A stretch of 64,000 nt of DNA from Patescibacteria group bacterium (GTDB taxonomy: Bacteria > Patescibacteriota > WWE3 > UBA101185 > UBA10185), in assembly GCA_049322215.1 (NCBI GenBank), contig JBMORU010000001.1, positions 969,759-1,033,758 of the forward strand. The letters are read 5' to 3'. How positions within the stretch are numbered: position 1 is the stretch's first letter; the number at the start of each line of letters is the position of its first letter. Both the position numbers and the translations under genes were made by a program. The notes beneath the pieces were generated by a model. That model saw only the letters and a program-made list of their open reading frames with translations. It had not been told where the DNA came from and did no database searches. This document shows, piece by piece, positions 1 to 64,000 of the stretch.

Positions 1-2
1 AC

Positions 3-638
3 TCTATTCCGGAAGGACCTGAAATTGAAACAGCCGAATATAACTTTAGAAAATTAAACTTGCCAGAAGGGCACCCCGCCACCGATTTACAAGACACACT
101 TTTTATCACAGAACCTGACGTTATGTTAAGAACCCATACTTCATCTGTGGAAGCAAGAGTACTAACCAACTATAAACCCCCAATAAGAGTTGCATTTCCA
201 GGTAAGTGCTATAGAAATGAAAGTGTAAACTTAACCAATAGTGCTTTTTTTTACCAATACCAGGGAGTCGTAGTTGATGAGGGTATTACTATAAAAAACC
301 TTATGTCCACATTAGAAGCATTTCATAAGTATTTGTTTGGTAACGAGGTAGAAATAAGGTTTAGATACAAATATTACCCAGAAGTTTCCCCAGGATTAGG
401 TACAGATATTAAGTGCTTATTCTGCCATGGAAACGGCTGCGATGTTTGCAAACACCGAGGTTGGATAGAAGTGTTAGGTAGTGGCATGATTCACTACAAT
501 ACCTTAAAAATGTGCGGTATTGACCCAGAAGTTTATACAGGCTTCGCTTTTGGAATGGGTCTTGATAGATTAGTTATGCAAAAATTTGGCATCACTGATA
601 TTAGAAAATTATACAGTGGTGGAATGATATATGAGTAG
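3..638 (+). CDS. pheS: phenylalanine--tRNA ligase alpha subunit (5' end cut by window edge)
   Basis: Frame 3 is open from nt 3 (SIPEGPEIETAEYNFRKLNLPEGHPA...). Class II aaRS motif 2-like FPGKCYRNE and motif 3 GFAFGMGLDRL are present. pheT follows directly. Confidence 0.9.
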   Translation, partial: SIPEGPEIETAEYNFRKLNLPEGHPATDLQDTLFITEPDVMLRTHTSSVEARVLTNYKPPIRVAFPGKCYRNESVNLTNSAFFYQYQGVVVDEGITIKNLMSTLEAFHKYLFGNEVEIRFRYKYYPEVSPGLGTDIKCLFCHGNGCDVCKHRGWIEVLGSGMIHYNTLKMCGIDPEVYTGFAFGMGLDRLVMQKFGITDIRKLYSGGMIYE

Positions 639-816
639 TACAAAAAACATAATAAAAAATTTCATTGTAATAATTTTTCTATGTGGAGTGTTAGTTTTAA
701 TACTGTCGCAAATACCTTTTGTGCAAAATAACAAAATAAATGAATGTGATGGCCTTAGATTTTTTTCATACTGCAAAGGAAATAGTTACGAAGTTACTGT
801 GGAAACATTTGAATGA
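631..816 (+). CDS. small hydrophobic protein (61 aa), hypothetical
   Basis: ORF nested between pheS (8-nt overlap) and pheT (ATGA overlap). One predicted TM stretch, IIKNFIVIIFLCGVLVLILSQIPF. No recognisable family. Confidence 0.4.
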   Translation: MSSTKNIIKNFIVIIFLCGVLVLILSQIPFVQNNKINECDGLRFFSYCKGNSYEVTVETFE

Positions 817-2747
817 AAATACCTGTTGAATGGTTAAAACATTATATAGAAACCAATAAAAGTACAAAAGATATTGCTGAAGCTTTCACTGCTTTGGGGT
901 TAATGTTAGACAGCCCTATAATTACTATAAGTAAGGAAGGCTATGAAACTGATTTATTAGATTTAGAGCACCGAATGGACAGATCTGATTGGTTATCTAT
1001 AACGGGGTGCGCTAGAGATTTAGCTGCAATGCTAAATGCACCTTTTAAATTTCCACAAACCCATACAGAAAAAGGCAAAGAGGGAGGAGGAATTAAAGTT
1101 ATAGTTGAATGCCCTGACGTAATTAATAGATTTAACACTAGAGTATTTAAAAACATAACTGTTAAAGAGTCGCCTGAATGGTTAAAAAACAGACTAGAAA
1201 GCTACGGTATTCCATCAAAAAACAACATAGTAGATATAACAAACTATGTAATGCTCGAATTAGGGCAACCAATGCATGCTCAAGACATTTCTAAAATGGA
1301 AGCACCAGAAATAGTAATAAGAAAAGCACGGAACGGTGAAAAAATCACGACACTCTTAGGAGAATTAATTGAACTAGATGCAGAGGCCTTCGTATTAGCA
1401 CAAAATGGTACACCTACAGTAATAGGCGGAATTGTTGGAGGAATAGCAACAGCTGTAGATGAAAACACCAAGGAAATAGTATTAGATGCAGGTAATTATG
1501 ATCAAACAAGTATTAGAAAAACTTCTAGAAGGTTAAAAATTCAAAATGAAACAGTGCTTAGATACGATAAATTTTTGCATCCCGAGCTAACAGAAATAGC
1601 CATTCAAAGAGCAACACAATTAATTTTGGAACTAGCCGGGGGAGAATACTACGAAAACGAAGATTGGTACCCAACAAAATTTACTCAAAAACAAATGAAT
1701 TTGCGATTATCACGTATAAAGCAGGTTTCTGGTATCAACTTTGATATAGAAAGAGTAAAAGAAATACTCATAGCATTAGAATATAAGTTACTAGTTTCCG
1801 ATAACGAAAGCCTAACACTAGAAGTTCCATACTTCAGAACTGATATAGAAGTAGAAGATGACTTAGTGGCAGATGTTTTAAGAATAAGCAATTATGCAAC
1901 TATTAAACCCGAGCCAATAATTGCAGCACCACCAAAAGAAATAACTCCAAAAATTTATAAGTTTGAAGAAAAGCTAAGAGACATACTAGTAAATTTAGGA
2001 CTACACGAGCACATTACATCATCACTTGTGCAGGGTGACAGTAATAATACAAAGCAAATTACTCTAGAAAACGCGCTTTCCTCCGAACTAAGTGCCTTAA
2101 GAACATCAATTTACGAAACATTAAAACCTGTGGTAAGTACTTATCAAAAACACAAAAAAGATGAAATAGGCTTATTTGAACTTGGCAACACATATACAAA
2201 GCAAAATGAAAAATTTGTCGAAACAAGAACCTTACAGGTAATTTACAAAGATAATCAAAGTGCAAAATATATAAGTCAAAAAAACAAACAGCTTTTAGCA
2301 GGATTGTTTAACAACTTAGGAATAATAAATTATTCAATTGAAAAACGCGAAAACGAACATGTCATATTAATAAACAACCATGTTGTTGGAAAAGTTGAGT
2401 ATGATTCATTCAGTATAGAAACAGAAAAACTACTTACTGCAGAAAATTCTGGATCTAGAATAGTGAGCGAAATGGAAAACATAATGTACGAAGATGTTTC
2501 TATTACAACTGAGATAACAAATAAGCTTGGCAAAGTTTATCAATACATAAAAAGTTTTGAAGCGGTAACAAGTATTGAGTTAGTTAGTGAATATGTTGCT
2601 AACAAAGAAAAAACCCTTACATTTAGAATTCAACTTGGTAAATTACCGTCAAACACTACTGAAAACGCAAAAGCAGCTAAAGAATCCATTATTAATGGAA
2701 TTTTAGCGGAATTCCCATACATAAGTGTAAAGCATTTAACATATTAA
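813..2747 (+). CDS. pheT: phenylalanine--tRNA ligase beta subunit (short form, 644 aa)
   Basis: Typical PheT N-terminus MKIPVEWLKHYI, positioned immediately after pheS. Shorter than the ~790-aa classical bacterial enzyme. Confidence 0.88.
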   Translation: MKIPVEWLKHYIETNKSTKDIAEAFTALGLMLDSPIITISKEGYETDLLDLEHRMDRSDWLSITGCARDLAAMLNAPFKFPQTHTEKGKEGGGIKVIVECPDVINRFNTRVFKNITVKESPEWLKNRLESYGIPSKNNIVDITNYVMLELGQPMHAQDISKMEAPEIVIRKARNGEKITTLLGELIELDAEAFVLAQNGTPTVIGGIVGGIATAVDENTKEIVLDAGNYDQTSIRKTSRRLKIQNETVLRYDKFLHPELTEIAIQRATQLILELAGGEYYENEDWYPTKFTQKQMNLRLSRIKQVSGINFDIERVKEILIALEYKLLVSDNESLTLEVPYFRTDIEVEDDLVADVLRISNYATIKPEPIIAAPPKEITPKIYKFEEKLRDILVNLGLHEHITSSLVQGDSNNTKQITLENALSSELSALRTSIYETLKPVVSTYQKHKKDEIGLFELGNTYTKQNEKFVETRTLQVIYKDNQSAKYISQKNKQLLAGLFNNLGIINYSIEKRENEHVILINNHVVGKVEYDSFSIETEKLLTAENSGSRIVSEMENIMYEDVSITTEITNKLGKVYQYIKSFEAVTSIELVSEYVANKEKTLTFRIQLGKLPSNTTENAKAAKESIINGILAEFPYISVKHLTY

Positions 2748-2759
2748 CAAAATCCATAA

Positions 2760-2772
2760 CCTATAGTATAAT
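2760..2772 (+). promoter_or_regulatory. CCTATAGTATAAT promoter element (-10 box fused to the CCTATAGT motif)
   Basis: Exact 13-mer CCTATAGTATAAT lies 70 nt upstream of the ATG at 2843. The same 13-mer occurs at 10378, 11443 and 12606. A 9-bp stem (2792-2800 / 2815-2823) sits in the presumed 5' UTR. Confidence 0.6.
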
Positions 2773-2842
2773 ACAGGTATACCAGATCTATTGTTATTGG
2801 CTCAAACCTAATAACCAATAACACAAATATAAGGAGTAACAA

Positions 2843-3040
2843 ATGAAAATTACAAGCAAAAGCCAGTTAGATGAACAAATCGTTGCCGCCCAAAAAGCCG
2901 CAACACCAATGCCCAATTTCACAATTCCTACCAATCCAACGGAAGGACTTGTGGCGGCTACACTGCATACTCTTCAAGTTGAAGCCAAGAGACATGGGTG
3001 GCCTAATCCTAAGCTTCCAAAGATTTTGGGTCAAAAGTAA
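2843..3040 (+). CDS. hypothetical small protein (65 aa)
   Basis: ORF with RBS AAGGAG 8 nt upstream, its own promoter motif and its own terminator. Noticeably more G+C-rich than its neighbours. No signal peptide and no recognised family. Confidence 0.55.
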   Translation: MKITSKSQLDEQIVAAQKAATPMPNFTIPTNPTEGLVAATLHTLQVEAKRHGWPNPKLPKILGQK

Positions 3041-3063
3041 AGTTTAGAGGCTAGCTTAGTAAA

Positions 3064-3117
3064 CCCCAGATGATTGCATACCAATACCGTTTGCAATTAC
3101 TCTGGGGTCTTTTTTTT
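3064..3117 (+). terminator. rho-independent terminator between convergent genes
   Basis: Stem CCCCAGA (3064-3070) pairs with TCTGGGG (3101-3107), with an inner ATTGCA/TGCAAT pairing, followed by a T-run at 3111-3117. Confidence 0.7.
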
Positions 3118-3148
3118 GCTTAAGTTTTACTTTGGCAAAGCGGAAAGA

Positions 3149-5797
3149 TTATTTAGAAACGCGAAGTTTTATGCGCACATCACCTTTACGGCCATCTTCG
3201 TCTTCGGCTACAACATTAAATTCATGCTCGCCAGCCTGCGATTCAGGAAATGTTAAGTTATATCCATATGGCTCAGAAGAATCATCTGCAATTTTTTCTC
3301 CATCAATATAAAATCTTACTTCATCAATATCGTTTGGAGAAGAGACCTCAACCTTTAGTCTAAACTTTAAAGGAACATAGTCACCATCTTTTAAACCAAC
3401 AATATGAACTTCAGGGTTTACATCTTCTTTAAGCTTGCCGTCTTCATATTTAAGTGCTGATTTACTTGTAGGAGGAAAATATAAGTCGTTTCCATTGTAG
3501 TTTTCGCCAACCCAAGCATCTACGTCGTCTTGCCATTCGGGAAGTTCGGCAGTGATTTTAATGTATGTGTTTACTTCAGACTTGTCGGCATTTCTACAAG
3601 AGTCATTAGCTAACTTACCGTCTTTTTCACAAACTTCTACGCTTTGATACCATTCACTGGGCGCCGTAGGTTCGGTACCCTCAATAAACCACTCCTGGCG
3701 GCGAGAAAACTCACCATAGGGAAGTGCTCCCGTTAATTCATCCACTTCAATTTTTTTTACATTTTCAGGAGGCTCAAATTTTTCGTTTTCTTTATCTGCT
3801 AAATACTCACGCATGAATCTATTACCTATGGGTGTAGCTCCAGTTATACCTGATGCTACAAAAGGATTCATTTTGTCATTGTTATTGTTACCAACCCAAA
3901 CCCCTGCCACTACAGAGGGTGTGTATGCCATAAAGTAGTTATCTCGTTTATCATCGGTTGTACCTGTTTTTACAGCAACTTGATGCCCTGGAATATTTAG
4001 CAAACTGCCAGAACCAAAAGCAGCAGAACGAGCACCGTCATCAGACAAAATATCACTCATTAAAAAGGCAACATCTTCTCCAATAACTTGTTGCCCACCA
4101 TTATCTCTCCAACTGTATAAAATATCTCCGCGAGAATTTTTAACTTCTAAAATTCCTGTAGGTTTTCTGTAAACGCCTTTTGCTGCAAGAGTAGAGTATG
4201 CCCCTGTCATTTCTAAAAGCTTAGTTTCTCCGCCTCCTAAAGTTAATGACAAACCATAGCGAGTGGGGTCAGAAAAAGTTGTTATACCCATTGCTTTTGC
4301 TGTATCTATCATAGATTGTATTCCTACAATTTCTAAAGCTTTAACGGCGGGTATGTTCAAAGAATTACCCAAAGATTTTCTAAGAGAAGTAGGACCTTTA
4401 AAAGTGCCGTCATAATTTTCTGGTGTATAAGGCTTGCCCGCATCAGCTTTTTCAAATGTTGTTGGAACGTCTAAAAAGGGGTAAGCAGCAGTATAACCTT
4501 GAGAAAGCATTGTTGCATAAGTAATAGGCTTTATAGAAGATCCAGGTTGCCGGTTAGCTAAAGCAACATTAAGTTGAGGTTCGAAGGTACAACTGTTATC
4601 ACCAGTAATTCCTGAAATACAGCCTTCAGGCTCAGATTCGGCAAAGTAATCTTTAGAACCTACCATAGCCAAAACCTGGCCGGTTTTCGCATCTAAAGCA
4701 ACTAAAGACCCGTTTCCTACATTTAAGTTTTTAGCAGCATCAACTTCTTCTTTTACTATATTTTGTGCCATATCTTGAACATCTAAATCTAATGTGGTTG
4801 TTACCTGCAAACCACCCTGTTCTACCATTTCCTCACCGTATATTTCTACTAATTCATCTCTAACAAAAAATACAAAATGGGGAGCTTTAAAACTTGTTAA
4901 TGCAGTATCAAAAGATAAGTCTACCTGTTTTGCTGCTTCATACTCATCTTTGTTTAAATAATGCCATTGACCGCCTTCTTCCACCCAGCCATTATCAGTC
5001 ATTAAAAATAAAACATAATTTTTACGCTCTAAGCCTGCATTAGGGTCAGAACTGTAGGGTGAATATCTGCTTGGGCTCTGAGGTAACCCAGCTAAGTAGG
5101 CTGCCTCTGCCAAAGTTAGTTCTGAAGGGTGCTTGTTAAAATAAGATTTTGCGGCAGTTAAAATACCATAATTTTGACCACCATAAGGAGTTTCGTTCAA
5201 ATACATTTGAAGTATTTCATCTTTAGAATATTTATTTTCCAGTTGAAGCGCCAAAATAAGTTCTTTTACTTTACGAGAAATTGTTTGTTCTTGAGATAAA
5301 AGTGTGTTTTTTACTACCTGTTGTGTAAGAGTAGAACCACCCTGCAACCCTTCACCTAAAACTATATTACGTGTGGCTCTTAACATACCCCGCAAAGAAA
5401 ACCCTTGATGCTGATAAAATTCAGCATCTTCAGTTGCTAAAGTTGCTTGAACAACATATGGTGAAACATCTTCTAAAGAAACCAACTCGCGATTCTTTTC
5501 GCCATAAACTTCGAAAATAGAGGTTCCATTACGATCGTAAAGCTTTGTTGATAACTCAGCGTCTCTATTAAGTAATCTATCGGGGGTAGGTAAATCTCTA
5601 GAAAATACAGCCAATAAAATAACTACACCTAAAACACCTACCAATATTGAAAACAATGAAAAAGATGCGAGATAAGTTAAATACAATAGTGTCTTAGACC
5701 CCTTATATTTTGTATTAGCTTGAGGTTTTGGGGGTCGGTACGGTGTATACTTTCTCTTTGTTTTTCCACCAAATTTTTTAAAAATTTCCAAAGACAT
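3149..5797 (-). CDS. class A penicillin-binding protein (PBP1A-type transglycosylase/transpeptidase) with C-terminal Ig-like domain
   Basis: GT51 motifs EDAEFYQHQG and GGSTLTQQ. Transpeptidase motifs SSIK (SxxK), SLN (SxN) and KTGTT. N-terminal TM anchor. Start moved to MSLEIFKKFGG (ATG at 5797); the longer ORF to 6166 is antisense to the next gene. Confidence 0.9.
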   Translation of the reverse strand: MSLEIFKKFGGKTKRKYTPYRPPKPQANTKYKGSKTLLYLTYLASFSLFSILVGVLGVVILLAVFSRDLPTPDRLLNRDAELSTKLYDRNGTSIFEVYGEKNRELVSLEDVSPYVVQATLATEDAEFYQHQGFSLRGMLRATRNIVLGEGLQGGSTLTQQVVKNTLLSQEQTISRKVKELILALQLENKYSKDEILQMYLNETPYGGQNYGILTAAKSYFNKHPSELTLAEAAYLAGLPQSPSRYSPYSSDPNAGLERKNYVLFLMTDNGWVEEGGQWHYLNKDEYEAAKQVDLSFDTALTSFKAPHFVFFVRDELVEIYGEEMVEQGGLQVTTTLDLDVQDMAQNIVKEEVDAAKNLNVGNGSLVALDAKTGQVLAMVGSKDYFAESEPEGCISGITGDNSCTFEPQLNVALANRQPGSSIKPITYATMLSQGYTAAYPFLDVPTTFEKADAGKPYTPENYDGTFKGPTSLRKSLGNSLNIPAVKALEIVGIQSMIDTAKAMGITTFSDPTRYGLSLTLGGGETKLLEMTGAYSTLAAKGVYRKPTGILEVKNSRGDILYSWRDNGGQQVIGEDVAFLMSDILSDDGARSAAFGSGSLLNIPGHQVAVKTGTTDDKRDNYFMAYTPSVVAGVWVGNNNNDKMNPFVASGITGATPIGNRFMREYLADKENEKFEPPENVKKIEVDELTGALPYGEFSRRQEWFIEGTEPTAPSEWYQSVEVCEKDGKLANDSCRNADKSEVNTYIKITAELPEWQDDVDAWVGENYNGNDLYFPPTSKSALKYEDGKLKEDVNPEVHIVGLKDGDYVPLKFRLKVEVSSPNDIDEVRFYIDGEKIADDSSEPYGYNLTFPESQAGEHEFNVVAEDEDGRKGDVRIKLRVSK

Positions 5798-5851
5798 CGT
5801 TGAGTAATTATAGCAATTTAAAACCAATTTTTCATGACTACACACTAGATT

Positions 5852-5874
5852 ACTATGGGGTTTAGATGTATAAT
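5852..5874 (+). promoter_or_regulatory. promoter: variant motif ACTATGGGG plus extended -10 TGTATAAT
   Basis: ACTATGGGG (5852-5860) is one mismatch from ACTATAGGG. TGTATAAT ends at 5874, 47 nt before the ATG at 5922. Confidence 0.5.
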
Positions 5875-5921
5875 ATAAGGAGTATCGATACTTTCGGATA
5901 GTCATAAGGAGAGTTTGACAA

Positions 5922-6560
5922 ATGAATATTAAAAAATTTGCTGGTCGGGTTTTGCTCATGCTTGCGGTATTGATCTTGATCGGTTGCCAACGACAAGAGC
6001 GGATTTCGATCCTGACCTTTGTTGCAACTTTCACCCCCACACCAACGGTTACGGCAACACCCCTTCCGACTGCAACGCCAACCTTGATCCCGATAGCTAA
6101 TGCTACGGAAGAACCCGAAGCAGTGGCGATTGCAACAACCCCAACAGCAGGCGAACAGGCTTTCATTGACGCCGTTAATGGGTTTGCAAACTCTGAGGTA
6201 GGCGAATGGGTCTTAAGCGACGTTGAAAACCCTCAAGAAGTTACTGGTGACGCTATTATAGGCATTGCCCGAAACATTTTGGCAGCGGTCTACGCCCAAT
6301 TGCAGGAGCAAGGAGCTTTGCCGGAAGACATGCCTACCCTGGAAGATGCATTAGAAGTTTTAAGCACGCCAGAGAAAGCGTTAGCCTTCGGTAGCTGCTT
6401 TAATCCCGCAATCGAATCCTACGAGGAAAATCAAAATGCAGCTGCGCTCGCGGAACAGCTTGCCTACTGCATCGAAAACGTAGACGAATACGAAGGAAAT
6501 CTCGATTTGCGTCGGGCAGTGACAGATTTCATTATCAATCAAATCACAACGGAGGAATAA
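5922..6560 (+). CDS. putative lipoprotein (212 aa) with Thr/Pro-rich linker
   Basis: Signal peptide with lipobox LILIGC. TPTPTVTATPLPTATPTL linker. G+C-rich relative to flanks. No recognised family. Confidence 0.65.
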   Translation: MNIKKFAGRVLLMLAVLILIGCQRQERISILTFVATFTPTPTVTATPLPTATPTLIPIANATEEPEAVAIATTPTAGEQAFIDAVNGFANSEVGEWVLSDVENPQEVTGDAIIGIARNILAAVYAQLQEQGALPEDMPTLEDALEVLSTPEKALAFGSCFNPAIESYEENQNAAALAEQLAYCIENVDEYEGNLDLRRAVTDFIINQITTEE

Positions 6561-6561
6561 A

Positions 6562-6675
6562 ATGATTAGCGACAACGCCATGTTGATTCTGATTTTAGTT
6601 ATCATTGTTATTGTGGCACCCTGGGACAAAATCCTTGCTGGTGTTTTTAAACGCAAAGATGATAACGAGAAATAA
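6562..6675 (+). CDS. 37-aa hydrophobic micropeptide (not in ORF track, below size cutoff)
   Basis: The ATG lies 1 nt after the upstream TAA, with a GGAGGA RBS inside the end of the upstream gene. Translation: MISDNAMLILILVIIVIVAPWDKILAGVFKRKDDNEK. A strong terminator follows. Confidence 0.4.
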   Translation: MISDNAMLILILVIIVIVAPWDKILAGVFKRKDDNEK

Positions 6676-6683
6676 CTAACCAA

Positions 6684-6737
6684 AGGTCATATGTTATATA
6701 CTTTCAAATCGTATAACATATGACCTTATTTTTTTGC
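6684..6737 (+). terminator. rho-independent terminator (15-bp perfect stem)
   Basis: AGGTCATATGTTATA (6684-6698) pairs with TATAACATATGACCT (6712-6726), followed by a T-run. Confidence 0.85.
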
Positions 6738-6878
6738 TATAATGCTATTAACAAATTCCAGAAAGAGGCCAGTTTAGACATGAAAGCACTTTTTTATCCC
6801 TCTTCCCGTGTTTTCAGGTCTTTTTTTATTGTTTATCCCACATACAAAAATAGGTAATAATGTTATATACTGCTTTAA

Positions 6879-8078
6879 ATGGCTAAAGTATCTACTAACC
6901 CTGAAAAAATTAATGAAATATTAACTCGAGGAGTGCATGAAGTTTTCACCAAAGAAGACTTAAAGCACAAACTTGAAAGTGGAAAACAGCTGCATATAAA
7001 ACTTGGCATAGATGTTACCGGCCCCTTAATTACTTTAGGGCATGCTGTAGTACAACGCAAATTAAGAGACTTTCAAGAGCTTGGACACAAAGTAACTTTA
7101 ATAGTTGGGGATTTTACAACACTAGTGGGAGACCATTCGGACAAAGTAGACATGCGTGCCGAAACAAACACACAAGAAATAAGTCAAAATGAAAAAACTT
7201 ATAAAGAACAATTTTTTAAAACCGTTATAAAAGAACAAACCGAAGTTAGACACAACTCTGAATGGCTTAAGGACTTAAATTTTAATGATGTTATAGATTT
7301 AGCGCAGCAATTTACAATAGCGCAAATGCTTGATAGAGAAACTTTCATGCTTAGATATAAAGAAAACAAACCAATAGGGCTTGATGAGTTTTTATACCCA
7401 TTAATGCAAGGATATGATTCGGTAGCTTTAAATTGTGATGTGGAGCTGGGAGGCACTGATCAAACGTTTAACTTGCTTGCAGGACGTAAGCTAATGCCAC
7501 ACTTTAATTTAGCCCCACAGTCAGCTATAGCAATGAAGTTATTAACCGGTAATGATGGAAGGCCTATGGGTAAATCATTAAAAAACTACATTCCAGTTAT
7601 GGACGACGCAAACGATATGTTTGGCAAAGTTATGTCTATAGTAGATGAAATAATTTGGGAATATTTTGAGCTTTCAACAAGAGTACCAATGAGCGAAATA
7701 GAAAAGATGCGTAAAGAGGTTGAAAGCGGTGCAAATCCGATGGAGTTTAAAAAGCTTCTAGCTAAAGATATTGTTACTTTTTATCATGGCAACGCCAAAG
7801 CAATAGAAGCAGAAAAACATTTTGAAAAAACCGTACAGAATAGAGAAATGGCTGAAGAAGACATTTTAGATATAGAAACAGACGCATACGCTACTGTGTT
7901 TCAGGCTATTCAAGAGGCTCAGTTTGAAGGAATTTCTAATTCAGAGATAAAAAGAGTAATCGAGCAGGGAGGCGTAGAGTTAAACGGAGAAAAAATACTT
8001 GACCCAAACAGAATTGGAAACTTTAATAAAGGAGATATTATTAAGTTTGGAAAAAGAAGATTTATAAGGGTTAAATAA
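6879..8078 (+). CDS. tyrS: tyrosine--tRNA ligase
   Basis: Class I aaRS with HIGH-like TGPLITLGHAV and KMSKS-like PMGKSLKN. C-terminal S4-like domain (IEQGGVELNGEKILDP). Confidence 0.85.
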   Translation: MAKVSTNPEKINEILTRGVHEVFTKEDLKHKLESGKQLHIKLGIDVTGPLITLGHAVVQRKLRDFQELGHKVTLIVGDFTTLVGDHSDKVDMRAETNTQEISQNEKTYKEQFFKTVIKEQTEVRHNSEWLKDLNFNDVIDLAQQFTIAQMLDRETFMLRYKENKPIGLDEFLYPLMQGYDSVALNCDVELGGTDQTFNLLAGRKLMPHFNLAPQSAIAMKLLTGNDGRPMGKSLKNYIPVMDDANDMFGKVMSIVDEIIWEYFELSTRVPMSEIEKMRKEVESGANPMEFKKLLAKDIVTFYHGNAKAIEAEKHFEKTVQNREMAEEDILDIETDAYATVFQAIQEAQFEGISNSEIKRVIEQGGVELNGEKILDPNRIGNFNKGDIIKFGKRRFIRVK

Positions 8079-8081
8079 TTT

Positions 8082-8291
8082 ATGCTAGATAGGTTATTAA
8101 TAAAAATAGGCTTGAAAAAAAGGGAACCAAAGGTAGTGGTGCTTGCCAAAAAGGCAAAGAAAAAGATAAAAAAAACAGTAAAACAATTATGGAAAAAGGG
8201 TGTCATAAAAAAATTTTTAGTTGTACTGCTTGCTTTAGCTTTTCTTGCCACTTCAGTATTACCCTATGTCATTAGCGCCTACGGGTTTTAA
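8082..8291 (+). CDS. small Lys-rich protein with C-terminal TM helix (69 aa), hypothetical
   Basis: ORF packed between tyrS and recG, with a TAATG overlap onto recG. Lys-rich N-terminus, then FLVVLLALAFLATSVLPYVI. Confidence 0.4.
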   Translation: MLDRLLIKIGLKKREPKVVVLAKKAKKKIKKTVKQLWKKGVIKKFLVVLLALAFLATSVLPYVISAYGF

Positions 8292-10309
8292 TGAATTTAA
8301 AGTCTTCAGTAAACTTAGTACCTAAAATAGGGCCTAAATATCAAAAGCTTTTAAATAAACTAGAAATATACAAAGTAGAGGATTTGCTTTACCACTTTCC
8401 TTTTAGATACGAGGATTACTCAAAAGTAAGCAAAGTTTCAGAATTAATACCTAATGCTGATGTAACTATAAAAGCGCAAATAGTTAGTGCTCAAAATATT
8501 TTTACTAAAAACCGAAAAAGAATAACAAAAGCAATCGCACTAGACGAAACAGGTGAGTTAGAACTTATTTGGTTTAACCAACATTACATAAAAAAGGCTC
8601 TATTAATAGGTGAAGAATATTACATAAGTGGAAAAGTAGGAACTTTTAGCTATAAACCCGCAATTATAAGTCCACAACTAGAACTTGTAGAAAAGGGGAA
8701 AACACTTAATACAGGAAGAATTGTACCTGTTTACCCTGAAACAAAAGGGCTTACTTCGAAGTGGATTAGAGATAAAATAGATTTTTTGCTAAATAAAATA
8801 ATAAGCATTGAAGAAATATTGCCAAAAGAGTTACTTGAAGAAAATAATTTCCCAACAATAAAAGCAGCACTAAGAAATATGCATTTTCCGAAAATATTAA
8901 GAGATGCTGAAGAAGCAAAAAAAAGATTCGCCTTTGAGGAGTTACTAACAGAACTTTTGAGAGTAGAGCATAGAAAGCATATTTGGCACCAAAAAATGGA
9001 AGGAGTGCCACTTAAAGTAGATGAGTATAAAAAAGAAATCGAAACTTTTGAAAATAGTTTGCCGTTTGAATTAACTTCATCACAAAAAAACGCGGTAAGA
9101 GAAATATTTGAAGAAATGCAAGGTCAGCACCCTATGAATAGATTACTTGAAGGGGATGTTGGCACTGGAAAAACGGTTGTTGCTGTAGCAGCGGCATACC
9201 TAGCGTACTTAAATGGCTTTAAAACGCTTTATATGGCTCCCACAGAAATTTTAGCGCAACAACACTACAAAAACTTTATTCAATATTTAGAACCTTTTAA
9301 AGTAAAAATAGAACTTAAGACCGGGAGTAAAAAAACTAATTTAAATAATACAGAGTTTGATATAGCCATTGGAACCCATGCCTTATTATTTACAGAAGAC
9401 GCATTAGAAAAAGTGGGGCTTGTAGTTATAGATGAACAACACCGATTTGGAGTAAAGCAACGCGCAAAACTAGCTTCGTTAAGTAACGAAACAAAGGCAC
9501 CAAATATTTTAACAATGACTGCAACACCTATTCCTAGAACGTTAGCTTTGACTCTTTATGGAGATTTGTCTATTTCAACACTAGATGTTCCGCCAAATAA
9601 AGACAAAAAAATAACCACAAAGGTGGTGCCTGATTCTAAAAGACTTTCTGCATACAAATGGATTAAAAGCAAAGGTGAACCTACATTTATTGTTTGCCCT
9701 TTAATTGAAGAATCTGAGCATGAAATGCTAGAAAATGTTAAAGCCGCTGAAGCTGAATACGAAAAGCTTTCTAAAGGTATTTTTAAAGATATATCGGTGG
9801 GGTTACTACATGGGCGAATGAAACCTGCAGAGAAAAAAGAAATTGTAGATAAATTCAGAGCAGGGGAATATAAAGTGCTAATTTCTACTCCCGTAATTGA
9901 GGTAGGAATAGATATTCCTGATGCAACAATAATAGTAATAGAAAGTGCAGAGCGTTATGGACTTGCCTCGCTGCACCAATTAAGAGGGCGTGTTGGTAGA
10001 GGAAAAAAAGAGGGATTCTGTTTGCTTTTTCAATCTAACTATTCAAAAAAGGCTTATGCACGCTTAAAAAACTTGGAAAAAATTAATTCAGGCTTAAAAC
10101 TTGCAGAAATAGACATGAAGTACCGAGGGCAAGGTGACGTATTTGGCACTATGCAAAGCGGAATTAAAAGTTTTAAAGTGGCAGATATTGGCAATTTAAA
10201 AATGATCGAAGATACTAAAAAAGCTGCACAAAAATATTATCCAAAGTTGCATAATTACCCACTATTAGAACAAAAAATAAAAGTGTCAGATGAAGTTATA
10301 AATAATTGA
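8291..10309 (+). CDS. recG: ATP-dependent DNA helicase RecG
   Basis: Walker A GDVGTGKT, DEQH box VIDEQHRFG, TATPIPRT and QLRGRVGRG. N-terminal wedge/OB region. Confidence 0.9.
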   Translation: MNLKSSVNLVPKIGPKYQKLLNKLEIYKVEDLLYHFPFRYEDYSKVSKVSELIPNADVTIKAQIVSAQNIFTKNRKRITKAIALDETGELELIWFNQHYIKKALLIGEEYYISGKVGTFSYKPAIISPQLELVEKGKTLNTGRIVPVYPETKGLTSKWIRDKIDFLLNKIISIEEILPKELLEENNFPTIKAALRNMHFPKILRDAEEAKKRFAFEELLTELLRVEHRKHIWHQKMEGVPLKVDEYKKEIETFENSLPFELTSSQKNAVREIFEEMQGQHPMNRLLEGDVGTGKTVVAVAAAYLAYLNGFKTLYMAPTEILAQQHYKNFIQYLEPFKVKIELKTGSKKTNLNNTEFDIAIGTHALLFTEDALEKVGLVVIDEQHRFGVKQRAKLASLSNETKAPNILTMTATPIPRTLALTLYGDLSISTLDVPPNKDKKITTKVVPDSKRLSAYKWIKSKGEPTFIVCPLIEESEHEMLENVKAAEAEYEKLSKGIFKDISVGLLHGRMKPAEKKEIVDKFRAGEYKVLISTPVIEVGIDIPDATIIVIESAERYGLASLHQLRGRVGRGKKEGFCLLFQSNYSKKAYARLKNLEKINSGLKLAEIDMKYRGQGDVFGTMQSGIKSFKVADIGNLKMIEDTKKAAQKYYPKLHNYPLLEQKIKVSDEVINN

Positions 10310-10377
10310 GTATAGGGTATTGTCATAAAGTGAAAACTCCTAAATTTACATAAATAAAGCCTTTTCCTATGCTCCAA

Positions 10378-10390
10378 CCTATAGTATAAT
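10378..10390 (+). promoter_or_regulatory. CCTATAGTATAAT promoter element
   Basis: Exact 13-mer, 44 nt upstream of the ATG at 10434. Confidence 0.6.
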
Positions 10391-10433
10391 TAGGCAACTA
10401 TCTGATAAACCAATACAAAAGGAGTACCTTACT

Positions 10434-11366
10434 ATGTACTTTAACAAAAAAATCACGACTTTGCTTTTATGGCTGCTTTTGATTATTTTGATGGCAGCAT
10501 GTGGAAGTGCGGACGATGCGGCAAGTGCTTTGCGCACGGCTGCGGATGCGGTAGAAAGCGTAGGTGAGGCCTCAGAAGATGTTAATGAACTAATTAATAA
10601 TCTTCAACAACCACCTCAAGCAAATAACACTGCACAAACAACCACAACAGACACTACAGGAACAACCGAACAACCCCAAAGTACGCCTGCAACACAAACA
10701 TGTAGTGGACAGGTTCAGTTCAACAACACAACCAGCATGGAGCTCTATGAGCATTACCCTGAGCTTGTCAACATGCAACCTACTCAGGCCAACACACTAA
10801 GCACATCATTTGGGCAGCTGGTATTTTACAACTACACCAACGTCCAAATCGACATGCAGGCCATTTCCAGTGCAGTCGAAAAACTGTACAGCATGGTAGG
10901 TAAGCAGGCTTTTCGGCTAAATACTGGAGGTACACCATACTGCCTTGTTGCAAAATCGTTCCCTAGTAGAACGTTGGTTATTGTTCCTCGCGAAATCGGC
11001 CGTTCGGAACTGACACCTGCGCAAAGCCACACCAACGCGGGCACATTTTTGGCAAGCAACGGCGCGTTTTCTTTCGTGTACTTTGAAAGGGGTTTCGAAG
11101 AAAGAGCCGATCAGGCAGTAAACATGGCAGCCATATTCACAGAGCTATGCAACGTACACCTGGGCATTGTAAGTCCATATTACGATGCAGAGGGTCCAGA
11201 CTGGTTCTGCAATGATTACATTGTGGGAAGCACGTTTAAAATTTTTGGCTTAGAAAGCGACACCAACGGTATTGCAACCAGGGCTAAAAACAACGGTGCT
11301 GACAATTTCTTCTATGTAGTCGATTTTAATGACTATATGGACACGGCACTGTTTAACATCGACTAA
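10434..11366 (+). CDS. paralogous lipoprotein 1 (310 aa), unknown family
   Basis: Signal peptide with Cys (LMAAC). Thr/Gln-rich linker. Conserved blocks shared with the next two genes: YEHYPEL, LVIVPREIGRSEL, ELCN, DWFCNDY. RBS AAGGAG. Confidence 0.75.
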   Translation: MYFNKKITTLLLWLLLIILMAACGSADDAASALRTAADAVESVGEASEDVNELINNLQQPPQANNTAQTTTTDTTGTTEQPQSTPATQTCSGQVQFNNTTSMELYEHYPELVNMQPTQANTLSTSFGQLVFYNYTNVQIDMQAISSAVEKLYSMVGKQAFRLNTGGTPYCLVAKSFPSRTLVIVPREIGRSELTPAQSHTNAGTFLASNGAFSFVYFERGFEERADQAVNMAAIFTELCNVHLGIVSPYYDAEGPDWFCNDYIVGSTFKIFGLESDTNGIATRAKNNGADNFFYVVDFNDYMDTALFNID

Positions 11367-11374
11367 TCTATTAC

Positions 11375-11421
11375 GGGATCTAAAGTTTGTTAAAAAAAAC
11401 AAACCTTAGGTCCCTTTTTTT
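11375..11421 (+). terminator. rho-independent terminator
   Basis: GGGATCTAAAGTTTGTT pairs with AACAAACCTTAGGTCCC (two G-U pairs), followed by a T-run. Confidence 0.75.
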
Positions 11422-11442
11422 GTAGGTTTGCTTTATACCAAG

Positions 11443-11455
11443 CCTATAGTATAAT
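11443..11455 (+). promoter_or_regulatory. CCTATAGTATAAT promoter element
   Basis: Exact 13-mer, 57 nt upstream of the ATG at 11512. Confidence 0.6.
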
Positions 11456-11511
11456 AGGTTAACGCATTTTTATAACTAAATAACACCGCTCAAACAAGGA
11501 GTTAGGTACAA

Positions 11512-12522
11512 ATGAAAAAAGCAATTGCTTTAGCTTCGCTAATGTTTTTATGGCTGTTAACAGCATGTGCAACAGGGGATGCAAGTTCGTCAAAAAGTGC
11601 AACTGACACTATTTTGGATGAAATTGCGGCAAACATCGTGGAAAGTGATTCTAAGCCTTCAACTGGCCAATTTCCACCACCTCCGCAGGCACCACCTTTA
11701 AATACAAACGCAAGTGGGGATTCAAACAGGGCTGCTTTGACATTGCCAACCACATCTGTGACAAATGCCGTGCCAAATACTACTGAGGTTCCGGCATACG
11801 GTTTGAGGTACGTTTCGTTTGAGAGCATGGAATCTTCAAACGTAGATATGTACGCTCATTTTCCTGCGCTGCATAACTATACCCCGTGGCAAAACTTTAC
11901 AGTAACCTCGGGGGGAATTAGCGTTACATTCGTTAATTTCAACCAAAGCATTAACCTCAACCAAAATGTACTACAACACTTTTTGGATGGGTTAGCTACA
12001 GCATCACAAAGTTGGGTGAATGTTACCAGCGTTGACGGTACCACATACGACCTGCGCATTTCAAAGTCCCAGAGCATTACTGTTATGGTTGCTCCGTACG
12101 ACATAGGTACATCTGATCTTATGAGTGATGAACATACGCTTGGTAACTACCCCGAACAACGCATTCAGGGATACTCGTTAATAACTGGAAGTGGTATTCT
12201 TGGCGTGGTAAAAAGCGATGGTGGAAACGGAACAAATGACTTAATTTTAACTGAAGCATGCAACAGCTTCATTGATTTAAGTCCCAATGGCTTTTACGCA
12301 GAAGATATGGAAATCGCCATTTACAGCAACACCTCTATTGTTCCTGGGGACGCGTTTTGTAACATGTATGCACGCTCTAGCTCTTACACTTCTGGAGGAC
12401 ATGTTACAAATCACCAAGAGCTGTACAGCTTTATGAGCACGCTTACTGTTTTTGGTTACCAGTACATGTATTTGCCTGAGCAATTATTTGGCGGGTACAT
12501 AACACAGTATGTAACAAACTAA
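11512..12522 (+). CDS. paralogous lipoprotein 2 (336 aa), unknown family
   Basis: Lipobox LLTAC. Pro-rich linker (QFPPPPQAPP). Conserved blocks YAHFPAL, VMVAPYDIGTSDL, EACN, DAFCNMY. Confidence 0.75.
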   Translation: MKKAIALASLMFLWLLTACATGDASSSKSATDTILDEIAANIVESDSKPSTGQFPPPPQAPPLNTNASGDSNRAALTLPTTSVTNAVPNTTEVPAYGLRYVSFESMESSNVDMYAHFPALHNYTPWQNFTVTSGGISVTFVNFNQSINLNQNVLQHFLDGLATASQSWVNVTSVDGTTYDLRISKSQSITVMVAPYDIGTSDLMSDEHTLGNYPEQRIQGYSLITGSGILGVVKSDGGNGTNDLILTEACNSFIDLSPNGFYAEDMEIAIYSNTSIVPGDAFCNMYARSSSYTSGGHVTNHQELYSFMSTLTVFGYQYMYLPEQLFGGYITQYVTN

Positions 12523-12528
12523 TATACA

Positions 12529-12574
12529 GGTTCAACTTTTAGGAAAAATCCCTACAAGTTGAACCTTTTTTTTA
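12529..12574 (+). terminator. rho-independent terminator
   Basis: GGTTCAACTT (12529-12538) pairs with AAGTTGAACC (12556-12565), followed by a T-run of 9. Confidence 0.8.
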
Positions 12575-12605
12575 CTTAAAAGAAAAACCTTTTCACGTGC
12601 AAGAG

Positions 12606-12618
12606 CCTATAGTATAAT
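12606..12618 (+). promoter_or_regulatory. CCTATAGTATAAT promoter element
   Basis: Exact 13-mer, 45 nt upstream of the ATG at 12663. Confidence 0.6.
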
Positions 12619-12662
12619 ATGGAAATTGCTTACCCAATAAACTAACTAGAAGGAGATTTAAA

Positions 12663-13493
12663 ATGAAAGGTAAAGCAACTCTGTATGTAGTAATACTGCT
12701 TCTCGTGGTAGCGTTGTTAAGCGGATGTACCAATGAAGAGGCTGTTTCGACTTTGACAACTGTAATTGAGGATGCAACAGGCAGTACTCAAGTAGAAAAC
12801 ACAAATCCAGACCAAGGCGGCACTATAAATGTTAGTGGCACGGCCAACCTGGATATTTATGCACACTATCCACAGTTGGCTAATGTGACTCCATTAGAGG
12901 ATTTCACGCTTACATCACCTGCAAGCTACGGTTATTCCGTACGCATTGTGAATTACAGCCATTTATCTGTAAACTCCGCTGCGGCCGGTCAATACCTTGA
13001 CTTGTTGCACTGGTTTGCGTGGAACAAAGTCACAGCTTTGGATATGAAAAATGTTGACCATTATATTTACATAAAGAATGTGCCAACTACCCAGCATGTT
13101 TTAGTAATTGTGCCCCAAGAAGTAGGTGCTTCGGTACTTATGCCAGAAGGAAACAATGTTAGAGGGGGCACACAAACTGGCACAAACGGTACGTTTGCAT
13201 TTTCTATGTTTAACGCGCAAACGCTTGATGTAAGCGAAAAAGGCAAAAATGAACTGAGGTTACTAGTTGAATTATGCAACTCATTCATTGGTGCCGGCAA
13301 TAATGGTTACAACTCTGGAGAAAGCGATGCTTTTTGCAATTCATATGCTACTGCTACGGTGCTAAAAGCGTTTGGTCTCAAACAAAATCTACAAGAAGTA
13401 ATTGACGCCTCTAAAGATGGCCAGTGGGGAAGTTATACCTTTATGTATATCAACTCCTGGGACGCATATATAGGCGCGCAAGTAACTAACTAA
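12663..13493 (+). CDS. paralogous lipoprotein 3 (276 aa), unknown family
   Basis: Lipobox LLSGC. Conserved blocks YAHYPQL, LVIVPQEVGASVL, ELCN, DAFCNSY. Ends QVTN, like paralog 2 (YVTN). Confidence 0.75.
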   Translation: MKGKATLYVVILLLVVALLSGCTNEEAVSTLTTVIEDATGSTQVENTNPDQGGTINVSGTANLDIYAHYPQLANVTPLEDFTLTSPASYGYSVRIVNYSHLSVNSAAAGQYLDLLHWFAWNKVTALDMKNVDHYIYIKNVPTTQHVLVIVPQEVGASVLMPEGNNVRGGTQTGTNGTFAFSMFNAQTLDVSEKGKNELRLLVELCNSFIGAGNNGYNSGESDAFCNSYATATVLKAFGLKQNLQEVIDASKDGQWGSYTFMYINSWDAYIGAQVTN

Positions 13494-13502
13494 TAACTAA
13501 AG

Positions 13503-13555
13503 GCCAAAAGAGTAAATCCACTCATAATGGAAATTCATTCTTTTGGCTTTTTTTT
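13503..13555 (+). terminator. rho-independent terminator
   Basis: GCCAAAAGA (13503-13511) pairs with TCTTTTGGC (13539-13547), followed by a T-run. Confidence 0.7.
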
Positions 13556-13588
13556 CGCTTAAACACAACAATCTGTTAAAATACCCCC

Positions 13589-14143
13589 ATGTCTAGAATT
13601 ACATCAGGCACCGCAAAAGGAAAAAACTTAATAGTTCCTAATATTGAAAATATTAGACTCCCACAAGACAAATTTAAATTGGCTTTATTTTCTATACTTG
13701 CAGATAAAGTAAAAGGCGCCGATTGTTTAGATTTATACGCAGGAAGTGGAAGTTTGGGTCTTGACGCATTAAGCAGAGGAGCACAATCATGCGACTTTGT
13801 AGATACAGATAGAAAAGCAATAGATGCTATAGAAAAAAATATGTTCGATTTAGGTTTTACAGGTAGAGGAGAAATAATTCAGGATGACGCTGTGAAATAT
13901 GTTGCAAATACAAGTGTAACTTACGACATTATTTTTGCAGATCCATTTTTTGATGACGTAAAACATAGGTTTTTAATGCAAAATATGGAAGAAATTTTGA
14001 ACCCAAATGGGGTAATTTGTTTTTCACACGGAAAAGAGTTAGATATAGAAGATGTTATTAAAAACACTAAACTTGAGATTTTCACCACTCGAAAATATAA
14101 CAATGCGTTTCTTACAATTTTAAAAGCAACTGCCACAAGCTAA
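13589..14143 (+). CDS. rsmD: 16S rRNA (guanine966-N2)-methyltransferase RsmD-like
   Basis: SAM motif LDLYAGSGSLGLDALSRGA and DPPY-like FADPFF. Size is typical of RsmD. Confidence 0.75.
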   Translation: MSRITSGTAKGKNLIVPNIENIRLPQDKFKLALFSILADKVKGADCLDLYAGSGSLGLDALSRGAQSCDFVDTDRKAIDAIEKNMFDLGFTGRGEIIQDDAVKYVANTSVTYDIIFADPFFDDVKHRFLMQNMEEILNPNGVICFSHGKELDIEDVIKNTKLEIFTTRKYNNAFLTILKATATS

Positions 14144-14162
14144 AACACACAAATTTATATTT

Positions 14163-14218
14163 AAAAAATAAAAAAAGAGGCTTGGAGTGTACTGTTTAAT
14201 TTGTACAAACCAAACCTC
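14163..14218 (-). terminator. rho-independent terminator for the minus-strand gene 14226..14912
   Basis: GAGGCTTGG pairs with CCAAACCTC (one mismatch) with an inner TGTAC/GTACA pairing. On the minus strand it is followed by TTTTTTTATTTTTT. Confidence 0.65.
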
Positions 14219-14225
14219 ATGTTAT

Positions 14226-14912
14226 TTAGGCACCATAAGATGCAGTAGTACCCAAAGGATCAAGCTGACCGTAAATATTTTGCATTTCCTGAAGGGCAGC
14301 ACGGGCGCGTGTAATACGATGGTTACCGGCAGAAGGTTTAACATCAGGAAGTGCTAAGTGGGCGTGTGTGTCCACATGCTCTATCATCTGCGTTGTAACC
14401 AACATCAAGACCCTAATCTGGAAAATGGCACACTCTGTTGATACAGTTATTTGTTGTGCACCAAAGCCTTTCCCAATCGATGCATTTAAACCCCGGGCTA
14501 TTCCCAAAATGTACTCAGCAGCCTCATCCATTAGGGGTTGATGCGTTCGAGTAAGCACTGGACCTAAATCAACGACAGTGTTAAGGGCTAGACCCAACAC
14601 GTTGATACGCTGCTCAGATTCCGTTTTTGACAAATTATGCCCGGTGGTAGGAAAAACAGACAAAACTGTGTCTACCAGCGCTATAACAGCCCATTCAAAC
14701 GCTTCAAGCACTCTTTGAGCATCTGGGTTATTTTTAGCTGCATACTCACGCATTCTGTTTCGAGCAATTTTAATTTTTTTGTAGAATTTCATTCCCTTTG
14801 CATCTTCTGGGGGTTCGTCATCTACAGAAAAAGTTAAAAGCCAAAACAGAGTTGAGAGCGCAGTTAAATTAAATGCACCCCGCAACAAATTACCTATTGT
14901 AAGCCTCTTCAT
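14226..14912 (-). CDS. hypothetical protein (228 aa) with N-terminal hydrophobic anchor
   Basis: Long ORF, G+C-rich relative to flanks, with its own promoter motif and terminator. N-terminus LTALSTLFWLLTFSV. No recognised family. Confidence 0.6.
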   Translation of the reverse strand: MKRLTIGNLLRGAFNLTALSTLFWLLTFSVDDEPPEDAKGMKFYKKIKIARNRMREYAAKNNPDAQRVLEAFEWAVIALVDTVLSVFPTTGHNLSKTESEQRINVLGLALNTVVDLGPVLTRTHQPLMDEAAEYILGIARGLNASIGKGFGAQQITVSTECAIFQIRVLMLVTTQMIEHVDTHAHLALPDVKPSAGNHRITRARAALQEMQNIYGQLDPLGTTASYGA

Positions 14913-14967
14913 ATTAACTCATTCTCCTTGCAATATTTGATTTTGATGATAATTATATCAGTGCTGT

Positions 14968-14985
14968 ATTATAGCACCCTATAGT
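14968..14985 (-). promoter_or_regulatory. promoter: ACTATAGGG + TGCTATAAT (minus strand)
   Basis: The minus strand reads ACTATAGGGTGCTATAAT. The extended -10 ends 55 nt before the ATG at 14912. The plus strand carries CCTATAGT at 14978-14985. Confidence 0.55.
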
Positions 14986-15024
14986 AATGAAGATCAACAT
15001 TGTAAAAAGGGTTGGGGGCTTAAG

Positions 15025-15678
15025 TTAGCTATAACGTTCTTCAAGCCAAGGGTCACCATGGTTGTTATAACCGCGAACTTCCCAAAAGCCAGGTTCATCA
15101 TGCTTTAAAAAGGTAATTTTGTTTAAAAATTTTGCAGACTTCCAGCCATATAAATGGGGGACTAACATGCGAACAGGGCCACCATGCAATGTAGGTATAG
15201 TTTCACCTTCTAGCTCGTAAGCAACTAAAACATCTTCTTTTAAACATTCTTCTATAGGTAAGTTGGTAGTGTAATCATCTCTACTGCTAAAAACTACAAA
15301 CCTGGCGCTAGGCTTAGGTTTTACTAATTTTGCAATTTCCAAAAAGCTTACACCTTTCCAGGTTAAATCGTAACGTGACCACCTAGTAACACAATGAAAA
15401 TCTTTTGTAACTTCTACCGAAGGAAGCGCTAAAAGTGAGGCTTGCTTTAAAATTACAGGATTTTCCACCTCACCATCTATCGTCAAAGTAAAATCTTGAA
15501 AGTCTAAATGAGGACGAACCCCTAGATCAAGTACAGGAAAACCATCTGTAAGGTACTGGCCAGGAGGTAACCTGTTTGTACTACGCTTTTTTTGACCTAT
15601 TAATCCAAACTTTTCAGCTGCTTTTTTAATTTTTGCCGAAATTAAAAACTCATTGTATGCATCGTTAGGTAAGTTCAT
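15025..15678 (-). CDS. molybdopterin-dependent oxidoreductase, sulfite-oxidase/MsrP-like catalytic domain (217 aa)
   Basis: Block FHCVTRWS..WKGV plus GGPVRMLVPHLYGWKSAKFL resembles the Moco-binding domain of the sulfite oxidase/YedY family (recognised from memory). Confidence 0.65.
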   Translation of the reverse strand: MNLPNDAYNEFLISAKIKKAAEKFGLIGQKKRSTNRLPPGQYLTDGFPVLDLGVRPHLDFQDFTLTIDGEVENPVILKQASLLALPSVEVTKDFHCVTRWSRYDLTWKGVSFLEIAKLVKPKPSARFVVFSSRDDYTTNLPIEECLKEDVLVAYELEGETIPTLHGGPVRMLVPHLYGWKSAKFLNKITFLKHDEPGFWEVRGYNNHGDPWLEERYS

Positions 15679-15701
15679 TTGTATTAATTTTATCAGATGC
15701 T

Positions 15702-17135
15702 ATGATTTTCATAGTGCTCAAAATTTATAAAAAAACAAAAATAATATCTACATTAGGTCCCGCTTCGGAAGACCCCCAGAAAATAAAAAAACTAATTGAA
15801 AGTGGTGTAAATGTATTTAGGTTTAACATGAAGCATGGAACAGTTGAATGGCATGAGAATGCTATAGAGAAAGTTCAGAAAATAGCAAATGAACTAGAGT
15901 ACTCGCTTGGAATTTTAATTGACTTACAAGGGCCTGAAATAAGAATACAAACAAAAAATGGTGAGGAGTTAGAAATAAAAGAAGGACAGGAAATAATTTT
16001 TACACATGTATTTAAAAACGACAACGACCTTATTAGAATCCCACATAAGTCTTTTTTTGATGCGCTAGAAGAAGGAGATAAGTTTTCAATTGACGATGGC
16101 TTTATAAGATTTGTTGTTACAAAAAAAGAAACAAACCGCCTAACTGCAGGAACATTAGATGACGCTATAGTAAAAAATAACAAGGGGTTAAATTTAGTTG
16201 GTAAAGATATAGATTTGCCATCAATGATTGACGATGATATTGAGAGATTACATCTTGCAGTAAGAAAAAAAGTAGACTATGTGGCATTATCTTTTGTAAG
16301 AACAAAACATGATGTCATTGCGTTAAAACAGGAAATGAAGCGAAAGAAAATTAATGCTCAAATAGTATCAAAAGTAGAAAGCCAAAAAGGACTTGATAAT
16401 ATTGAAGAAATAATTGATGAATCCGATGTAGTAATGATTGCAAGAGGAGACTTAGGTATTGAAGTTCCTATGGAACAAATTACATATCATCAAAAGCAAA
16501 TTATTAATAAATGTAGGCTAGCGCATAAACCTGTAATTGTTGCTACACAAATGCTGCAGTCAATGATTGAATACCCATTACCTACACGTGCAGAAGCGAC
16601 AGATGTTGCTAATGCCGTTTTTGACGGAACTGATGCGGTAATGCTTTCGGGCGAAACTGCAACAGGAAAATACCCATTAAAAGCGGTAGAGGCTATGAGT
16701 AAAATTTTGGCGTTTAACGAAGAAAAGGCAGAGGTCACAAAATTTAACACTATTCCAACAAATGCCACAGAATTAATAGTTAGAGCTGCCGAAGATATAG
16801 CAGAACATGCTTTTGAACCTAAAACCAAATTTATTGTAGTGTTTACAGAAACTGGATATACCGCAAAAGTTTTATCCAGTTTTAGACCTAAAATCCCTAT
16901 TATTGCAGTTACGCATAATCAAAAAACTGTAGAAACACTGACGCTTTCTTATGGTGTAACCCCTGTAAAAGTTAAATTTCCCAAAAGCGGCAGATTAATT
17001 TCCCCCGATGCAGTTTTACAAAAAATAAAAGAGTTAAAACTAGTACATAAAGGGGACAACATTCTTTTAATCCACGGACAACATTGGCAAAAACCAGGTC
17101 AAACCAACGCTATAGTATTTTTGCCTGTAGAATAA
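15702..17135 (+). CDS. pyk: pyruvate kinase
   Basis: KTKIISTLGPAS, MIARGDLGIE, ATQMLQSM and MLSGETA. The start could instead be GTG at 15714. Confidence 0.9.
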   Translation: MIFIVLKIYKKTKIISTLGPASEDPQKIKKLIESGVNVFRFNMKHGTVEWHENAIEKVQKIANELEYSLGILIDLQGPEIRIQTKNGEELEIKEGQEIIFTHVFKNDNDLIRIPHKSFFDALEEGDKFSIDDGFIRFVVTKKETNRLTAGTLDDAIVKNNKGLNLVGKDIDLPSMIDDDIERLHLAVRKKVDYVALSFVRTKHDVIALKQEMKRKKINAQIVSKVESQKGLDNIEEIIDESDVVMIARGDLGIEVPMEQITYHQKQIINKCRLAHKPVIVATQMLQSMIEYPLPTRAEATDVANAVFDGTDAVMLSGETATGKYPLKAVEAMSKILAFNEEKAEVTKFNTIPTNATELIVRAAEDIAEHAFEPKTKFIVVFTETGYTAKVLSSFRPKIPIIAVTHNQKTVETLTLSYGVTPVKVKFPKSGRLISPDAVLQKIKELKLVHKGDNILLIHGQHWQKPGQTNAIVFLPVE

Positions 17136-17195
17136 TTACCTGTTATAATAATACTCACAAAAATAATTGTTAAACCCATAACATGGAGGAATAAA

Positions 17196-17411
17196 ATGAG
17201 TTTCAGTCATTTGATGCTGCAAGAAAATACTGTTAAACACTTTAAGGGGCAATTGGGTAACGAGGCAGTTGGGTTGAAGTTTAAAATGATTAAAAAAAAT
17301 GGTAGACCCGCCAACCTCGTTTTCACCGTAACCGAGGTGAAAAATTTTGGTTTTTGGACTGACAAAAGTATGCTCATTGCCGACGACATTTTGATTCAGA
17401 TAGTGGGCTAA
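17196..17411 (+). CDS. hypothetical small protein (71 aa)
   Basis: RBS GGAGGA 6 nt before the ATG, with a terminator immediately downstream. A weak CTATAGTATTTT element lies at 17110-17121. Preferred over the overlapping minus-strand ORF. Confidence 0.45.
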   Translation: MSFSHLMLQENTVKHFKGQLGNEAVGLKFKMIKKNGRPANLVFTVTEVKNFGFWTDKSMLIADDILIQIVG

Positions 17412-17417
17412 CCAATA

Positions 17418-17469
17418 GGGGATCTCTAACAAAAGTGAAAACACTTTTTGCTAGAAATCCCTTTTTTTT
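17418..17469 (+). terminator. rho-independent terminator
   Basis: GGGATCTCTAACAAAAGTG pairs imperfectly with CACTTTTTGCTAGAAATCCC, followed by a T-run of 8. Confidence 0.7.
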
Positions 17470-17485
17470 GTTTATAACAAATAGG

Positions 17486-17515
17486 TTGACAAATAAGGCA
17501 ATCATAACCTATATT
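17486..17515 (+). promoter_or_regulatory. sigma70-type promoter upstream of rpmF
   Basis: TTGACA (17486-17491), an 18-nt spacer, then TATATT (17510-17515). Confidence 0.5.
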
Positions 17516-17595
17516 ACCCCAGCAAGGAGTTATTGATTTAACTTCTAAAATGCACTACCATGGTTTTAAGTGCAATGAAAGGATTTTTATAAAAA

Positions 17596-17745
17596 ATGCC
17601 AGTACCAAAACGTAGACATAGTAAAGGTAGAACAAGAAGAAAAAGGAATAGCCACTTTTTTAGAAAAGTGGTGCATACTGTTAAGTGCAAAAAATGTGGC
17701 GCTGAAAAGCTTCCTCATATAGTATGCACTCAGTGTGAACAATAA
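17596..17745 (+). CDS. rpmF: 50S ribosomal protein L32 (49 aa; below ORF-track cutoff)
   Basis: Translation MPVPKRRHSKGRTRRKRNSHFFRKVVHTVKCKKCGAEKLPHIVCTQCEQ. This has the canonical L32 N-terminus and a CxxC...CxxC zinc ribbon. Confidence 0.85.
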   Translation: MPVPKRRHSKGRTRRKRNSHFFRKVVHTVKCKKCGAEKLPHIVCTQCEQ

Positions 17746-17776
17746 CAAAGTTTGTTTGTTAGTTGAAAACTAGAAA

Positions 17777-18202
17777 ATGGGAGTAATAAATGATCCAAGA
17801 CATAACGCAAGAAAAATAGCACTAGCCGCAGTGTTTAGTTGGCTTTTTTCGGATACTGAAAGAGATCAAAGTCTTGAATTTTCAAAAGACTTACTAGAGT
17901 GTAGCGATTTTGACTCTTCTCTTACAAATTCCCTTATTAGTGGTATAAAACAGCATAGAGTACAGATAGATGGTATTGTTAAGGAATGTGCTCCTGAATG
18001 GCCCTTAGATAAAATATCTAAGGTAGATCTAGTTATATTAAGAATAGCAATTTACGAACTGCTATACAGTAAAAGTGCGCCTGAAAAAGTAATAATAGAC
18101 GAAGCCATTGAGCTTGCAAAAGAATTTGGCAATGACACGTCTAGTAAATTTGTAAACGGAGTACTTGGTACTGTTGCAGATAACAAAAAAAAGTATGAAT
18201 GA
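17777..18202 (+). CDS. nusB: transcription antitermination factor NusB
   Basis: [19 protein letters not shown] and FVNGVLG blocks. Size 141 aa. Confidence 0.8.
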
Positions 18203-18434
18203 TGAATATTACAAAAAAATTAAAAAAATGCTTATAGATAATTATGGTGTAGATGAGGATGAAATAGTGGAAGATGCTTATTTTGGTGATGACCTAAACT
18301 TAGGGGATCTAGAACTAGAAGAAATGTTACAAGTTTTAGAAGACGAATATGAAATCACTTTTGAGGAAGAAGAAAGAGGAGAAATAGAAACAGTTGACGA
18401 CTTAACAACATTATTATCGGAGAAACTAGATTAA
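18195..18434 (+). CDS. acyl-carrier-protein-like protein lacking the phosphopantetheine-attachment serine (79 aa)
   Basis: ACP-like pattern [32 protein letters not shown]...ETVDDL. Where canonical ACPs have DLGxDSLD, this protein has DLNLGDLE (Ser to Asp). Start chosen at MNDEYY, with an 8-nt overlap onto nusB. Confidence 0.55.
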
Positions 18435-18437
18435 TTT

Positions 18438-19133
18438 ATGCATTTTGACTTTGAAAAAGTAAACAAAGTATTAGAAACTAAACTTGAAGAGGAAGATCTC
18501 TTTAAAACAGCGTTTACACACAGATCTTACTTAAATGAACATCCTGATTACCCTAATCCTTCTAACGAGCGACTAGAGTTTTTAGGAGATGCTGTTTTAC
18601 AGTTTATTTCCTCAGAATTTTTGTACAATACATATCCCGACTGTACTGAAGGCCATTTAACTAACTATAGAGCAGCTATTGTTAATACTAATTCTTTGGC
18701 AAGTGAAGCTTACCGCCTTGGCTACGGAGAATTTTTATTGTTATCTAAAGGAGAAGAAGCCTCGGGAGGTAGAGAAAGAGAATATATTTTAGCAAATACC
18801 TTTGAAGCAGTTTTAGGCGCACTATATTTAGAAAAAGGAATTGGCCATTGCAAAGAATTTTTAGAAAGAGAGCTGTTATACAAAGTGCAAGATATAGTAG
18901 AAAACGAAGACTATAAAGATAACAAGTCAGTGTTTCAAGAAATGGCACAAGAAAAAAAGGGAGTAACACCCACATACGAAGTTATGGATTCGTGGGGTGC
19001 CGATCATAACAAAACATTTAAAGTCGGCGTTTATTTAGGTAAAAAGCTATATGGAGAAGGCCAAGGAAAAAGCAAACAAAAGGCACAACAGAGTGCAGCC
19101 AAAGCTGCATTGGACAAGCTCCAAAACGAGTGA
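18438..19133 (+). CDS. rnc: ribonuclease III
   Basis: Signature ERLEFLGDAVL and a C-terminal dsRBD (KSKQKAQQSAAKAAL). Confidence 0.9.
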   Translation: MHFDFEKVNKVLETKLEEEDLFKTAFTHRSYLNEHPDYPNPSNERLEFLGDAVLQFISSEFLYNTYPDCTEGHLTNYRAAIVNTNSLASEAYRLGYGEFLLLSKGEEASGGREREYILANTFEAVLGALYLEKGIGHCKEFLERELLYKVQDIVENEDYKDNKSVFQEMAQEKKGVTPTYEVMDSWGADHNKTFKVGVYLGKKLYGEGQGKSKQKAQQSAAKAALDKLQNE

Positions 19134-19181
19134 TAAAATGCCAAAGCACTTGGTAACAAGTAATGATTTAGTGAATTATTT

Positions 19182-19529
19182 ATGTCAATAACAATAAGAT
19201 TAGCAAAAGTCGGAAAAAAACATGCACCTGCTTATAAAGTAGTTGTGGCTAATACCCGTGATAAAAGAAACGGTAAGTTTCTTGATGTACTAGGGTATTA
19301 CAATCCTTCTATGAATCCTGTAGAATTTGAATTAGATCAGAAAAAGTATTCTGACTGGAAGAGCAAAGGTGCTTTATCTACTAAAGCAATCGAAAAGCTC
19401 GTTGATGGTACATACGAGTTTAAAAAGTATGAACCTAACAAGGGAGAAGAAGAAGCTACACAAGCCGAAGCAGATGATGCAACAGAAACGTCTTCGGAAG
19501 ACGACGTACCTGCTGAACAAGAGGCTTGA
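19182..19529 (+). CDS. rpsP: 30S ribosomal protein S16 with acidic C-terminal tail
   Basis: MSITIRLAKVGKKHAPAYKVVVANTRDKRNGKFLDVLGYYNP. The tail is EEEATQAEADDATETSSEDD. Confidence 0.9.
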   Translation: MSITIRLAKVGKKHAPAYKVVVANTRDKRNGKFLDVLGYYNPSMNPVEFELDQKKYSDWKSKGALSTKAIEKLVDGTYEFKKYEPNKGEEEATQAEADDATETSSEDDVPAEQEA

Positions 19530-19562
19530 GCTAATAGATAATTTGTTATAGGAGGTATATAA

Positions 19563-19862
19563 ATGAAAGAATTTGTAGAATATATTTTAAAGTCTATAGT
19601 TAATAACCCAGATGCGGTTGTTGTTGAAGAAGCAGTAGATGGAACTATTGTTGATATCAAAATAACAGTAGCAAAAGAAGACATGGGCTTGGTAATTGGT
19701 AAAGAAGGTAGAACAATAAAAAGTATAAGATCAATAGCTAAAGCTAAAGCTATATTGGACGAAGTAAAAGTAAACGTTCAATTAGAAGATCCTTATGCTG
19801 AAAATAAAGAAGAAGAAACAACAGCACCAGCTGAAGAAGCTGAAACACCAGCTGAAGAATAA
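19563..19862 (+). CDS. KH-domain RNA-binding protein (YlqC-like)
   Basis: GXXG loop in VIGKEGRTIKSIRSI. It occupies the conserved position between rpsP and trmD. Confidence 0.75.
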   Translation: MKEFVEYILKSIVNNPDAVVVEEAVDGTIVDIKITVAKEDMGLVIGKEGRTIKSIRSIAKAKAILDEVKVNVQLEDPYAENKEEETTAPAEEAETPAEE

Positions 19863-19870
19863 GCAATTAA

Positions 19871-20524
19871 ATGTTAAGATTCGACATAATAACTTTATTT
19901 CCAGGTTTATTTGAAGAATTTGTTAATGGCCTTCCTTTTAGGAAGGCCATTGATTTAAATGTTTTAAATATTTACCTGCATAATTTACGCGACCACGCAA
20001 TTGATAAGCACGGTACAGTAGATTCACGAGTTTATGGTGGGGGAGTGGGAATGCTTTTAAGAATTGAGCCAATTGATAAAGCACTAGAAATGGTTAAAAG
20101 CGATGTTCCAAACACACATGTCATTGTACTAACACCTAAAGGAAATAAGCTCACACAAAAAAAAGCAGATGAGTTAAGCAAAAAAGAAGCTATAACACTA
20201 GTATGTGGAAGATACGAAGGGTTTGACCAACGCGTAGTAGATAATCTTGCAGATGAAGCGCTTTCTATTGGTGATTTTGTACTATCCGGGGGAGAATTAC
20301 CAGCATTGGTAACTATGGAAAGTATCACAAGATTATTACCTGGCGTACTCGAAAAAGAAGATGCAACAAAAATTGAATCTTTTAGTAACGAAAACACATA
20401 CGAATTTCCACAATATACAAGACCTGAAGAGTATAAGGGCTGGAAGGTACCTGAAGTATTACTATCGGGACATCATAAGCTTATCGAAGACTGGCGCAAA
20501 AAAAACAGCGAAGAAATAAAATAA
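19871..20524 (+). CDS. trmD: tRNA (guanine37-N1)-methyltransferase
   Basis: RFDIITLFPGLF, VCGRYEGFDQRV and SIGDFVLSGGELPAL. Confidence 0.9.
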   Translation: MLRFDIITLFPGLFEEFVNGLPFRKAIDLNVLNIYLHNLRDHAIDKHGTVDSRVYGGGVGMLLRIEPIDKALEMVKSDVPNTHVIVLTPKGNKLTQKKADELSKKEAITLVCGRYEGFDQRVVDNLADEALSIGDFVLSGGELPALVTMESITRLLPGVLEKEDATKIESFSNENTYEFPQYTRPEEYKGWKVPEVLLSGHHKLIEDWRKKNSEEIK

Positions 20525-20532
20525 CTTACTTG

Positions 20533-21384
20533 CTACTCATTTTCACCAATTAGCTCTAATACCTCATCTGGAAGAGGCTCTTCTGTAGGAGTTTCCTCAC
20601 CCTCACTTGGTTGTTCTTCAGAAGCGGCTTCTGAGTCTTCAGGAGCCTCAGTAGACTCATCTACGGGGCCTTCTTCTAAAGCTTCATCAACTATGGTGCT
20701 TGGAACGGTAGTATCGAAATAACGAAGCCCTTTGAGCTTGTCTATTAACGCAATGAATTGCTCACTTGTAACATTTAAATTTACCGGATCATCAGTTACC
20801 GCGTTAGACTGAACTTCTAAATAAGGTGATGTTAAAACTACTGATGCTGAAAGCACATCAGCACCTTCTTCACTAACAGATTCACTATAACGCAAACTTA
20901 TAATATCTATTATACGTCCGGAGTTTTCCAGATTACGCAAAAAAGTTTCTATTTGTGTATAGTTTCCAGCAACTCCTAAACTTACTGTAACTGATTCATA
21001 TAATGCCAAGTCAGCATCTTCACCAGAAGTTTCACCAAAGGAATAACTTAGCTTAGTAACTGCTAAACCCGACTCTCTTGCCAAAGAATCTATTTGGGTT
21101 AAAAGAATAGGAACATTAGGGTCAGAAACCAAAACCTGGTCAATTAAGGCAGAATTTTCGTCTACGACACTTTTAAAGTCTAACAAATTATTTAAGTTAG
21201 AAGCTTTTGTTCTTAATTGAGCCTCAAGTTCACGTTTTTGCATAACCTCTGCTTTTAGTAATGGTAATTTACTTATAGAAGGATATACCCAAAAAACAAA
21301 CAACCCAATAGAAACAATGATACTAATTATTGGTATTAAAAAGTTTAGTAGGGTGTCTTTAAGTGTTTGAGTGTTTATATTCAT
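20533..21384 (-). CDS. pilO: PilO-like type IV pilus assembly protein with acidic C-terminal tail
   Basis: N-terminal TM helix plus coiled-coil (KAEVMQKRELEAQLRTKASNL). Position after pilM-pilN, overlapping pilN by 4 nt. Confidence 0.55.
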   Translation of the reverse strand: MNINTQTLKDTLLNFLIPIISIIVSIGLFVFWVYPSISKLPLLKAEVMQKRELEAQLRTKASNLNNLLDFKSVVDENSALIDQVLVSDPNVPILLTQIDSLARESGLAVTKLSYSFGETSGEDADLALYESVTVSLGVAGNYTQIETFLRNLENSGRIIDIISLRYSESVSEEGADVLSASVVLTSPYLEVQSNAVTDDPVNLNVTSEQFIALIDKLKGLRYFDTTVPSTIVDEALEEGPVDESTEAPEDSEAASEEQPSEGEETPTEEPLPDEVLELIGENE

Positions 21385-21965
21385 TTCTTTAGTAAAGATT
21401 CATCAAAATCTATAATAATAAAATACTTGGCAGAGCTATTTTGGCTATCTAAGTTTACTGTTGTTAAAGTAACATTTGTAAATAGTGCCGCTAAACCATC
21501 GCCTGCAGAAGGAAAGTTTTGGTCTGATAAAGTTTTTATAAACTGTGCTATAGAAATATAATCTGAACCTGTACCTGATATATTTATAATTGGGTCACCG
21601 CTGTCTAAACTTAGGTTTGCAATAACTACATTTGCAGGAACTCTTTTGGATAATTCCGAAAGCAAAATAGAAAAGTAATTGCGATCGGCATAAATACTTT
21701 GAACCGCAGAAAATTTAGCATCCAAATTTCGTGCAGAAATTTCTATTTGAGCTAAGTTCGTGATTTCCTTACGTAATTCCTGAATACGGGCTTCTGCACC
21801 ATCAGACTCTTGTTGAAGACTTCGAATTTGCCAGTAATAGTAGCCACTGATACCCAAAACCAGTAACAAAATAAGCAAAGAAACCACAGTACCTGCCTTC
21901 ACCGCTTTTTCTCTTACTTGTTCCTGTTTTTCTTCCTGAGGAATCAGGTTAATACTTTGAGCCAT
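21381..21965 (-). CDS. pilN: PilN-like type IV pilus assembly protein
   Basis: The INLIPQEE N-terminus is typical of PilN (INLLP). TM helix and coiled-coil. Overlaps pilM by 1 nt. Confidence 0.65.
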   Translation of the reverse strand: MAQSINLIPQEEKQEQVREKAVKAGTVVSLLILLLVLGISGYYYWQIRSLQQESDGAEARIQELRKEITNLAQIEISARNLDAKFSAVQSIYADRNYFSILLSELSKRVPANVVIANLSLDSGDPIINISGTGSDYISIAQFIKTLSDQNFPSAGDGLAALFTNVTLTTVNLDSQNSSAKYFIIIDFDESLLKK

Positions 21966-23002
21966 TAACTCGCAAGTCCTTTCATTGCTAGACCAACTGC
22001 AGTTACAAACATAGGCCCAGAATCGGTTAAGTATTCTTTTTTAGAAAGTATTTTTTCGGAAATCCTAATGTTTCTCCAAGGGTTAGCTAGCTCTACTTCT
22101 AAATCTAAATTATTTGCCATGTAAAAGAGTAATCCAGGCATCAGGGCAGCACCTCCGGAAAGTATTACTCTATTAATGATAACATTGGGATTATGCGTTG
22201 TATAGAAAATTTTAGAGCGTTTTATTTCGGCAGTAATATTATCAAATAATGGTTTAAGTACCTCATAAACCTTACCATCTGCCTGAGTGCTATCTAAACC
22301 ATAAGTTTTTTTATATTCTTCTGCCTGATTAAAATCAAAATTTAATGCTTGCGCCAAAGAACGCGATAAAGTATCACCACCCATTGAAATACTTCTAGTG
22401 AAGCGTACGTATCCTTTATATGTAACAATAATTTCTGTACTCAACTCTCCCATATTTAAAATAATGCTAGCGCTTGGCCTACTTGGGTTATCTCCTAAAA
22501 CACGTCCTATAGCAAGTGTTTCGGGCTCAAGTCCTTTGGGAACAAGCTTTGCATCTTTTAAAATGGCCACATATTTACTTAAAACTGCTTGTTTTGCAGC
22601 CACTAACAAAACATCCATTTTATTTTTATCAATAGAATCAGTATCTATTATTTGGAAATCATAATTTACTTCTTTAAGAGGTAAGGGTATGTATTGTTCT
22701 GCCTCAAAGGCTATCGAGCTTTTTAAATCTTTTTCACCCATTTGTGGAACTTTAATAACCCTTGTAAATACGTCGGATTCAGGCAAAGAAACAATTACTT
22801 GATTCGAGGTAAACCCATTTTCCGAAAATATTTCTTTTAGTTTTTCTGAGTAATAGTCTAAGTCTTCTTTTGTATTGGATTCCAAGTTTAACTTGGCGTC
22901 ATTGAAAACGGTAAAGTTTTTAAGAACTTTGTTTCCCTTTATTTCATCTATTTCTAAGGCTTTTATGCTATAAGTACCTAAATCTAAACCTACTATGGAC
23001 AT
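21965..23002 (-). CDS. pilM: type IV pilus assembly protein PilM (actin-like ATPase fold)
   Basis: MSIVGLDLGTYSIKALEI, ILSGGAALMPGL. 345 aa. Confidence 0.85.
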   Translation of the reverse strand: MSIVGLDLGTYSIKALEIDEIKGNKVLKNFTVFNDAKLNLESNTKEDLDYYSEKLKEIFSENGFTSNQVIVSLPESDVFTRVIKVPQMGEKDLKSSIAFEAEQYIPLPLKEVNYDFQIIDTDSIDKNKMDVLLVAAKQAVLSKYVAILKDAKLVPKGLEPETLAIGRVLGDNPSRPSASIILNMGELSTEIIVTYKGYVRFTRSISMGGDTLSRSLAQALNFDFNQAEEYKKTYGLDSTQADGKVYEVLKPLFDNITAEIKRSKIFYTTHNPNVIINRVILSGGAALMPGLLFYMANNLDLEVELANPWRNIRISEKILSKKEYLTDSGPMFVTAVGLAMKGLAS

Positions 23003-23044
23003 GGTTAAATTCTAAAGTCTCTACTGTTTAATAGCAAGTTGCTA

Positions 23045-23857
23045 CTAATTAGAAAGTGGTTCTGTTGTATGTGTTTGAAATAAAGCAAAATCATATTGAA
23101 AGGGAACATAAGATTCGGTTTTTACTACCACAACTCGCTTTACGGCATCGCCAACTTGTCCAACTGATTCAATACGAATGCCTTGCGAAGGTAGAGAAGC
23201 ACCAGAATCAGATAAAACATTCACTTCCACATCGTTATAAAAAGACCGCAACCTAACCAACTTAGAATCGGGTCTGCCATTTATAGTAAAACAATGGGCA
23301 TATCCAAAAGCAGATGTAGCATCATCAAAACCGTTGCTAGTGTATGGAGATCCTAACGAATTTATGGCATAACTATCCATAGCTACAGAACCTGCGTTTC
23401 CATAAACATGGTAGGCCATTACTGAAGGTAAAAATCCGCTACTTGGGCTATTCCAACAAACAAATAAGTCAGTATTATCAGCATACCCATCTGTAATTAC
23501 TTGAGATACGTTTTCCTGTGTAACTCCAATTCCTAATGAGTCTGAAGAACCCTCAGTGCTTAATGTAATGCTTGCAGTAGCTACTACACCATCACTCCCT
23601 GTGATTTCCAAATAACAATCGGAAGTGCAGTTGCTGTTTTGAATATAATCTAATAATGTTTGATTTGGTAACGTTAAAATTCGTTCAACGGCAGCTTCAG
23701 CAACAGCTAAAGCTCTTTCTGAGTTATCGCTTTCACTTATAGTGCTTAAGTTTTTAATAAAGCGGGTGGAAACTGTAAGACCAATAGACAAAGCAATTAG
23801 CATCACCAAAACAATTAAGAGTATCGTTTGCCCTTGTTGATTTTTACCAAAACACAT
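23045..23857 (-). CDS. PilX-like protein (N-terminal hydrophobic helix without classical prepilin cleavage motif), paralog of 28669..29526
   Basis: N-terminus KNQQGQTILLIVLVMLIALSIGLTVS...AVAEAAVERIL. Alignable to 28669..29526 at both termini. Last gene of the minor-pilin block. Confidence 0.5.
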   Translation of the reverse strand: MCFGKNQQGQTILLIVLVMLIALSIGLTVSTRFIKNLSTISESDNSERALAVAEAAVERILTLPNQTLLDYIQNSNCTSDCYLEITGSDGVVATASITLSTEGSSDSLGIGVTQENVSQVITDGYADNTDLFVCWNSPSSGFLPSVMAYHVYGNAGSVAMDSYAINSLGSPYTSNGFDDATSAFGYAHCFTINGRPDSKLVRLRSFYNDVEVNVLSDSGASLPSQGIRIESVGQVGDAVKRVVVVKTESYVPFQYDFALFQTHTTEPLSN

Positions 23858-24390
23858 TAATATGCACCTCTAACAACAACGGTGTTGTCTAGGGAAACAG
23901 CTCCAGTGAAAACAGCCGCTGCTGCAGAACCTCTTTGAATGAAAACTAAGTGAATTTTTACTATAGAACCATCGCTAAGTTCAGAAATATCAGCAAAGTT
24001 AGGTTGACCGTCGCTGCGATCAACTCTTATTCCCGAAACTGAATCGTCGTTTATAATAGTTACTTGACTACCACCATTCACTGCTCTAAATAAGTTACCG
24101 TTTCCATCTACTGTATAAGATATTGTTACTGGGGTATCGTTAAGTTCGCGAGAAATAGTTACTTGTGTAGCACTATTTACTACAACAGAATCCGCATCTC
24201 GCAGCTCTTTTTCCAATTTTAAAAGCACATAATTTGTGTTTTGCTCAATTTCGTTCGCTACACGAGTTTTGTTATAACTTCTTACTAAAGATACAATTAT
24301 GTCACTTGAAACACCTACAGTTATAACAATTAAACTTACAACAATTAACAATTCTATTAAAGTGAATCCTTTAGAATTTTTATTGTGCAT
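23857..24390 (-). CDS. prepilin-type minor pilin
   Basis: Class III signal KG|FTLIELLIVVSLIV with Glu at +5. Confidence 0.75.
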   Translation of the reverse strand: MHNKNSKGFTLIELLIVVSLIVITVGVSSDIIVSLVRSYNKTRVANEIEQNTNYVLLKLEKELRDADSVVVNSATQVTISRELNDTPVTISYTVDGNGNLFRAVNGGSQVTIINDDSVSGIRVDRSDGQPNFADISELSDGSIVKIHLVFIQRGSAAAAVFTGAVSLDNTVVVRGAY

Positions 24391-24872
24391 TACTCTGGCC
24401 TCCAGTTAGAAAGTTCTGTATATGAATGCGCATATTTAACATCAGTACCTACTCGCCAAGAAACAGTAACTGCTATACGAACTAAGTTGTCAGAAGCATC
24501 AACACCATCTCCATTTATAGGGTCACTTGTTGTAAAAAATCGTGTTATTTGGTCGGCACCACTTCCTATTGTTTCGGTACCTGAAGATACGCCTATACCT
24601 GAAGATGTAGTTATATAACAGTTGCTCGAATCGCAGTTTCCCATTGTTGCAGTAAAAGTAGCCCAGTCAGTACTATCTCTAAAGGCGCGGGCTAACTCAA
24701 TTTCTTCATTCACTAATTTAGAACTTTGTAATAAAAGCTTGCTTTGAGTAGACGTTCTTAAAGTAAAAACAGATAAAGAAACCAAAGAGGTTATAACAAT
24801 AAGAGAAATTCCTAGAGCTACAAGTGTTTCTATTAACCCTATTCCGTTTTCGTTTTTAAATAGTTTAATCAT
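24390..24872 (-). CDS. pilin-like protein (degenerate prepilin signal)
   Basis: NG|IGLIETLVALGISLIV with Glu at +5. Start set at the TAATG junction with the upstream gene. Confidence 0.55.
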   Translation of the reverse strand: MIKLFKNENGIGLIETLVALGISLIVITSLVSLSVFTLRTSTQSKLLLQSSKLVNEEIELARAFRDSTDWATFTATMGNCDSSNCYITTSSGIGVSSGTETIGSGADQITRFFTTSDPINGDGVDASDNLVRIAVTVSWRVGTDVKYAHSYTELSNWRPE

Positions 24873-25462
24873 TAGTATTCGCAACTTACTTCAGCAGACC
24901 TTGCGCGAATTAGCCCCGCTGTATTTAATTCTATAGCCTCACAAGATGTATTATCAGAAAATCCCACAGTTATTACACAATTGGTGGGATTTGCATTGTT
25001 ACATTGAAAACCATCAGCAGCTCCAGAACCATCATTAAATGTAACATCACCGTTTTCATAGCTAAAAAACACACAAATTGGTCCGTTTCTAATTAATATG
25101 TTTCTGGGTAAATTTGACCCATTAGTGACCGGTTCGGTAGTGTTGAGACAATTTGCACTATAGTTAGTACCTGTAGCCTTAAAATAAGAATAATTTTTAG
25201 CATTATCGTAAAAACGAATACCCCAGTGAGTATACGTTCCATCTGAACCAACTCCTGACAAAGCATTGTTTTGAACGCTGCGCAAATCGCTTTTTACTTG
25301 TTCCTGCGCTTGAGTACGGCTTTGATTTTCGGAATAGGTGTTAAACCCTGGAACCAAAAAGCCGGTTAAAATAGCAATAAGTGAAACCACCACCAATAGT
25401 TCAATAAGCGTAAAACCTTGCATATTAGGGGTTTTTAGTTTTGTAATGACAAATAAGTACAT
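24872..25462 (-). CDS. prepilin-type minor pilin
   Basis: QG|FTLIELLVVVSLIAIL. Cys-containing C-terminal domain. Confidence 0.75.
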   Translation of the reverse strand: MYLFVITKLKTPNMQGFTLIELLVVVSLIAILTGFLVPGFNTYSENQSRTQAQEQVKSDLRSVQNNALSGVGSDGTYTHWGIRFYDNAKNYSYFKATGTNYSANCLNTTEPVTNGSNLPRNILIRNGPICVFFSYENGDVTFNDGSGAADGFQCNNANPTNCVITVGFSDNTSCEAIELNTAGLIRARSAEVSCEY

Positions 25463-25468
25463 ACTAAA

Positions 25469-26032
25469 TTAACTTTCAGGCTGCTTAACTCCTACACAGT
25501 AGTTTTTTGTAGGGAAATTATTACCACATCCACTTAGATTCCAATTGCTTAGTTGTTCGCAGCGCATCTCCAAATCTGATGCAGCTTTGGGATTTTCTAA
25601 AATAGCAGTGAGTATATAATATCTACCTTGAGCCGAAGCCGGAGAATAATAAGCATATCGGTTAAAATTTGCATTATTGCACGGACTATTTGTTCCGCCG
25701 GTTTCACCACTTGGATCTTCAGGAATATGCGACAAGTAAGCAGGAGATAGAGCAGTCTTCATAAAATTGCTGTTGTTATCGTTAACTTGCCGCCAGGCAC
25801 TTCCAGTGGTAGGATACCTTAGATTTTCTGCAAAATATATTTCTAATGCTGTTTGAATTTTTTGTAAATCGGAAATGCGTTGAGTATCGCGACCTTTCGA
25901 ACGAATACCCGAAGAGTTTAAAACTGCCAAAATAAGTCCACTTAGCACAGATATTATAACTATAACTAATAAAAGCTCTATTAAGGTAAAACCCTTCGTC
26001 TTAAGTAATTTGTTTTGGGCAGCCTTATACAT
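25469..26032 (-). CDS. prepilin-type pilin, paralog of 26538..27080
   Basis: KG|FTLIELLLVIVIISVLSG. Shares RDTQRISDLQKIQTALEIYFAEN with its paralog. Confidence 0.8.
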   Translation of the reverse strand: MYKAAQNKLLKTKGFTLIELLLVIVIISVLSGLILAVLNSSGIRSKGRDTQRISDLQKIQTALEIYFAENLRYPTTGSAWRQVNDNNSNFMKTALSPAYLSHIPEDPSGETGGTNSPCNNANFNRYAYYSPASAQGRYYILTAILENPKAASDLEMRCEQLSNWNLSGCGNNFPTKNYCVGVKQPES

Positions 26033-26044
26033 ACATAAATGTTA

Positions 26045-26557
26045 TCACAATATTGTTAAGTCGTTACCTAGTTCGTAGTATAAATCGTCATCGCCACCAT
26101 CATTTGAATTTAGAGAATATTCTGTGAGTACTTCTAAACTAGCTTGCAACTCATAACCAAAATCAGTATGTGCATAAGAGTAATGGTGGGTACTATCGTT
26201 TAATGGATCAGTAGGAAGTTTTGTAATATAGTCACTTAGGTCGGCTGCAATCCACCCGTTTCCCAAACTATTAACTAAAGGCCCCGAACTTCCTACAGGA
26301 AGTGAAGTACTAACTCTTACAATGTCAGAAAAATCAGGATACACTCCGTTATCTATACGATATTCATTTATAGCTCTGTCTATAAGTTGTAAATCACTAA
26401 CTCGTTTTTCATCTCTAGCTTTACCTCTTAATTCAGATGGATTTACAGATAGTAAAGCATATGCAGAAATAATAGCTATTATCGCTATGACCACAGTTAT
26501 TTCAACATAAGTTAAACCTTTTTCAGAAACTTTTTTATTATGGATTTTCAACACCAT
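26045..26557 (-). CDS. pilin-like protein of the LTIL-tail family
   Basis: KG|LTYVEITVVIAIIAIISAY with Glu at +5. C-terminus GGDDDLYYELGNDLTIL resembles those of 36868..37383 and 44853..45371. Start uncertain (ATG 26557, GTG 26554 or TTG 26551). Confidence 0.6.
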   Translation of the reverse strand: MVLKIHNKKVSEKGLTYVEITVVIAIIAIISAYALLSVNPSELRGKARDEKRVSDLQLIDRAINEYRIDNGVYPDFSDIVRVSTSLPVGSSGPLVNSLGNGWIAADLSDYITKLPTDPLNDSTHHYSYAHTDFGYELQASLEVLTEYSLNSNDGGDDDLYYELGNDLTIL

Positions 26558-27080
26558 AGCACACATCGCTTGTAGCAAAAGAAGAACAAGTAGACGATGG
26601 AATAGACCCGTACCCGTTTAAGCTACTACACTCATTATCATCGTTAGAGGTGGCAACCTCCATTATGGCAGCAAGCATGTATACTGATCCAGAAGCGTTA
26701 GTAATGTAGTGATATCTTTGAATATCTGGTGAGGAACATGGTTGATTAGCTGCAGATCCTTCTTCATCAGCAGGATCTAAAGGTAGGGGATCAATAAAGT
26801 CTGGTTCTAAATAAGAGGGTAGAAAGGAGCTGGCTTTTACCCAACCCTGGTTGCTACCCGAGGTGGGATACTGCCGGTTTTCCGCATAATACAGCTCTAA
26901 TGCCGTTTGGATTTTTTTTAAGTCTGAAGCACGTTGTGAATCACGAGCTTTCGACCTTATGCCTCCTGTATTTATAACAGAAAGCACTAAACCACTTAGT
27001 ACAGAAATTATAACCACTACTACTAACAATTCTATAAGTGTAAAACCATATTCCTTTGTTTTTAAATTTTGCGATTTCAT
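26538..27080 (-). CDS. prepilin-type pilin
   Basis: YG|FTLIELLVVVVIISVLSG. Start moved to MKSQNLKTKE (ATG at 27080), downstream of the hairpin. Confidence 0.8.
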   Translation of the reverse strand: MKSQNLKTKEYGFTLIELLVVVVIISVLSGLVLSVINTGGIRSKARDSQRASDLKKIQTALELYYAENRQYPTSGSNQGWVKASSFLPSYLEPDFIDPLPLDPADEEGSAANQPCSSPDIQRYHYITNASGSVYMLAAIMEVATSNDDNECSSLNGYGSIPSSTCSSFATSDVCYGVENP

Positions 27081-27091
27081 TTTAATAGCAT

Positions 27092-27117
27092 AATGAGGCC
27101 TCCGAGGAGGCCTCATT
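27092..27117 (-). terminator. GC-rich hairpin immediately 3' of the candidate major pilin gene (attenuator or mRNA-stabilising stem)
   Basis: AATGAGGCCTCC pairs with GGAGGCCTCATT (12-bp arms). No clear T-run follows on the minus strand. Confidence 0.45.
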
Positions 27118-27127
27118 GTATAAGCCG

Positions 27128-27649
27128 TTAACTACAGTTGGTGCCTGCGTTATCACAATCCTGGATTTCTCCAACGGTATTATCGTATCTAAATATTGTG
27201 TCTACGATACCATGGGATTTACCAAAGATTTGGAACTGTACAGATCCTGCGCCACTAGGTGCAAGATATCTGAAACTACATTGAACTGCACCTGAACCAC
27301 TCCAAGTAGGAGCTGTTCCTGAACAAAGTACCGGTAACGGATTACCTGTAATAGTAAACATACAGTCATAGGAATTTGCGGTAGAACAGCTTGTACCAGA
27401 TTCGGTAACGTTAGATAAAGCAGCGATAAACTGAACCTCATCTGGAACCTCTCCATAGGCGGAGATGAAACCTTCGGTTGCCAATGCTACCTTGTTTATA
27501 CCAGCTTTAACTCCTGCATCTCTAGCTCTGTTTTGTTGAGTTGCTGGATTAATAACAGCAATCAACACACCGGCCAAAATACCTATAATAACGATAACGA
27601 TTAATAATTCAATAAGGGTGAAACCTTTAGAAGACCTTAGCGTTCTCAT
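27128..27649 (-). CDS. pilA: candidate major type IV pilin
   Basis: KG|FTLIELLIVIVIIGILAGVLIAVINP. Strong RBS GGGGGTGGAG. The only pilin gene with a long (~140 nt) upstream noncoding region and a 3' hairpin. Start set at MRTLRSSKG (ATG at 27649). Confidence 0.7.
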   Translation of the reverse strand: MRTLRSSKGFTLIELLIVIVIIGILAGVLIAVINPATQQNRARDAGVKAGINKVALATEGFISAYGEVPDEVQFIAALSNVTESGTSCSTANSYDCMFTITGNPLPVLCSGTAPTWSGSGAVQCSFRYLAPSGAGSVQFQIFGKSHGIVDTIFRYDNTVGEIQDCDNAGTNCS

Positions 27650-27791
27650 GTCTCCACCCCCTTTCTGATAGTATATAGTTGTATTCAAAACCTCTATTTA
27701 ACATGATACTGGGCAGATGACTACAGCAAATAAAATGTACCATGTTCAATGTAATCATCTATATCAAGTATGGCTGTCGACATATTTAATG

Positions 27792-28667
27792 TCAAGAATT
27801 AAACAAGCCGAAATACCAGTATATAAGGTAATTACCAAAAAAATTACCAAGTAAACTACCAAGTATTAAAAAGGGGCCAAAGGGTATAGTGTCTTTTATG
27901 GTTTTAACCCTAACTAAAATTAAAAACACGCTAAAAACGGCCCCAGTTAAGAAACCCAAAAATATTGAAAGAATGTTTATTGGAAATACGTTAAACAAAC
28001 CAATTAGTAGGCTGAGTTTTAAATCACCGCCACCCATACCACGGCCTTTTGTAAGCACAATTAATAACCAAAAAAAAGCAAATATACCTAAAGCGCTCAA
28101 AAACTGAAAGCCAAGCTGCTGCAAAGTAAGATAAAGCCGATCGTTCCATAAACCAACGTCTAGCAAGTATTTTCCAAACTCATCATTTTTCAGATAAATA
28201 TAAGAAGTAGCTAAGTCATAAGTTTTTATTCCAATGGTATATAACAAAACAATTGCAATGGTGGGAAAAATAACTTTATTCGGTAGCAGTCTAAACTTAA
28301 TGTCAGTAAGAAATAATATTACGTAAGCTGAAAAAACAAATAAAAAGTAAAAAAACACTAGTAGCGAACTATCTGTAAAGATATTTGCAGAGTAAGCTGC
28401 TAAAACAAACATAGCACCTGTAAGAAGTTCAGATAGGGGATAGAGCTTTGATAAAGTTTTTTTGCAATTTAAACATTTACCACGCTGATACAAAAAAGAA
28501 AAGACAGGAACAAGTTCTTTTGGTGTAAGGTTTTTACCACAAAACGAGCACTTGGATCTTCCTATAAAAATGGATTCTTCCGTATCTAGTCTGTCAGAAA
28601 TTAGATTTAAAAAAGAACCAACAAATAAACCTGAAAAAAATATTACTAAATAACCCAATAAGTACAT
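27792..28667 (-). CDS. pilD: prepilin peptidase (A24 family) PilD
   Basis: N-terminal CxxC...CxxC, GMGGGDLKL and IPFGPFLILG aspartyl-protease blocks. Polytopic membrane protein. Confidence 0.85.
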   Translation of the reverse strand: MYLLGYLVIFFSGLFVGSFLNLISDRLDTEESIFIGRSKCSFCGKNLTPKELVPVFSFLYQRGKCLNCKKTLSKLYPLSELLTGAMFVLAAYSANIFTDSSLLVFFYFLFVFSAYVILFLTDIKFRLLPNKVIFPTIAIVLLYTIGIKTYDLATSYIYLKNDEFGKYLLDVGLWNDRLYLTLQQLGFQFLSALGIFAFFWLLIVLTKGRGMGGGDLKLSLLIGLFNVFPINILSIFLGFLTGAVFSVFLILVRVKTIKDTIPFGPFLILGSLLGNFFGNYLIYWYFGLFNS

Positions 28668-28668
28668 G

Positions 28669-29526
28669 TTAATTGCTTGTTAATGAACCCTCATCACTGT
28701 ACAAACTGTGATCAAACATGCTTGGTAAATGAGGTAAAAACTTAAATACTGTTGCTTCCTTAACGGCTTCGTTTTCAATAGTTGCACCTTGCAAACTAGC
28801 ACGTGCACGAATTCGATGCCCTTGATAAGGTAGCCCTGAGGAACCTCTTAAGCCAACATGCGAATCACCTGCAATAGATCTTATACGAATGCCAACAGGG
28901 TTACTTGGCAAACTAACATTTGCACAGTGATCATAGTTACTATTTGACGATGGGGAAGCGTTTATAAAGCCACTTTTATCTGATCCAAAACCCGTATCAC
29001 AAGAACCACTACAAGAAATTCCTGTTTTTGTTATTTCACCAGAATTATTGTATGCGATTACATACAGGTCTGTATCCGTACCAGAGGGTTCTCCTGCCCA
29101 GCATACCTCTACAGAAGATGAACTATATGTTGTTAAAGAAACTTCAAAAGTTTGATTTTCTTCTAGGGGAATCGGTATATCAAAAAAGTTTCCGGCAGTT
29201 GTATTACCAAATCTTTCTACCACTATGGCAGCGACGGCAGTAACTGTTTCGGTAGCTTCAGGATTAAAGGTAACAACACACGCCGTGGTATCAAAATTAG
29301 AACATGTACCTGTTAAATTATCCAATTCCACACTTGATAAACGTAAATAACGCTCTAGACCACCTTCTGCAGCAGCAATTAAGCGTGAGTAAGTATCTGT
29401 GGATGTTATTCGAGAAACTGAGGATAAAGTTCGAAGGGATACAGCAGTACCTACAGCTAAAGCTATAGCCATAGTAGCTACTACAAATAACAAAACTTGA
29501 CCTTGTTGATTAAAATGGTTCTTCAT
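28669..29526 (-). CDS. PilX-like protein, paralog of 23045..23857
   Basis: NQQGQVLLFVVATMAIALAVGTAVS...AAAEGGLERYL. Start set at the TAATG junction with the giant gene. Confidence 0.5.
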   Translation of the reverse strand: MKNHFNQQGQVLLFVVATMAIALAVGTAVSLRTLSSVSRITSTDTYSRLIAAAEGGLERYLRLSSVELDNLTGTCSNFDTTACVVTFNPEATETVTAVAAIVVERFGNTTAGNFFDIPIPLEENQTFEVSLTTYSSSSVEVCWAGEPSGTDTDLYVIAYNNSGEITKTGISCSGSCDTGFGSDKSGFINASPSSNSNYDHCANVSLPSNPVGIRIRSIAGDSHVGLRGSSGLPYQGHRIRARASLQGATIENEAVKEATVFKFLPHLPSMFDHSLYSDEGSLTSN

Positions 29527-32500
29527 TATTTTTCCCAATAAACCTCACTAACAAACAAGCCTGAATAATTGGCTATGCTGCTGTTTAACTCCTGCGAGGT
29601 TAGTTTAGTTAAATACAATGGGTTGTAAACTATATACTCTGCAGGATAACTGTTCTTTAAACCTCTATCTCTTTCAAATAATACAGTACTTGCTGCATCT
29701 CCACCAACAATTAGTGGACCTTCTACAATTATAGTGCTTTCGGTTTCTATATCGCCTGTACTTTCGAATATTATACTACCATGTGTTAAAAAGGCAGCTT
29801 CAACAAAAGGACGCGTGCTTATGCTAGGCTCACCTGCAAAGCTAGCCCCTAGATCAGCACTAAAGCGAATGGGAACCTGGCTAACAAAAAATATACGATC
29901 ATTATTTATTTCGCTCGACCTAAAATATCTGGGGGTACCTATAGAATCACCATCACCAAAAACTACTTCAGTAACGCCAGTAACGTAAATTACTACTACA
30001 CCATTTTCACCGTTAGCTATGCGATAATCAGCAGCATTTAAACTATTCAAACCATTTTGCAAACAGCTTGAAGTAATTTCATACACATTTGCAGGGTCTA
30101 GTGATCTGTTAGTTAAAAACCCAGTACAATCAGTTATTTGTATAGCGTTTTCGGGTGGAATAAAAGAATATGCTGATAACCAGGTACTAGCCAATGTATT
30201 AATATTTTTAAGATATACATTTGACTGTGCATATTGGGAACTATCTTGATTAGTTGCAATGTTTTTATTAGAAAACGTAGTTGCATTACCGCTTACTAGG
30301 TGCGGGGCAAAGCCTCCCTGCACTACCGAAGCATCTGGTATAGATTCAGTAATTCCTTCTGCACAAGTTAAACACCCCGCATATATATCACCATTTAATG
30401 AGCTGAACCAACCTTTAGAATCTAAATCAAATCCCAAATGAACATCAACAGGATTTCCAGAGGCATCTAAAGGAACATCAATAAGAGCGCAAGTGGAACT
30501 TAAAGGGCCACTATTACCCGGACCATCTACACATCTCAAGGAATACGTAGCATTAGCTTGTTGAGCGTACTCAGACAAATCGGCACATAAACTTAAACCA
30601 TTTTGCTGAGGGGTATCTTGTACTACATAGCTAGGGTAATTTGAGGCACCGTCAAGTGATACACTTGAAGAGCCTGTAGGTACGGTTGTAATGTTTATGG
30701 CATCTACGGCTATGGGATCAAGTTCTTCCACACCTTTAGCGGGATATTCACAAACAAACTCTGTAGAATCCCAAAGCCAACCTTGCACATCAGACACAGG
30801 ATTAACGGTAACGCGCATAAAGTCTTCATCTCCACAATTAGACCAACCCGGCACAACATTTGTAGGATAAAGCGGAGAATTTAACGGGCCATAAAATGGA
30901 GAGTTTTCCGGGTAAGCACCAGGATTACCTGAACAACGACCGTTTTCTCCTGCACCGTCCCCAAATTCATCCCAAACATTAACAGAAACCACCCAATCTC
31001 CCACATCAGAAATTACAGGAGTCCAACTTCTCGTCATATAACAAGGTTCTACCGACGTACCACAACTATGCGTACCCGAAAACTGTGTCCAACAGTTTGG
31101 TGAACAAACACTAGTAGGAACTGACCATTGTCCTGTGCTTGCATTATATTTTCTTCTAAACAGCTTTAAGGTTTCACCAGTATTAGGATTTAAATCTTCT
31201 CCTTTTCCCTGAAAAGTTTGAGCTACACCCACACTCAAAGTTGTACTGCCACCTGAAGGATAATAGCCCTCACTGAAAAAACTTCCGTTTAGGCGTACAG
31301 CACCTGTAGGAGGATCATTGACAATTACACGAACTCTGCTTGTATCGCCACAGTTAGACCAAGCTGAGTAAGGAGACGAAGGATAAACAGGAGGGAATAG
31401 AGGATTATCTCCAGGATTACCAGTGCAAATTGAATAGGGACGCCCGGCGAATCCTTCTGTATCTTGCGCATTTACTGCAACCCACCAGTACCCAACATCA
31501 GAACTATTTATATCCCAAGAGCGGGTGATTGTACAATCCCCACCGCTACAACTTTGTGTGGAACCTATTTGAACCCAGTTTCCAATCCAGGTACCAGAAT
31601 TTGGATCATATTTACGACGCCACATTGTTGCTTCATCCAAATTATCATTTTGATCACTTACAGTGGCACTAACATTTAAAAGCCTACTTGGATAGTAAAT
31701 TGGGTCTGTTAAGTTTGTTATTTGAGCAGTAGGTGGGTCGTTTTCAGGTTTGAGTTTAAACCACAAATGATTATCCCAATCATCACCACCTAAAGGAACC
31801 GTAGCCACACATCCGTAACCAGAAGCATTTGTATAACTCCCAAATGGATAAGTAACAGACCAAGTATCACACTCCCAACCGCTAGGAGGGAATAGAGTAA
31901 AGGAGTGCGGTCCAGCACCGTCAGCTGCAGCTTCTCTTATGTAGTGAGGACCAGGATTACATGCCCAATCGGAAGCAGCCCCGTTAGAATTGGAAATTAT
32001 TAAAGTGCCATTGTGTTCACCATTAGGATCTGTTTGGTAACTACCCCCACAAGAGAAACCCGCACCATTATCGGTAGCAGGTTGCCATAAAATATTATTA
32101 CCAGAGGAATCTGTATGATATACACGACCAATTACGCGGCGTTTGTCTTCGCCACCACCTCCACCACCACCGCAAACACTTCCCCAGCAAACTTTTTTAC
32201 AGTTGCCATCGCCCCAGTCAGACCAACTAGCGCAGGATAATCCTGCGTTATCGCAAATACTGTGATCCTCCCAGGAAACATTAACATTAGAACAACCATC
32301 AGACGCACTTCCTTCACCACAAATATCGCCACAAACAGCGGGTTCTGGTGGGGGATCATCTGGGTCACCAGGATCTCCATCATCTGAAACATTTACACAA
32401 CATGTCCCAGTATAATGCCAGGAACCAGCACCTTCACTGCAGGTGTTAGGGTCACAACCTTCTGCAGGGTAATACACATCATAACCACAATCGGCTTCAC

Positions 32501-32702
32501 AGGTAAAAGTAACTCGCTGCCAACGTTGATAACATGGTGGACTACTGCCAGGGGGGTTAAAGCCACAACCACCCGGTACATCCTGAACTTTTGTACCAAT
32601 GCAATAGTCTTGCGGATTACATATGGTTTGAGCATTAGCTTGAAATGTGAAAAACAAGCCACCAATAAAAACTAAACTAACTATAAATATTCTTTTCTTC
32701 AT
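29526..32702 (-). CDS. giant exported cysteine-rich protein A (1058 aa), unknown family, type IV pilus-operon embedded
   Basis: Sec signal MKKRIFIVSLVFIGGLFFTFQANA. About 18 Cys in residues 25-177, then GGGGGGG. Shared core, two internal repeats and a 423-aa C-terminal module, all alignable to 33419..36286. ATGA overlap with the upstream gene. Confidence 0.85.
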   Translation of the reverse strand: MKKRIFIVSLVFIGGLFFTFQANAQTICNPQDYCIGTKVQDVPGGCGFNPPGSSPPCYQRWQRVTFTCEADCGYDVYYPAEGCDPNTCSEGAGSWHYTGTCCVNVSDDGDPGDPDDPPPEPAVCGDICGEGSASDGCSNVNVSWEDHSICDNAGLSCASWSDWGDGNCKKVCWGSVCGGGGGGGEDKRRVIGRVYHTDSSGNNILWQPATDNGAGFSCGGSYQTDPNGEHNGTLIISNSNGAASDWACNPGPHYIREAAADGAGPHSFTLFPPSGWECDTWSVTYPFGSYTNASGYGCVATVPLGGDDWDNHLWFKLKPENDPPTAQITNLTDPIYYPSRLLNVSATVSDQNDNLDEATMWRRKYDPNSGTWIGNWVQIGSTQSCSGGDCTITRSWDINSSDVGYWWVAVNAQDTEGFAGRPYSICTGNPGDNPLFPPVYPSSPYSAWSNCGDTSRVRVIVNDPPTGAVRLNGSFFSEGYYPSGGSTTLSVGVAQTFQGKGEDLNPNTGETLKLFRRKYNASTGQWSVPTSVCSPNCWTQFSGTHSCGTSVEPCYMTRSWTPVISDVGDWVVSVNVWDEFGDGAGENGRCSGNPGAYPENSPFYGPLNSPLYPTNVVPGWSNCGDEDFMRVTVNPVSDVQGWLWDSTEFVCEYPAKGVEELDPIAVDAINITTVPTGSSSVSLDGASNYPSYVVQDTPQQNGLSLCADLSEYAQQANATYSLRCVDGPGNSGPLSSTCALIDVPLDASGNPVDVHLGFDLDSKGWFSSLNGDIYAGCLTCAEGITESIPDASVVQGGFAPHLVSGNATTFSNKNIATNQDSSQYAQSNVYLKNINTLASTWLSAYSFIPPENAIQITDCTGFLTNRSLDPANVYEITSSCLQNGLNSLNAADYRIANGENGVVVIYVTGVTEVVFGDGDSIGTPRYFRSSEINNDRIFFVSQVPIRFSADLGASFAGEPSISTRPFVEAAFLTHGSIIFESTGDIETESTIIVEGPLIVGGDAASTVLFERDRGLKNSYPAEYIVYNPLYLTKLTSQELNSSIANYSGLFVSEVYWEK

Positions 32703-33415
32703 TTCTCCAATATATCTAAGTGAATTTGGTATGCTGGCATTACTGACACTTCTTTTAACGAAAAAGGAAGTTCTCTAACATAGGCTTTAATTTCAAGTAA
32801 GTCGGTAATTTGTGCAATATTACACATATAGGCACGTCCACTACAATACTCAGAATTACGAATATCTGCAGAGGGGTACTCAGAAATGTATTCAATATTA
32901 ATTGGAGAACCTATTTTCGCTACAGACTTGAAAAACTCAAAGTTTACAAATTCAGGAGGACTATCAGATGACTTAAAAAGGGATATGTTATCAACAGTTA
33001 CATTATGTAAAGTGCCCGTTAAAAAAACTTTAAATTTAGTATCTAGCGCTTGCACTATCATATAATTTGCAGCACCGTCACTTTCAAAACCTAGTAAAGT
33101 CGGTTGAAAGTAGCGAAATACCCAACCTTCAAAGCTACCATACTCTGTAGGATGTAACGGAACATCTGAAAACACCCCATTATTAAGCATATCTTTAGGG
33201 GGCAATAGTAATGTGGCATCAATATTTGATGAATCAGAAAAACTTTTTAGTGCAGTATCTTTATAGGAGGCAAAGAAAAACCCTAAATATCCAGCTGTAA
33301 ATAATACAAACACCACTAATGTTATAAACAACAAAGGTTTTAGACTAAACTTACTGGCTGGCTTATCAGCTAAAAGCTTAAGTGGCTCGTAATTTGCTTT
33401 AGCTTTTAATCCCAT
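32699..33415 (-). CDS. single-pass membrane protein (238 aa), partner of giant A
   Basis: TM helix LLFITLVVFVLFTAGYLGFFFA followed by a ~185-aa extracytoplasmic domain. Located 3 nt after giant B's stop, with an ATGA overlap onto giant A. Confidence 0.65.
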   Translation of the reverse strand: MGLKAKANYEPLKLLADKPASKFSLKPLLFITLVVFVLFTAGYLGFFFASYKDTALKSFSDSSNIDATLLLPPKDMLNNGVFSDVPLHPTEYGSFEGWVFRYFQPTLLGFESDGAANYMIVQALDTKFKVFLTGTLHNVTVDNISLFKSSDSPPEFVNFEFFKSVAKIGSPINIEYISEYPSADIRNSEYCSGRAYMCNIAQITDLLEIKAYVRELPFSLKEVSVMPAYQIHLDILEK

Positions 33416-33418
33416 AAA

Positions 33419-36286
33419 TTACTCCCAAAAAACCGGTGAAACAAACAAACCGCTGTAATTTGACACAGAATTATTACCAGAGCGTTCCTGGTTTGTTAAA
33501 TCAACAAGATATGCTGGATTATATTTAACAAGCACCGAAGGTTTATCATTGTTTAAACCCCGATCTTTTGCAAAAACTATAGTGTCTGTAGACCCGCCAA
33601 CTACAATTGGGCCTTCAAGAATAACGGTTTTTTCAGTTTCTACATCATTGGTAGATTCAAATGTAATAGGTGCCTGGCTTATAAAACCTGCTTCAATAAA
33701 CGGACGCGTAGTTTCTGTAGGTTCTGCAGTACCAAAGCTTTTACCCAAATCCTGACTTATAACTATTGGAACCTGACTTATAAACATTATTCTAGTTGAA
33801 TTTACTAAGGCAGATCTAAAAAATCTATTGTTTGCTGAACCGCTTGTTTCTCCGGCACCAAAAGTTACTGTAGAACTACCTGTAATGTATATGGTAGCAA
33901 CACCACTAGCTCCATTTGTTAATCTGTAAAAACGCTGACCTTGAGGCTGGGTTCCTAATGCATCTATACCGCTCTGAACACAGGAGGAGCTGGCATAATA
34001 AACCTCATCAGGGTCTAAAATTCTAGCGGTAAACATTCCAACGCAATCACCACCAGTTAACTCAATAGCGTTTTCAGGAGGTAGAAATGTATAAGATACA
34101 GGCCATGTAGGGGAAGATGTATTTAAATTGCGTATAAACATGTCACTTTCAGCAAAAAAACTTGTTCCTGAATTTACAGAAACATCGTCATTAGAAAATA
34201 AGTTACCTAAACCAGAAACTAAATAAGGTGAAAATCCTGCAGCAGTAACTAGTGCGGGGTCGGGAATAGCCTGACTAACACTTTCGGTACAGCTGGAACA
34301 ACCCACAAATATATCGCCATCTACAGCTGTAAACCAGCCACTTGAGGCTAAATCAAAACCTAAATGAATATCTACAGGAGAGGTAGAAGGATCCAAGTTT
34401 AATAAAGCACAGTTTCCACTTAAAGGACCGCTACCATTAGGACCTTCAACACAAGTTAATGAATATGTTGCATTTGCCTGTTGTGCGTACTCAGACAAGT
34501 CTACACATACGCTAAGCCCGTTTTCTACTGGAACAAGATTTATGTTGTAGCTTGGGTAATTGCTTGAGCCATCTAACGAAAGACTTCCATTTATTGGTGG
34601 GGAAGATACTGATATGCCGTCAACAGCTATGGAATTTAGTTCTAAAGTCCCTTTGTCTGAGGTGCTACATACTTGGTCTGTGGAATCCCATAACCAACCT
34701 CTAACATCAGTCACCCCAACTACTTCTACTGCTAAATGACTATTATTTCCACAATTCGACCACCCACTACTTGCCCAAGGAGATACTGGGTAGGCAGGAG
34801 GATTTAAAAAGCTCCCCGTAGGAATTAAATGGTTATAAGGATTTCCTGTACATCTCGTATTTACACAACTTGTTCCGCTACAGGTACCTGCGCCAGAACC
34901 GCCGGGGGCATAAATGTCACGGCTATCAACTTCTAGCATCCAAAATCCAGCATCACTACCACTTGCCGCAGGCGTCCATGTTCTGCCATAAGTACAGGAA
35001 GTACCTGAGCAAGATTGTGTAGCACCTACAGCAATAGGCGCAGCTAAACGCGTGTCATTTACTTCATCAAACAAAATCCTTTGCAAAGAACTGTACTCTA
35101 AGTTTCCGCCAGCATCGTTTGCTCGTAGAGTTAAATTTATAGTTTCCCCTGAACGTACAACTAAACGATTAGTAGGGCTATCAAACGTATCTTCCACGGG
35201 AGCTAAAATTTCACTTGTAGGAGGAGAATTAACAGTAATTAAAATGCGACTATTGTCACCACAGTTTGCAAAACCAGCAACGTTTTCTGTAGGGTATGGA
35301 GCAGGATTTAATGGGTCAGTTCCAGGATTACCCGTACACCATACACTAGAAGTATCTGAAGCATTTGTTGCAATAATCCAAGATCCTTGATCTGCTAGTG
35401 GAATACTATTCCAGGTGCGCGAAAAATTACAGGTACTTCCCGAACAACTCACATTTGATTGAATTTGAATCCAACTGCCTAACCAGGTACCACTAACTGG
35501 GTCTATCTCACGGCGCCATAGTTGCCCTAAAGATAAATTTCCATCTGTATCAGATGCAGTAACATTGAAAGTAACGCTTCCGCCAGAGTTAACAAAATAG
35601 GGTGTAGCTGGAGAAGTTATTGAAGCAGTTGGTGCAACATTGGCCGGCTGCACTTTAAACCATAAATGATTATCCCAGTCATCTGCACCTAAAGACACCG
35701 TAGCTGTACAACCAGTACCAGAAGTGTTTGTGTAAGCTCCAAGAGGATAGGATATAAACCATGACACGCACGTATATCCAGGAGGAGGAGTTAAGGTAAA
35801 GCTGTGTGGCCCCGCACCGTCACTAGCTGCTGCACGTATGTAGTAGGGCTCGGGGTTGCAAGCCCAACTGGCAGTACTTCCCCCAGAATTGGATACGGTT
35901 ACTGTATTGCTTGAATCTGTTTGATAGCTACCACCACACGAAGCGCTAGCACGCTGCCAAAGTCTTGTTGACCCTGTAAAGTCATCATAAATTCTACCAA
36001 TAACGCGACGGGTGTCACTAGGAGTACCCCCGCCACCACTACAACAACTGCAAGTACCTCCCTCACTAGTTGGAATACCATCCCCGTAGTCAGGAGCACC
36101 CGGCTGACAACAACAACCATTACTGCAACCTCCAGGTAAAGGATCACCACATAAGTGCCAACATGGGGCGGGATCACCGCAACCTGCAAATGTTGTATTA
36201 GGCGTTAATAACCCAATGGCTATAAAAGAAATAGCTGTAAAGACCGTAATTAAAAATACTTTTCTATAATGGCTTAGTTTGGGCAT
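33419..36286 (-). CDS. giant exported cysteine-rich protein B (955 aa), paralog of giant A
   Basis: Signal peptide ending TTFAGC (lipobox-like). Shares RRVIGRIY, CGGSYQTD, WACNPEPYYIRAAASDGAGPHSFTL and DDWDNHLWFK with giant A. The C-terminal 431 aa are alignable to A and end NYSGLFVSPVFWE. Confidence 0.85.
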   Translation of the reverse strand: MPKLSHYRKVFLITVFTAISFIAIGLLTPNTTFAGCGDPAPCWHLCGDPLPGGCSNGCCCQPGAPDYGDGIPTSEGGTCSCCSGGGGTPSDTRRVIGRIYDDFTGSTRLWQRASASCGGSYQTDSSNTVTVSNSGGSTASWACNPEPYYIRAAASDGAGPHSFTLTPPPGYTCVSWFISYPLGAYTNTSGTGCTATVSLGADDWDNHLWFKVQPANVAPTASITSPATPYFVNSGGSVTFNVTASDTDGNLSLGQLWRREIDPVSGTWLGSWIQIQSNVSCSGSTCNFSRTWNSIPLADQGSWIIATNASDTSSVWCTGNPGTDPLNPAPYPTENVAGFANCGDNSRILITVNSPPTSEILAPVEDTFDSPTNRLVVRSGETINLTLRANDAGGNLEYSSLQRILFDEVNDTRLAAPIAVGATQSCSGTSCTYGRTWTPAASGSDAGFWMLEVDSRDIYAPGGSGAGTCSGTSCVNTRCTGNPYNHLIPTGSFLNPPAYPVSPWASSGWSNCGNNSHLAVEVVGVTDVRGWLWDSTDQVCSTSDKGTLELNSIAVDGISVSSPPINGSLSLDGSSNYPSYNINLVPVENGLSVCVDLSEYAQQANATYSLTCVEGPNGSGPLSGNCALLNLDPSTSPVDIHLGFDLASSGWFTAVDGDIFVGCSSCTESVSQAIPDPALVTAAGFSPYLVSGLGNLFSNDDVSVNSGTSFFAESDMFIRNLNTSSPTWPVSYTFLPPENAIELTGGDCVGMFTARILDPDEVYYASSSCVQSGIDALGTQPQGQRFYRLTNGASGVATIYITGSSTVTFGAGETSGSANNRFFRSALVNSTRIMFISQVPIVISQDLGKSFGTAEPTETTRPFIEAGFISQAPITFESTNDVETEKTVILEGPIVVGGSTDTIVFAKDRGLNNDKPSVLVKYNPAYLVDLTNQERSGNNSVSNYSGLFVSPVFWE

Positions 36287-46845: not shown

Positions 46846-47970
46846 TTACTTTCTTCTTTTCAAGGCATAACCACTAGTTATAGAGGTTAATCCCAGTAAG
46901 GTTAGTACTAATGTTGAAGCCGCACCTGTTTCAGGTAGTTCCTCAATGCCTAGTACATCTTCGGTGTCAGAATAACAAACGGTAGCCGTGTCAGAACCTT
47001 CTTCGGTTCCGTCATAAATCACTGTAGCCTCATTAACTACACACTTGTCAAAGTCAGATCTATCGTACTCATCAGGATCAACTCTTACTCTGATGATGAA
47101 AGTTCTTTCTTCACCAGGTTTAAAAGCATCCCAATCTTCAGTTAAGTCACCAGAAAGCTTAATTAGCTCATCTGGCAATATATCGTGCATTCTCATGTTA
47201 TCGAATGCAACACCATCAACATCGTTAGCGTCAGTTTTGTTTTTTACAACAACCCTAAACTCTACGACATCATCAAATTCAACATCAGTTACTTTATCTT
47301 TCCATTTTTTGTCACCCTCTATACGAACCTTTTTCTCTATATCAAATGACTTGTTAATGATACAGTTTTCACCACCTCCGTAGCCTCCACCGTAACCACC
47401 GTAGATACTACATGGGGTTTCTTCTGGATCATCTTCAGGTTCTGGCTCAGGTTCGTTAGCAGGACAGCTTATTTCATGATGTTGCGCAATACTGTCAGCA
47501 GCATAAAGCTTTAACTCTCCAGCTTTGGGCAAGGTGAATGAAGATTCAACCACCATACCTTGAGGGGACTCGTAAACAACTTCTCCATTAAGGTAAAACT
47601 TGTTTACACGTTCATCAACATCGTCGTCAATAAACACATAGCTGAATTCACATCCAGCAGGTAACTCCCCGAAATTCACCCATTCATGGAAGATTTTTGT
47701 GTAGGCTTCGGAGCTAGTCCAAACTCGTTCCTTACGTGTAGAAGTGTAAGTATCACTATCTACAGTATCAAAACGAAACGGATTAGTTCTTTTAACTACA
47801 AATACTTCATTAGAATCCTTTGTATAACTTGCACTACCTTCGCCCAAATACTGAGTTTCTGGTAAAGCAAAAGCCTCATTAAGAGGCATTATCCCAAGGG
47901 CTAAGATTGTCATAGCAACAACCTTAAGTGATTTATCAGAGAGCCTTGAAATGAATTTTATTAAGTTCAT
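46846..47970 (-). CDS. LPXTG-anchored surface protein 2
   Basis: Signal peptide. Pro/Glu linker PEPEPEDDPEE and a GYGGGYGGG run. C-terminal domain paralogous to protein 1. Sorting signal LPETG + hydrophobic stretch + KRRK. Confidence 0.8.
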   Translation of the reverse strand: MNLIKFISRLSDKSLKVVAMTILALGIMPLNEAFALPETQYLGEGSASYTKDSNEVFVVKRTNPFRFDTVDSDTYTSTRKERVWTSSEAYTKIFHEWVNFGELPAGCEFSYVFIDDDVDERVNKFYLNGEVVYESPQGMVVESSFTLPKAGELKLYAADSIAQHHEISCPANEPEPEPEDDPEETPCSIYGGYGGGYGGGENCIINKSFDIEKKVRIEGDKKWKDKVTDVEFDDVVEFRVVVKNKTDANDVDGVAFDNMRMHDILPDELIKLSGDLTEDWDAFKPGEERTFIIRVRVDPDEYDRSDFDKCVVNEATVIYDGTEEGSDTATVCYSDTEDVLGIEELPETGAASTLVLTLLGLTSITSGYALKRRK

Positions 47971-48002
47971 TTAAGAACTCCTTCCTAGGTTTAAATTGTT
48001 AA

Positions 48003-48040
48003 CCTATAGTAATTATAGGGGGAAAAGCAAAGTATGTCAA
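48003..48040 (-). promoter_or_regulatory. sigma70-type promoter with ACTATAGG motif just downstream of the -10 (minus strand)
   Basis: The minus strand reads TTGACA (48040-48035), a 17-nt spacer, TATAAT (48017-48012), T, then ACTATAGG (48010-48003). The -10 lies 41 nt before the ATG at 47970. Confidence 0.7.
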
Positions 48041-48113
48041 ACGCTGAAACTAAACGCTTTGGGAGGGTTTATTAGTTGCTAAATATTAATAATAAATGTG
48101 ATAAACTACGATC

Positions 48114-48659
48114 ATGAAAAAGACAAACTCACACTTTCACACAATTCCGCAGGATAAAGCTCCTGAGGTCTTAAATTTAATTGTAGAAATTAAAAAAGGG
48201 GATATAAACAAATACGAATATAACCATGAGCTCGGAATCATAGAGCTAGATAGAGTGCTTTATGGACCAGTTCATTTTCCCGTTAATTATTGCGATGTAC
48301 CAAGAACATGGAATGAAGACGACGGCGATCCATTGGACGCTGTAGTTTTCACAAGTGGAAATTTAGTACCTGGGTGTATGGTAAAGGGTAGAGTAATTGG
48401 AGTTATGGAAATGGATGATAACGGCGAAAAAGATAACAAAATAATATGTGTGGCTAAAAAAGATCCCAGATTTAATCAAGTTAAACATGTAGATGACTTA
48501 AGAGAATACGAAAAGAAAGATTTAAAAACTTTCTTTGAAACATACAAGTATGCGCAAACGGGTCCAGGGACAGTAACAATCGGCGAATTTTTGGGACCTG
48601 AAGCAGCGTACAAGCTAATTAAAGACGCAATGGAAGCCTACGATAGACTTTTTGAATGA
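48114..48659 (+). CDS. ppa: inorganic pyrophosphatase (family I)
   Basis: DGDPLDAVV, MDDNGEKDNKII, and YEYNHELG blocks. Confidence 0.9.
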   Translation: MKKTNSHFHTIPQDKAPEVLNLIVEIKKGDINKYEYNHELGIIELDRVLYGPVHFPVNYCDVPRTWNEDDGDPLDAVVFTSGNLVPGCMVKGRVIGVMEMDDNGEKDNKIICVAKKDPRFNQVKHVDDLREYEKKDLKTFFETYKYAQTGPGTVTIGEFLGPEAAYKLIKDAMEAYDRLFE

Positions 48660-48686
48660 AAATAGCTGTATTAATTACTAGACTAG

Positions 48687-48717
48687 GAAAAACCGCGGTG
48701 GAAGCTGCGGTTTTTTT
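48687..48717 (+). terminator. rho-independent terminator for ppa
   Basis: AACCGC pairs with GCGGTT, followed by a T-run of 7. Confidence 0.65.
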
Positions 48718-48769
48718 ACAAAAAAGTCTAAAGTTTTTACACAAACACAACAATGTAAAAACCTTAGAC
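48718..48769 (-). terminator. rho-independent terminator for 48793..49245
   Basis: GTCTAAAGTTTTTACA pairs with TGTAAAAACCTTAGAC (16-bp arms, one mismatch). On the minus strand it is followed by TTTTTTGT. Confidence 0.65.
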
Positions 48770-48792
48770 CTGTAAACTACGCCGAATTACGG

Positions 48793-49245
48793 TTACAAAG
48801 GGGCACTAACGTGCAGTAGCAACATGCCCATTTCACCAATTGGCCACCAAGCCTCATCATGGCATACACGCCCTTTACCGCTGTCTTTTTCAGGGTTAAG
48901 CACCGTGTGTAAAAACTTTTCTTCATCTGCCATAGAGGTGGGCAATGTCAAAATAAGATCAACATTTGGACTGCTGCGCTGAGTGTGCTTCCACGAAAGC
49001 CAGTGCAAATTCGCTCTGCTTCTGGTAAACGCCAGGTCAGCAAGCCTACTTAAAAATCCAACCCTAATAGCTAATCTGCGCAAAAGCACAGGTAGGGGAC
49101 GTCGATCAACAACGGTTACACTAAGAAAACCTGCATCCTCAACGTAAAAATCATAAACAACTTGTCCAGGAATAGCCTTTTGTATACGCAGAAACGGCAA
49201 AAGACTCTTGTCTACCTTTAAACCCTCATATACTTTATTTCGCAT
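48793..49245 (-). CDS. hypothetical protein (150 aa)
   Basis: ORF, G+C-rich relative to flanks. RBS AAGGAGAG. Its own terminator and an upstream CCTATAGT motif. No recognised family. Confidence 0.55.
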   Translation of the reverse strand: MRNKVYEGLKVDKSLLPFLRIQKAIPGQVVYDFYVEDAGFLSVTVVDRRPLPVLLRRLAIRVGFLSRLADLAFTRSRANLHWLSWKHTQRSSPNVDLILTLPTSMADEEKFLHTVLNPEKDSGKGRVCHDEAWWPIGEMGMLLLHVSAPL

Positions 49246-49289
49246 TTGTTCTCTCCTTATAGTTTTGATAAGTAGGGAAATCTTAACAC

Positions 49290-49297
49290 ACTATAGG
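49290..49297. promoter_or_regulatory. CCTATAGT/ACTATAGG motif in the divergent region between 48793..49245 and gyrA
   Basis: The plus strand reads ACTATAGG. The minus strand reads CCTATAGTGTGTTAAGAT, 44 nt before the ATG at 49245. Confidence 0.4.
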
Positions 49298-49365
49298 ATC
49301 ATATGCATCTAAAATATACGCAATCAATTGAGTATATTAATAAAAATTGATATCATAGCAACGCT

Positions 49366-51963
49366 ATGTCAAAAGAAGAGATAACAGCCCTAGATGCTTC
49401 AAACAATAAGCAAGAGGCAACAAACCTAATAAAAGCTGATATTACAACCGAAATGCAAAAAGCGTATTTGGATTACTCTATGAGTGTTATTGTCTCAAGA
49501 GCATTACCTGATGTACGCGACGGATTAAAACCTGTACACAGAAGAATAATATACGCAATGCAAGATCAAACTATGTACTACAACGGAAAGTATCATAAAT
49601 GTGCAGCCGTTGTAGGTGAAGTTTTAAAAAAGTACCATCCTCATAGCGACACCTCAGTATACGATGCTTTAGTTCGTATGGCGCAAAACTTTTCATTACG
49701 CTACACCTTAATAGATGGACAGGGTAACTTTGGAAGCATTGACGGAGATCCTCCTGCTGCTATGCGTTATACCGAATGTAAAATGGAACAACTAGCCGGA
49801 GAACTATACCGTGACATAGACAAAGATACTGTTGATTTTATGTTAAATGACCTCCAAAACGAAGAACCCGCAGTTTTGCCATCTGTTATACCAAACGTGT
49901 TGCTTAACGGAGCACAAGGTATTGCTGTAGGAATGGCAACTAATATTCCACCACATAATTTAAATGAACTTATAGATGGAATTAACCTTTTAATTGAAAA
50001 CTCAGATTATATAGGAGAAAAACCTGAAAAAGATACTAAACATGAATCAGAAGAAATAATTGCTAAAACAGGATTTTCATCTTCTGCAACTGTAGAAGAT
50101 TTAGTAAAAGTTGTAAAAGGACCTGACTTTCCAACGGGCGGAATAATTTATGATCAAAAAGAAATTATTCAAATGTATGCTACAGGTAAAGGAAGAATAG
50201 TAACCAGAGCAAAAATGGAAATTGAAGAAGACAAAAAGGGTAGAATGCGCATCATTGTTACCGAAATTCCATATCAAGTTAACAAATCCTCATTAATTGA
50301 AAAAATTGCAAAACTCGTTAGAGATAAAAAAATAACTGGCGTCGCAGATTTAAGAGATGAATCAAACAGAAAAGGTATGCGTATAGTTATTGAACTTAAA
50401 AAAGATGCCTTACCTAAAAAAGTACAAAACAGATTGTATAAACATACGCCCCTTCAAACATCATTCAATGCAAATATGGTTGCGCTTTTAGACGGTGAAC
50501 CAAAATTAATGACTTTGAAGGTAATTTTGGAAGAATTTATTAAACATCGCCAAATAGTTGTTGTTAGAAGAACAATATTTTTACTTAAAAAAGCACGAGC
50601 TCGTCAGCACATTTTACTGGGCTTAAAAATAGCATTAGATAATTTAGATGAAGTCATAAAACTTATTAGAAATAGTAAAGATACCGAGGTTGCTAAAACT
50701 GGACTTATGACAAAGTTTAAACTGACTGAAATACAGGCGCAAGCAATTTTAGACATGCAATTACGTCGTTTAGCCGCACTTGAAAGACAAAAAATAGAAG
50801 ACGAACTAAAGCAGATAACAGAAACCATCGAAGACTACGAGGATTTATTAATTTCACCAGAAAGAATCATGACTGTAGTAAAAGATGAGTTAACAGAGAT
50901 AAGAGAAAAGTATGGTGATGAAAGAAAAACTAAGGTTATTAAGAGCAAAGTAGGGGAGCTGTCTGACGAAGATTTAATAGTGAATGAAAGTTGCATAATT
51001 ACTATTTCTAGAAGTGGTTATATTAAAAGATTGAAACCTGATACTTACAAAAAACAAGGCCGCGGCGGAAAAGGCGTTAAAGGACAAGAACTCAGAGAAG
51101 AGGATATTGTAGACACAATTCGCATATGTAATACGCATGACTACGCACTATTCTTTACTAATAAAGGTAAGGTATATAAATTAAGGATTTGGGAAATACC
51201 AGAAACACTAAGAACTGCAAAAGGAACCGCATTAGTTAACTTTTTGGGCATTTCGCAAAGTGAAAATATACAAGCCTTTATATCGTTATCTGCAGAGCAA
51301 ATGGATGCTGAAGAAGGATTTATTGTATTTGGAACTGAAAAAGGAACAGTAAAGAAAACTTCCTTAGCAGATTTTGCTAATATAAGGTCTTCAGGAATTA
51401 TGGCAATTAAAATAGCTGACGGGGATGATCTTGTTAGAGTGTTACTAAGTGATGGGAAATCTGACGTTTTAATGGTTACAGCACAAGGGCAGTCTATAAG
51501 ATTTCCTGAGAAACAAATTAGAACAATGGGACGCACAGCTGGAGGAGTAATGGGTATAAAACTGGTTAAAGATGATGATCAAGTAGTTGGGATGGATTTA
51601 ATAGATGAGAACTCTACAAAAACATGCAGTTTATTTGTAGTAACCGAAAAAGGGAATGGTAAAAAAACACTAGTTACTGAATATAAAGCACAAAACAGAG
51701 GTGGTTCTGGTATTTTAACTTATAAAGTCACACCAAAAACCGGAAAAGTTAACACAGGAAGAATCATAGATAGCAGTGTAGAAATGGATATATTAATTGT
51801 TTCTTCATCAGGAAAAGTAATTCGACTTGATGAAAAGCAAATACCACAGTTAGGTAGAGCAACACAAGGTGTTAGATTAATATCATTAAGTGCATCTGAT
51901 AAAGTTTCCTCCACAGCAATTATTTCAGAAGAAGAGGAGCTTGAGAAAATAGAGAATGAATAG
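49366..51963 (+). CDS. gyrA: DNA gyrase subunit A
   Basis: GLKPVHRRIIYAM, the active-site region AAMRYTE, and C-terminal beta-pinwheel repeats. Confidence 0.95.
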   Translation: MSKEEITALDASNNKQEATNLIKADITTEMQKAYLDYSMSVIVSRALPDVRDGLKPVHRRIIYAMQDQTMYYNGKYHKCAAVVGEVLKKYHPHSDTSVYDALVRMAQNFSLRYTLIDGQGNFGSIDGDPPAAMRYTECKMEQLAGELYRDIDKDTVDFMLNDLQNEEPAVLPSVIPNVLLNGAQGIAVGMATNIPPHNLNELIDGINLLIENSDYIGEKPEKDTKHESEEIIAKTGFSSSATVEDLVKVVKGPDFPTGGIIYDQKEIIQMYATGKGRIVTRAKMEIEEDKKGRMRIIVTEIPYQVNKSSLIEKIAKLVRDKKITGVADLRDESNRKGMRIVIELKKDALPKKVQNRLYKHTPLQTSFNANMVALLDGEPKLMTLKVILEEFIKHRQIVVVRRTIFLLKKARARQHILLGLKIALDNLDEVIKLIRNSKDTEVAKTGLMTKFKLTEIQAQAILDMQLRRLAALERQKIEDELKQITETIEDYEDLLISPERIMTVVKDELTEIREKYGDERKTKVIKSKVGELSDEDLIVNESCIITISRSGYIKRLKPDTYKKQGRGGKGVKGQELREEDIVDTIRICNTHDYALFFTNKGKVYKLRIWEIPETLRTAKGTALVNFLGISQSENIQAFISLSAEQMDAEEGFIVFGTEKGTVKKTSLADFANIRSSGIMAIKIADGDDLVRVLLSDGKSDVLMVTAQGQSIRFPEKQIRTMGRTAGGVMGIKLVKDDDQVVGMDLIDENSTKTCSLFVVTEKGNGKKTLVTEYKAQNRGGSGILTYKVTPKTGKVNTGRIIDSSVEMDILIVSSSGKVIRLDEKQIPQLGRATQGVRLISLSASDKVSSTAIISEEEELEKIENE

Positions 51964-52966
51964 TGCATTTAGTGATTTACATGAAGTACTATTAATAAGC
52001 TCACAACCTCTTGATTCAGACTCTATTGCTAGTGGCACAATACTTAAAAAATACCTACAAAGTAAAAAAGTTAATGTTAAGCACATTTTCCCAAAGGAGT
52101 TAAGAGAAAAAGAAAAAGAAGCATTCATACATTTACCTTTTTTTGACGAATTCACAGGAGTTGACTCAAGAGAATTTCTTAAAGAAACCACATATGATGC
52201 GGTTATATTAGTAGACGGATCTAACGAAATACAGTTTTATGATTACGAAAATACTGATTTACCAGCGCCTGACTTTTCAGAACATGCCAAAATAATTGTT
52301 GTAGATCACCACCCAACAGACAACCCCAATTTAGGAAATACTATTATTAAAAACAAAAAAGCAAGTTCAGCTACCGAAGTAGTGCTAACTGATATAGTTC
52401 CCACAGAATTTTTAGACAGAGACCTGGCAATGCTAGCGTATGCAGGCATAGTAGGGGATACGGGAAACTTTCAATGGAACTTCACACCTTCTACAATGCG
52501 CTTAGCAGCAGATTTACTAGAAAAAGGTGCTGAGCCTATACAAATTACAGAAAGATACTTTAGAGATAAACCTGTAGAGTATTTTGACATGCTCAGCTTT
52601 GCCATTGAGCATACTGAGTATTTAGATGAAATACAAACTCAACTATTCGTACTGTCATACAATAGTATTCAAGAGCATAACTTAGATAAAGACAGATTAA
52701 GTTTAGTAAAGTATGCCTTTAAGTCAGCCTTAAGTGGTTTTGTTAAAGGATATCCAAGAGGAATAATGGTAACCGAATTTGAACCCGGTAAATTAAGTGT
52801 TTCAGGGCGTGGCAGCAATATTTATAACAAAATTTCATTGCCTGAGCTTTTTAAAGAAATGGGTGGAAACGGGGGCGGACATTTTAACTCAGCAGGAATG
52901 GGAATAAATATGGACATAGAAGAATTTAGAATCAAACTTTTCGATACTATTAAAAAGTTAATGTAG
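51956..52966 (+). CDS. DHH/DHHA1 phosphoesterase (NrnA-like)
   Basis: VVDHHPTD (DHH) and GGGHFNSAG (DHHA1 GGGH). Overlaps the gyrA end by 8 nt. Confidence 0.75.
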   Translation: MNSAFSDLHEVLLISSQPLDSDSIASGTILKKYLQSKKVNVKHIFPKELREKEKEAFIHLPFFDEFTGVDSREFLKETTYDAVILVDGSNEIQFYDYENTDLPAPDFSEHAKIIVVDHHPTDNPNLGNTIIKNKKASSATEVVLTDIVPTEFLDRDLAMLAYAGIVGDTGNFQWNFTPSTMRLAADLLEKGAEPIQITERYFRDKPVEYFDMLSFAIEHTEYLDEIQTQLFVLSYNSIQEHNLDKDRLSLVKYAFKSALSGFVKGYPRGIMVTEFEPGKLSVSGRGSNIYNKISLPELFKEMGGNGGGHFNSAGMGINMDIEEFRIKLFDTIKKLM

Positions 52967-52974
52967 CACTTCAT

Positions 52975-53616
52975 ATGGAAAAGTTAATTTATGAAAAAAA
53001 ACTATGGGAAAGTGGAGTAACTTCGATTGCTGGTGTAGATGAGGTTGGAAGAGGCTGCCTGGCAGGCCCTATGGTAGTAGCCAGCGTAATACTAAACAAA
53101 GACCATTTTACTGCAAATACAAAAGATAATTCACTTTTGATGGAAACTTATGTTCAAATAAAGGACTCTAAGAAGATTTCTTCTAAGAAACGTGATTATT
53201 TAAGTGAATTCATCCATGATGTATCCATAAACTACTCAATAGAGATTATCAGCCATGAAATAATAGATAATTCTGGAATTTCACATGCCACACAAATGGG
53301 ATTTTATAATGCTTTTAAAAAAAGCGGGGCGCAACACATATTAACTGATATGTTTGAAATAAAAGGTTTAGCCAAAAACAAGCAAACCAATATTAAGGGC
53401 GGGGATAACCTAAGTTTAACAATAGCAGCCGCTTCAATAGTTGCTAAAGTTTTTAGAGATAATTTAATGATAGAGCTAAATGAAAAGTACAAAAACTACG
53501 GTTTTTCTCAACATAAAGGTTATGGAACAAAAATGCACAAAGAGGCAATAGAGAAGTATGGGCCATGCGAAATACATCGCATGTCTTTTGAACCTTTAAA
53601 GTCATTGAAAATATAA
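52975..53616 (+). CDS. rnhB: ribonuclease HII
   Basis: GVDEVGRGCLAGPMVVA, IAAASIVAKV, GYG..H blocks. Confidence 0.88.
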   Translation: MEKLIYEKKLWESGVTSIAGVDEVGRGCLAGPMVVASVILNKDHFTANTKDNSLLMETYVQIKDSKKISSKKRDYLSEFIHDVSINYSIEIISHEIIDNSGISHATQMGFYNAFKKSGAQHILTDMFEIKGLAKNKQTNIKGGDNLSLTIAAASIVAKVFRDNLMIELNEKYKNYGFSQHKGYGTKMHKEAIEKYGPCEIHRMSFEPLKSLKI

Positions 53617-53660
53617 AAAAGCCACTAATAAGTACAAAATACCTAAAGTGGCTTGCCTGA

Positions 53661-54125
53661 CTACATCTTAAATAAGCTTTTTACTTTAATTAAAAGCCTA
53701 AATCCCCAAGTAAACCCCTTTCTTTTAACTGTAGACAACAAAGTTTGTTTGTTTAGTACAAGTTTAAACGCACGGTATCCAAATTTAGCGTCTGTTACTT
53801 CTTCAAAGTAAGATGTAAAACTATTGAAGTCTACTGATTCTTGAAGCAGCCCCTGCTTGATTAAACGCTTTAACAAAGCATCACGGTAATAATCAGGAAA
53901 CACCGGATTATTCAACTGCTCTCTACTAAAGTAAAGTGTAGGGTTAAACAAAAAAGTAAAACCTGATTTCCATTTATAACCTCGGGAAATATATATTCCA
54001 CCTTGAGAAATAGCCTTTTCATTATGTTTTAGACCAAATAACTCTTGTACAACACTTTCTGGCAGCAACAATTCACCATCTAAAGAAAAAAACGGCTCTC
54101 CAACTTCTACATTTAATGCTCTCAC
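53661..54125 (-). CDS. hypothetical protein (154 aa)
   Basis: GTG start with an AAGGAG RBS 8 nt upstream. No recognised family. Confidence 0.5.
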   Translation of the reverse strand: MRALNVEVGEPFFSLDGELLLPESVVQELFGLKHNEKAISQGGIYISRGYKWKSGFTFLFNPTLYFSREQLNNPVFPDYYRDALLKRLIKQGLLQESVDFNSFTSYFEEVTDAKFGYRAFKLVLNKQTLLSTVKRKGFTWGFRLLIKVKSLFKM

Positions 54126-54207
54126 AGTAATTCTCCTTTTTTTTCGTTGAATACAGGTAGTTTACTATAAGGTTGACCATAAGTATAACGCAAGGTAGTA
54201 TGGTCTA

Positions 54208-55290
54208 GTGGCGACAAAGTCTCAATTCGATAACCTACCACTAGCCTTATCTTACGACGATGTTCTTTTGCTACCTCAATACTCAGAAGTTGATTCCAGA
54301 GCACAGGTTATATTAGACACTAAAATTTCAAAAAATCTAAAACTTAAAATTCCACTTATAAGCACAAAAATGGATACGATTACCGGCGTTAGAATGGCAG
54401 CCAAAATGGGGGAACTGGGTGGAATGGGAATTTTACCAAGATTTGAAAGCATAGAATCGCAAGCTAAAAAGGTTGAGCAAGTTGCTAAATTTAAAGTAAT
54501 AGCAGCAGCGGCGGTAGGTTGTAACCCTGGTTTTTTTGAAAGAGCTAAAAGCTTAGTTGCGGCGGGGGCATCGGTAATAAATATAGATGTAGCGCACGGG
54601 CATATGAAAAAAAATATTGAAGCCACAAAAAAACTTAAAAACTACTTTGGCAATAACATTACACTTATATCTGGTATAGCTTCTACCTATGAATGCGCAG
54701 ATGACTTATTTAAGGCAGGAGCCGATGCTGTGTTAGTGGGTGTGGGGGCAGGATCAATATGTACAACAAGAATACAAACTGGCTCGGGTTCACCAGGGTT
54801 TTACTCTCTTGTAGAGGCAGCAAAAGCAGCAAGAAAACATAACAAGGTAGTTATACCTGATGCAGGCATTAGGACTTCAGGGGATATTGTTAAAGCGCTA
54901 GCTGCAGGAGCATCTGCGATTGTAGCAGGATCATTATTTGCAGGGACTGATGAAACCCCAGGCGACATAATAAAAATAGAGGGTAAAAAATATAAAAGAT
55001 ACAACGGGTCTGCTTCTGAATCTGAAAAAGAAAAACAAGTAAAGAAGGATCCAAACGGTAAAAATCTTATGTATACAAAACATATTGAAGGTGTGGAAGC
55101 GTTTAAGCCTTATAATGGCACAGTAGAGGAACTTATAATTAGGTTGTGTGCAGGAATAAGGTCGGGTTTAAGCTACAGCGGAGCATTCACTATTGAAGAA
55201 CTATGGAAAAAAGCAAAATTCATAAGAGTCACAAACGCAGGGGTAGTAGAAAGCAATGCCCATGATGTATTAGTTAATAGAAACTCTTAA
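54208..55290 (+). CDS. IMP dehydrogenase / GMP reductase family protein lacking the CBS (Bateman) insert
   Basis: LSYDDVLLLPQYSEV N-terminus and catalytic loop GVGAGSICTTR. At 360 aa there is no room for the CBS pair. GTG start. Confidence 0.8.
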   Translation: MATKSQFDNLPLALSYDDVLLLPQYSEVDSRAQVILDTKISKNLKLKIPLISTKMDTITGVRMAAKMGELGGMGILPRFESIESQAKKVEQVAKFKVIAAAAVGCNPGFFERAKSLVAAGASVINIDVAHGHMKKNIEATKKLKNYFGNNITLISGIASTYECADDLFKAGADAVLVGVGAGSICTTRIQTGSGSPGFYSLVEAAKAARKHNKVVIPDAGIRTSGDIVKALAAGASAIVAGSLFAGTDETPGDIIKIEGKKYKRYNGSASESEKEKQVKKDPNGKNLMYTKHIEGVEAFKPYNGTVEELIIRLCAGIRSGLSYSGAFTIEELWKKAKFIRVTNAGVVESNAHDVLVNRNS

Positions 55291-55372
55291 GCAGAGTAGG
55301 GGAAATACGTCGTAAAATTTTTAAAAAGCGACGTTAAATCTCTTTTTTTTGAACATTTGGGTTTTAGTAAAG

Positions 55373-56359
55373 TTAAATTAAACTATTAATTTCGTCAGCA
55401 GTATCATCAACATCTTTATGAAACTTTGTGTGAATGTCTTTTAGCTGTTTATTTGTAACATGCGTATATATTTGGGTAGTAGACACATTAGAATGACCTA
55501 ATAGCTCTTGTACAGAACGTAAATCAGCACCCTCAGACAAAAGTCCGGTAGCAAATGTATGACGCAAAGTGTGTGGAGTAGCATCAATAGACAATCCGGC
55601 TCTAGTAACGTATTTTTTTATCATACGTTGCACACTTCTAGGCGTTAATCTTAAAGATTCGCCATCTTCATCACCAACTTCCATACGCTTGCCAGAATAA
55701 CGTAAGAATAAAGGTACGAAATTATCTCTACGCGTAGATAAGTAACGCTTTAACCAATCTTTAGCGCTAGGACTTAAATAAACTGTACGAACTTTTCGAC
55801 CTTTACCTACAACGGTAAATTCTCCTGAATTTAAATTTATGTCAGATACATCTAAATTTACTAATTCGCTTACACGTAACCCAGTGCTAAATAGGGTTTC
55901 AAGCATAGCTCTATCACGAATACCTGATTTCTTACTTAAATTTTGTGTTGAAAACAAGCCCTGCAATTGTTCTTCATTTAAAACTTTAGGAACACGTGCC
56001 TCTGGTTTACCTAAAATTATTTGTTCGGGGGATACTGTGTCTAAACCTAACTCCACCACAATGTATTTCAAAAAGGCACGAATTGCGACAAGAAATGTTT
56101 TTTGTGTAGATTTCTTGAATTCTTCATGCGATTTATTACTTATACGTCGGTTTAAATTTAAACGATACTTTCTAAGTAGTTCTTGATCAATATCGGATAC
56201 GTAAAAATCATCCTTCTTTAAATATGCCTTAGACCACTCAATAAAGTCATTTAAATAAAAATCGTACATACGAATTGTATTTTGAGAAAGGTTTTTTTCA
56301 ATTTCACAATGTTCTAAATAACGCGTAAGTAATTCTTTTAGAGATTTGGTCATAAACAT
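55373..56359 (-). CDS. tyrosine site-specific recombinase (XerC/XerD-like)
   Basis: N-terminal SAM-like domain. Catalytic R (TGLRVSEL), HTLRHTFAT (HxxR), and LLGHSNVSTTQIYTHV (H...Y). Confidence 0.85.
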   Translation of the reverse strand: MFMTKSLKELLTRYLEHCEIEKNLSQNTIRMYDFYLNDFIEWSKAYLKKDDFYVSDIDQELLRKYRLNLNRRISNKSHEEFKKSTQKTFLVAIRAFLKYIVVELGLDTVSPEQIILGKPEARVPKVLNEEQLQGLFSTQNLSKKSGIRDRAMLETLFSTGLRVSELVNLDVSDINLNSGEFTVVGKGRKVRTVYLSPSAKDWLKRYLSTRRDNFVPLFLRYSGKRMEVGDEDGESLRLTPRSVQRMIKKYVTRAGLSIDATPHTLRHTFATGLLSEGADLRSVQELLGHSNVSTTQIYTHVTNKQLKDIHTKFHKDVDDTADEINSLI

Positions 56360-56768
56360 ATGTTAACAAGAGTTAGAAAATTTTCAAACATAGAACATAG
56401 ATTATGCAAGTTTAAGATTTTGTAGACCTAGCATTAAAATTTACTCATTACATGTGATGCATAAGTCAACTAAAAAATAAAAATTGCTTACAGGGCATTC
56501 TAGAGCCTCACACCCATTATTTACTGTCACAACAACAAATAGTAAGAATCAGCATGTTTAAAACTGCTAAAAATGTAATGAAATAAAAAAAGACAAGTGA
56601 GGTATATACGCAAGAAATGAAAATGCGGCATTAAACGTTGAATAGAGTAGCTGCGCCGCAAACTAAAAATAAATTAACATACAATTAAACAAAAATTTGT
56701 TTGGTATTAAAAAGTAAATTAATTTGGATCAAATTATAGGGAACAGGTTAGAATATTAAAAAATACAA

Positions 56769-64000: not shown

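What the first reader, a model, noticed from the sequence alone, without database searches (positions are those of the whole stretch)
10378..13555. Tandem array of three divergent paralogous lipoproteins, each an independent promoter-to-terminator cassette
Seen: three consecutive plus-strand genes (310, 336 and 276 aa) each have a lipoprotein-type signal peptide with Cys. Each then has a low-complexity linker (Thr/Gln-rich, Pro-rich, or short) and a ~200-aa domain with shared blocks. The shared blocks are Y(E/A)H(Y/F)P.L, (V/I)(I/M)V(A/V)P.(E/D)(I/V)G.S.L, E.CN..(I/L) and D.FCN.Y. This gives two invariant Cys, each in a CN context. Each gene is preceded by the identical 13-mer CCTATAGTATAAT and followed by its own hairpin + T-run terminator. 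The genes look clearly more G+C-rich than the flanking recG and rsmD (by eye, not computed). I do not recognise the family. Inference: this is a diversifying surface lipoprotein family (host interaction, nutrient capture or an immunity-like role). The conserved Cys pair suggests a disulfide or a catalytic/metal site.
Basis: partly seen in the sequence, partly recalled or inferred. Interest (0 to 1): 0.62.

Follow-up and report, generated by a model that had tools for sequence, protein, structure and literature searches.

The report
Three orphan zincin-like lipoprotein genes
Three neighbouring genes in a tiny uncultured (WWE3-like Patescibacteria) bacterium encode membrane-anchored surface proteins of a very rare, unnamed family whose predicted fold resembles a zinc protease that has lost its zinc-binding histidines; the feature is real, but its function is still only a prediction.

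Summary
Three plus-strand genes (310, 336 and 276 aa; 24-28% identical by BLASTP) each have a lipobox signal peptide and a linker. Each also has a ~215-aa domain with the quoted motifs, the exact 13-mer CCTATAGTATAAT at the -10 position, and its own hairpin/T-run terminator. GC3 is 0.38-0.46, against 0.21-0.30 for most other window genes.

The family is nearly an orphan. An exhaustive HMMER scan of 1.84 billion representatives found only these three plus a few distant ~280-aa relatives (hhalign probability 98.4%). Libraries and phage, plasmid and metagenome scans found nothing.

recG and rsmD abut in WWE3-like relatives and usually in Bacillota, so the array is a 3.3-kb lineage-specific insertion. 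A second strain differs at 3 of ~2,100 bases in it, so "diversifying" is unsupported.

Best reading: lipid-anchored, degenerate zincin-fold (pseudopeptidase-like) cell-envelope proteins. A non-canonical hydrolase is the main rival.

The parts
10378..10390 (+). Promoter element of lp1: the 13-mer CCTATAGTATAAT (-10 hexamer TATAAT at 10385-10390). A -35-like TTTTCC lies 17 bp upstream.
   Evidence: repeat D2: 42 nt shared with the lp3 promoter at 74% identity.
10434..11366 (+). lp1, 310 aa. Signal peptide with lipobox LMAAC (Cys23), a Thr/Gln-rich linker, and a zincin-like domain from about residue 100 (about 10731-11363). GGAG lies 9 nt before the ATG.
   Evidence: GC3 is 0.457. The NCBI model starts at Met20 (P0004, 291 aa) and so loses the signal peptide.
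11375..11421 (+). Intrinsic terminator of lp1: a 16-bp stem followed by T7.
   Evidence: -20.7 kcal/mol, z -5.70.
11443..11455 (+). Promoter 13-mer of lp2.
11512..12522 (+). lp2, 336 aa. Lipobox LLTAC (Cys19), a Pro-rich linker, and a zincin-like domain (about 11845-12519) with a 13-residue insertion between the two Cys helices.
   Evidence: GC3 is 0.398.
12528..12574 (+). Intrinsic terminator of lp2.
   Evidence: -19.5 kcal/mol, z -5.55, followed by T8.
12606..12618 (+). Promoter 13-mer of lp3. A -35-like TTTTCA lies 17 bp upstream.
12663..13493 (+). lp3, 276 aa. Lipobox LLSGC (Cys22), a short linker, and a zincin-like domain at residues ~60-276 (12840-13490). Key residues: Glu203 (13269-13271), Cys205, Asn206, Asp222, Cys225, Asn226.
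13499..13555 (+). Intrinsic terminator of lp3.
   Evidence: -19.6 kcal/mol, z -5.26, followed by a T run.
2760..3040 (+). Fourth exact copy of the 13-mer (2760-2772). It drives an unrelated 65-aa orphan ORF (2843-3040) that has its own SD sequence and terminator. This shows the 13-mer is a promoter type of this genome and not a by-product of the tandem duplication.
   Evidence: terminator -24.9 kcal/mol. GC3 is 0.364.

Best explanation
The three genes encode lipid-anchored cell-envelope proteins of a monoderm WWE3-like Patescibacterium.

Proposed architecture. Each mature protein is tethered to the outer face of the membrane through the lipobox Cys. It is held away from the membrane by a low-complexity linker and ends in a ~215-aa domain. 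I propose that this domain is a degenerate zincin (gluzincin-like metallopeptidase) fold.

Proposed site. In the helix that would carry HExxH, both His are gone. The motif is [T/V/I]-E-x-C-[N/Q/H]. The next helix carries [D/E]-x-x-C-N, at roughly the spacing at which gluzincins place their third zinc ligand. By helix geometry the two invariant Cys lie on the helix faces that would face the former metal site.

Proposed function. I infer that the two Cys staple the two helices together as a disulfide that replaces the zinc. I infer that the protein is a non-proteolytic, or at most weakly active, groove-binding module for peptide or cell-envelope ligands in the wall zone. That makes it a pseudopeptidase rather than a classical protease.

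Origin and expression. The three copies are old paralogues. They arrived as a block of foreign-like composition between recG and rsmD. Each is transcribed separately from a sigma-70-type promoter whose extended -10 region is the shared 13-mer.

Shown: gene structure, paralogy, lipobox, promoter and terminator elements, rarity of the family, the insertion, composition, and motif conservation.
Predicted: the fold.
Inferred: the mapping of motifs to the zincin site, the disulfide, and the non-catalytic binding role.
For: - Gene anatomy and signals.
- Family-wide conservation. Glu, the two Cys, the Asn after the second Cys, one further Asn and one Pro are invariant in 11 sequences. By my reading of alignments A3 and A5, an acidic residue lies three residues before the second Cys in all 11.
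- Distant relatives are true homologues: hhalign probability 98.4%, E 8e-15 over 190 columns.
- The domain is always extracytoplasmic and membrane-tethered. By the coded rule, 5 of the 10 sequences with an intact N-terminus (3 of this window, P0011, P0017) are lipoproteins; P0008 and P0015 have a near-lipobox Cys; P0010, P0012 and P0014 have a hydrophobic N-terminal anchor by eye.
- AF2 with the 11-sequence alignment gives pLDDT 70.1 and pTM 0.73, with the domain blocks mostly 70-93.
- Foldseek against PDB and BFVD independently puts M1, M61, M34, SprT and IrrE proteins on top, though only at E of 0.006 or weaker.
- Pseudopeptidases that keep the Glu but lose both His are documented: FtsHi1 TEVGV and FtsHi2 NEAAM (PMC11266112, Table 2).
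- LPXTG proteins in the window indicate a Gram-positive-type wall.
- Insertion. recG and rsmD abut or overlap in nearly all WWE3-like relatives and lie within about 170 bp in most Bacillota loci. No family member occurs in any of those loci.
- Foreign-like composition. Both G- and C-ending codons are raised (CTG 0.14 vs 0.02; ATA 0.19 vs 0.45), while rpsP has the normal GC3 of 0.25.
Against: - The fold rests on one AlphaFold model from only 11 sequences. An earlier model from 3 sequences failed (pLDDT 39).
- No Foldseek hit reaches E 1e-3.
- No sequence profile links the family to any peptidase family.
- I could not see coordinates or residue-level superpositions. Placing E-x-C-N on the HExxH helix and judging the Cys-Cys proximity are therefore inferences from helix order, spacing and helical periodicity.
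- A strictly invariant Glu together with an invariant acidic residue and an invariant Asn looks more like a live active site than a dead one. That favours the catalytic rival.
- Nothing tells us whether this organism can form disulfides outside the cell.
- There is no direct evidence for any ligand.
Confidence: 0.4

Rival explanations
1. The domain is an active, non-canonical hydrolase. It would keep the zincin general-base Glu and the helix-2 acidic ligand. It would use the two Cys, with or without the Asn/Gln/His at the second His position, either to bind a catalytic metal or as a thiol nucleophile. My own recollection is that peptide deformylase uses a Cys plus HExxH in this way. The enzyme would trim peptides or cell-wall or host-surface substrates at the membrane surface.
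For: - Glu, both Cys and the following Asn are invariant in all 11 sequences. An acidic residue lies three residues before the second Cys in all 11, despite only 16-20% overall identity.
- Two members carry His at the second His position (TEICH, TEACH).
- By helical periodicity, Cys at position i+3 lies on the same face as the lost His ligands (inference).
- The fold matches are all to hydrolase catalytic domains.
Against: - No member has the first His.
- The second position is Asn or Gln in 9 of 11 sequences.
- No characterised zincin-fold peptidase that I know of uses a Cys2/carboxylate site.
- There is no sequence match to any peptidase family.
- No substrate clue exists in the window's neighbourhood.
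Confidence: 0.25
2. One reading: a diversifying, variable surface lipoprotein family used for host or episymbiont interaction or for immune or phage evasion, evolving by duplication and rapid divergence.
For: - Surface-exposed lipoproteins in a tandem array with low-complexity linkers.
- Lineage-specific presence at a junction that is also variable in one relative: L020 carries an M32 carboxypeptidase there.
- Foreign-like composition.
- CPR bacteria are commonly episymbionts (general knowledge).
Against: - Between two strains the array has 3 differences in about 2,100 bp, while the adjacent recG has 41 in 1,111 bp.
- There are no tandem repeats, homopolymer switches or invertible elements.
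- There are only three copies. No silent cassettes appear in the window, and no further relative from this genome appears in the 15-billion-protein collection.
- Divergence among the copies is ancient (24-28% by BLASTP), with a strictly conserved core.
Confidence: 0.12
3. The family is functionally tied to outer-face glycosylation. It would be either an accessory factor of GT-C glycosyltransferases or itself a glycoprotein substrate, through the Thr/Pro-rich linkers and a conserved N-x-S/T sequon.
For: Context of the distant homologues:
- In one lineage they sit directly after, or one gene after, an AftD-like GT-C membrane glycosyltransferase and next to GT2, GT1 or FkbM methyltransferase genes (L003-L005).
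- In a second lineage the homologue sits in a cluster with PMT, MptA_B, GT1, GT2 and methyltransferase genes (L007).

Sequence: the invariant Asn lies in N-[YF]-[TS] in 10 of 11 sequences, and lp2 has an adjacent N-Q-S.
Against: - The window array has no glycosylation genes nearby.
- L006, L008 and L009 have other neighbours.
- The AftD-like family has more than 1,000 members, while this family has about 11. The link is therefore not general.
- N-glycosylation is not established in this group.
- The sequon may simply be structural.
Confidence: 0.1
4. The zincin resemblance is an artefact of a shallow-alignment model. On this view the domain is a novel fold of unknown function, with a structural disulfide.
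For: - The alignment has only 11 sequences.
- Foldseek E-values are 0.006 or weaker.
- No sequence-level link to zincins exists.
Against: - The top hits are homogeneous in three independent searches.
- Most secondary-structure elements recur in the two independent models: the first five strands and four of the helices.
- The conserved motifs fall on the two consecutive helices that form the zincin site, and the helix-1 Glu to helix-2 acidic residue spacing of 19 is close to the M1 spacing (inference; M1 spacing quoted).
Confidence: 0.13

Closest known systems
Gluzincin metallopeptidase catalytic domains (clan MA: M1 aminopeptidases such as ERAP1 and APN, M61, M9 collagenases, M30)
   Same: - The layout is a beta-sheet followed by two consecutive helices.
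- A conserved Glu sits on the first helix and a conserved acidic residue about 19 residues later on the second. This compares with HExxH-x18-E in M1 (quoted).
   Different: - There is no HExxH. The first His is T, V or I in all sequences. The second is N, Q or, rarely, H.
- An invariant Cys sits on each helix.
- There is no sequence-profile match to any clan MA family.
- It is a stand-alone ~215-aa domain on a lipoprotein anchor.
Pseudopeptidases (inactive metallopeptidase homologues, e.g. chloroplast FtsHi1 TEVGV and FtsHi2 NEAAM)
   Same: - The peptidase fold appears to be kept.
- The zinc-binding His residues are replaced while the Glu is kept (PMC11266112 Table 2).
- A binding or scaffolding role rather than proteolysis is the proposed function.
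   Different: - It is unrelated in sequence.
- It is bacterial, extracytoplasmic and lipid-anchored.
- The conserved Cys pair and the invariant Asn have no counterpart there.
- Inactivity is not shown here.
Tandem paralogous or variable surface lipoprotein arrays of wall-less or host-associated bacteria (e.g. Mycoplasma Vlp/Vsp and Borrelia lipoprotein families; from my own knowledge)
   Same: - Several lipoprotein genes lie side by side.
- Each has its own promoter.
- The upstream element is conserved while the mature parts are divergent.
   Different: - There are no repeat-based or homopolymer switches.
- The globular core is conserved.
- There is almost no strain-to-strain variation.
- There are only three copies.
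Peptide deformylase (from my own knowledge: a zincin-related fold whose metal is held by a Cys in an EGCLS motif plus the two His of HExxH)
   Same: It is a precedent for a Cys thiolate taking part in the catalytic metal site of a zincin-like fold, which is relevant to the catalytic rival.
   Different: - Deformylase keeps HExxH.
- It is cytoplasmic.
- It did not appear among the listed structural hits.
- No similarity to it was tested here beyond that.

Membership tests
Bacterial lipoproteins (Lgt/LspA substrates) | N-terminal signal peptide with a basic n-region and a hydrophobic h-region | tested here: met
   All three start with K/R in the first 7 residues, followed by 12-16 hydrophobic residues. 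Weak NCBIfam and PHROG hits are to lipoprotein or spanin signal regions only.
Bacterial lipoproteins (Lgt/LspA substrates) | Lipobox [LVI][ASTVI][GAS]-C with the Cys at position 15-35 | tested here: met
   A PS51257-type rule, written from memory, passes: lp1 LMAAC (Cys23), lp2 LLTAC (Cys19), lp3 LLSGC (Cys22).
Bacterial lipoproteins (Lgt/LspA substrates) | The genome encodes Lgt and signal peptidase II; the protein is acylated | not testable with these tools
   Only 64 kb of the 1.11-Mb genome is available, and the genome is not in the genome collection. A crude motif search of the window found neither gene, which is uninformative.
Zincin / gluzincin metallopeptidases (clan MA) | Thermolysin-like alpha/beta catalytic fold | tested here: inconclusive
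   [not shown]
Zincin / gluzincin metallopeptidases (clan MA) | HExxH zinc-binding and catalytic motif | tested here: not met
   No HExxH occurs in any of the 11 members. The conserved helix motif is [TVI]-E-x-C-[NQH].
Zincin / gluzincin metallopeptidases (clan MA) | Third metal ligand (Glu) on the following helix | tested here: inconclusive
   Asp (this window) or Glu (distant members) lies three residues before the second Cys in 11 of 11 sequences, 19 residues after the conserved Glu in lp3. Equivalence to the gluzincin ligand was not verified by superposition.
Zincin / gluzincin metallopeptidases (clan MA) | Sequence-profile match to a curated peptidase family | tested here: not met
   Pfam, NCBIfam, PHROGs and PADLOC give nothing. 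PDB sequence profiles give nothing relevant.
Pseudopeptidases (inactive metallopeptidase homologues) | Peptidase fold kept, with catalytic or metal ligands substituted | tested here: inconclusive
   The His ligands are absent in all members, but the fold is only predicted.
Pseudopeptidases (inactive metallopeptidase homologues) | Demonstrated lack of catalytic activity | not testable with these tools
   This needs biochemistry.
Phase- or antigen-variable surface lipoprotein families | Switching elements (homopolymer or SSR tracts, invertible promoters, silent cassettes) and repeat-rich mature regions | tested here: not met
   TRF finds only a 16-bp, 2-copy repeat. The only inverted repeats of note are the terminators. 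There are no extra copies.
Phase- or antigen-variable surface lipoprotein families | High strain-to-strain sequence variation | tested here: not met
   There are 3 substitutions in about 2,100 bp between two strains, against 41 in 1,111 bp of the adjacent recG. Only one pair of strains was compared.

The most novel reading that the evidence does not exclude
This would be a previously undescribed family, so far seen only in Patescibacteria-like contigs, derived from the zincin fold. In it the two zinc-binding histidines have been replaced, and an invariant Cys pair together with Glu, Asp/Glu and Asn forms a new kind of extracytoplasmic active centre: either a Cys2-carboxylate metal site or a redox-switchable thiol pair. 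It would act on cell-envelope or partner-cell substrates. In some lineages it would be coupled to outer-face GT-C glycosylation machinery. In this genome it would belong to a small set of foreign-composition 'cassette' genes that share a CCTATAG-type promoter element.
Probability: 0.2. Interest if true: 0.6.

Novelty: new variant of a known kind. Interest (0 to 1): 0.4.

Why it matters
Patescibacteria (CPR) have tiny genomes, and most of their envelope proteins have no known function. Here a compact, well-delimited three-gene array belongs to a family with only about a dozen detectable members among about 15 billion proteins. Even so, it has a strictly conserved Glu/Cys/Cys/Asn core on what is predicted to be a zinc-protease scaffold.

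If the fold and site assignments hold, there are two possible outcomes. One is a clean bacterial example of a metal site replaced by a disulfide, that is, a pseudopeptidase at the cell surface. The other is a new catalytic variant of the zincin fold.

The insertion into the otherwise fixed recG-rsmD junction is also informative. Together with the foreign-like codon usage and the promoter shared with other orphan cassettes, it gives a small, concrete case of how a reduced genome gains accessory surface genes. None of this overturns current views, and the function remains a prediction.

Tried and rejected
Family and sequence searches that found nothing useful:
- Pfam, NCBIfam, PHROGs and PADLOC gave no family for any of the three proteins or for any of the 11 members. 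The only weak hits were to signal peptides.
- PDB sequence profiles A2, A4 and A5 gave only chance hits to antibodies and ribosomal protein L20.

Tests for a phage, plasmid or mobile-element origin, all negative:
- tblastn of lp3 against phages and plasmids gave no match.
- IMG/VR pattern scan gave no relative.
- No flanking direct repeats were found.
- PHROG hits were confined to the signal region.

Wider family searches:
- JGI metagenome scans with the window subfamily (A2) and with a distant subfamily (A8) found none.
I used that scan for RecG synteny instead.
- P0007, P0009 and P0013 from the exhaustive search are probably spurious. P0007 and P0013 are repeat proteins by inspection, and P0009 (2,294 aa, four short stretches) was not inspected.

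Interpretations rejected:
- Codon bias from high expression. rpsP has normal GC3, and both G- and C-ending codons are raised.
- Solute-binding lipoprotein. There is no transporter nearby and the fold does not match.
- A T7-like promoter reading of CTATAG. No single-subunit RNA polymerase is evident, and the orientation and spacing fit a sigma-70 -10 element.

Technical dead ends:
- The first AF2 run, with 3 sequences, was unusable (pLDDT 39).
- The afdb50 fold library was unavailable.
- The Lgt/LspA search by motif in the window was uninformative.

Full report
**1. What is in the sequence**

Window 10378-13555 holds three plus-strand ORFs: lp1 10434-11366 (310 aa), lp2 11512-12522 (336 aa) and lp3 12663-13493 (276 aa). 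BLASTP shows they are paralogues: lp1-lp3 E 6e-27 (27% identity), lp2-lp3 E 5e-18 (28%), lp1-lp2 E 2e-08 (24%).

So are the two invariant Cys-Asn pairs.

A PROSITE PS51257-type lipobox rule, which I coded from memory, accepts all three: Cys23, Cys19 and Cys22. The NCBI gene model of lp1 starts at Met20 (291 aa) and removes the signal peptide. The longer start has a GGAG 9 nt upstream and is the better model.

**2. Expression signals**

CCTATAGTATAAT is exact at 10378, 11443 and 12606. It also occurs at 2760, and with one mismatch at 57114 on the minus strand. That is 5 hits against 0.11 expected, with 0 of 100 shuffles reaching 5.

The 13-mer ends in a perfect TATAAT. A TTnnC-type -35 lies 17 bp upstream, and the element sits 44-71 nt before each ATG. 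The DNA around it is otherwise dissimilar, although the lp1 and lp3 promoters share 42 nt at 74% identity. The 13-mer is therefore a conserved promoter element under selection and not a leftover of duplication.

The copy at 2760 drives an unrelated 65-aa ORF that has its own terminator.

Each lp gene is followed by a strong hairpin of -20.7, -19.5 or -19.6 kcal/mol (z -5.3 to -5.7) and then a T-rich tract. The generic scan missed these hairpins because of loop length. No terminator follows recG. 'Three independent promoter-to-terminator cassettes' is an accurate description at the sequence level. Transcription itself is inferred.

**3. Composition**

GC is 0.42-0.45, against 0.32-0.33 for recG and rsmD. 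GC3 is 0.457, 0.398 and 0.379, against 0.21-0.30 for most other window genes.

The shift raises both G- and C-ending codons: CTG 0.14 vs 0.02, CGG 0.12 vs 0.01, ATA 0.19 vs 0.45. The ribosomal protein gene rpsP has the ordinary GC3 of 0.25. This is a compositional, foreign-like signature and not translational selection. The distant homologues in other genomes do not stand out above their neighbours in GC3.

**4. Organism and insertion**

- The proteins are annotated in a 'Patescibacteria group bacterium' MAG with a 1.11-Mb contig.
- RecG's nearest relatives in one-genome-per-species GTDB are candidate division WWE3 and similarly labelled MAGs, at only 54-60% identity. The source genome itself is not in that collection.
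- In nearly all WWE3-like relatives rsmD abuts or overlaps the end of recG. In most Bacillota loci it follows within about 170 bp.
- Here 3.28 kb with the three lp genes lies between recG and rsmD.
- One relative, L020, has a different insert at the same junction: an M32 carboxypeptidase on the opposite strand.
- A family HMM run over all ORFs of the 52 fetched loci and the whole window found no further member.
- No direct repeats flank the insert.

**5. How rare the family is**

The word-indexed search of 5.8 billion clusters returned only the three proteins themselves.

An exhaustive HMMER profile search of 1.84 billion representatives, standing for about 15 billion proteins, returned the same three. 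It also returned five genuine distant relatives of 279-330 aa at E 1e-4 to 1e-3, and three hits that look spurious (two inspected, both repeat proteins). A second indexed search added three more relatives.

hhalign between the window trio and the distant group gives probability 98.4% and E 8e-15 over 190 columns.

Assuming the MAG's whole proteome is in that collection, as its three lp entries are, and given that paralogues under 50% identical would appear as separate representatives, the genome-wide copy number is most likely three.

Scans of IMG/VR, JGI metagenome contigs, phages and plasmids found nothing. No curated library has the family.

**6. Strain comparison**

A 3,642-bp contig from another sample (L001) covers the end of recG, lp1, lp2 and the start of lp3 at 98.8% identity. 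Of the 44 differences, 41 lie in recG (33 synonymous, 8 non-synonymous, mostly in three patches). Only 3 lie in about 2,100 bp of the lp genes. With one pair of strains this is weak evidence, but it points away from rapid diversification. There are no repeats or switch tracts.

**7. Conserved core and fold**

Across 11 sequences that share only 16-20% identity with lp3, the invariant residues are:
- one Asn, in N-[YF]-[TS];
- one Pro, in (I/V)VP;
- the Glu and Cys of [TVI]-E-x-C-[NQH];
- the Cys and Asn of [DE]-x-x-C-N.

By my reading of the alignments, the acidic residue three residues before the second Cys is present in all 11.

AlphaFold with the 3-sequence alignment failed (pLDDT 39). With 11 sequences it gave pLDDT 70.1 and pTM 0.73, and most 10-residue blocks of the domain scored between 70 and 93. 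Most secondary-structure elements recur in the two models, including the first five strands.

**8. Mapping the motifs (inference)**

The model has a sheet followed by helix 190-208, which ends in L-V-E203-L-C205-N206-S-F. Helix 218-236 follows and begins S-D222-A-F-C225-N226-S-Y.

This matches the zincin layout of an HExxH helix followed by the helix that carries the third ligand. In M1 that ligand is a Glu at HExxH-x18-E (motif as quoted). On this register:
- Glu203 takes the catalytic Glu position.
- Val, Thr or Ile replaces the first His.
- Asn, Gln or, in two members, His replaces the second His.
- Asp222 (Glu in the distant members) takes the third-ligand position.

Cys205 is at position i+3 from the missing first His, and Cys225 is at i+3 from Asp222. 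By helical periodicity both lie on the faces that would point at the former metal site.

I could not inspect coordinates or superpositions, so this register is unverified.

**9. Most likely function**

The domain is always outside the cell and membrane-tethered. The tether is a lipobox in lp1-3, P0011 and P0017, a near-lipobox Cys in P0008 and P0015, and a hydrophobic N-terminal anchor, judged by eye, in P0010, P0012 and P0014. The window also encodes LPXTG proteins and a type IV pilus cluster, which indicates a Gram-positive-type envelope.

My preferred reading, at 0.4, is a disulfide-stapled, degenerate zincin domain that acts as a non-proteolytic binding module for peptide or envelope ligands. 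This is analogous to pseudopeptidases that keep the Glu but lose the His residues, such as FtsHi1 TEVGV and FtsHi2 NEAAM (PMC11266112).

The main rival, at 0.25, is an active non-canonical hydrolase. The strict invariance of Glu, the acidic residue, Cys, Cys and Asn is the best argument for it.

A glycosylation link is rated 0.1. In two lineages the distant homologues lie in outer-face glycan clusters. One is next to an AftD-like GT-C transferase, GT1, GT2 and an FkbM methyltransferase. The other is among PMT, MptA_B, GT1 and GT2 genes. However, other homologues and the window array lack that context, and the GT-C family is about 100 times more common than this one.

**10. Comparison with what is known, and verdict**

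The closest known kinds are gluzincin catalytic domains (by fold) and pseudopeptidases (by concept). Membership in clan MA fails on its defining HExxH and on every sequence model, so I do not file the family there.

It is not a phase-variable lipoprotein system. It is best called a new, very rare, probably zincin-derived envelope-protein family, expanded to three copies in one WWE3-like genome by a block insertion. This is of moderate interest: a real and tidy feature with a testable structural hypothesis, but no demonstrated function and nothing that overturns current knowledge.

Noticed in passing
window 2843-3040 (+), 5922-6560 (+), 14226-14912 (-), 17196-17411 (+), 48793-49245 (-): Besides the lp array, five other ORFs have the same foreign-like GC3 (0.36-0.49, against 0.21-0.30 for most genes). 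They are a 65-aa ORF, a 212-aa lipobox protein, a 228-aa protein, a 71-aa ORF and a 150-aa ORF. Two that I checked (65-aa and 71-aa) have their own promoter-like site and terminator hairpin. None has a family hit. None has a counterpart at the conserved PheT-PBP1A-TyrS-RecG-RsmD-NusB-RNase III backbone of relatives. They look like a class of accessory 'cassettes' inserted at gene junctions.
   Followed up: partly
window 2760, 10378, 11443, 12606, 14978, 46758, 48003 (+); 49297, 57126, 63215 (-): The 8-mer CCTATAGT occurs 10 times against 1.99 expected, with 0 of 100 shuffles reaching 10. Nine of the ten copies are intergenic. Several lie upstream of the GC3-rich orphan genes: orf65, lp1-3, orf228 (opposite orientation) and orf150. 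It may be a regulator site or a promoter-class signature. I could not define the regulon without the whole genome.
   Followed up: partly
window 56360-57150: This is a ~790-bp AT-rich stretch with no ORF of 45 aa or more, lying upstream of a tyrosine recombinase gene (55373-56359). It begins, on the minus strand, with the one-mismatch copy of the 13-mer. It holds four copies of TGTCATA(C/G)TT within about 90 bp (57008-57097). Rfam finds nothing, even at E up to 1. It could be a non-coding RNA, an origin-like region or a recombination site.
   Followed up: partly
window 9199-10309 (recG) versus L001 1-1111: Between two strains, recG carries 41 substitutions, most of them in three patches (9205-9367, 9866-9916, 10039-10126). 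The adjoining lp genes are almost identical. This pattern suggests recombination patches or a mixed-population assembly within recG.
   Followed up: no
window 10434-10490 (lp1 start): The GenBank protein for lp1 (MFZ5425191.1, 291 aa) starts at Met20 and lacks the signal peptide and the residues before the lipobox Cys. The 310-aa start, with a Shine-Dalgarno sequence 9 nt upstream, is more plausible.
   Followed up: yes
L020 12031-13557 (-): In the most syntenic relative (CAZXUJ010000002.1) the same recG-rsmD junction holds a different inserted gene, an M32-type carboxypeptidase (HEVGH) on the opposite strand. This junction therefore seems to be a recurrent insertion point.
   Followed up: partly
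L003 2187-4907; L004 1-3186; L005 2-1003: The distant homologues of one lineage lie immediately after, or one gene after, a 900-1,060-aa polytopic membrane protein. That protein belongs to a large Patescibacteria family with more than 1,000 members, many of them from Levybacteria. Some members hit PF11847 (AftD-like GT-C arabinofuranosyltransferase), and GT1, GT2 and FkbM methyltransferase genes lie next to it.
   Followed up: partly
window 15025-15678 (-); 20533-41513 (-); 45427-47970 (-): Other features of the window: a small molybdopterin-oxidoreductase-domain protein (PF00174, MsrP/YedY-like); a long type IV pilus gene cluster with many GFTLIELL pilins; and two LPXTG wall-anchored proteins.
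   Followed up: no

What the first reader, a model, noticed from the sequence alone, without database searches (positions are those of the whole stretch)
29529..30797. Conserved ~425-aa C-terminal module shared by both giants while N-termini diverge
Seen: the last 423 aa of giant A (29529-30797) and the last 431 aa of giant B (33422-34714) align end to end. Both begin V(S/T)DV(Q/R)GWLWDST. Shared blocks include NYPSY, LSEYAQQANATYSL, VD(V/I)HLGFDL, F(I/L)PPENAI, IY(V/I)TG, RI(F/M)F(V/I)SQVPI, TRPF(V/I)EA, FEST.D(I/V)ETE, EGP(L/I)(I/V)VGG, DRGL(K/N)N and YNP.YL. The N-terminal parts differ in length and sequence: ~160 aa of Cys-rich sequence in A versus ~50 aa in B. Inference: the conserved C-terminus is the docking or assembly part (as in PilY1, where the conserved C-terminal domain associates with the pilus). 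The variable N-terminus would be the ligand-binding part. The alternating hydrophobic pattern suggests a beta-rich, possibly beta-helical fold.
Basis: partly seen in the sequence, partly recalled or inferred. Interest (0 to 1): 0.7.

Follow-up and report, generated by a model that had tools for sequence, protein, structure and literature searches.

The report
Solenoid tail of pilus-tip giant proteins
Two giant secreted proteins in the type IV pilus operon of an ultra-small (Patescibacteria, WWE3-like) bacterium end in a beta-solenoid domain that defines an unannotated protein family; it is always encoded next to a PilX-like pilus-tip subunit, so it is probably the part that fastens variable adhesins to the pilus tip.

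Summary
The alignment is real. Both genes lie on the minus strand, and the C-terminal 423/431 aa are 54% identical. But A and B are homologous over almost their whole length (A120-1057 / B38-955, 46%). A186-325 is more conserved (64%) than the C-module, and only the Cys-rich leaders differ.

The modular idea holds at family level. A profile of the module finds 173 clusters among 1.84 billion proteins. The module always sits at the extreme C-terminus, behind N-terminal parts of 0 to about 1000 aa. Only the last ~300 aa (A761-1058) are shared family-wide (128 of 149 representatives).

In all 12 independent loci examined, a family member lies immediately upstream of a PilX-like minor pilin inside a type IV pilus operon.

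Best reading: a Sec-exported, non-pilin tip adhesin or plug whose solenoid pairs with PilX, that is, ComZ or cyanobacterial PilX split into two polypeptides. This is a new variant of a known kind. The docking step is inferred, not shown.

The parts
29526..32702 (-). Giant A, 1058 aa (NCBI MFZ5425219.1, 'hypothetical protein ACOZAO_05470', Patescibacteria group bacterium)
   Evidence: ORF; identity and source name. No Pfam or NCBIfam match.
32631..32702 (-). A1-24, Sec-type signal peptide (MKKRIFIVSLVFIGGLFFTFQANA|Q); there is no prepilin motif
   Evidence: Read from the sequence, so the cleavage site is an inference. None of 150 family representatives has a class III signal motif.
32148..32630 (-). 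A25-185, Cys-rich variable leader (18 Cys in A1-185) ending in a Gly run
   Evidence: It has only 1 phmmer hit among 149 family representatives.
31728..32147 (-). A186-325, the domain best conserved between A and B (63.8% identity)
   Evidence: It is found in only 3 of 149 representatives.
30798..31727 (-). A326-635, two tandem Cys-containing Ig-like repeats (42-45% identical to B)
   Evidence: There is a weak Big_7/Cadherin_4 match at the equivalent place in B. The two repeats cross-match.
30423..30797 (-).
29529..30422 (-). A761-1058, family-defining core: a triangular beta-solenoid with a flanking helix (starts at GWFxxxGDxY; ends EGP..RDRGxxNxYP..YNPxYL...W)
32699..33415 (-). 238-aa single-pass membrane protein; its stop overlaps the start of giant A by 4 nt
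   Evidence: A small TM protein sits at this position in the other loci, but without detectable sequence similarity.
33419..36286 (-). Giant B, 955 aa, tandem paralog of A
34346..34714 (-). B525-647, beta-sandwich half of the module
33422..34345 (-). B648-955, beta-solenoid core
36264..36845 (-). 193-aa single-pass membrane protein; overlaps the start of giant B by 23 nt
28669..29538 (-). PilX-like minor pilin ('x289'). It is 289 aa from the TTG start, or 285 aa from the ATG at 29526 as called in NCBI and Logan; that ATG overlaps the stop of giant A by 1 nt.
   Evidence: 76 homologs, all unnamed or named only 'hypothetical protein' apart from one JGI 'PulJ' label, the named ones from WWE3/Patescibacteria. 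PilX_N PF14341 matches 8 of 32 family members, best E 5e-5, though not this protein itself. A homolog lies immediately downstream of a solenoid protein in all 12 loci.
23045..23857 (-). Second PilX-like paralog ('x270'), after the pilin array and before pilM, with no solenoid partner
   Evidence: 28% identity to x289, E 6e-18. Orthologs sit at the same place in L088, L090, L091 and L092.
20533..41513 (-). The surrounding type IV pilus operon. Gene order: pilB, pilT, pilC, pilin, tm193, giant B, tm238, giant A, x289, pilD, 7 pilin genes, x270, pilM, pilN, pilO. No secretin gene is present.
   Evidence: The PilB/PilT/PilC/PilD labels rest on sequence reading and on precomputed Pfam hits on their orthologs in L091, L092 and L002. 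The same order next to gyrB/holB is seen in WWE3-clade MAGs.

Best explanation
The flagged stretch is the C-terminal two-domain unit of giant A: a transthyretin/CnaB-like beta-sandwich followed by a ~300-aa triangular beta-solenoid of the ice-binding-protein/ComZ type. The solenoid is the defining domain of an unannotated family of Sec-exported, non-pilin proteins. So far the family is seen only in Patescibacteria (mostly WWE3/Katanobacteria) type IV pilus operons.

Proposed mechanism:
1. The giant protein is exported by Sec.
2. Its solenoid end binds the PilX-like minor pilin encoded immediately downstream and translationally coupled to it.
3. The pair is incorporated into the minor-pilin priming complex and ends up at the pilus tip when the fibre polymerises.
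4. The variable N-terminal part (Cys-rich knots, Ig/FN3/PKD/TSP1 domains) points outward and binds the target, presumably a host-cell surface.

Functionally this is PilY1-like: a non-pilin tip adhesin or plug with a conserved C-terminus. Structurally it is ComZ / cyanobacterial PilX (PilX pilin fold plus ice-binding-like solenoid) divided between two polypeptides. Tandem paralogs such as A and B would give alternative tips.

Shown here: the homology, the family, the fold class, the absence of a prepilin signal, and the synteny. Inferred: Sec cleavage, the physical solenoid-PilX contact, tip location, and which end binds the ligand.
For: 1. Family. A profile of the module finds 173 clusters at E<=1e-3 and 140 at E<=1e-10 among 1.84e9 representatives. 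The module ends 9 aa or less from the C-terminus in 146 of 150.
2. N-terminal variation. The N-terminal extension runs from about 0 to about 1000 aa. 16 short forms are just a signal peptide plus the core. None of 150 has a prepilin motif. 57 of 87 have a Cys-rich start.
3. Core versus the rest. Only A761-1058 is shared family-wide: 128 of 149 representatives, against 1 to 12 for every other segment.
5. Precedents. ComZ is a GspK/PilX-like pilin with an inserted FfIBP-like triangular solenoid and is argued to sit at the pilus tip (PMC6561018). All cyanobacterial PilX homologs carry the same kind of solenoid, proposed to replace PilY1 as the tip plug (bioRxiv 10.64898/2026.02.12.705559).
6. Synteny. 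The order small TM protein, then solenoid protein, then x289-family gene occurs in the window, L003, L004/L005, L006/L007, L010, L013, L015, L088, L089, L090, L091 and L092. That is 12 of 12 loci with enough sequence, including 3 loci found by starting from the x289 side.
7. PilX-like partner. The x289 family matches Pfam PilX_N in 8 of 32 members.
8. Short forms. A short form, P0117, sits between pilD and an x289 homolog.
9. Paralogs. Tandem paralogs in L090 and L092 share the C-terminal 450-550 aa (40-48% identity) and differ at the N-terminus, as in the window.
10. N-terminal domains. Relatives carry TSP1, PKD, FN3 and Ig domains in their N-terminal parts.
Against: 1. There is no direct evidence of a solenoid-PilX contact; a complex prediction could not be run.
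2. The similarity to ComZ and ice-binding proteins is at fold level only. Foldseek found nothing significant in PDB (best E 0.1). Profile searches found nothing in PDB sequences or in Pfam, including DUF3494.
4. In ComZ the solenoid is the DNA-binding part, which argues that the conserved solenoid could be the effector rather than the anchor.
5. Between A and B, and between A and its ortholog, the C-module is not preferentially conserved.
6. x289 itself does not reach Pfam PilX_N significance, and its cleavage by PilD is unverified.
7. Taxonomic restriction rests on a few dozen labelled contigs, not on a census.
Confidence: 0.6

Rival explanations
1. The conserved solenoid is itself the effector: a receptor for DNA (as in ComZ) or for a polysaccharide or surface (as in tapirins and ice-binding-like adhesins). 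The variable N-terminal region would then be a stalk, or a decoy for antigenic variation. Attachment to the pilus or cell would use another part or another partner, for example the small membrane protein encoded upstream.
Against: There is no sequence similarity to ComZ, so its DNA-binding lysines cannot be mapped. The strict adjacency and overlap with the PilX-like gene in 12 of 12 loci points to a protein-protein partnership. The N-terminal parts of relatives carry classical adhesion modules (TSP1, PKD, FN3), which are not featureless spacers.
Confidence: 0.25
2. The giants are not carried by the pilus. They are secreted or cell-surface proteins (envelope or S-layer-associated adhesins, or beta-helix polysaccharide-degrading enzymes) that are merely co-transcribed with pilus genes.
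Against: No catalytic family was detected and there is no viral structural relative. The position inside the operon, between the major pilin or pilD and a PilX-like gene, is conserved across diverged genomes in which the N-terminal parts have been completely replaced. The best structural matches are non-enzymatic solenoids.
Confidence: 0.1
3. The similarity between the two C-termini reflects nothing more than a recent tandem gene duplication, with no modular meaning.
For: A and B are homologous over about 90% of their length at fairly even identity.
Against: The same core occurs behind unrelated N-terminal parts in more than 100 clusters, and alone in short forms.
Confidence: 0.05

Closest known systems
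ComZ of Thermus thermophilus (PDB 6qvi), a competence-pilus tip pilin
   Different: ComZ is one polypeptide, with the solenoid inserted between the last two strands of its own pilin domain, and it has an N-terminal hydrophobic pilin helix. Here the solenoid is the C-terminal end of a Sec-signal, non-pilin giant, and the PilX-like pilin is a separate, adjacent gene. There is no detectable sequence similarity. DNA binding is untested.
Cyanobacterial PilX family (PilX with an inserted ice-binding-like beta-solenoid; bioRxiv 10.64898/2026.02.12.705559)
   Same: The combination of PilX plus a triangular solenoid at the tip of a type IV pilus in organisms that lack PilY1, where it is proposed to act as the tip plug or adhesin.
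   Different: It is a fused architecture there and a two-gene architecture here. The giants add up to about 750 aa of extra N-terminal domains.
PilY1 / PilC tip adhesins of Proteobacteria
   Same: A Sec-exported non-pilin protein encoded beside minor pilins including PilX. It has a conserved C-terminal domain and a variable N-terminal adhesive part (background knowledge; PilY1 is discussed).
   Different: The PilY1 C-terminus is a seven-bladed beta-propeller and the N-terminus often holds a vWA domain. Neither is present: there is no Pfam hit and the fold is a solenoid.
DUF3494 / IBP-1-fold ice-binding proteins (e.g. 3wp9, 6bg8, FfIBP)
   Different: No sequence-level membership: none of 69 members hits the Pfam family, and Foldseek E is 0.1 or worse. 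The context is a pilus operon, not cold adaptation.
PilX1/PilX2 of Nanosynbacter lyticus TM7x (Saccharibacteria)
   Same: Large proteins encoded in a Patescibacteria pilus locus, without a canonical PilD signal, proposed as tip adhesins for binding the host bacterium (PMC11623550).
   Different: Their accessory domains are lectin-like and a beta-propeller, not a solenoid, and they are described as pilins with accessory domains rather than a separate protein plus a PilX-like pilin.
Tapirins of Caldicellulosiruptor (4wa0, 6n2b)
   Different: The structural similarity is much weaker than to ComZ or the ice-binding proteins, and no sequence relationship was found.

Membership tests
PilY1 / PilC (Pfam Neisseria_PilC, PF05567) | C-terminal seven-bladed beta-propeller domain | tested here: not met
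PilY1 / PilC | Non-pilin, Sec-exported protein encoded beside minor pilins including PilX | tested here: met
   Signal-peptide-like N-terminus and no prepilin motif in any of 150 members. A PilX-like gene lies immediately downstream in 12 of 12 loci.
ComZ / solenoid-bearing PilX pilins | Triangular ice-binding-like beta-solenoid | tested here: met
ComZ / solenoid-bearing PilX pilins | The solenoid is inserted in a pilin fold of the same polypeptide, which has an N-terminal hydrophobic pilin helix | tested here: not met
   The giants start with a Sec-type signal and the solenoid is C-terminal. The PilX-like helix is on the separate protein x289.
ComZ / solenoid-bearing PilX pilins | Detectable sequence homology to ComZ | tested here: not met
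   The family profile found 0 hits at E<=10 against all PDB sequences, which include 6qvi.
ComZ | DNA binding and binding to a neighbouring minor pilin (PilA2) | not testable with these tools
DUF3494 ice-binding-like (Pfam PF11999) | Match to the family HMM | tested here: not met
   The family is not among the Pfam families matched by the 69 members at E<=0.01 or by A or B at E<=1.
DUF3494 ice-binding-like | IBP-1 fold: a triangular right-handed solenoid with a flanking alpha-helix | tested here: met
Type IV pilins / pseudopilins (N_methyl, PF07963) | Class III signal peptide G|(F/M)xxxE and a hydrophobic alpha-1 helix | tested here: not met
   No N_methyl hit in A or B, and no such motif in any of 150 members. 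The neighbouring pilin genes do hit N_methyl.
PilX-like minor pilin (Pfam PilX_N, PF14341), applied to the partner protein x289 | PilX-type N-terminal segment (..QxGxxLLxVxxxxxxxxxxG.. ..AEGG..), lacking Glu5 | tested here: inconclusive
   8 of 32 family members hit PilX_N (best E 5.2e-5), but x289 itself does not. The motif is visible by eye in x289 and x270. PilD cleavage was not tested.

The most novel reading that the evidence does not exclude
WWE3-type Patescibacteria build their pilus tip from a split ComZ/PilX. The ice-binding-type solenoid, which in Thermus and cyanobacteria is inserted into the PilX pilin, is here supplied in trans. It forms the invariant C-terminal end of giant Sec-secreted proteins and locks onto a dedicated PilX paralog, possibly by donating its conserved, always-terminal ...GL..V.W tail. 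Tandem paralogs with swapped N-terminal heads (A/B here, and pairs in L090 and L092) would act as interchangeable tips that set host range. This would be an evolutionary bridge between PilY1-type tips (separate adhesin) and ComZ-type tips (fused solenoid). It would also be a handle on how uncultured episymbionts recognise their hosts.
Probability: 0.3. Interest if true: 0.75.

Novelty: new variant of a known kind. Interest (0 to 1): 0.6.

Why it matters
How ultra-small Patescibacteria find and hold on to their host cells is largely unknown. Type IV pili are the main candidates, and so far only the Saccharibacteria system has been dissected. This locus defines a compact search handle: a ~300-aa C-terminal solenoid together with the adjacent PilX-like gene. 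That handle picks out the probable tip proteins of WWE3-clade pili and separates their constant part from the exchangeable heads (Cys-rich, Ig, FN3, PKD, TSP1), which are the obvious candidates for host-specificity determinants. It also adds a third, two-polypeptide arrangement to the recurring pairing of PilX with an ice-binding-like solenoid seen in Thermus ComZ and cyanobacterial PilX. That makes testable the idea that this solenoid is a general PilY1-independent tip plug in monoderm-like and Terrabacteria lineages. Every source name seen for a family member is 'hypothetical', 'uncharacterized' or a label for an N-terminal domain, and no Pfam or NCBIfam model covers the core.

Tried and rejected
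1. The word-indexed homolog search with the module gave only one hit, P0001. The exhaustive profile search was needed to see the family.
2. AF2 with a 3-sequence alignment was unusable (pLDDT 43). It was redone with 69 sequences.
3. The search for related loci on genome contigs failed with A2 and A3, which had no conserved 7-10-column stretch. With A1 it gave 46 pattern matches, none confirmed. The second scan was therefore used with GyrB for taxonomy, and this also returned syntenic pilus operons.
4. The afdb50 fold library was unavailable.
5. Foldseek against PDB and against BFVD gave nothing significant.
6. The family profile against PDB sequences gave 0 hits. The x289 profile against PDB gave only chance antibody matches.
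7. Pfam and NCBIfam on the giants gave nothing beyond a sub-threshold Big_7 match.
8. The small membrane proteins upstream of each giant were tested as a family. Only one pair among 13 is similar by phmmer and the window's two are not similar, so only position and architecture are conserved.
9. The closest available pairs are 46-59% identical in protein, so synonymous sites are saturated.
10. A literature search for DUF3494 together with type IV pili found nothing.
11. Rejected ideas: a PilY1 homolog (wrong fold), a pilin (no class III signal), and a phage tail or depolymerase protein (no viral or enzymatic match).
Full report
**What is at the coordinates.**
The two giants are minus-strand genes. 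Giant A is 29526..32702 (1058 aa) and giant B is 33419..36286 (955 aa). The flagged stretch 29529-30797 encodes A636-1058, and its counterpart 33422-34714 encodes B525-955. The whole-protein BLASTP score is 763 bits (E = 0), so chance is excluded.

- A single alignment covers A120-1057 / B38-955 at 46% identity.
- Per-region identity is 63.8% for A186-325, 45.1% for A326-464, 42.3% for A465-634 and 54.4% for A635-1058.
- Only the Cys-rich leaders fail to align (about A25-185 with 18 Cys, against about B35-90 with 10 Cys).
- A partial ortholog of A on a related contig (L088) shows the same evenness: 57% in the Ig region, 65% in the first half of the module and 57% in the second half.
- Taken alone, the A/B pair looks like a tandem duplication with a replaced N-terminal head. 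It does not look like a conserved module attached to divergent bodies.

**The modular idea holds at family level.**
- The word-indexed search found one relative, P0001 (32% identity, 99% coverage), with an unrelated N-terminal part.
- An exhaustive profile search of 1.84 billion cluster representatives found 173 proteins at E<=1e-3 and 140 at E<=1e-10.
- In 146 of the 150 best, the module ends within 9 residues of the C-terminus.
- The sequence before the core ranges from about 0 to about 1000 aa, with a median of 413.
- Sixteen short forms (~320 aa) are just a signal peptide followed directly by the motif WF...GD.
- Segment-wise phmmer of giant A against the other 149 representatives gives these hit counts: A1-185, 1; A186-325, 3; A326-464, 11; A465-634, 4; A635-760, 12; A761-1058, 128.
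One is an optional ~125-aa domain. The other is a ~300-aa core (window 29529-30422 in A, 33422-34345 in B), and this core is the true family signature.
- None of the 150 members has a prepilin (class III) signal, and 57 of 87 complete members start with a Cys-rich stretch.
- N-terminal parts of relatives carry TSP1, PKD, FN3 and Ig domains. No Pfam model covers the core, and NCBIfam has none for A or B.
- The source names seen are 'hypothetical protein' or 'Uncharacterized protein', with one 'thrombospondin type-1 domain-containing protein'. They come from 'Patescibacteria group bacterium', WWE3/Katanobacteria, and one MAG labelled Saccharimonadales.

**Fold.**
- With three sequences AF2 failed (pLDDT 43). 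With a 69-sequence alignment it gave pLDDT 90.5 and pTM 0.88.
- The resemblance is at fold level only. Foldseek finds nothing significant in PDB or in viral models, and profile searches find no PDB sequence.
The PilY1 comparison is wrong as to fold, because PilY1 has a propeller.

**Genomic context.**
- The genes sit in a complete type IV pilus operon on the minus strand (41513 down to 20533).
- The gene order is pilB, pilT, pilC, pilin, a 193-aa membrane protein, giant B, a 238-aa membrane protein, giant A, a 289-aa protein (x289), pilD, seven pilin genes, a 270-aa paralog of x289 (x270), pilM, pilN, pilO. No secretin gene is present.
- Each giant overlaps the small membrane-protein gene upstream of it. 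In the NCBI and Logan gene calls, the start of x289 overlaps the stop of giant A by one base.
- x289 has 76 homologs. None carries an informative name, and the named ones come from WWE3/Patescibacteria. Eight of 32 aligned members hit Pfam PilX_N (best E 5e-5).
- The N-terminus (NQQGQVLLFVVATMAIALAVG...AAEGG) looks like a PilX/GspK-type minor-pilin helix without Glu5. That reading comes from the sequence and from background knowledge.
- GyrB places the genome among WWE3-clade Patescibacteria (70-76% identity to WWE3 and generically labelled MAGs).

**Synteny across genomes.**
- The arrangement small membrane protein, then solenoid protein, then x289 homolog is seen in 12 loci: the window, L003, L004/L005 (a short form, directly after pilD), L006/L007, L010, L013, L015, L088, L089, L090, L091 and L092.
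- These are all the loci with enough flanking sequence. Three of them were reached from the x289 side, so the link holds in both directions.
- L090 and L092 also carry two solenoid genes before the single x289 homolog. Those pairs share the C-terminal 450-550 aa (40-48% identity) and differ at the N-terminus, as A and B do.
- The small membrane proteins keep their position and architecture but not their sequence.

**Interpretation.**
- ComZ is a GspK/PilX-like pilin with an FfIBP-like triangular solenoid inserted in its fold. It binds the neighbouring pilin PilA2 and DNA, and is argued to cap the pilus (PMC6561018).
- A 2026 preprint reports that all cyanobacterial PilX homologs carry the same kind of solenoid and proposes that it replaces PilY1 as the tip plug (10.64898/2026.02.12.705559).
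- In Saccharibacteria, large locus-encoded PilX1 and PilX2 proteins without PilD signals are the candidate tip adhesins (PMC11623550).
- Against this background, the most economical reading is that the WWE3-type system pairs a PilX-like pilin with an ice-binding-type solenoid supplied by a separate, Sec-exported protein. The solenoid end would be the constant, pilus-proximal part, and the exchangeable N-terminal head the distal, target-binding part.
- The lack of a secretin gene in the operon fits a tip that can be very bulky. This is an inference.
- I put about 0.75 on 'pilus accessory protein functionally coupled to the PilX-like pilin', about 0.5 on the specific polarity (C-terminus docks, N-terminus binds), and 0.6 overall.
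- The main rival (0.25) is that the solenoid is itself the receptor, as in ComZ.
- Non-pilus surface or enzymatic roles (0.1) fit the synteny poorly, and no catalytic family was detected.

**Novelty.**
- The kind of thing is known: a type IV pilus tip adhesin or plug that combines PilX with an ice-binding-like solenoid.
- What appears undescribed is the two-polypeptide arrangement, the strictly C-terminal solenoid on giant non-pilin proteins, and the family itself.
- No model covers the core in Pfam or NCBIfam, the family profile matches no PDB sequence, and a full-text search for DUF3494 with type IV pili returned nothing.
- I rate it a new variant of a known kind, with interest 0.6.

Noticed in passing
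window 23857-27688 (minus strand) and 36868-37440: Seven consecutive pilin or pseudopilin genes (164-196 aa) lie between pilD and x270; most hit N_methyl and two hit T2SSG. A separate pilin gene follows pilC and is probably the major pilin. Related WWE3-clade loci have similar arrays of 6 to 9 genes.
   Followed up: partly
window 23045-23857 versus 28669-29538: There are two PilX-like paralogs in one operon (28% identical, E 6e-18). Only x289 is paired with solenoid proteins. x270 sits before pilM, and the same split is conserved in L088, L090, L091 and L092. This suggests one core priming PilX and one dedicated to the giants.
   Followed up: partly
window 32699-33415 and 36264-36845: A small single-pass membrane protein (193 or 238 aa) is translationally coupled upstream of each giant. 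The position is conserved in the other loci (148-216 aa), but the sequences are not recognisably related. It could be a fast-evolving chaperone or holding factor.
   Followed up: partly
window 30798-31727 (A326-635) and the equivalent part of B: An internal tandem repeat of a Cys-containing Ig-like domain (..WRR..DP.SGTW...CSG..C...R.W....G.W......D....C.GNPG..). The repeat units cross-match each other, and a subset of family members carries them too (11 and 4 of 149).
   Followed up: partly
window 55373-63344: A phage-integrase-family gene (55373-56359), several ORFs without Pfam hits, and an 857-aa HerA/TrwB-like ATPase (60771-63344) lie together. GC dips to 0.30 at 56-58 kb. This may be an integrated mobile element.
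   Followed up: no
window 41542-44275 and loci L009-L024, L092: The divergent arrangement gyrB-holB | pilB-pilT-pilC-pilin is conserved across many WWE3-clade MAGs. In most relatives pilD follows the pilin directly and the solenoid gene comes after pilD. In this window the two giants sit between the pilin and pilD.
   Followed up: partly
window 3149-6166: A class A penicillin-binding protein (transglycosylase plus transpeptidase) carries a C-terminal Big_7 Ig domain, which shows peptidoglycan synthesis in this small (~1.1 Mb contig) genome.
   Followed up: no
window 45427-46698, 46846-47970, 10434-13493: Several mid-sized ORFs (423, 374, 310, 336 and 276 aa) have no Pfam match at E<=1e-5.
   Followed up: no
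whole window: No tRNA gene and no Rfam family at gathering threshold in 64 kb.
   Followed up: yes
loci L017, L021, L023 (positions 1-2600): In these relatives the large gene after pilD and the small membrane protein is cut by the end of the fetched locus. It shows a signal peptide plus a Cys-rich start but no module hit, most likely only because its C-terminus lies outside the locus.
   Followed up: no
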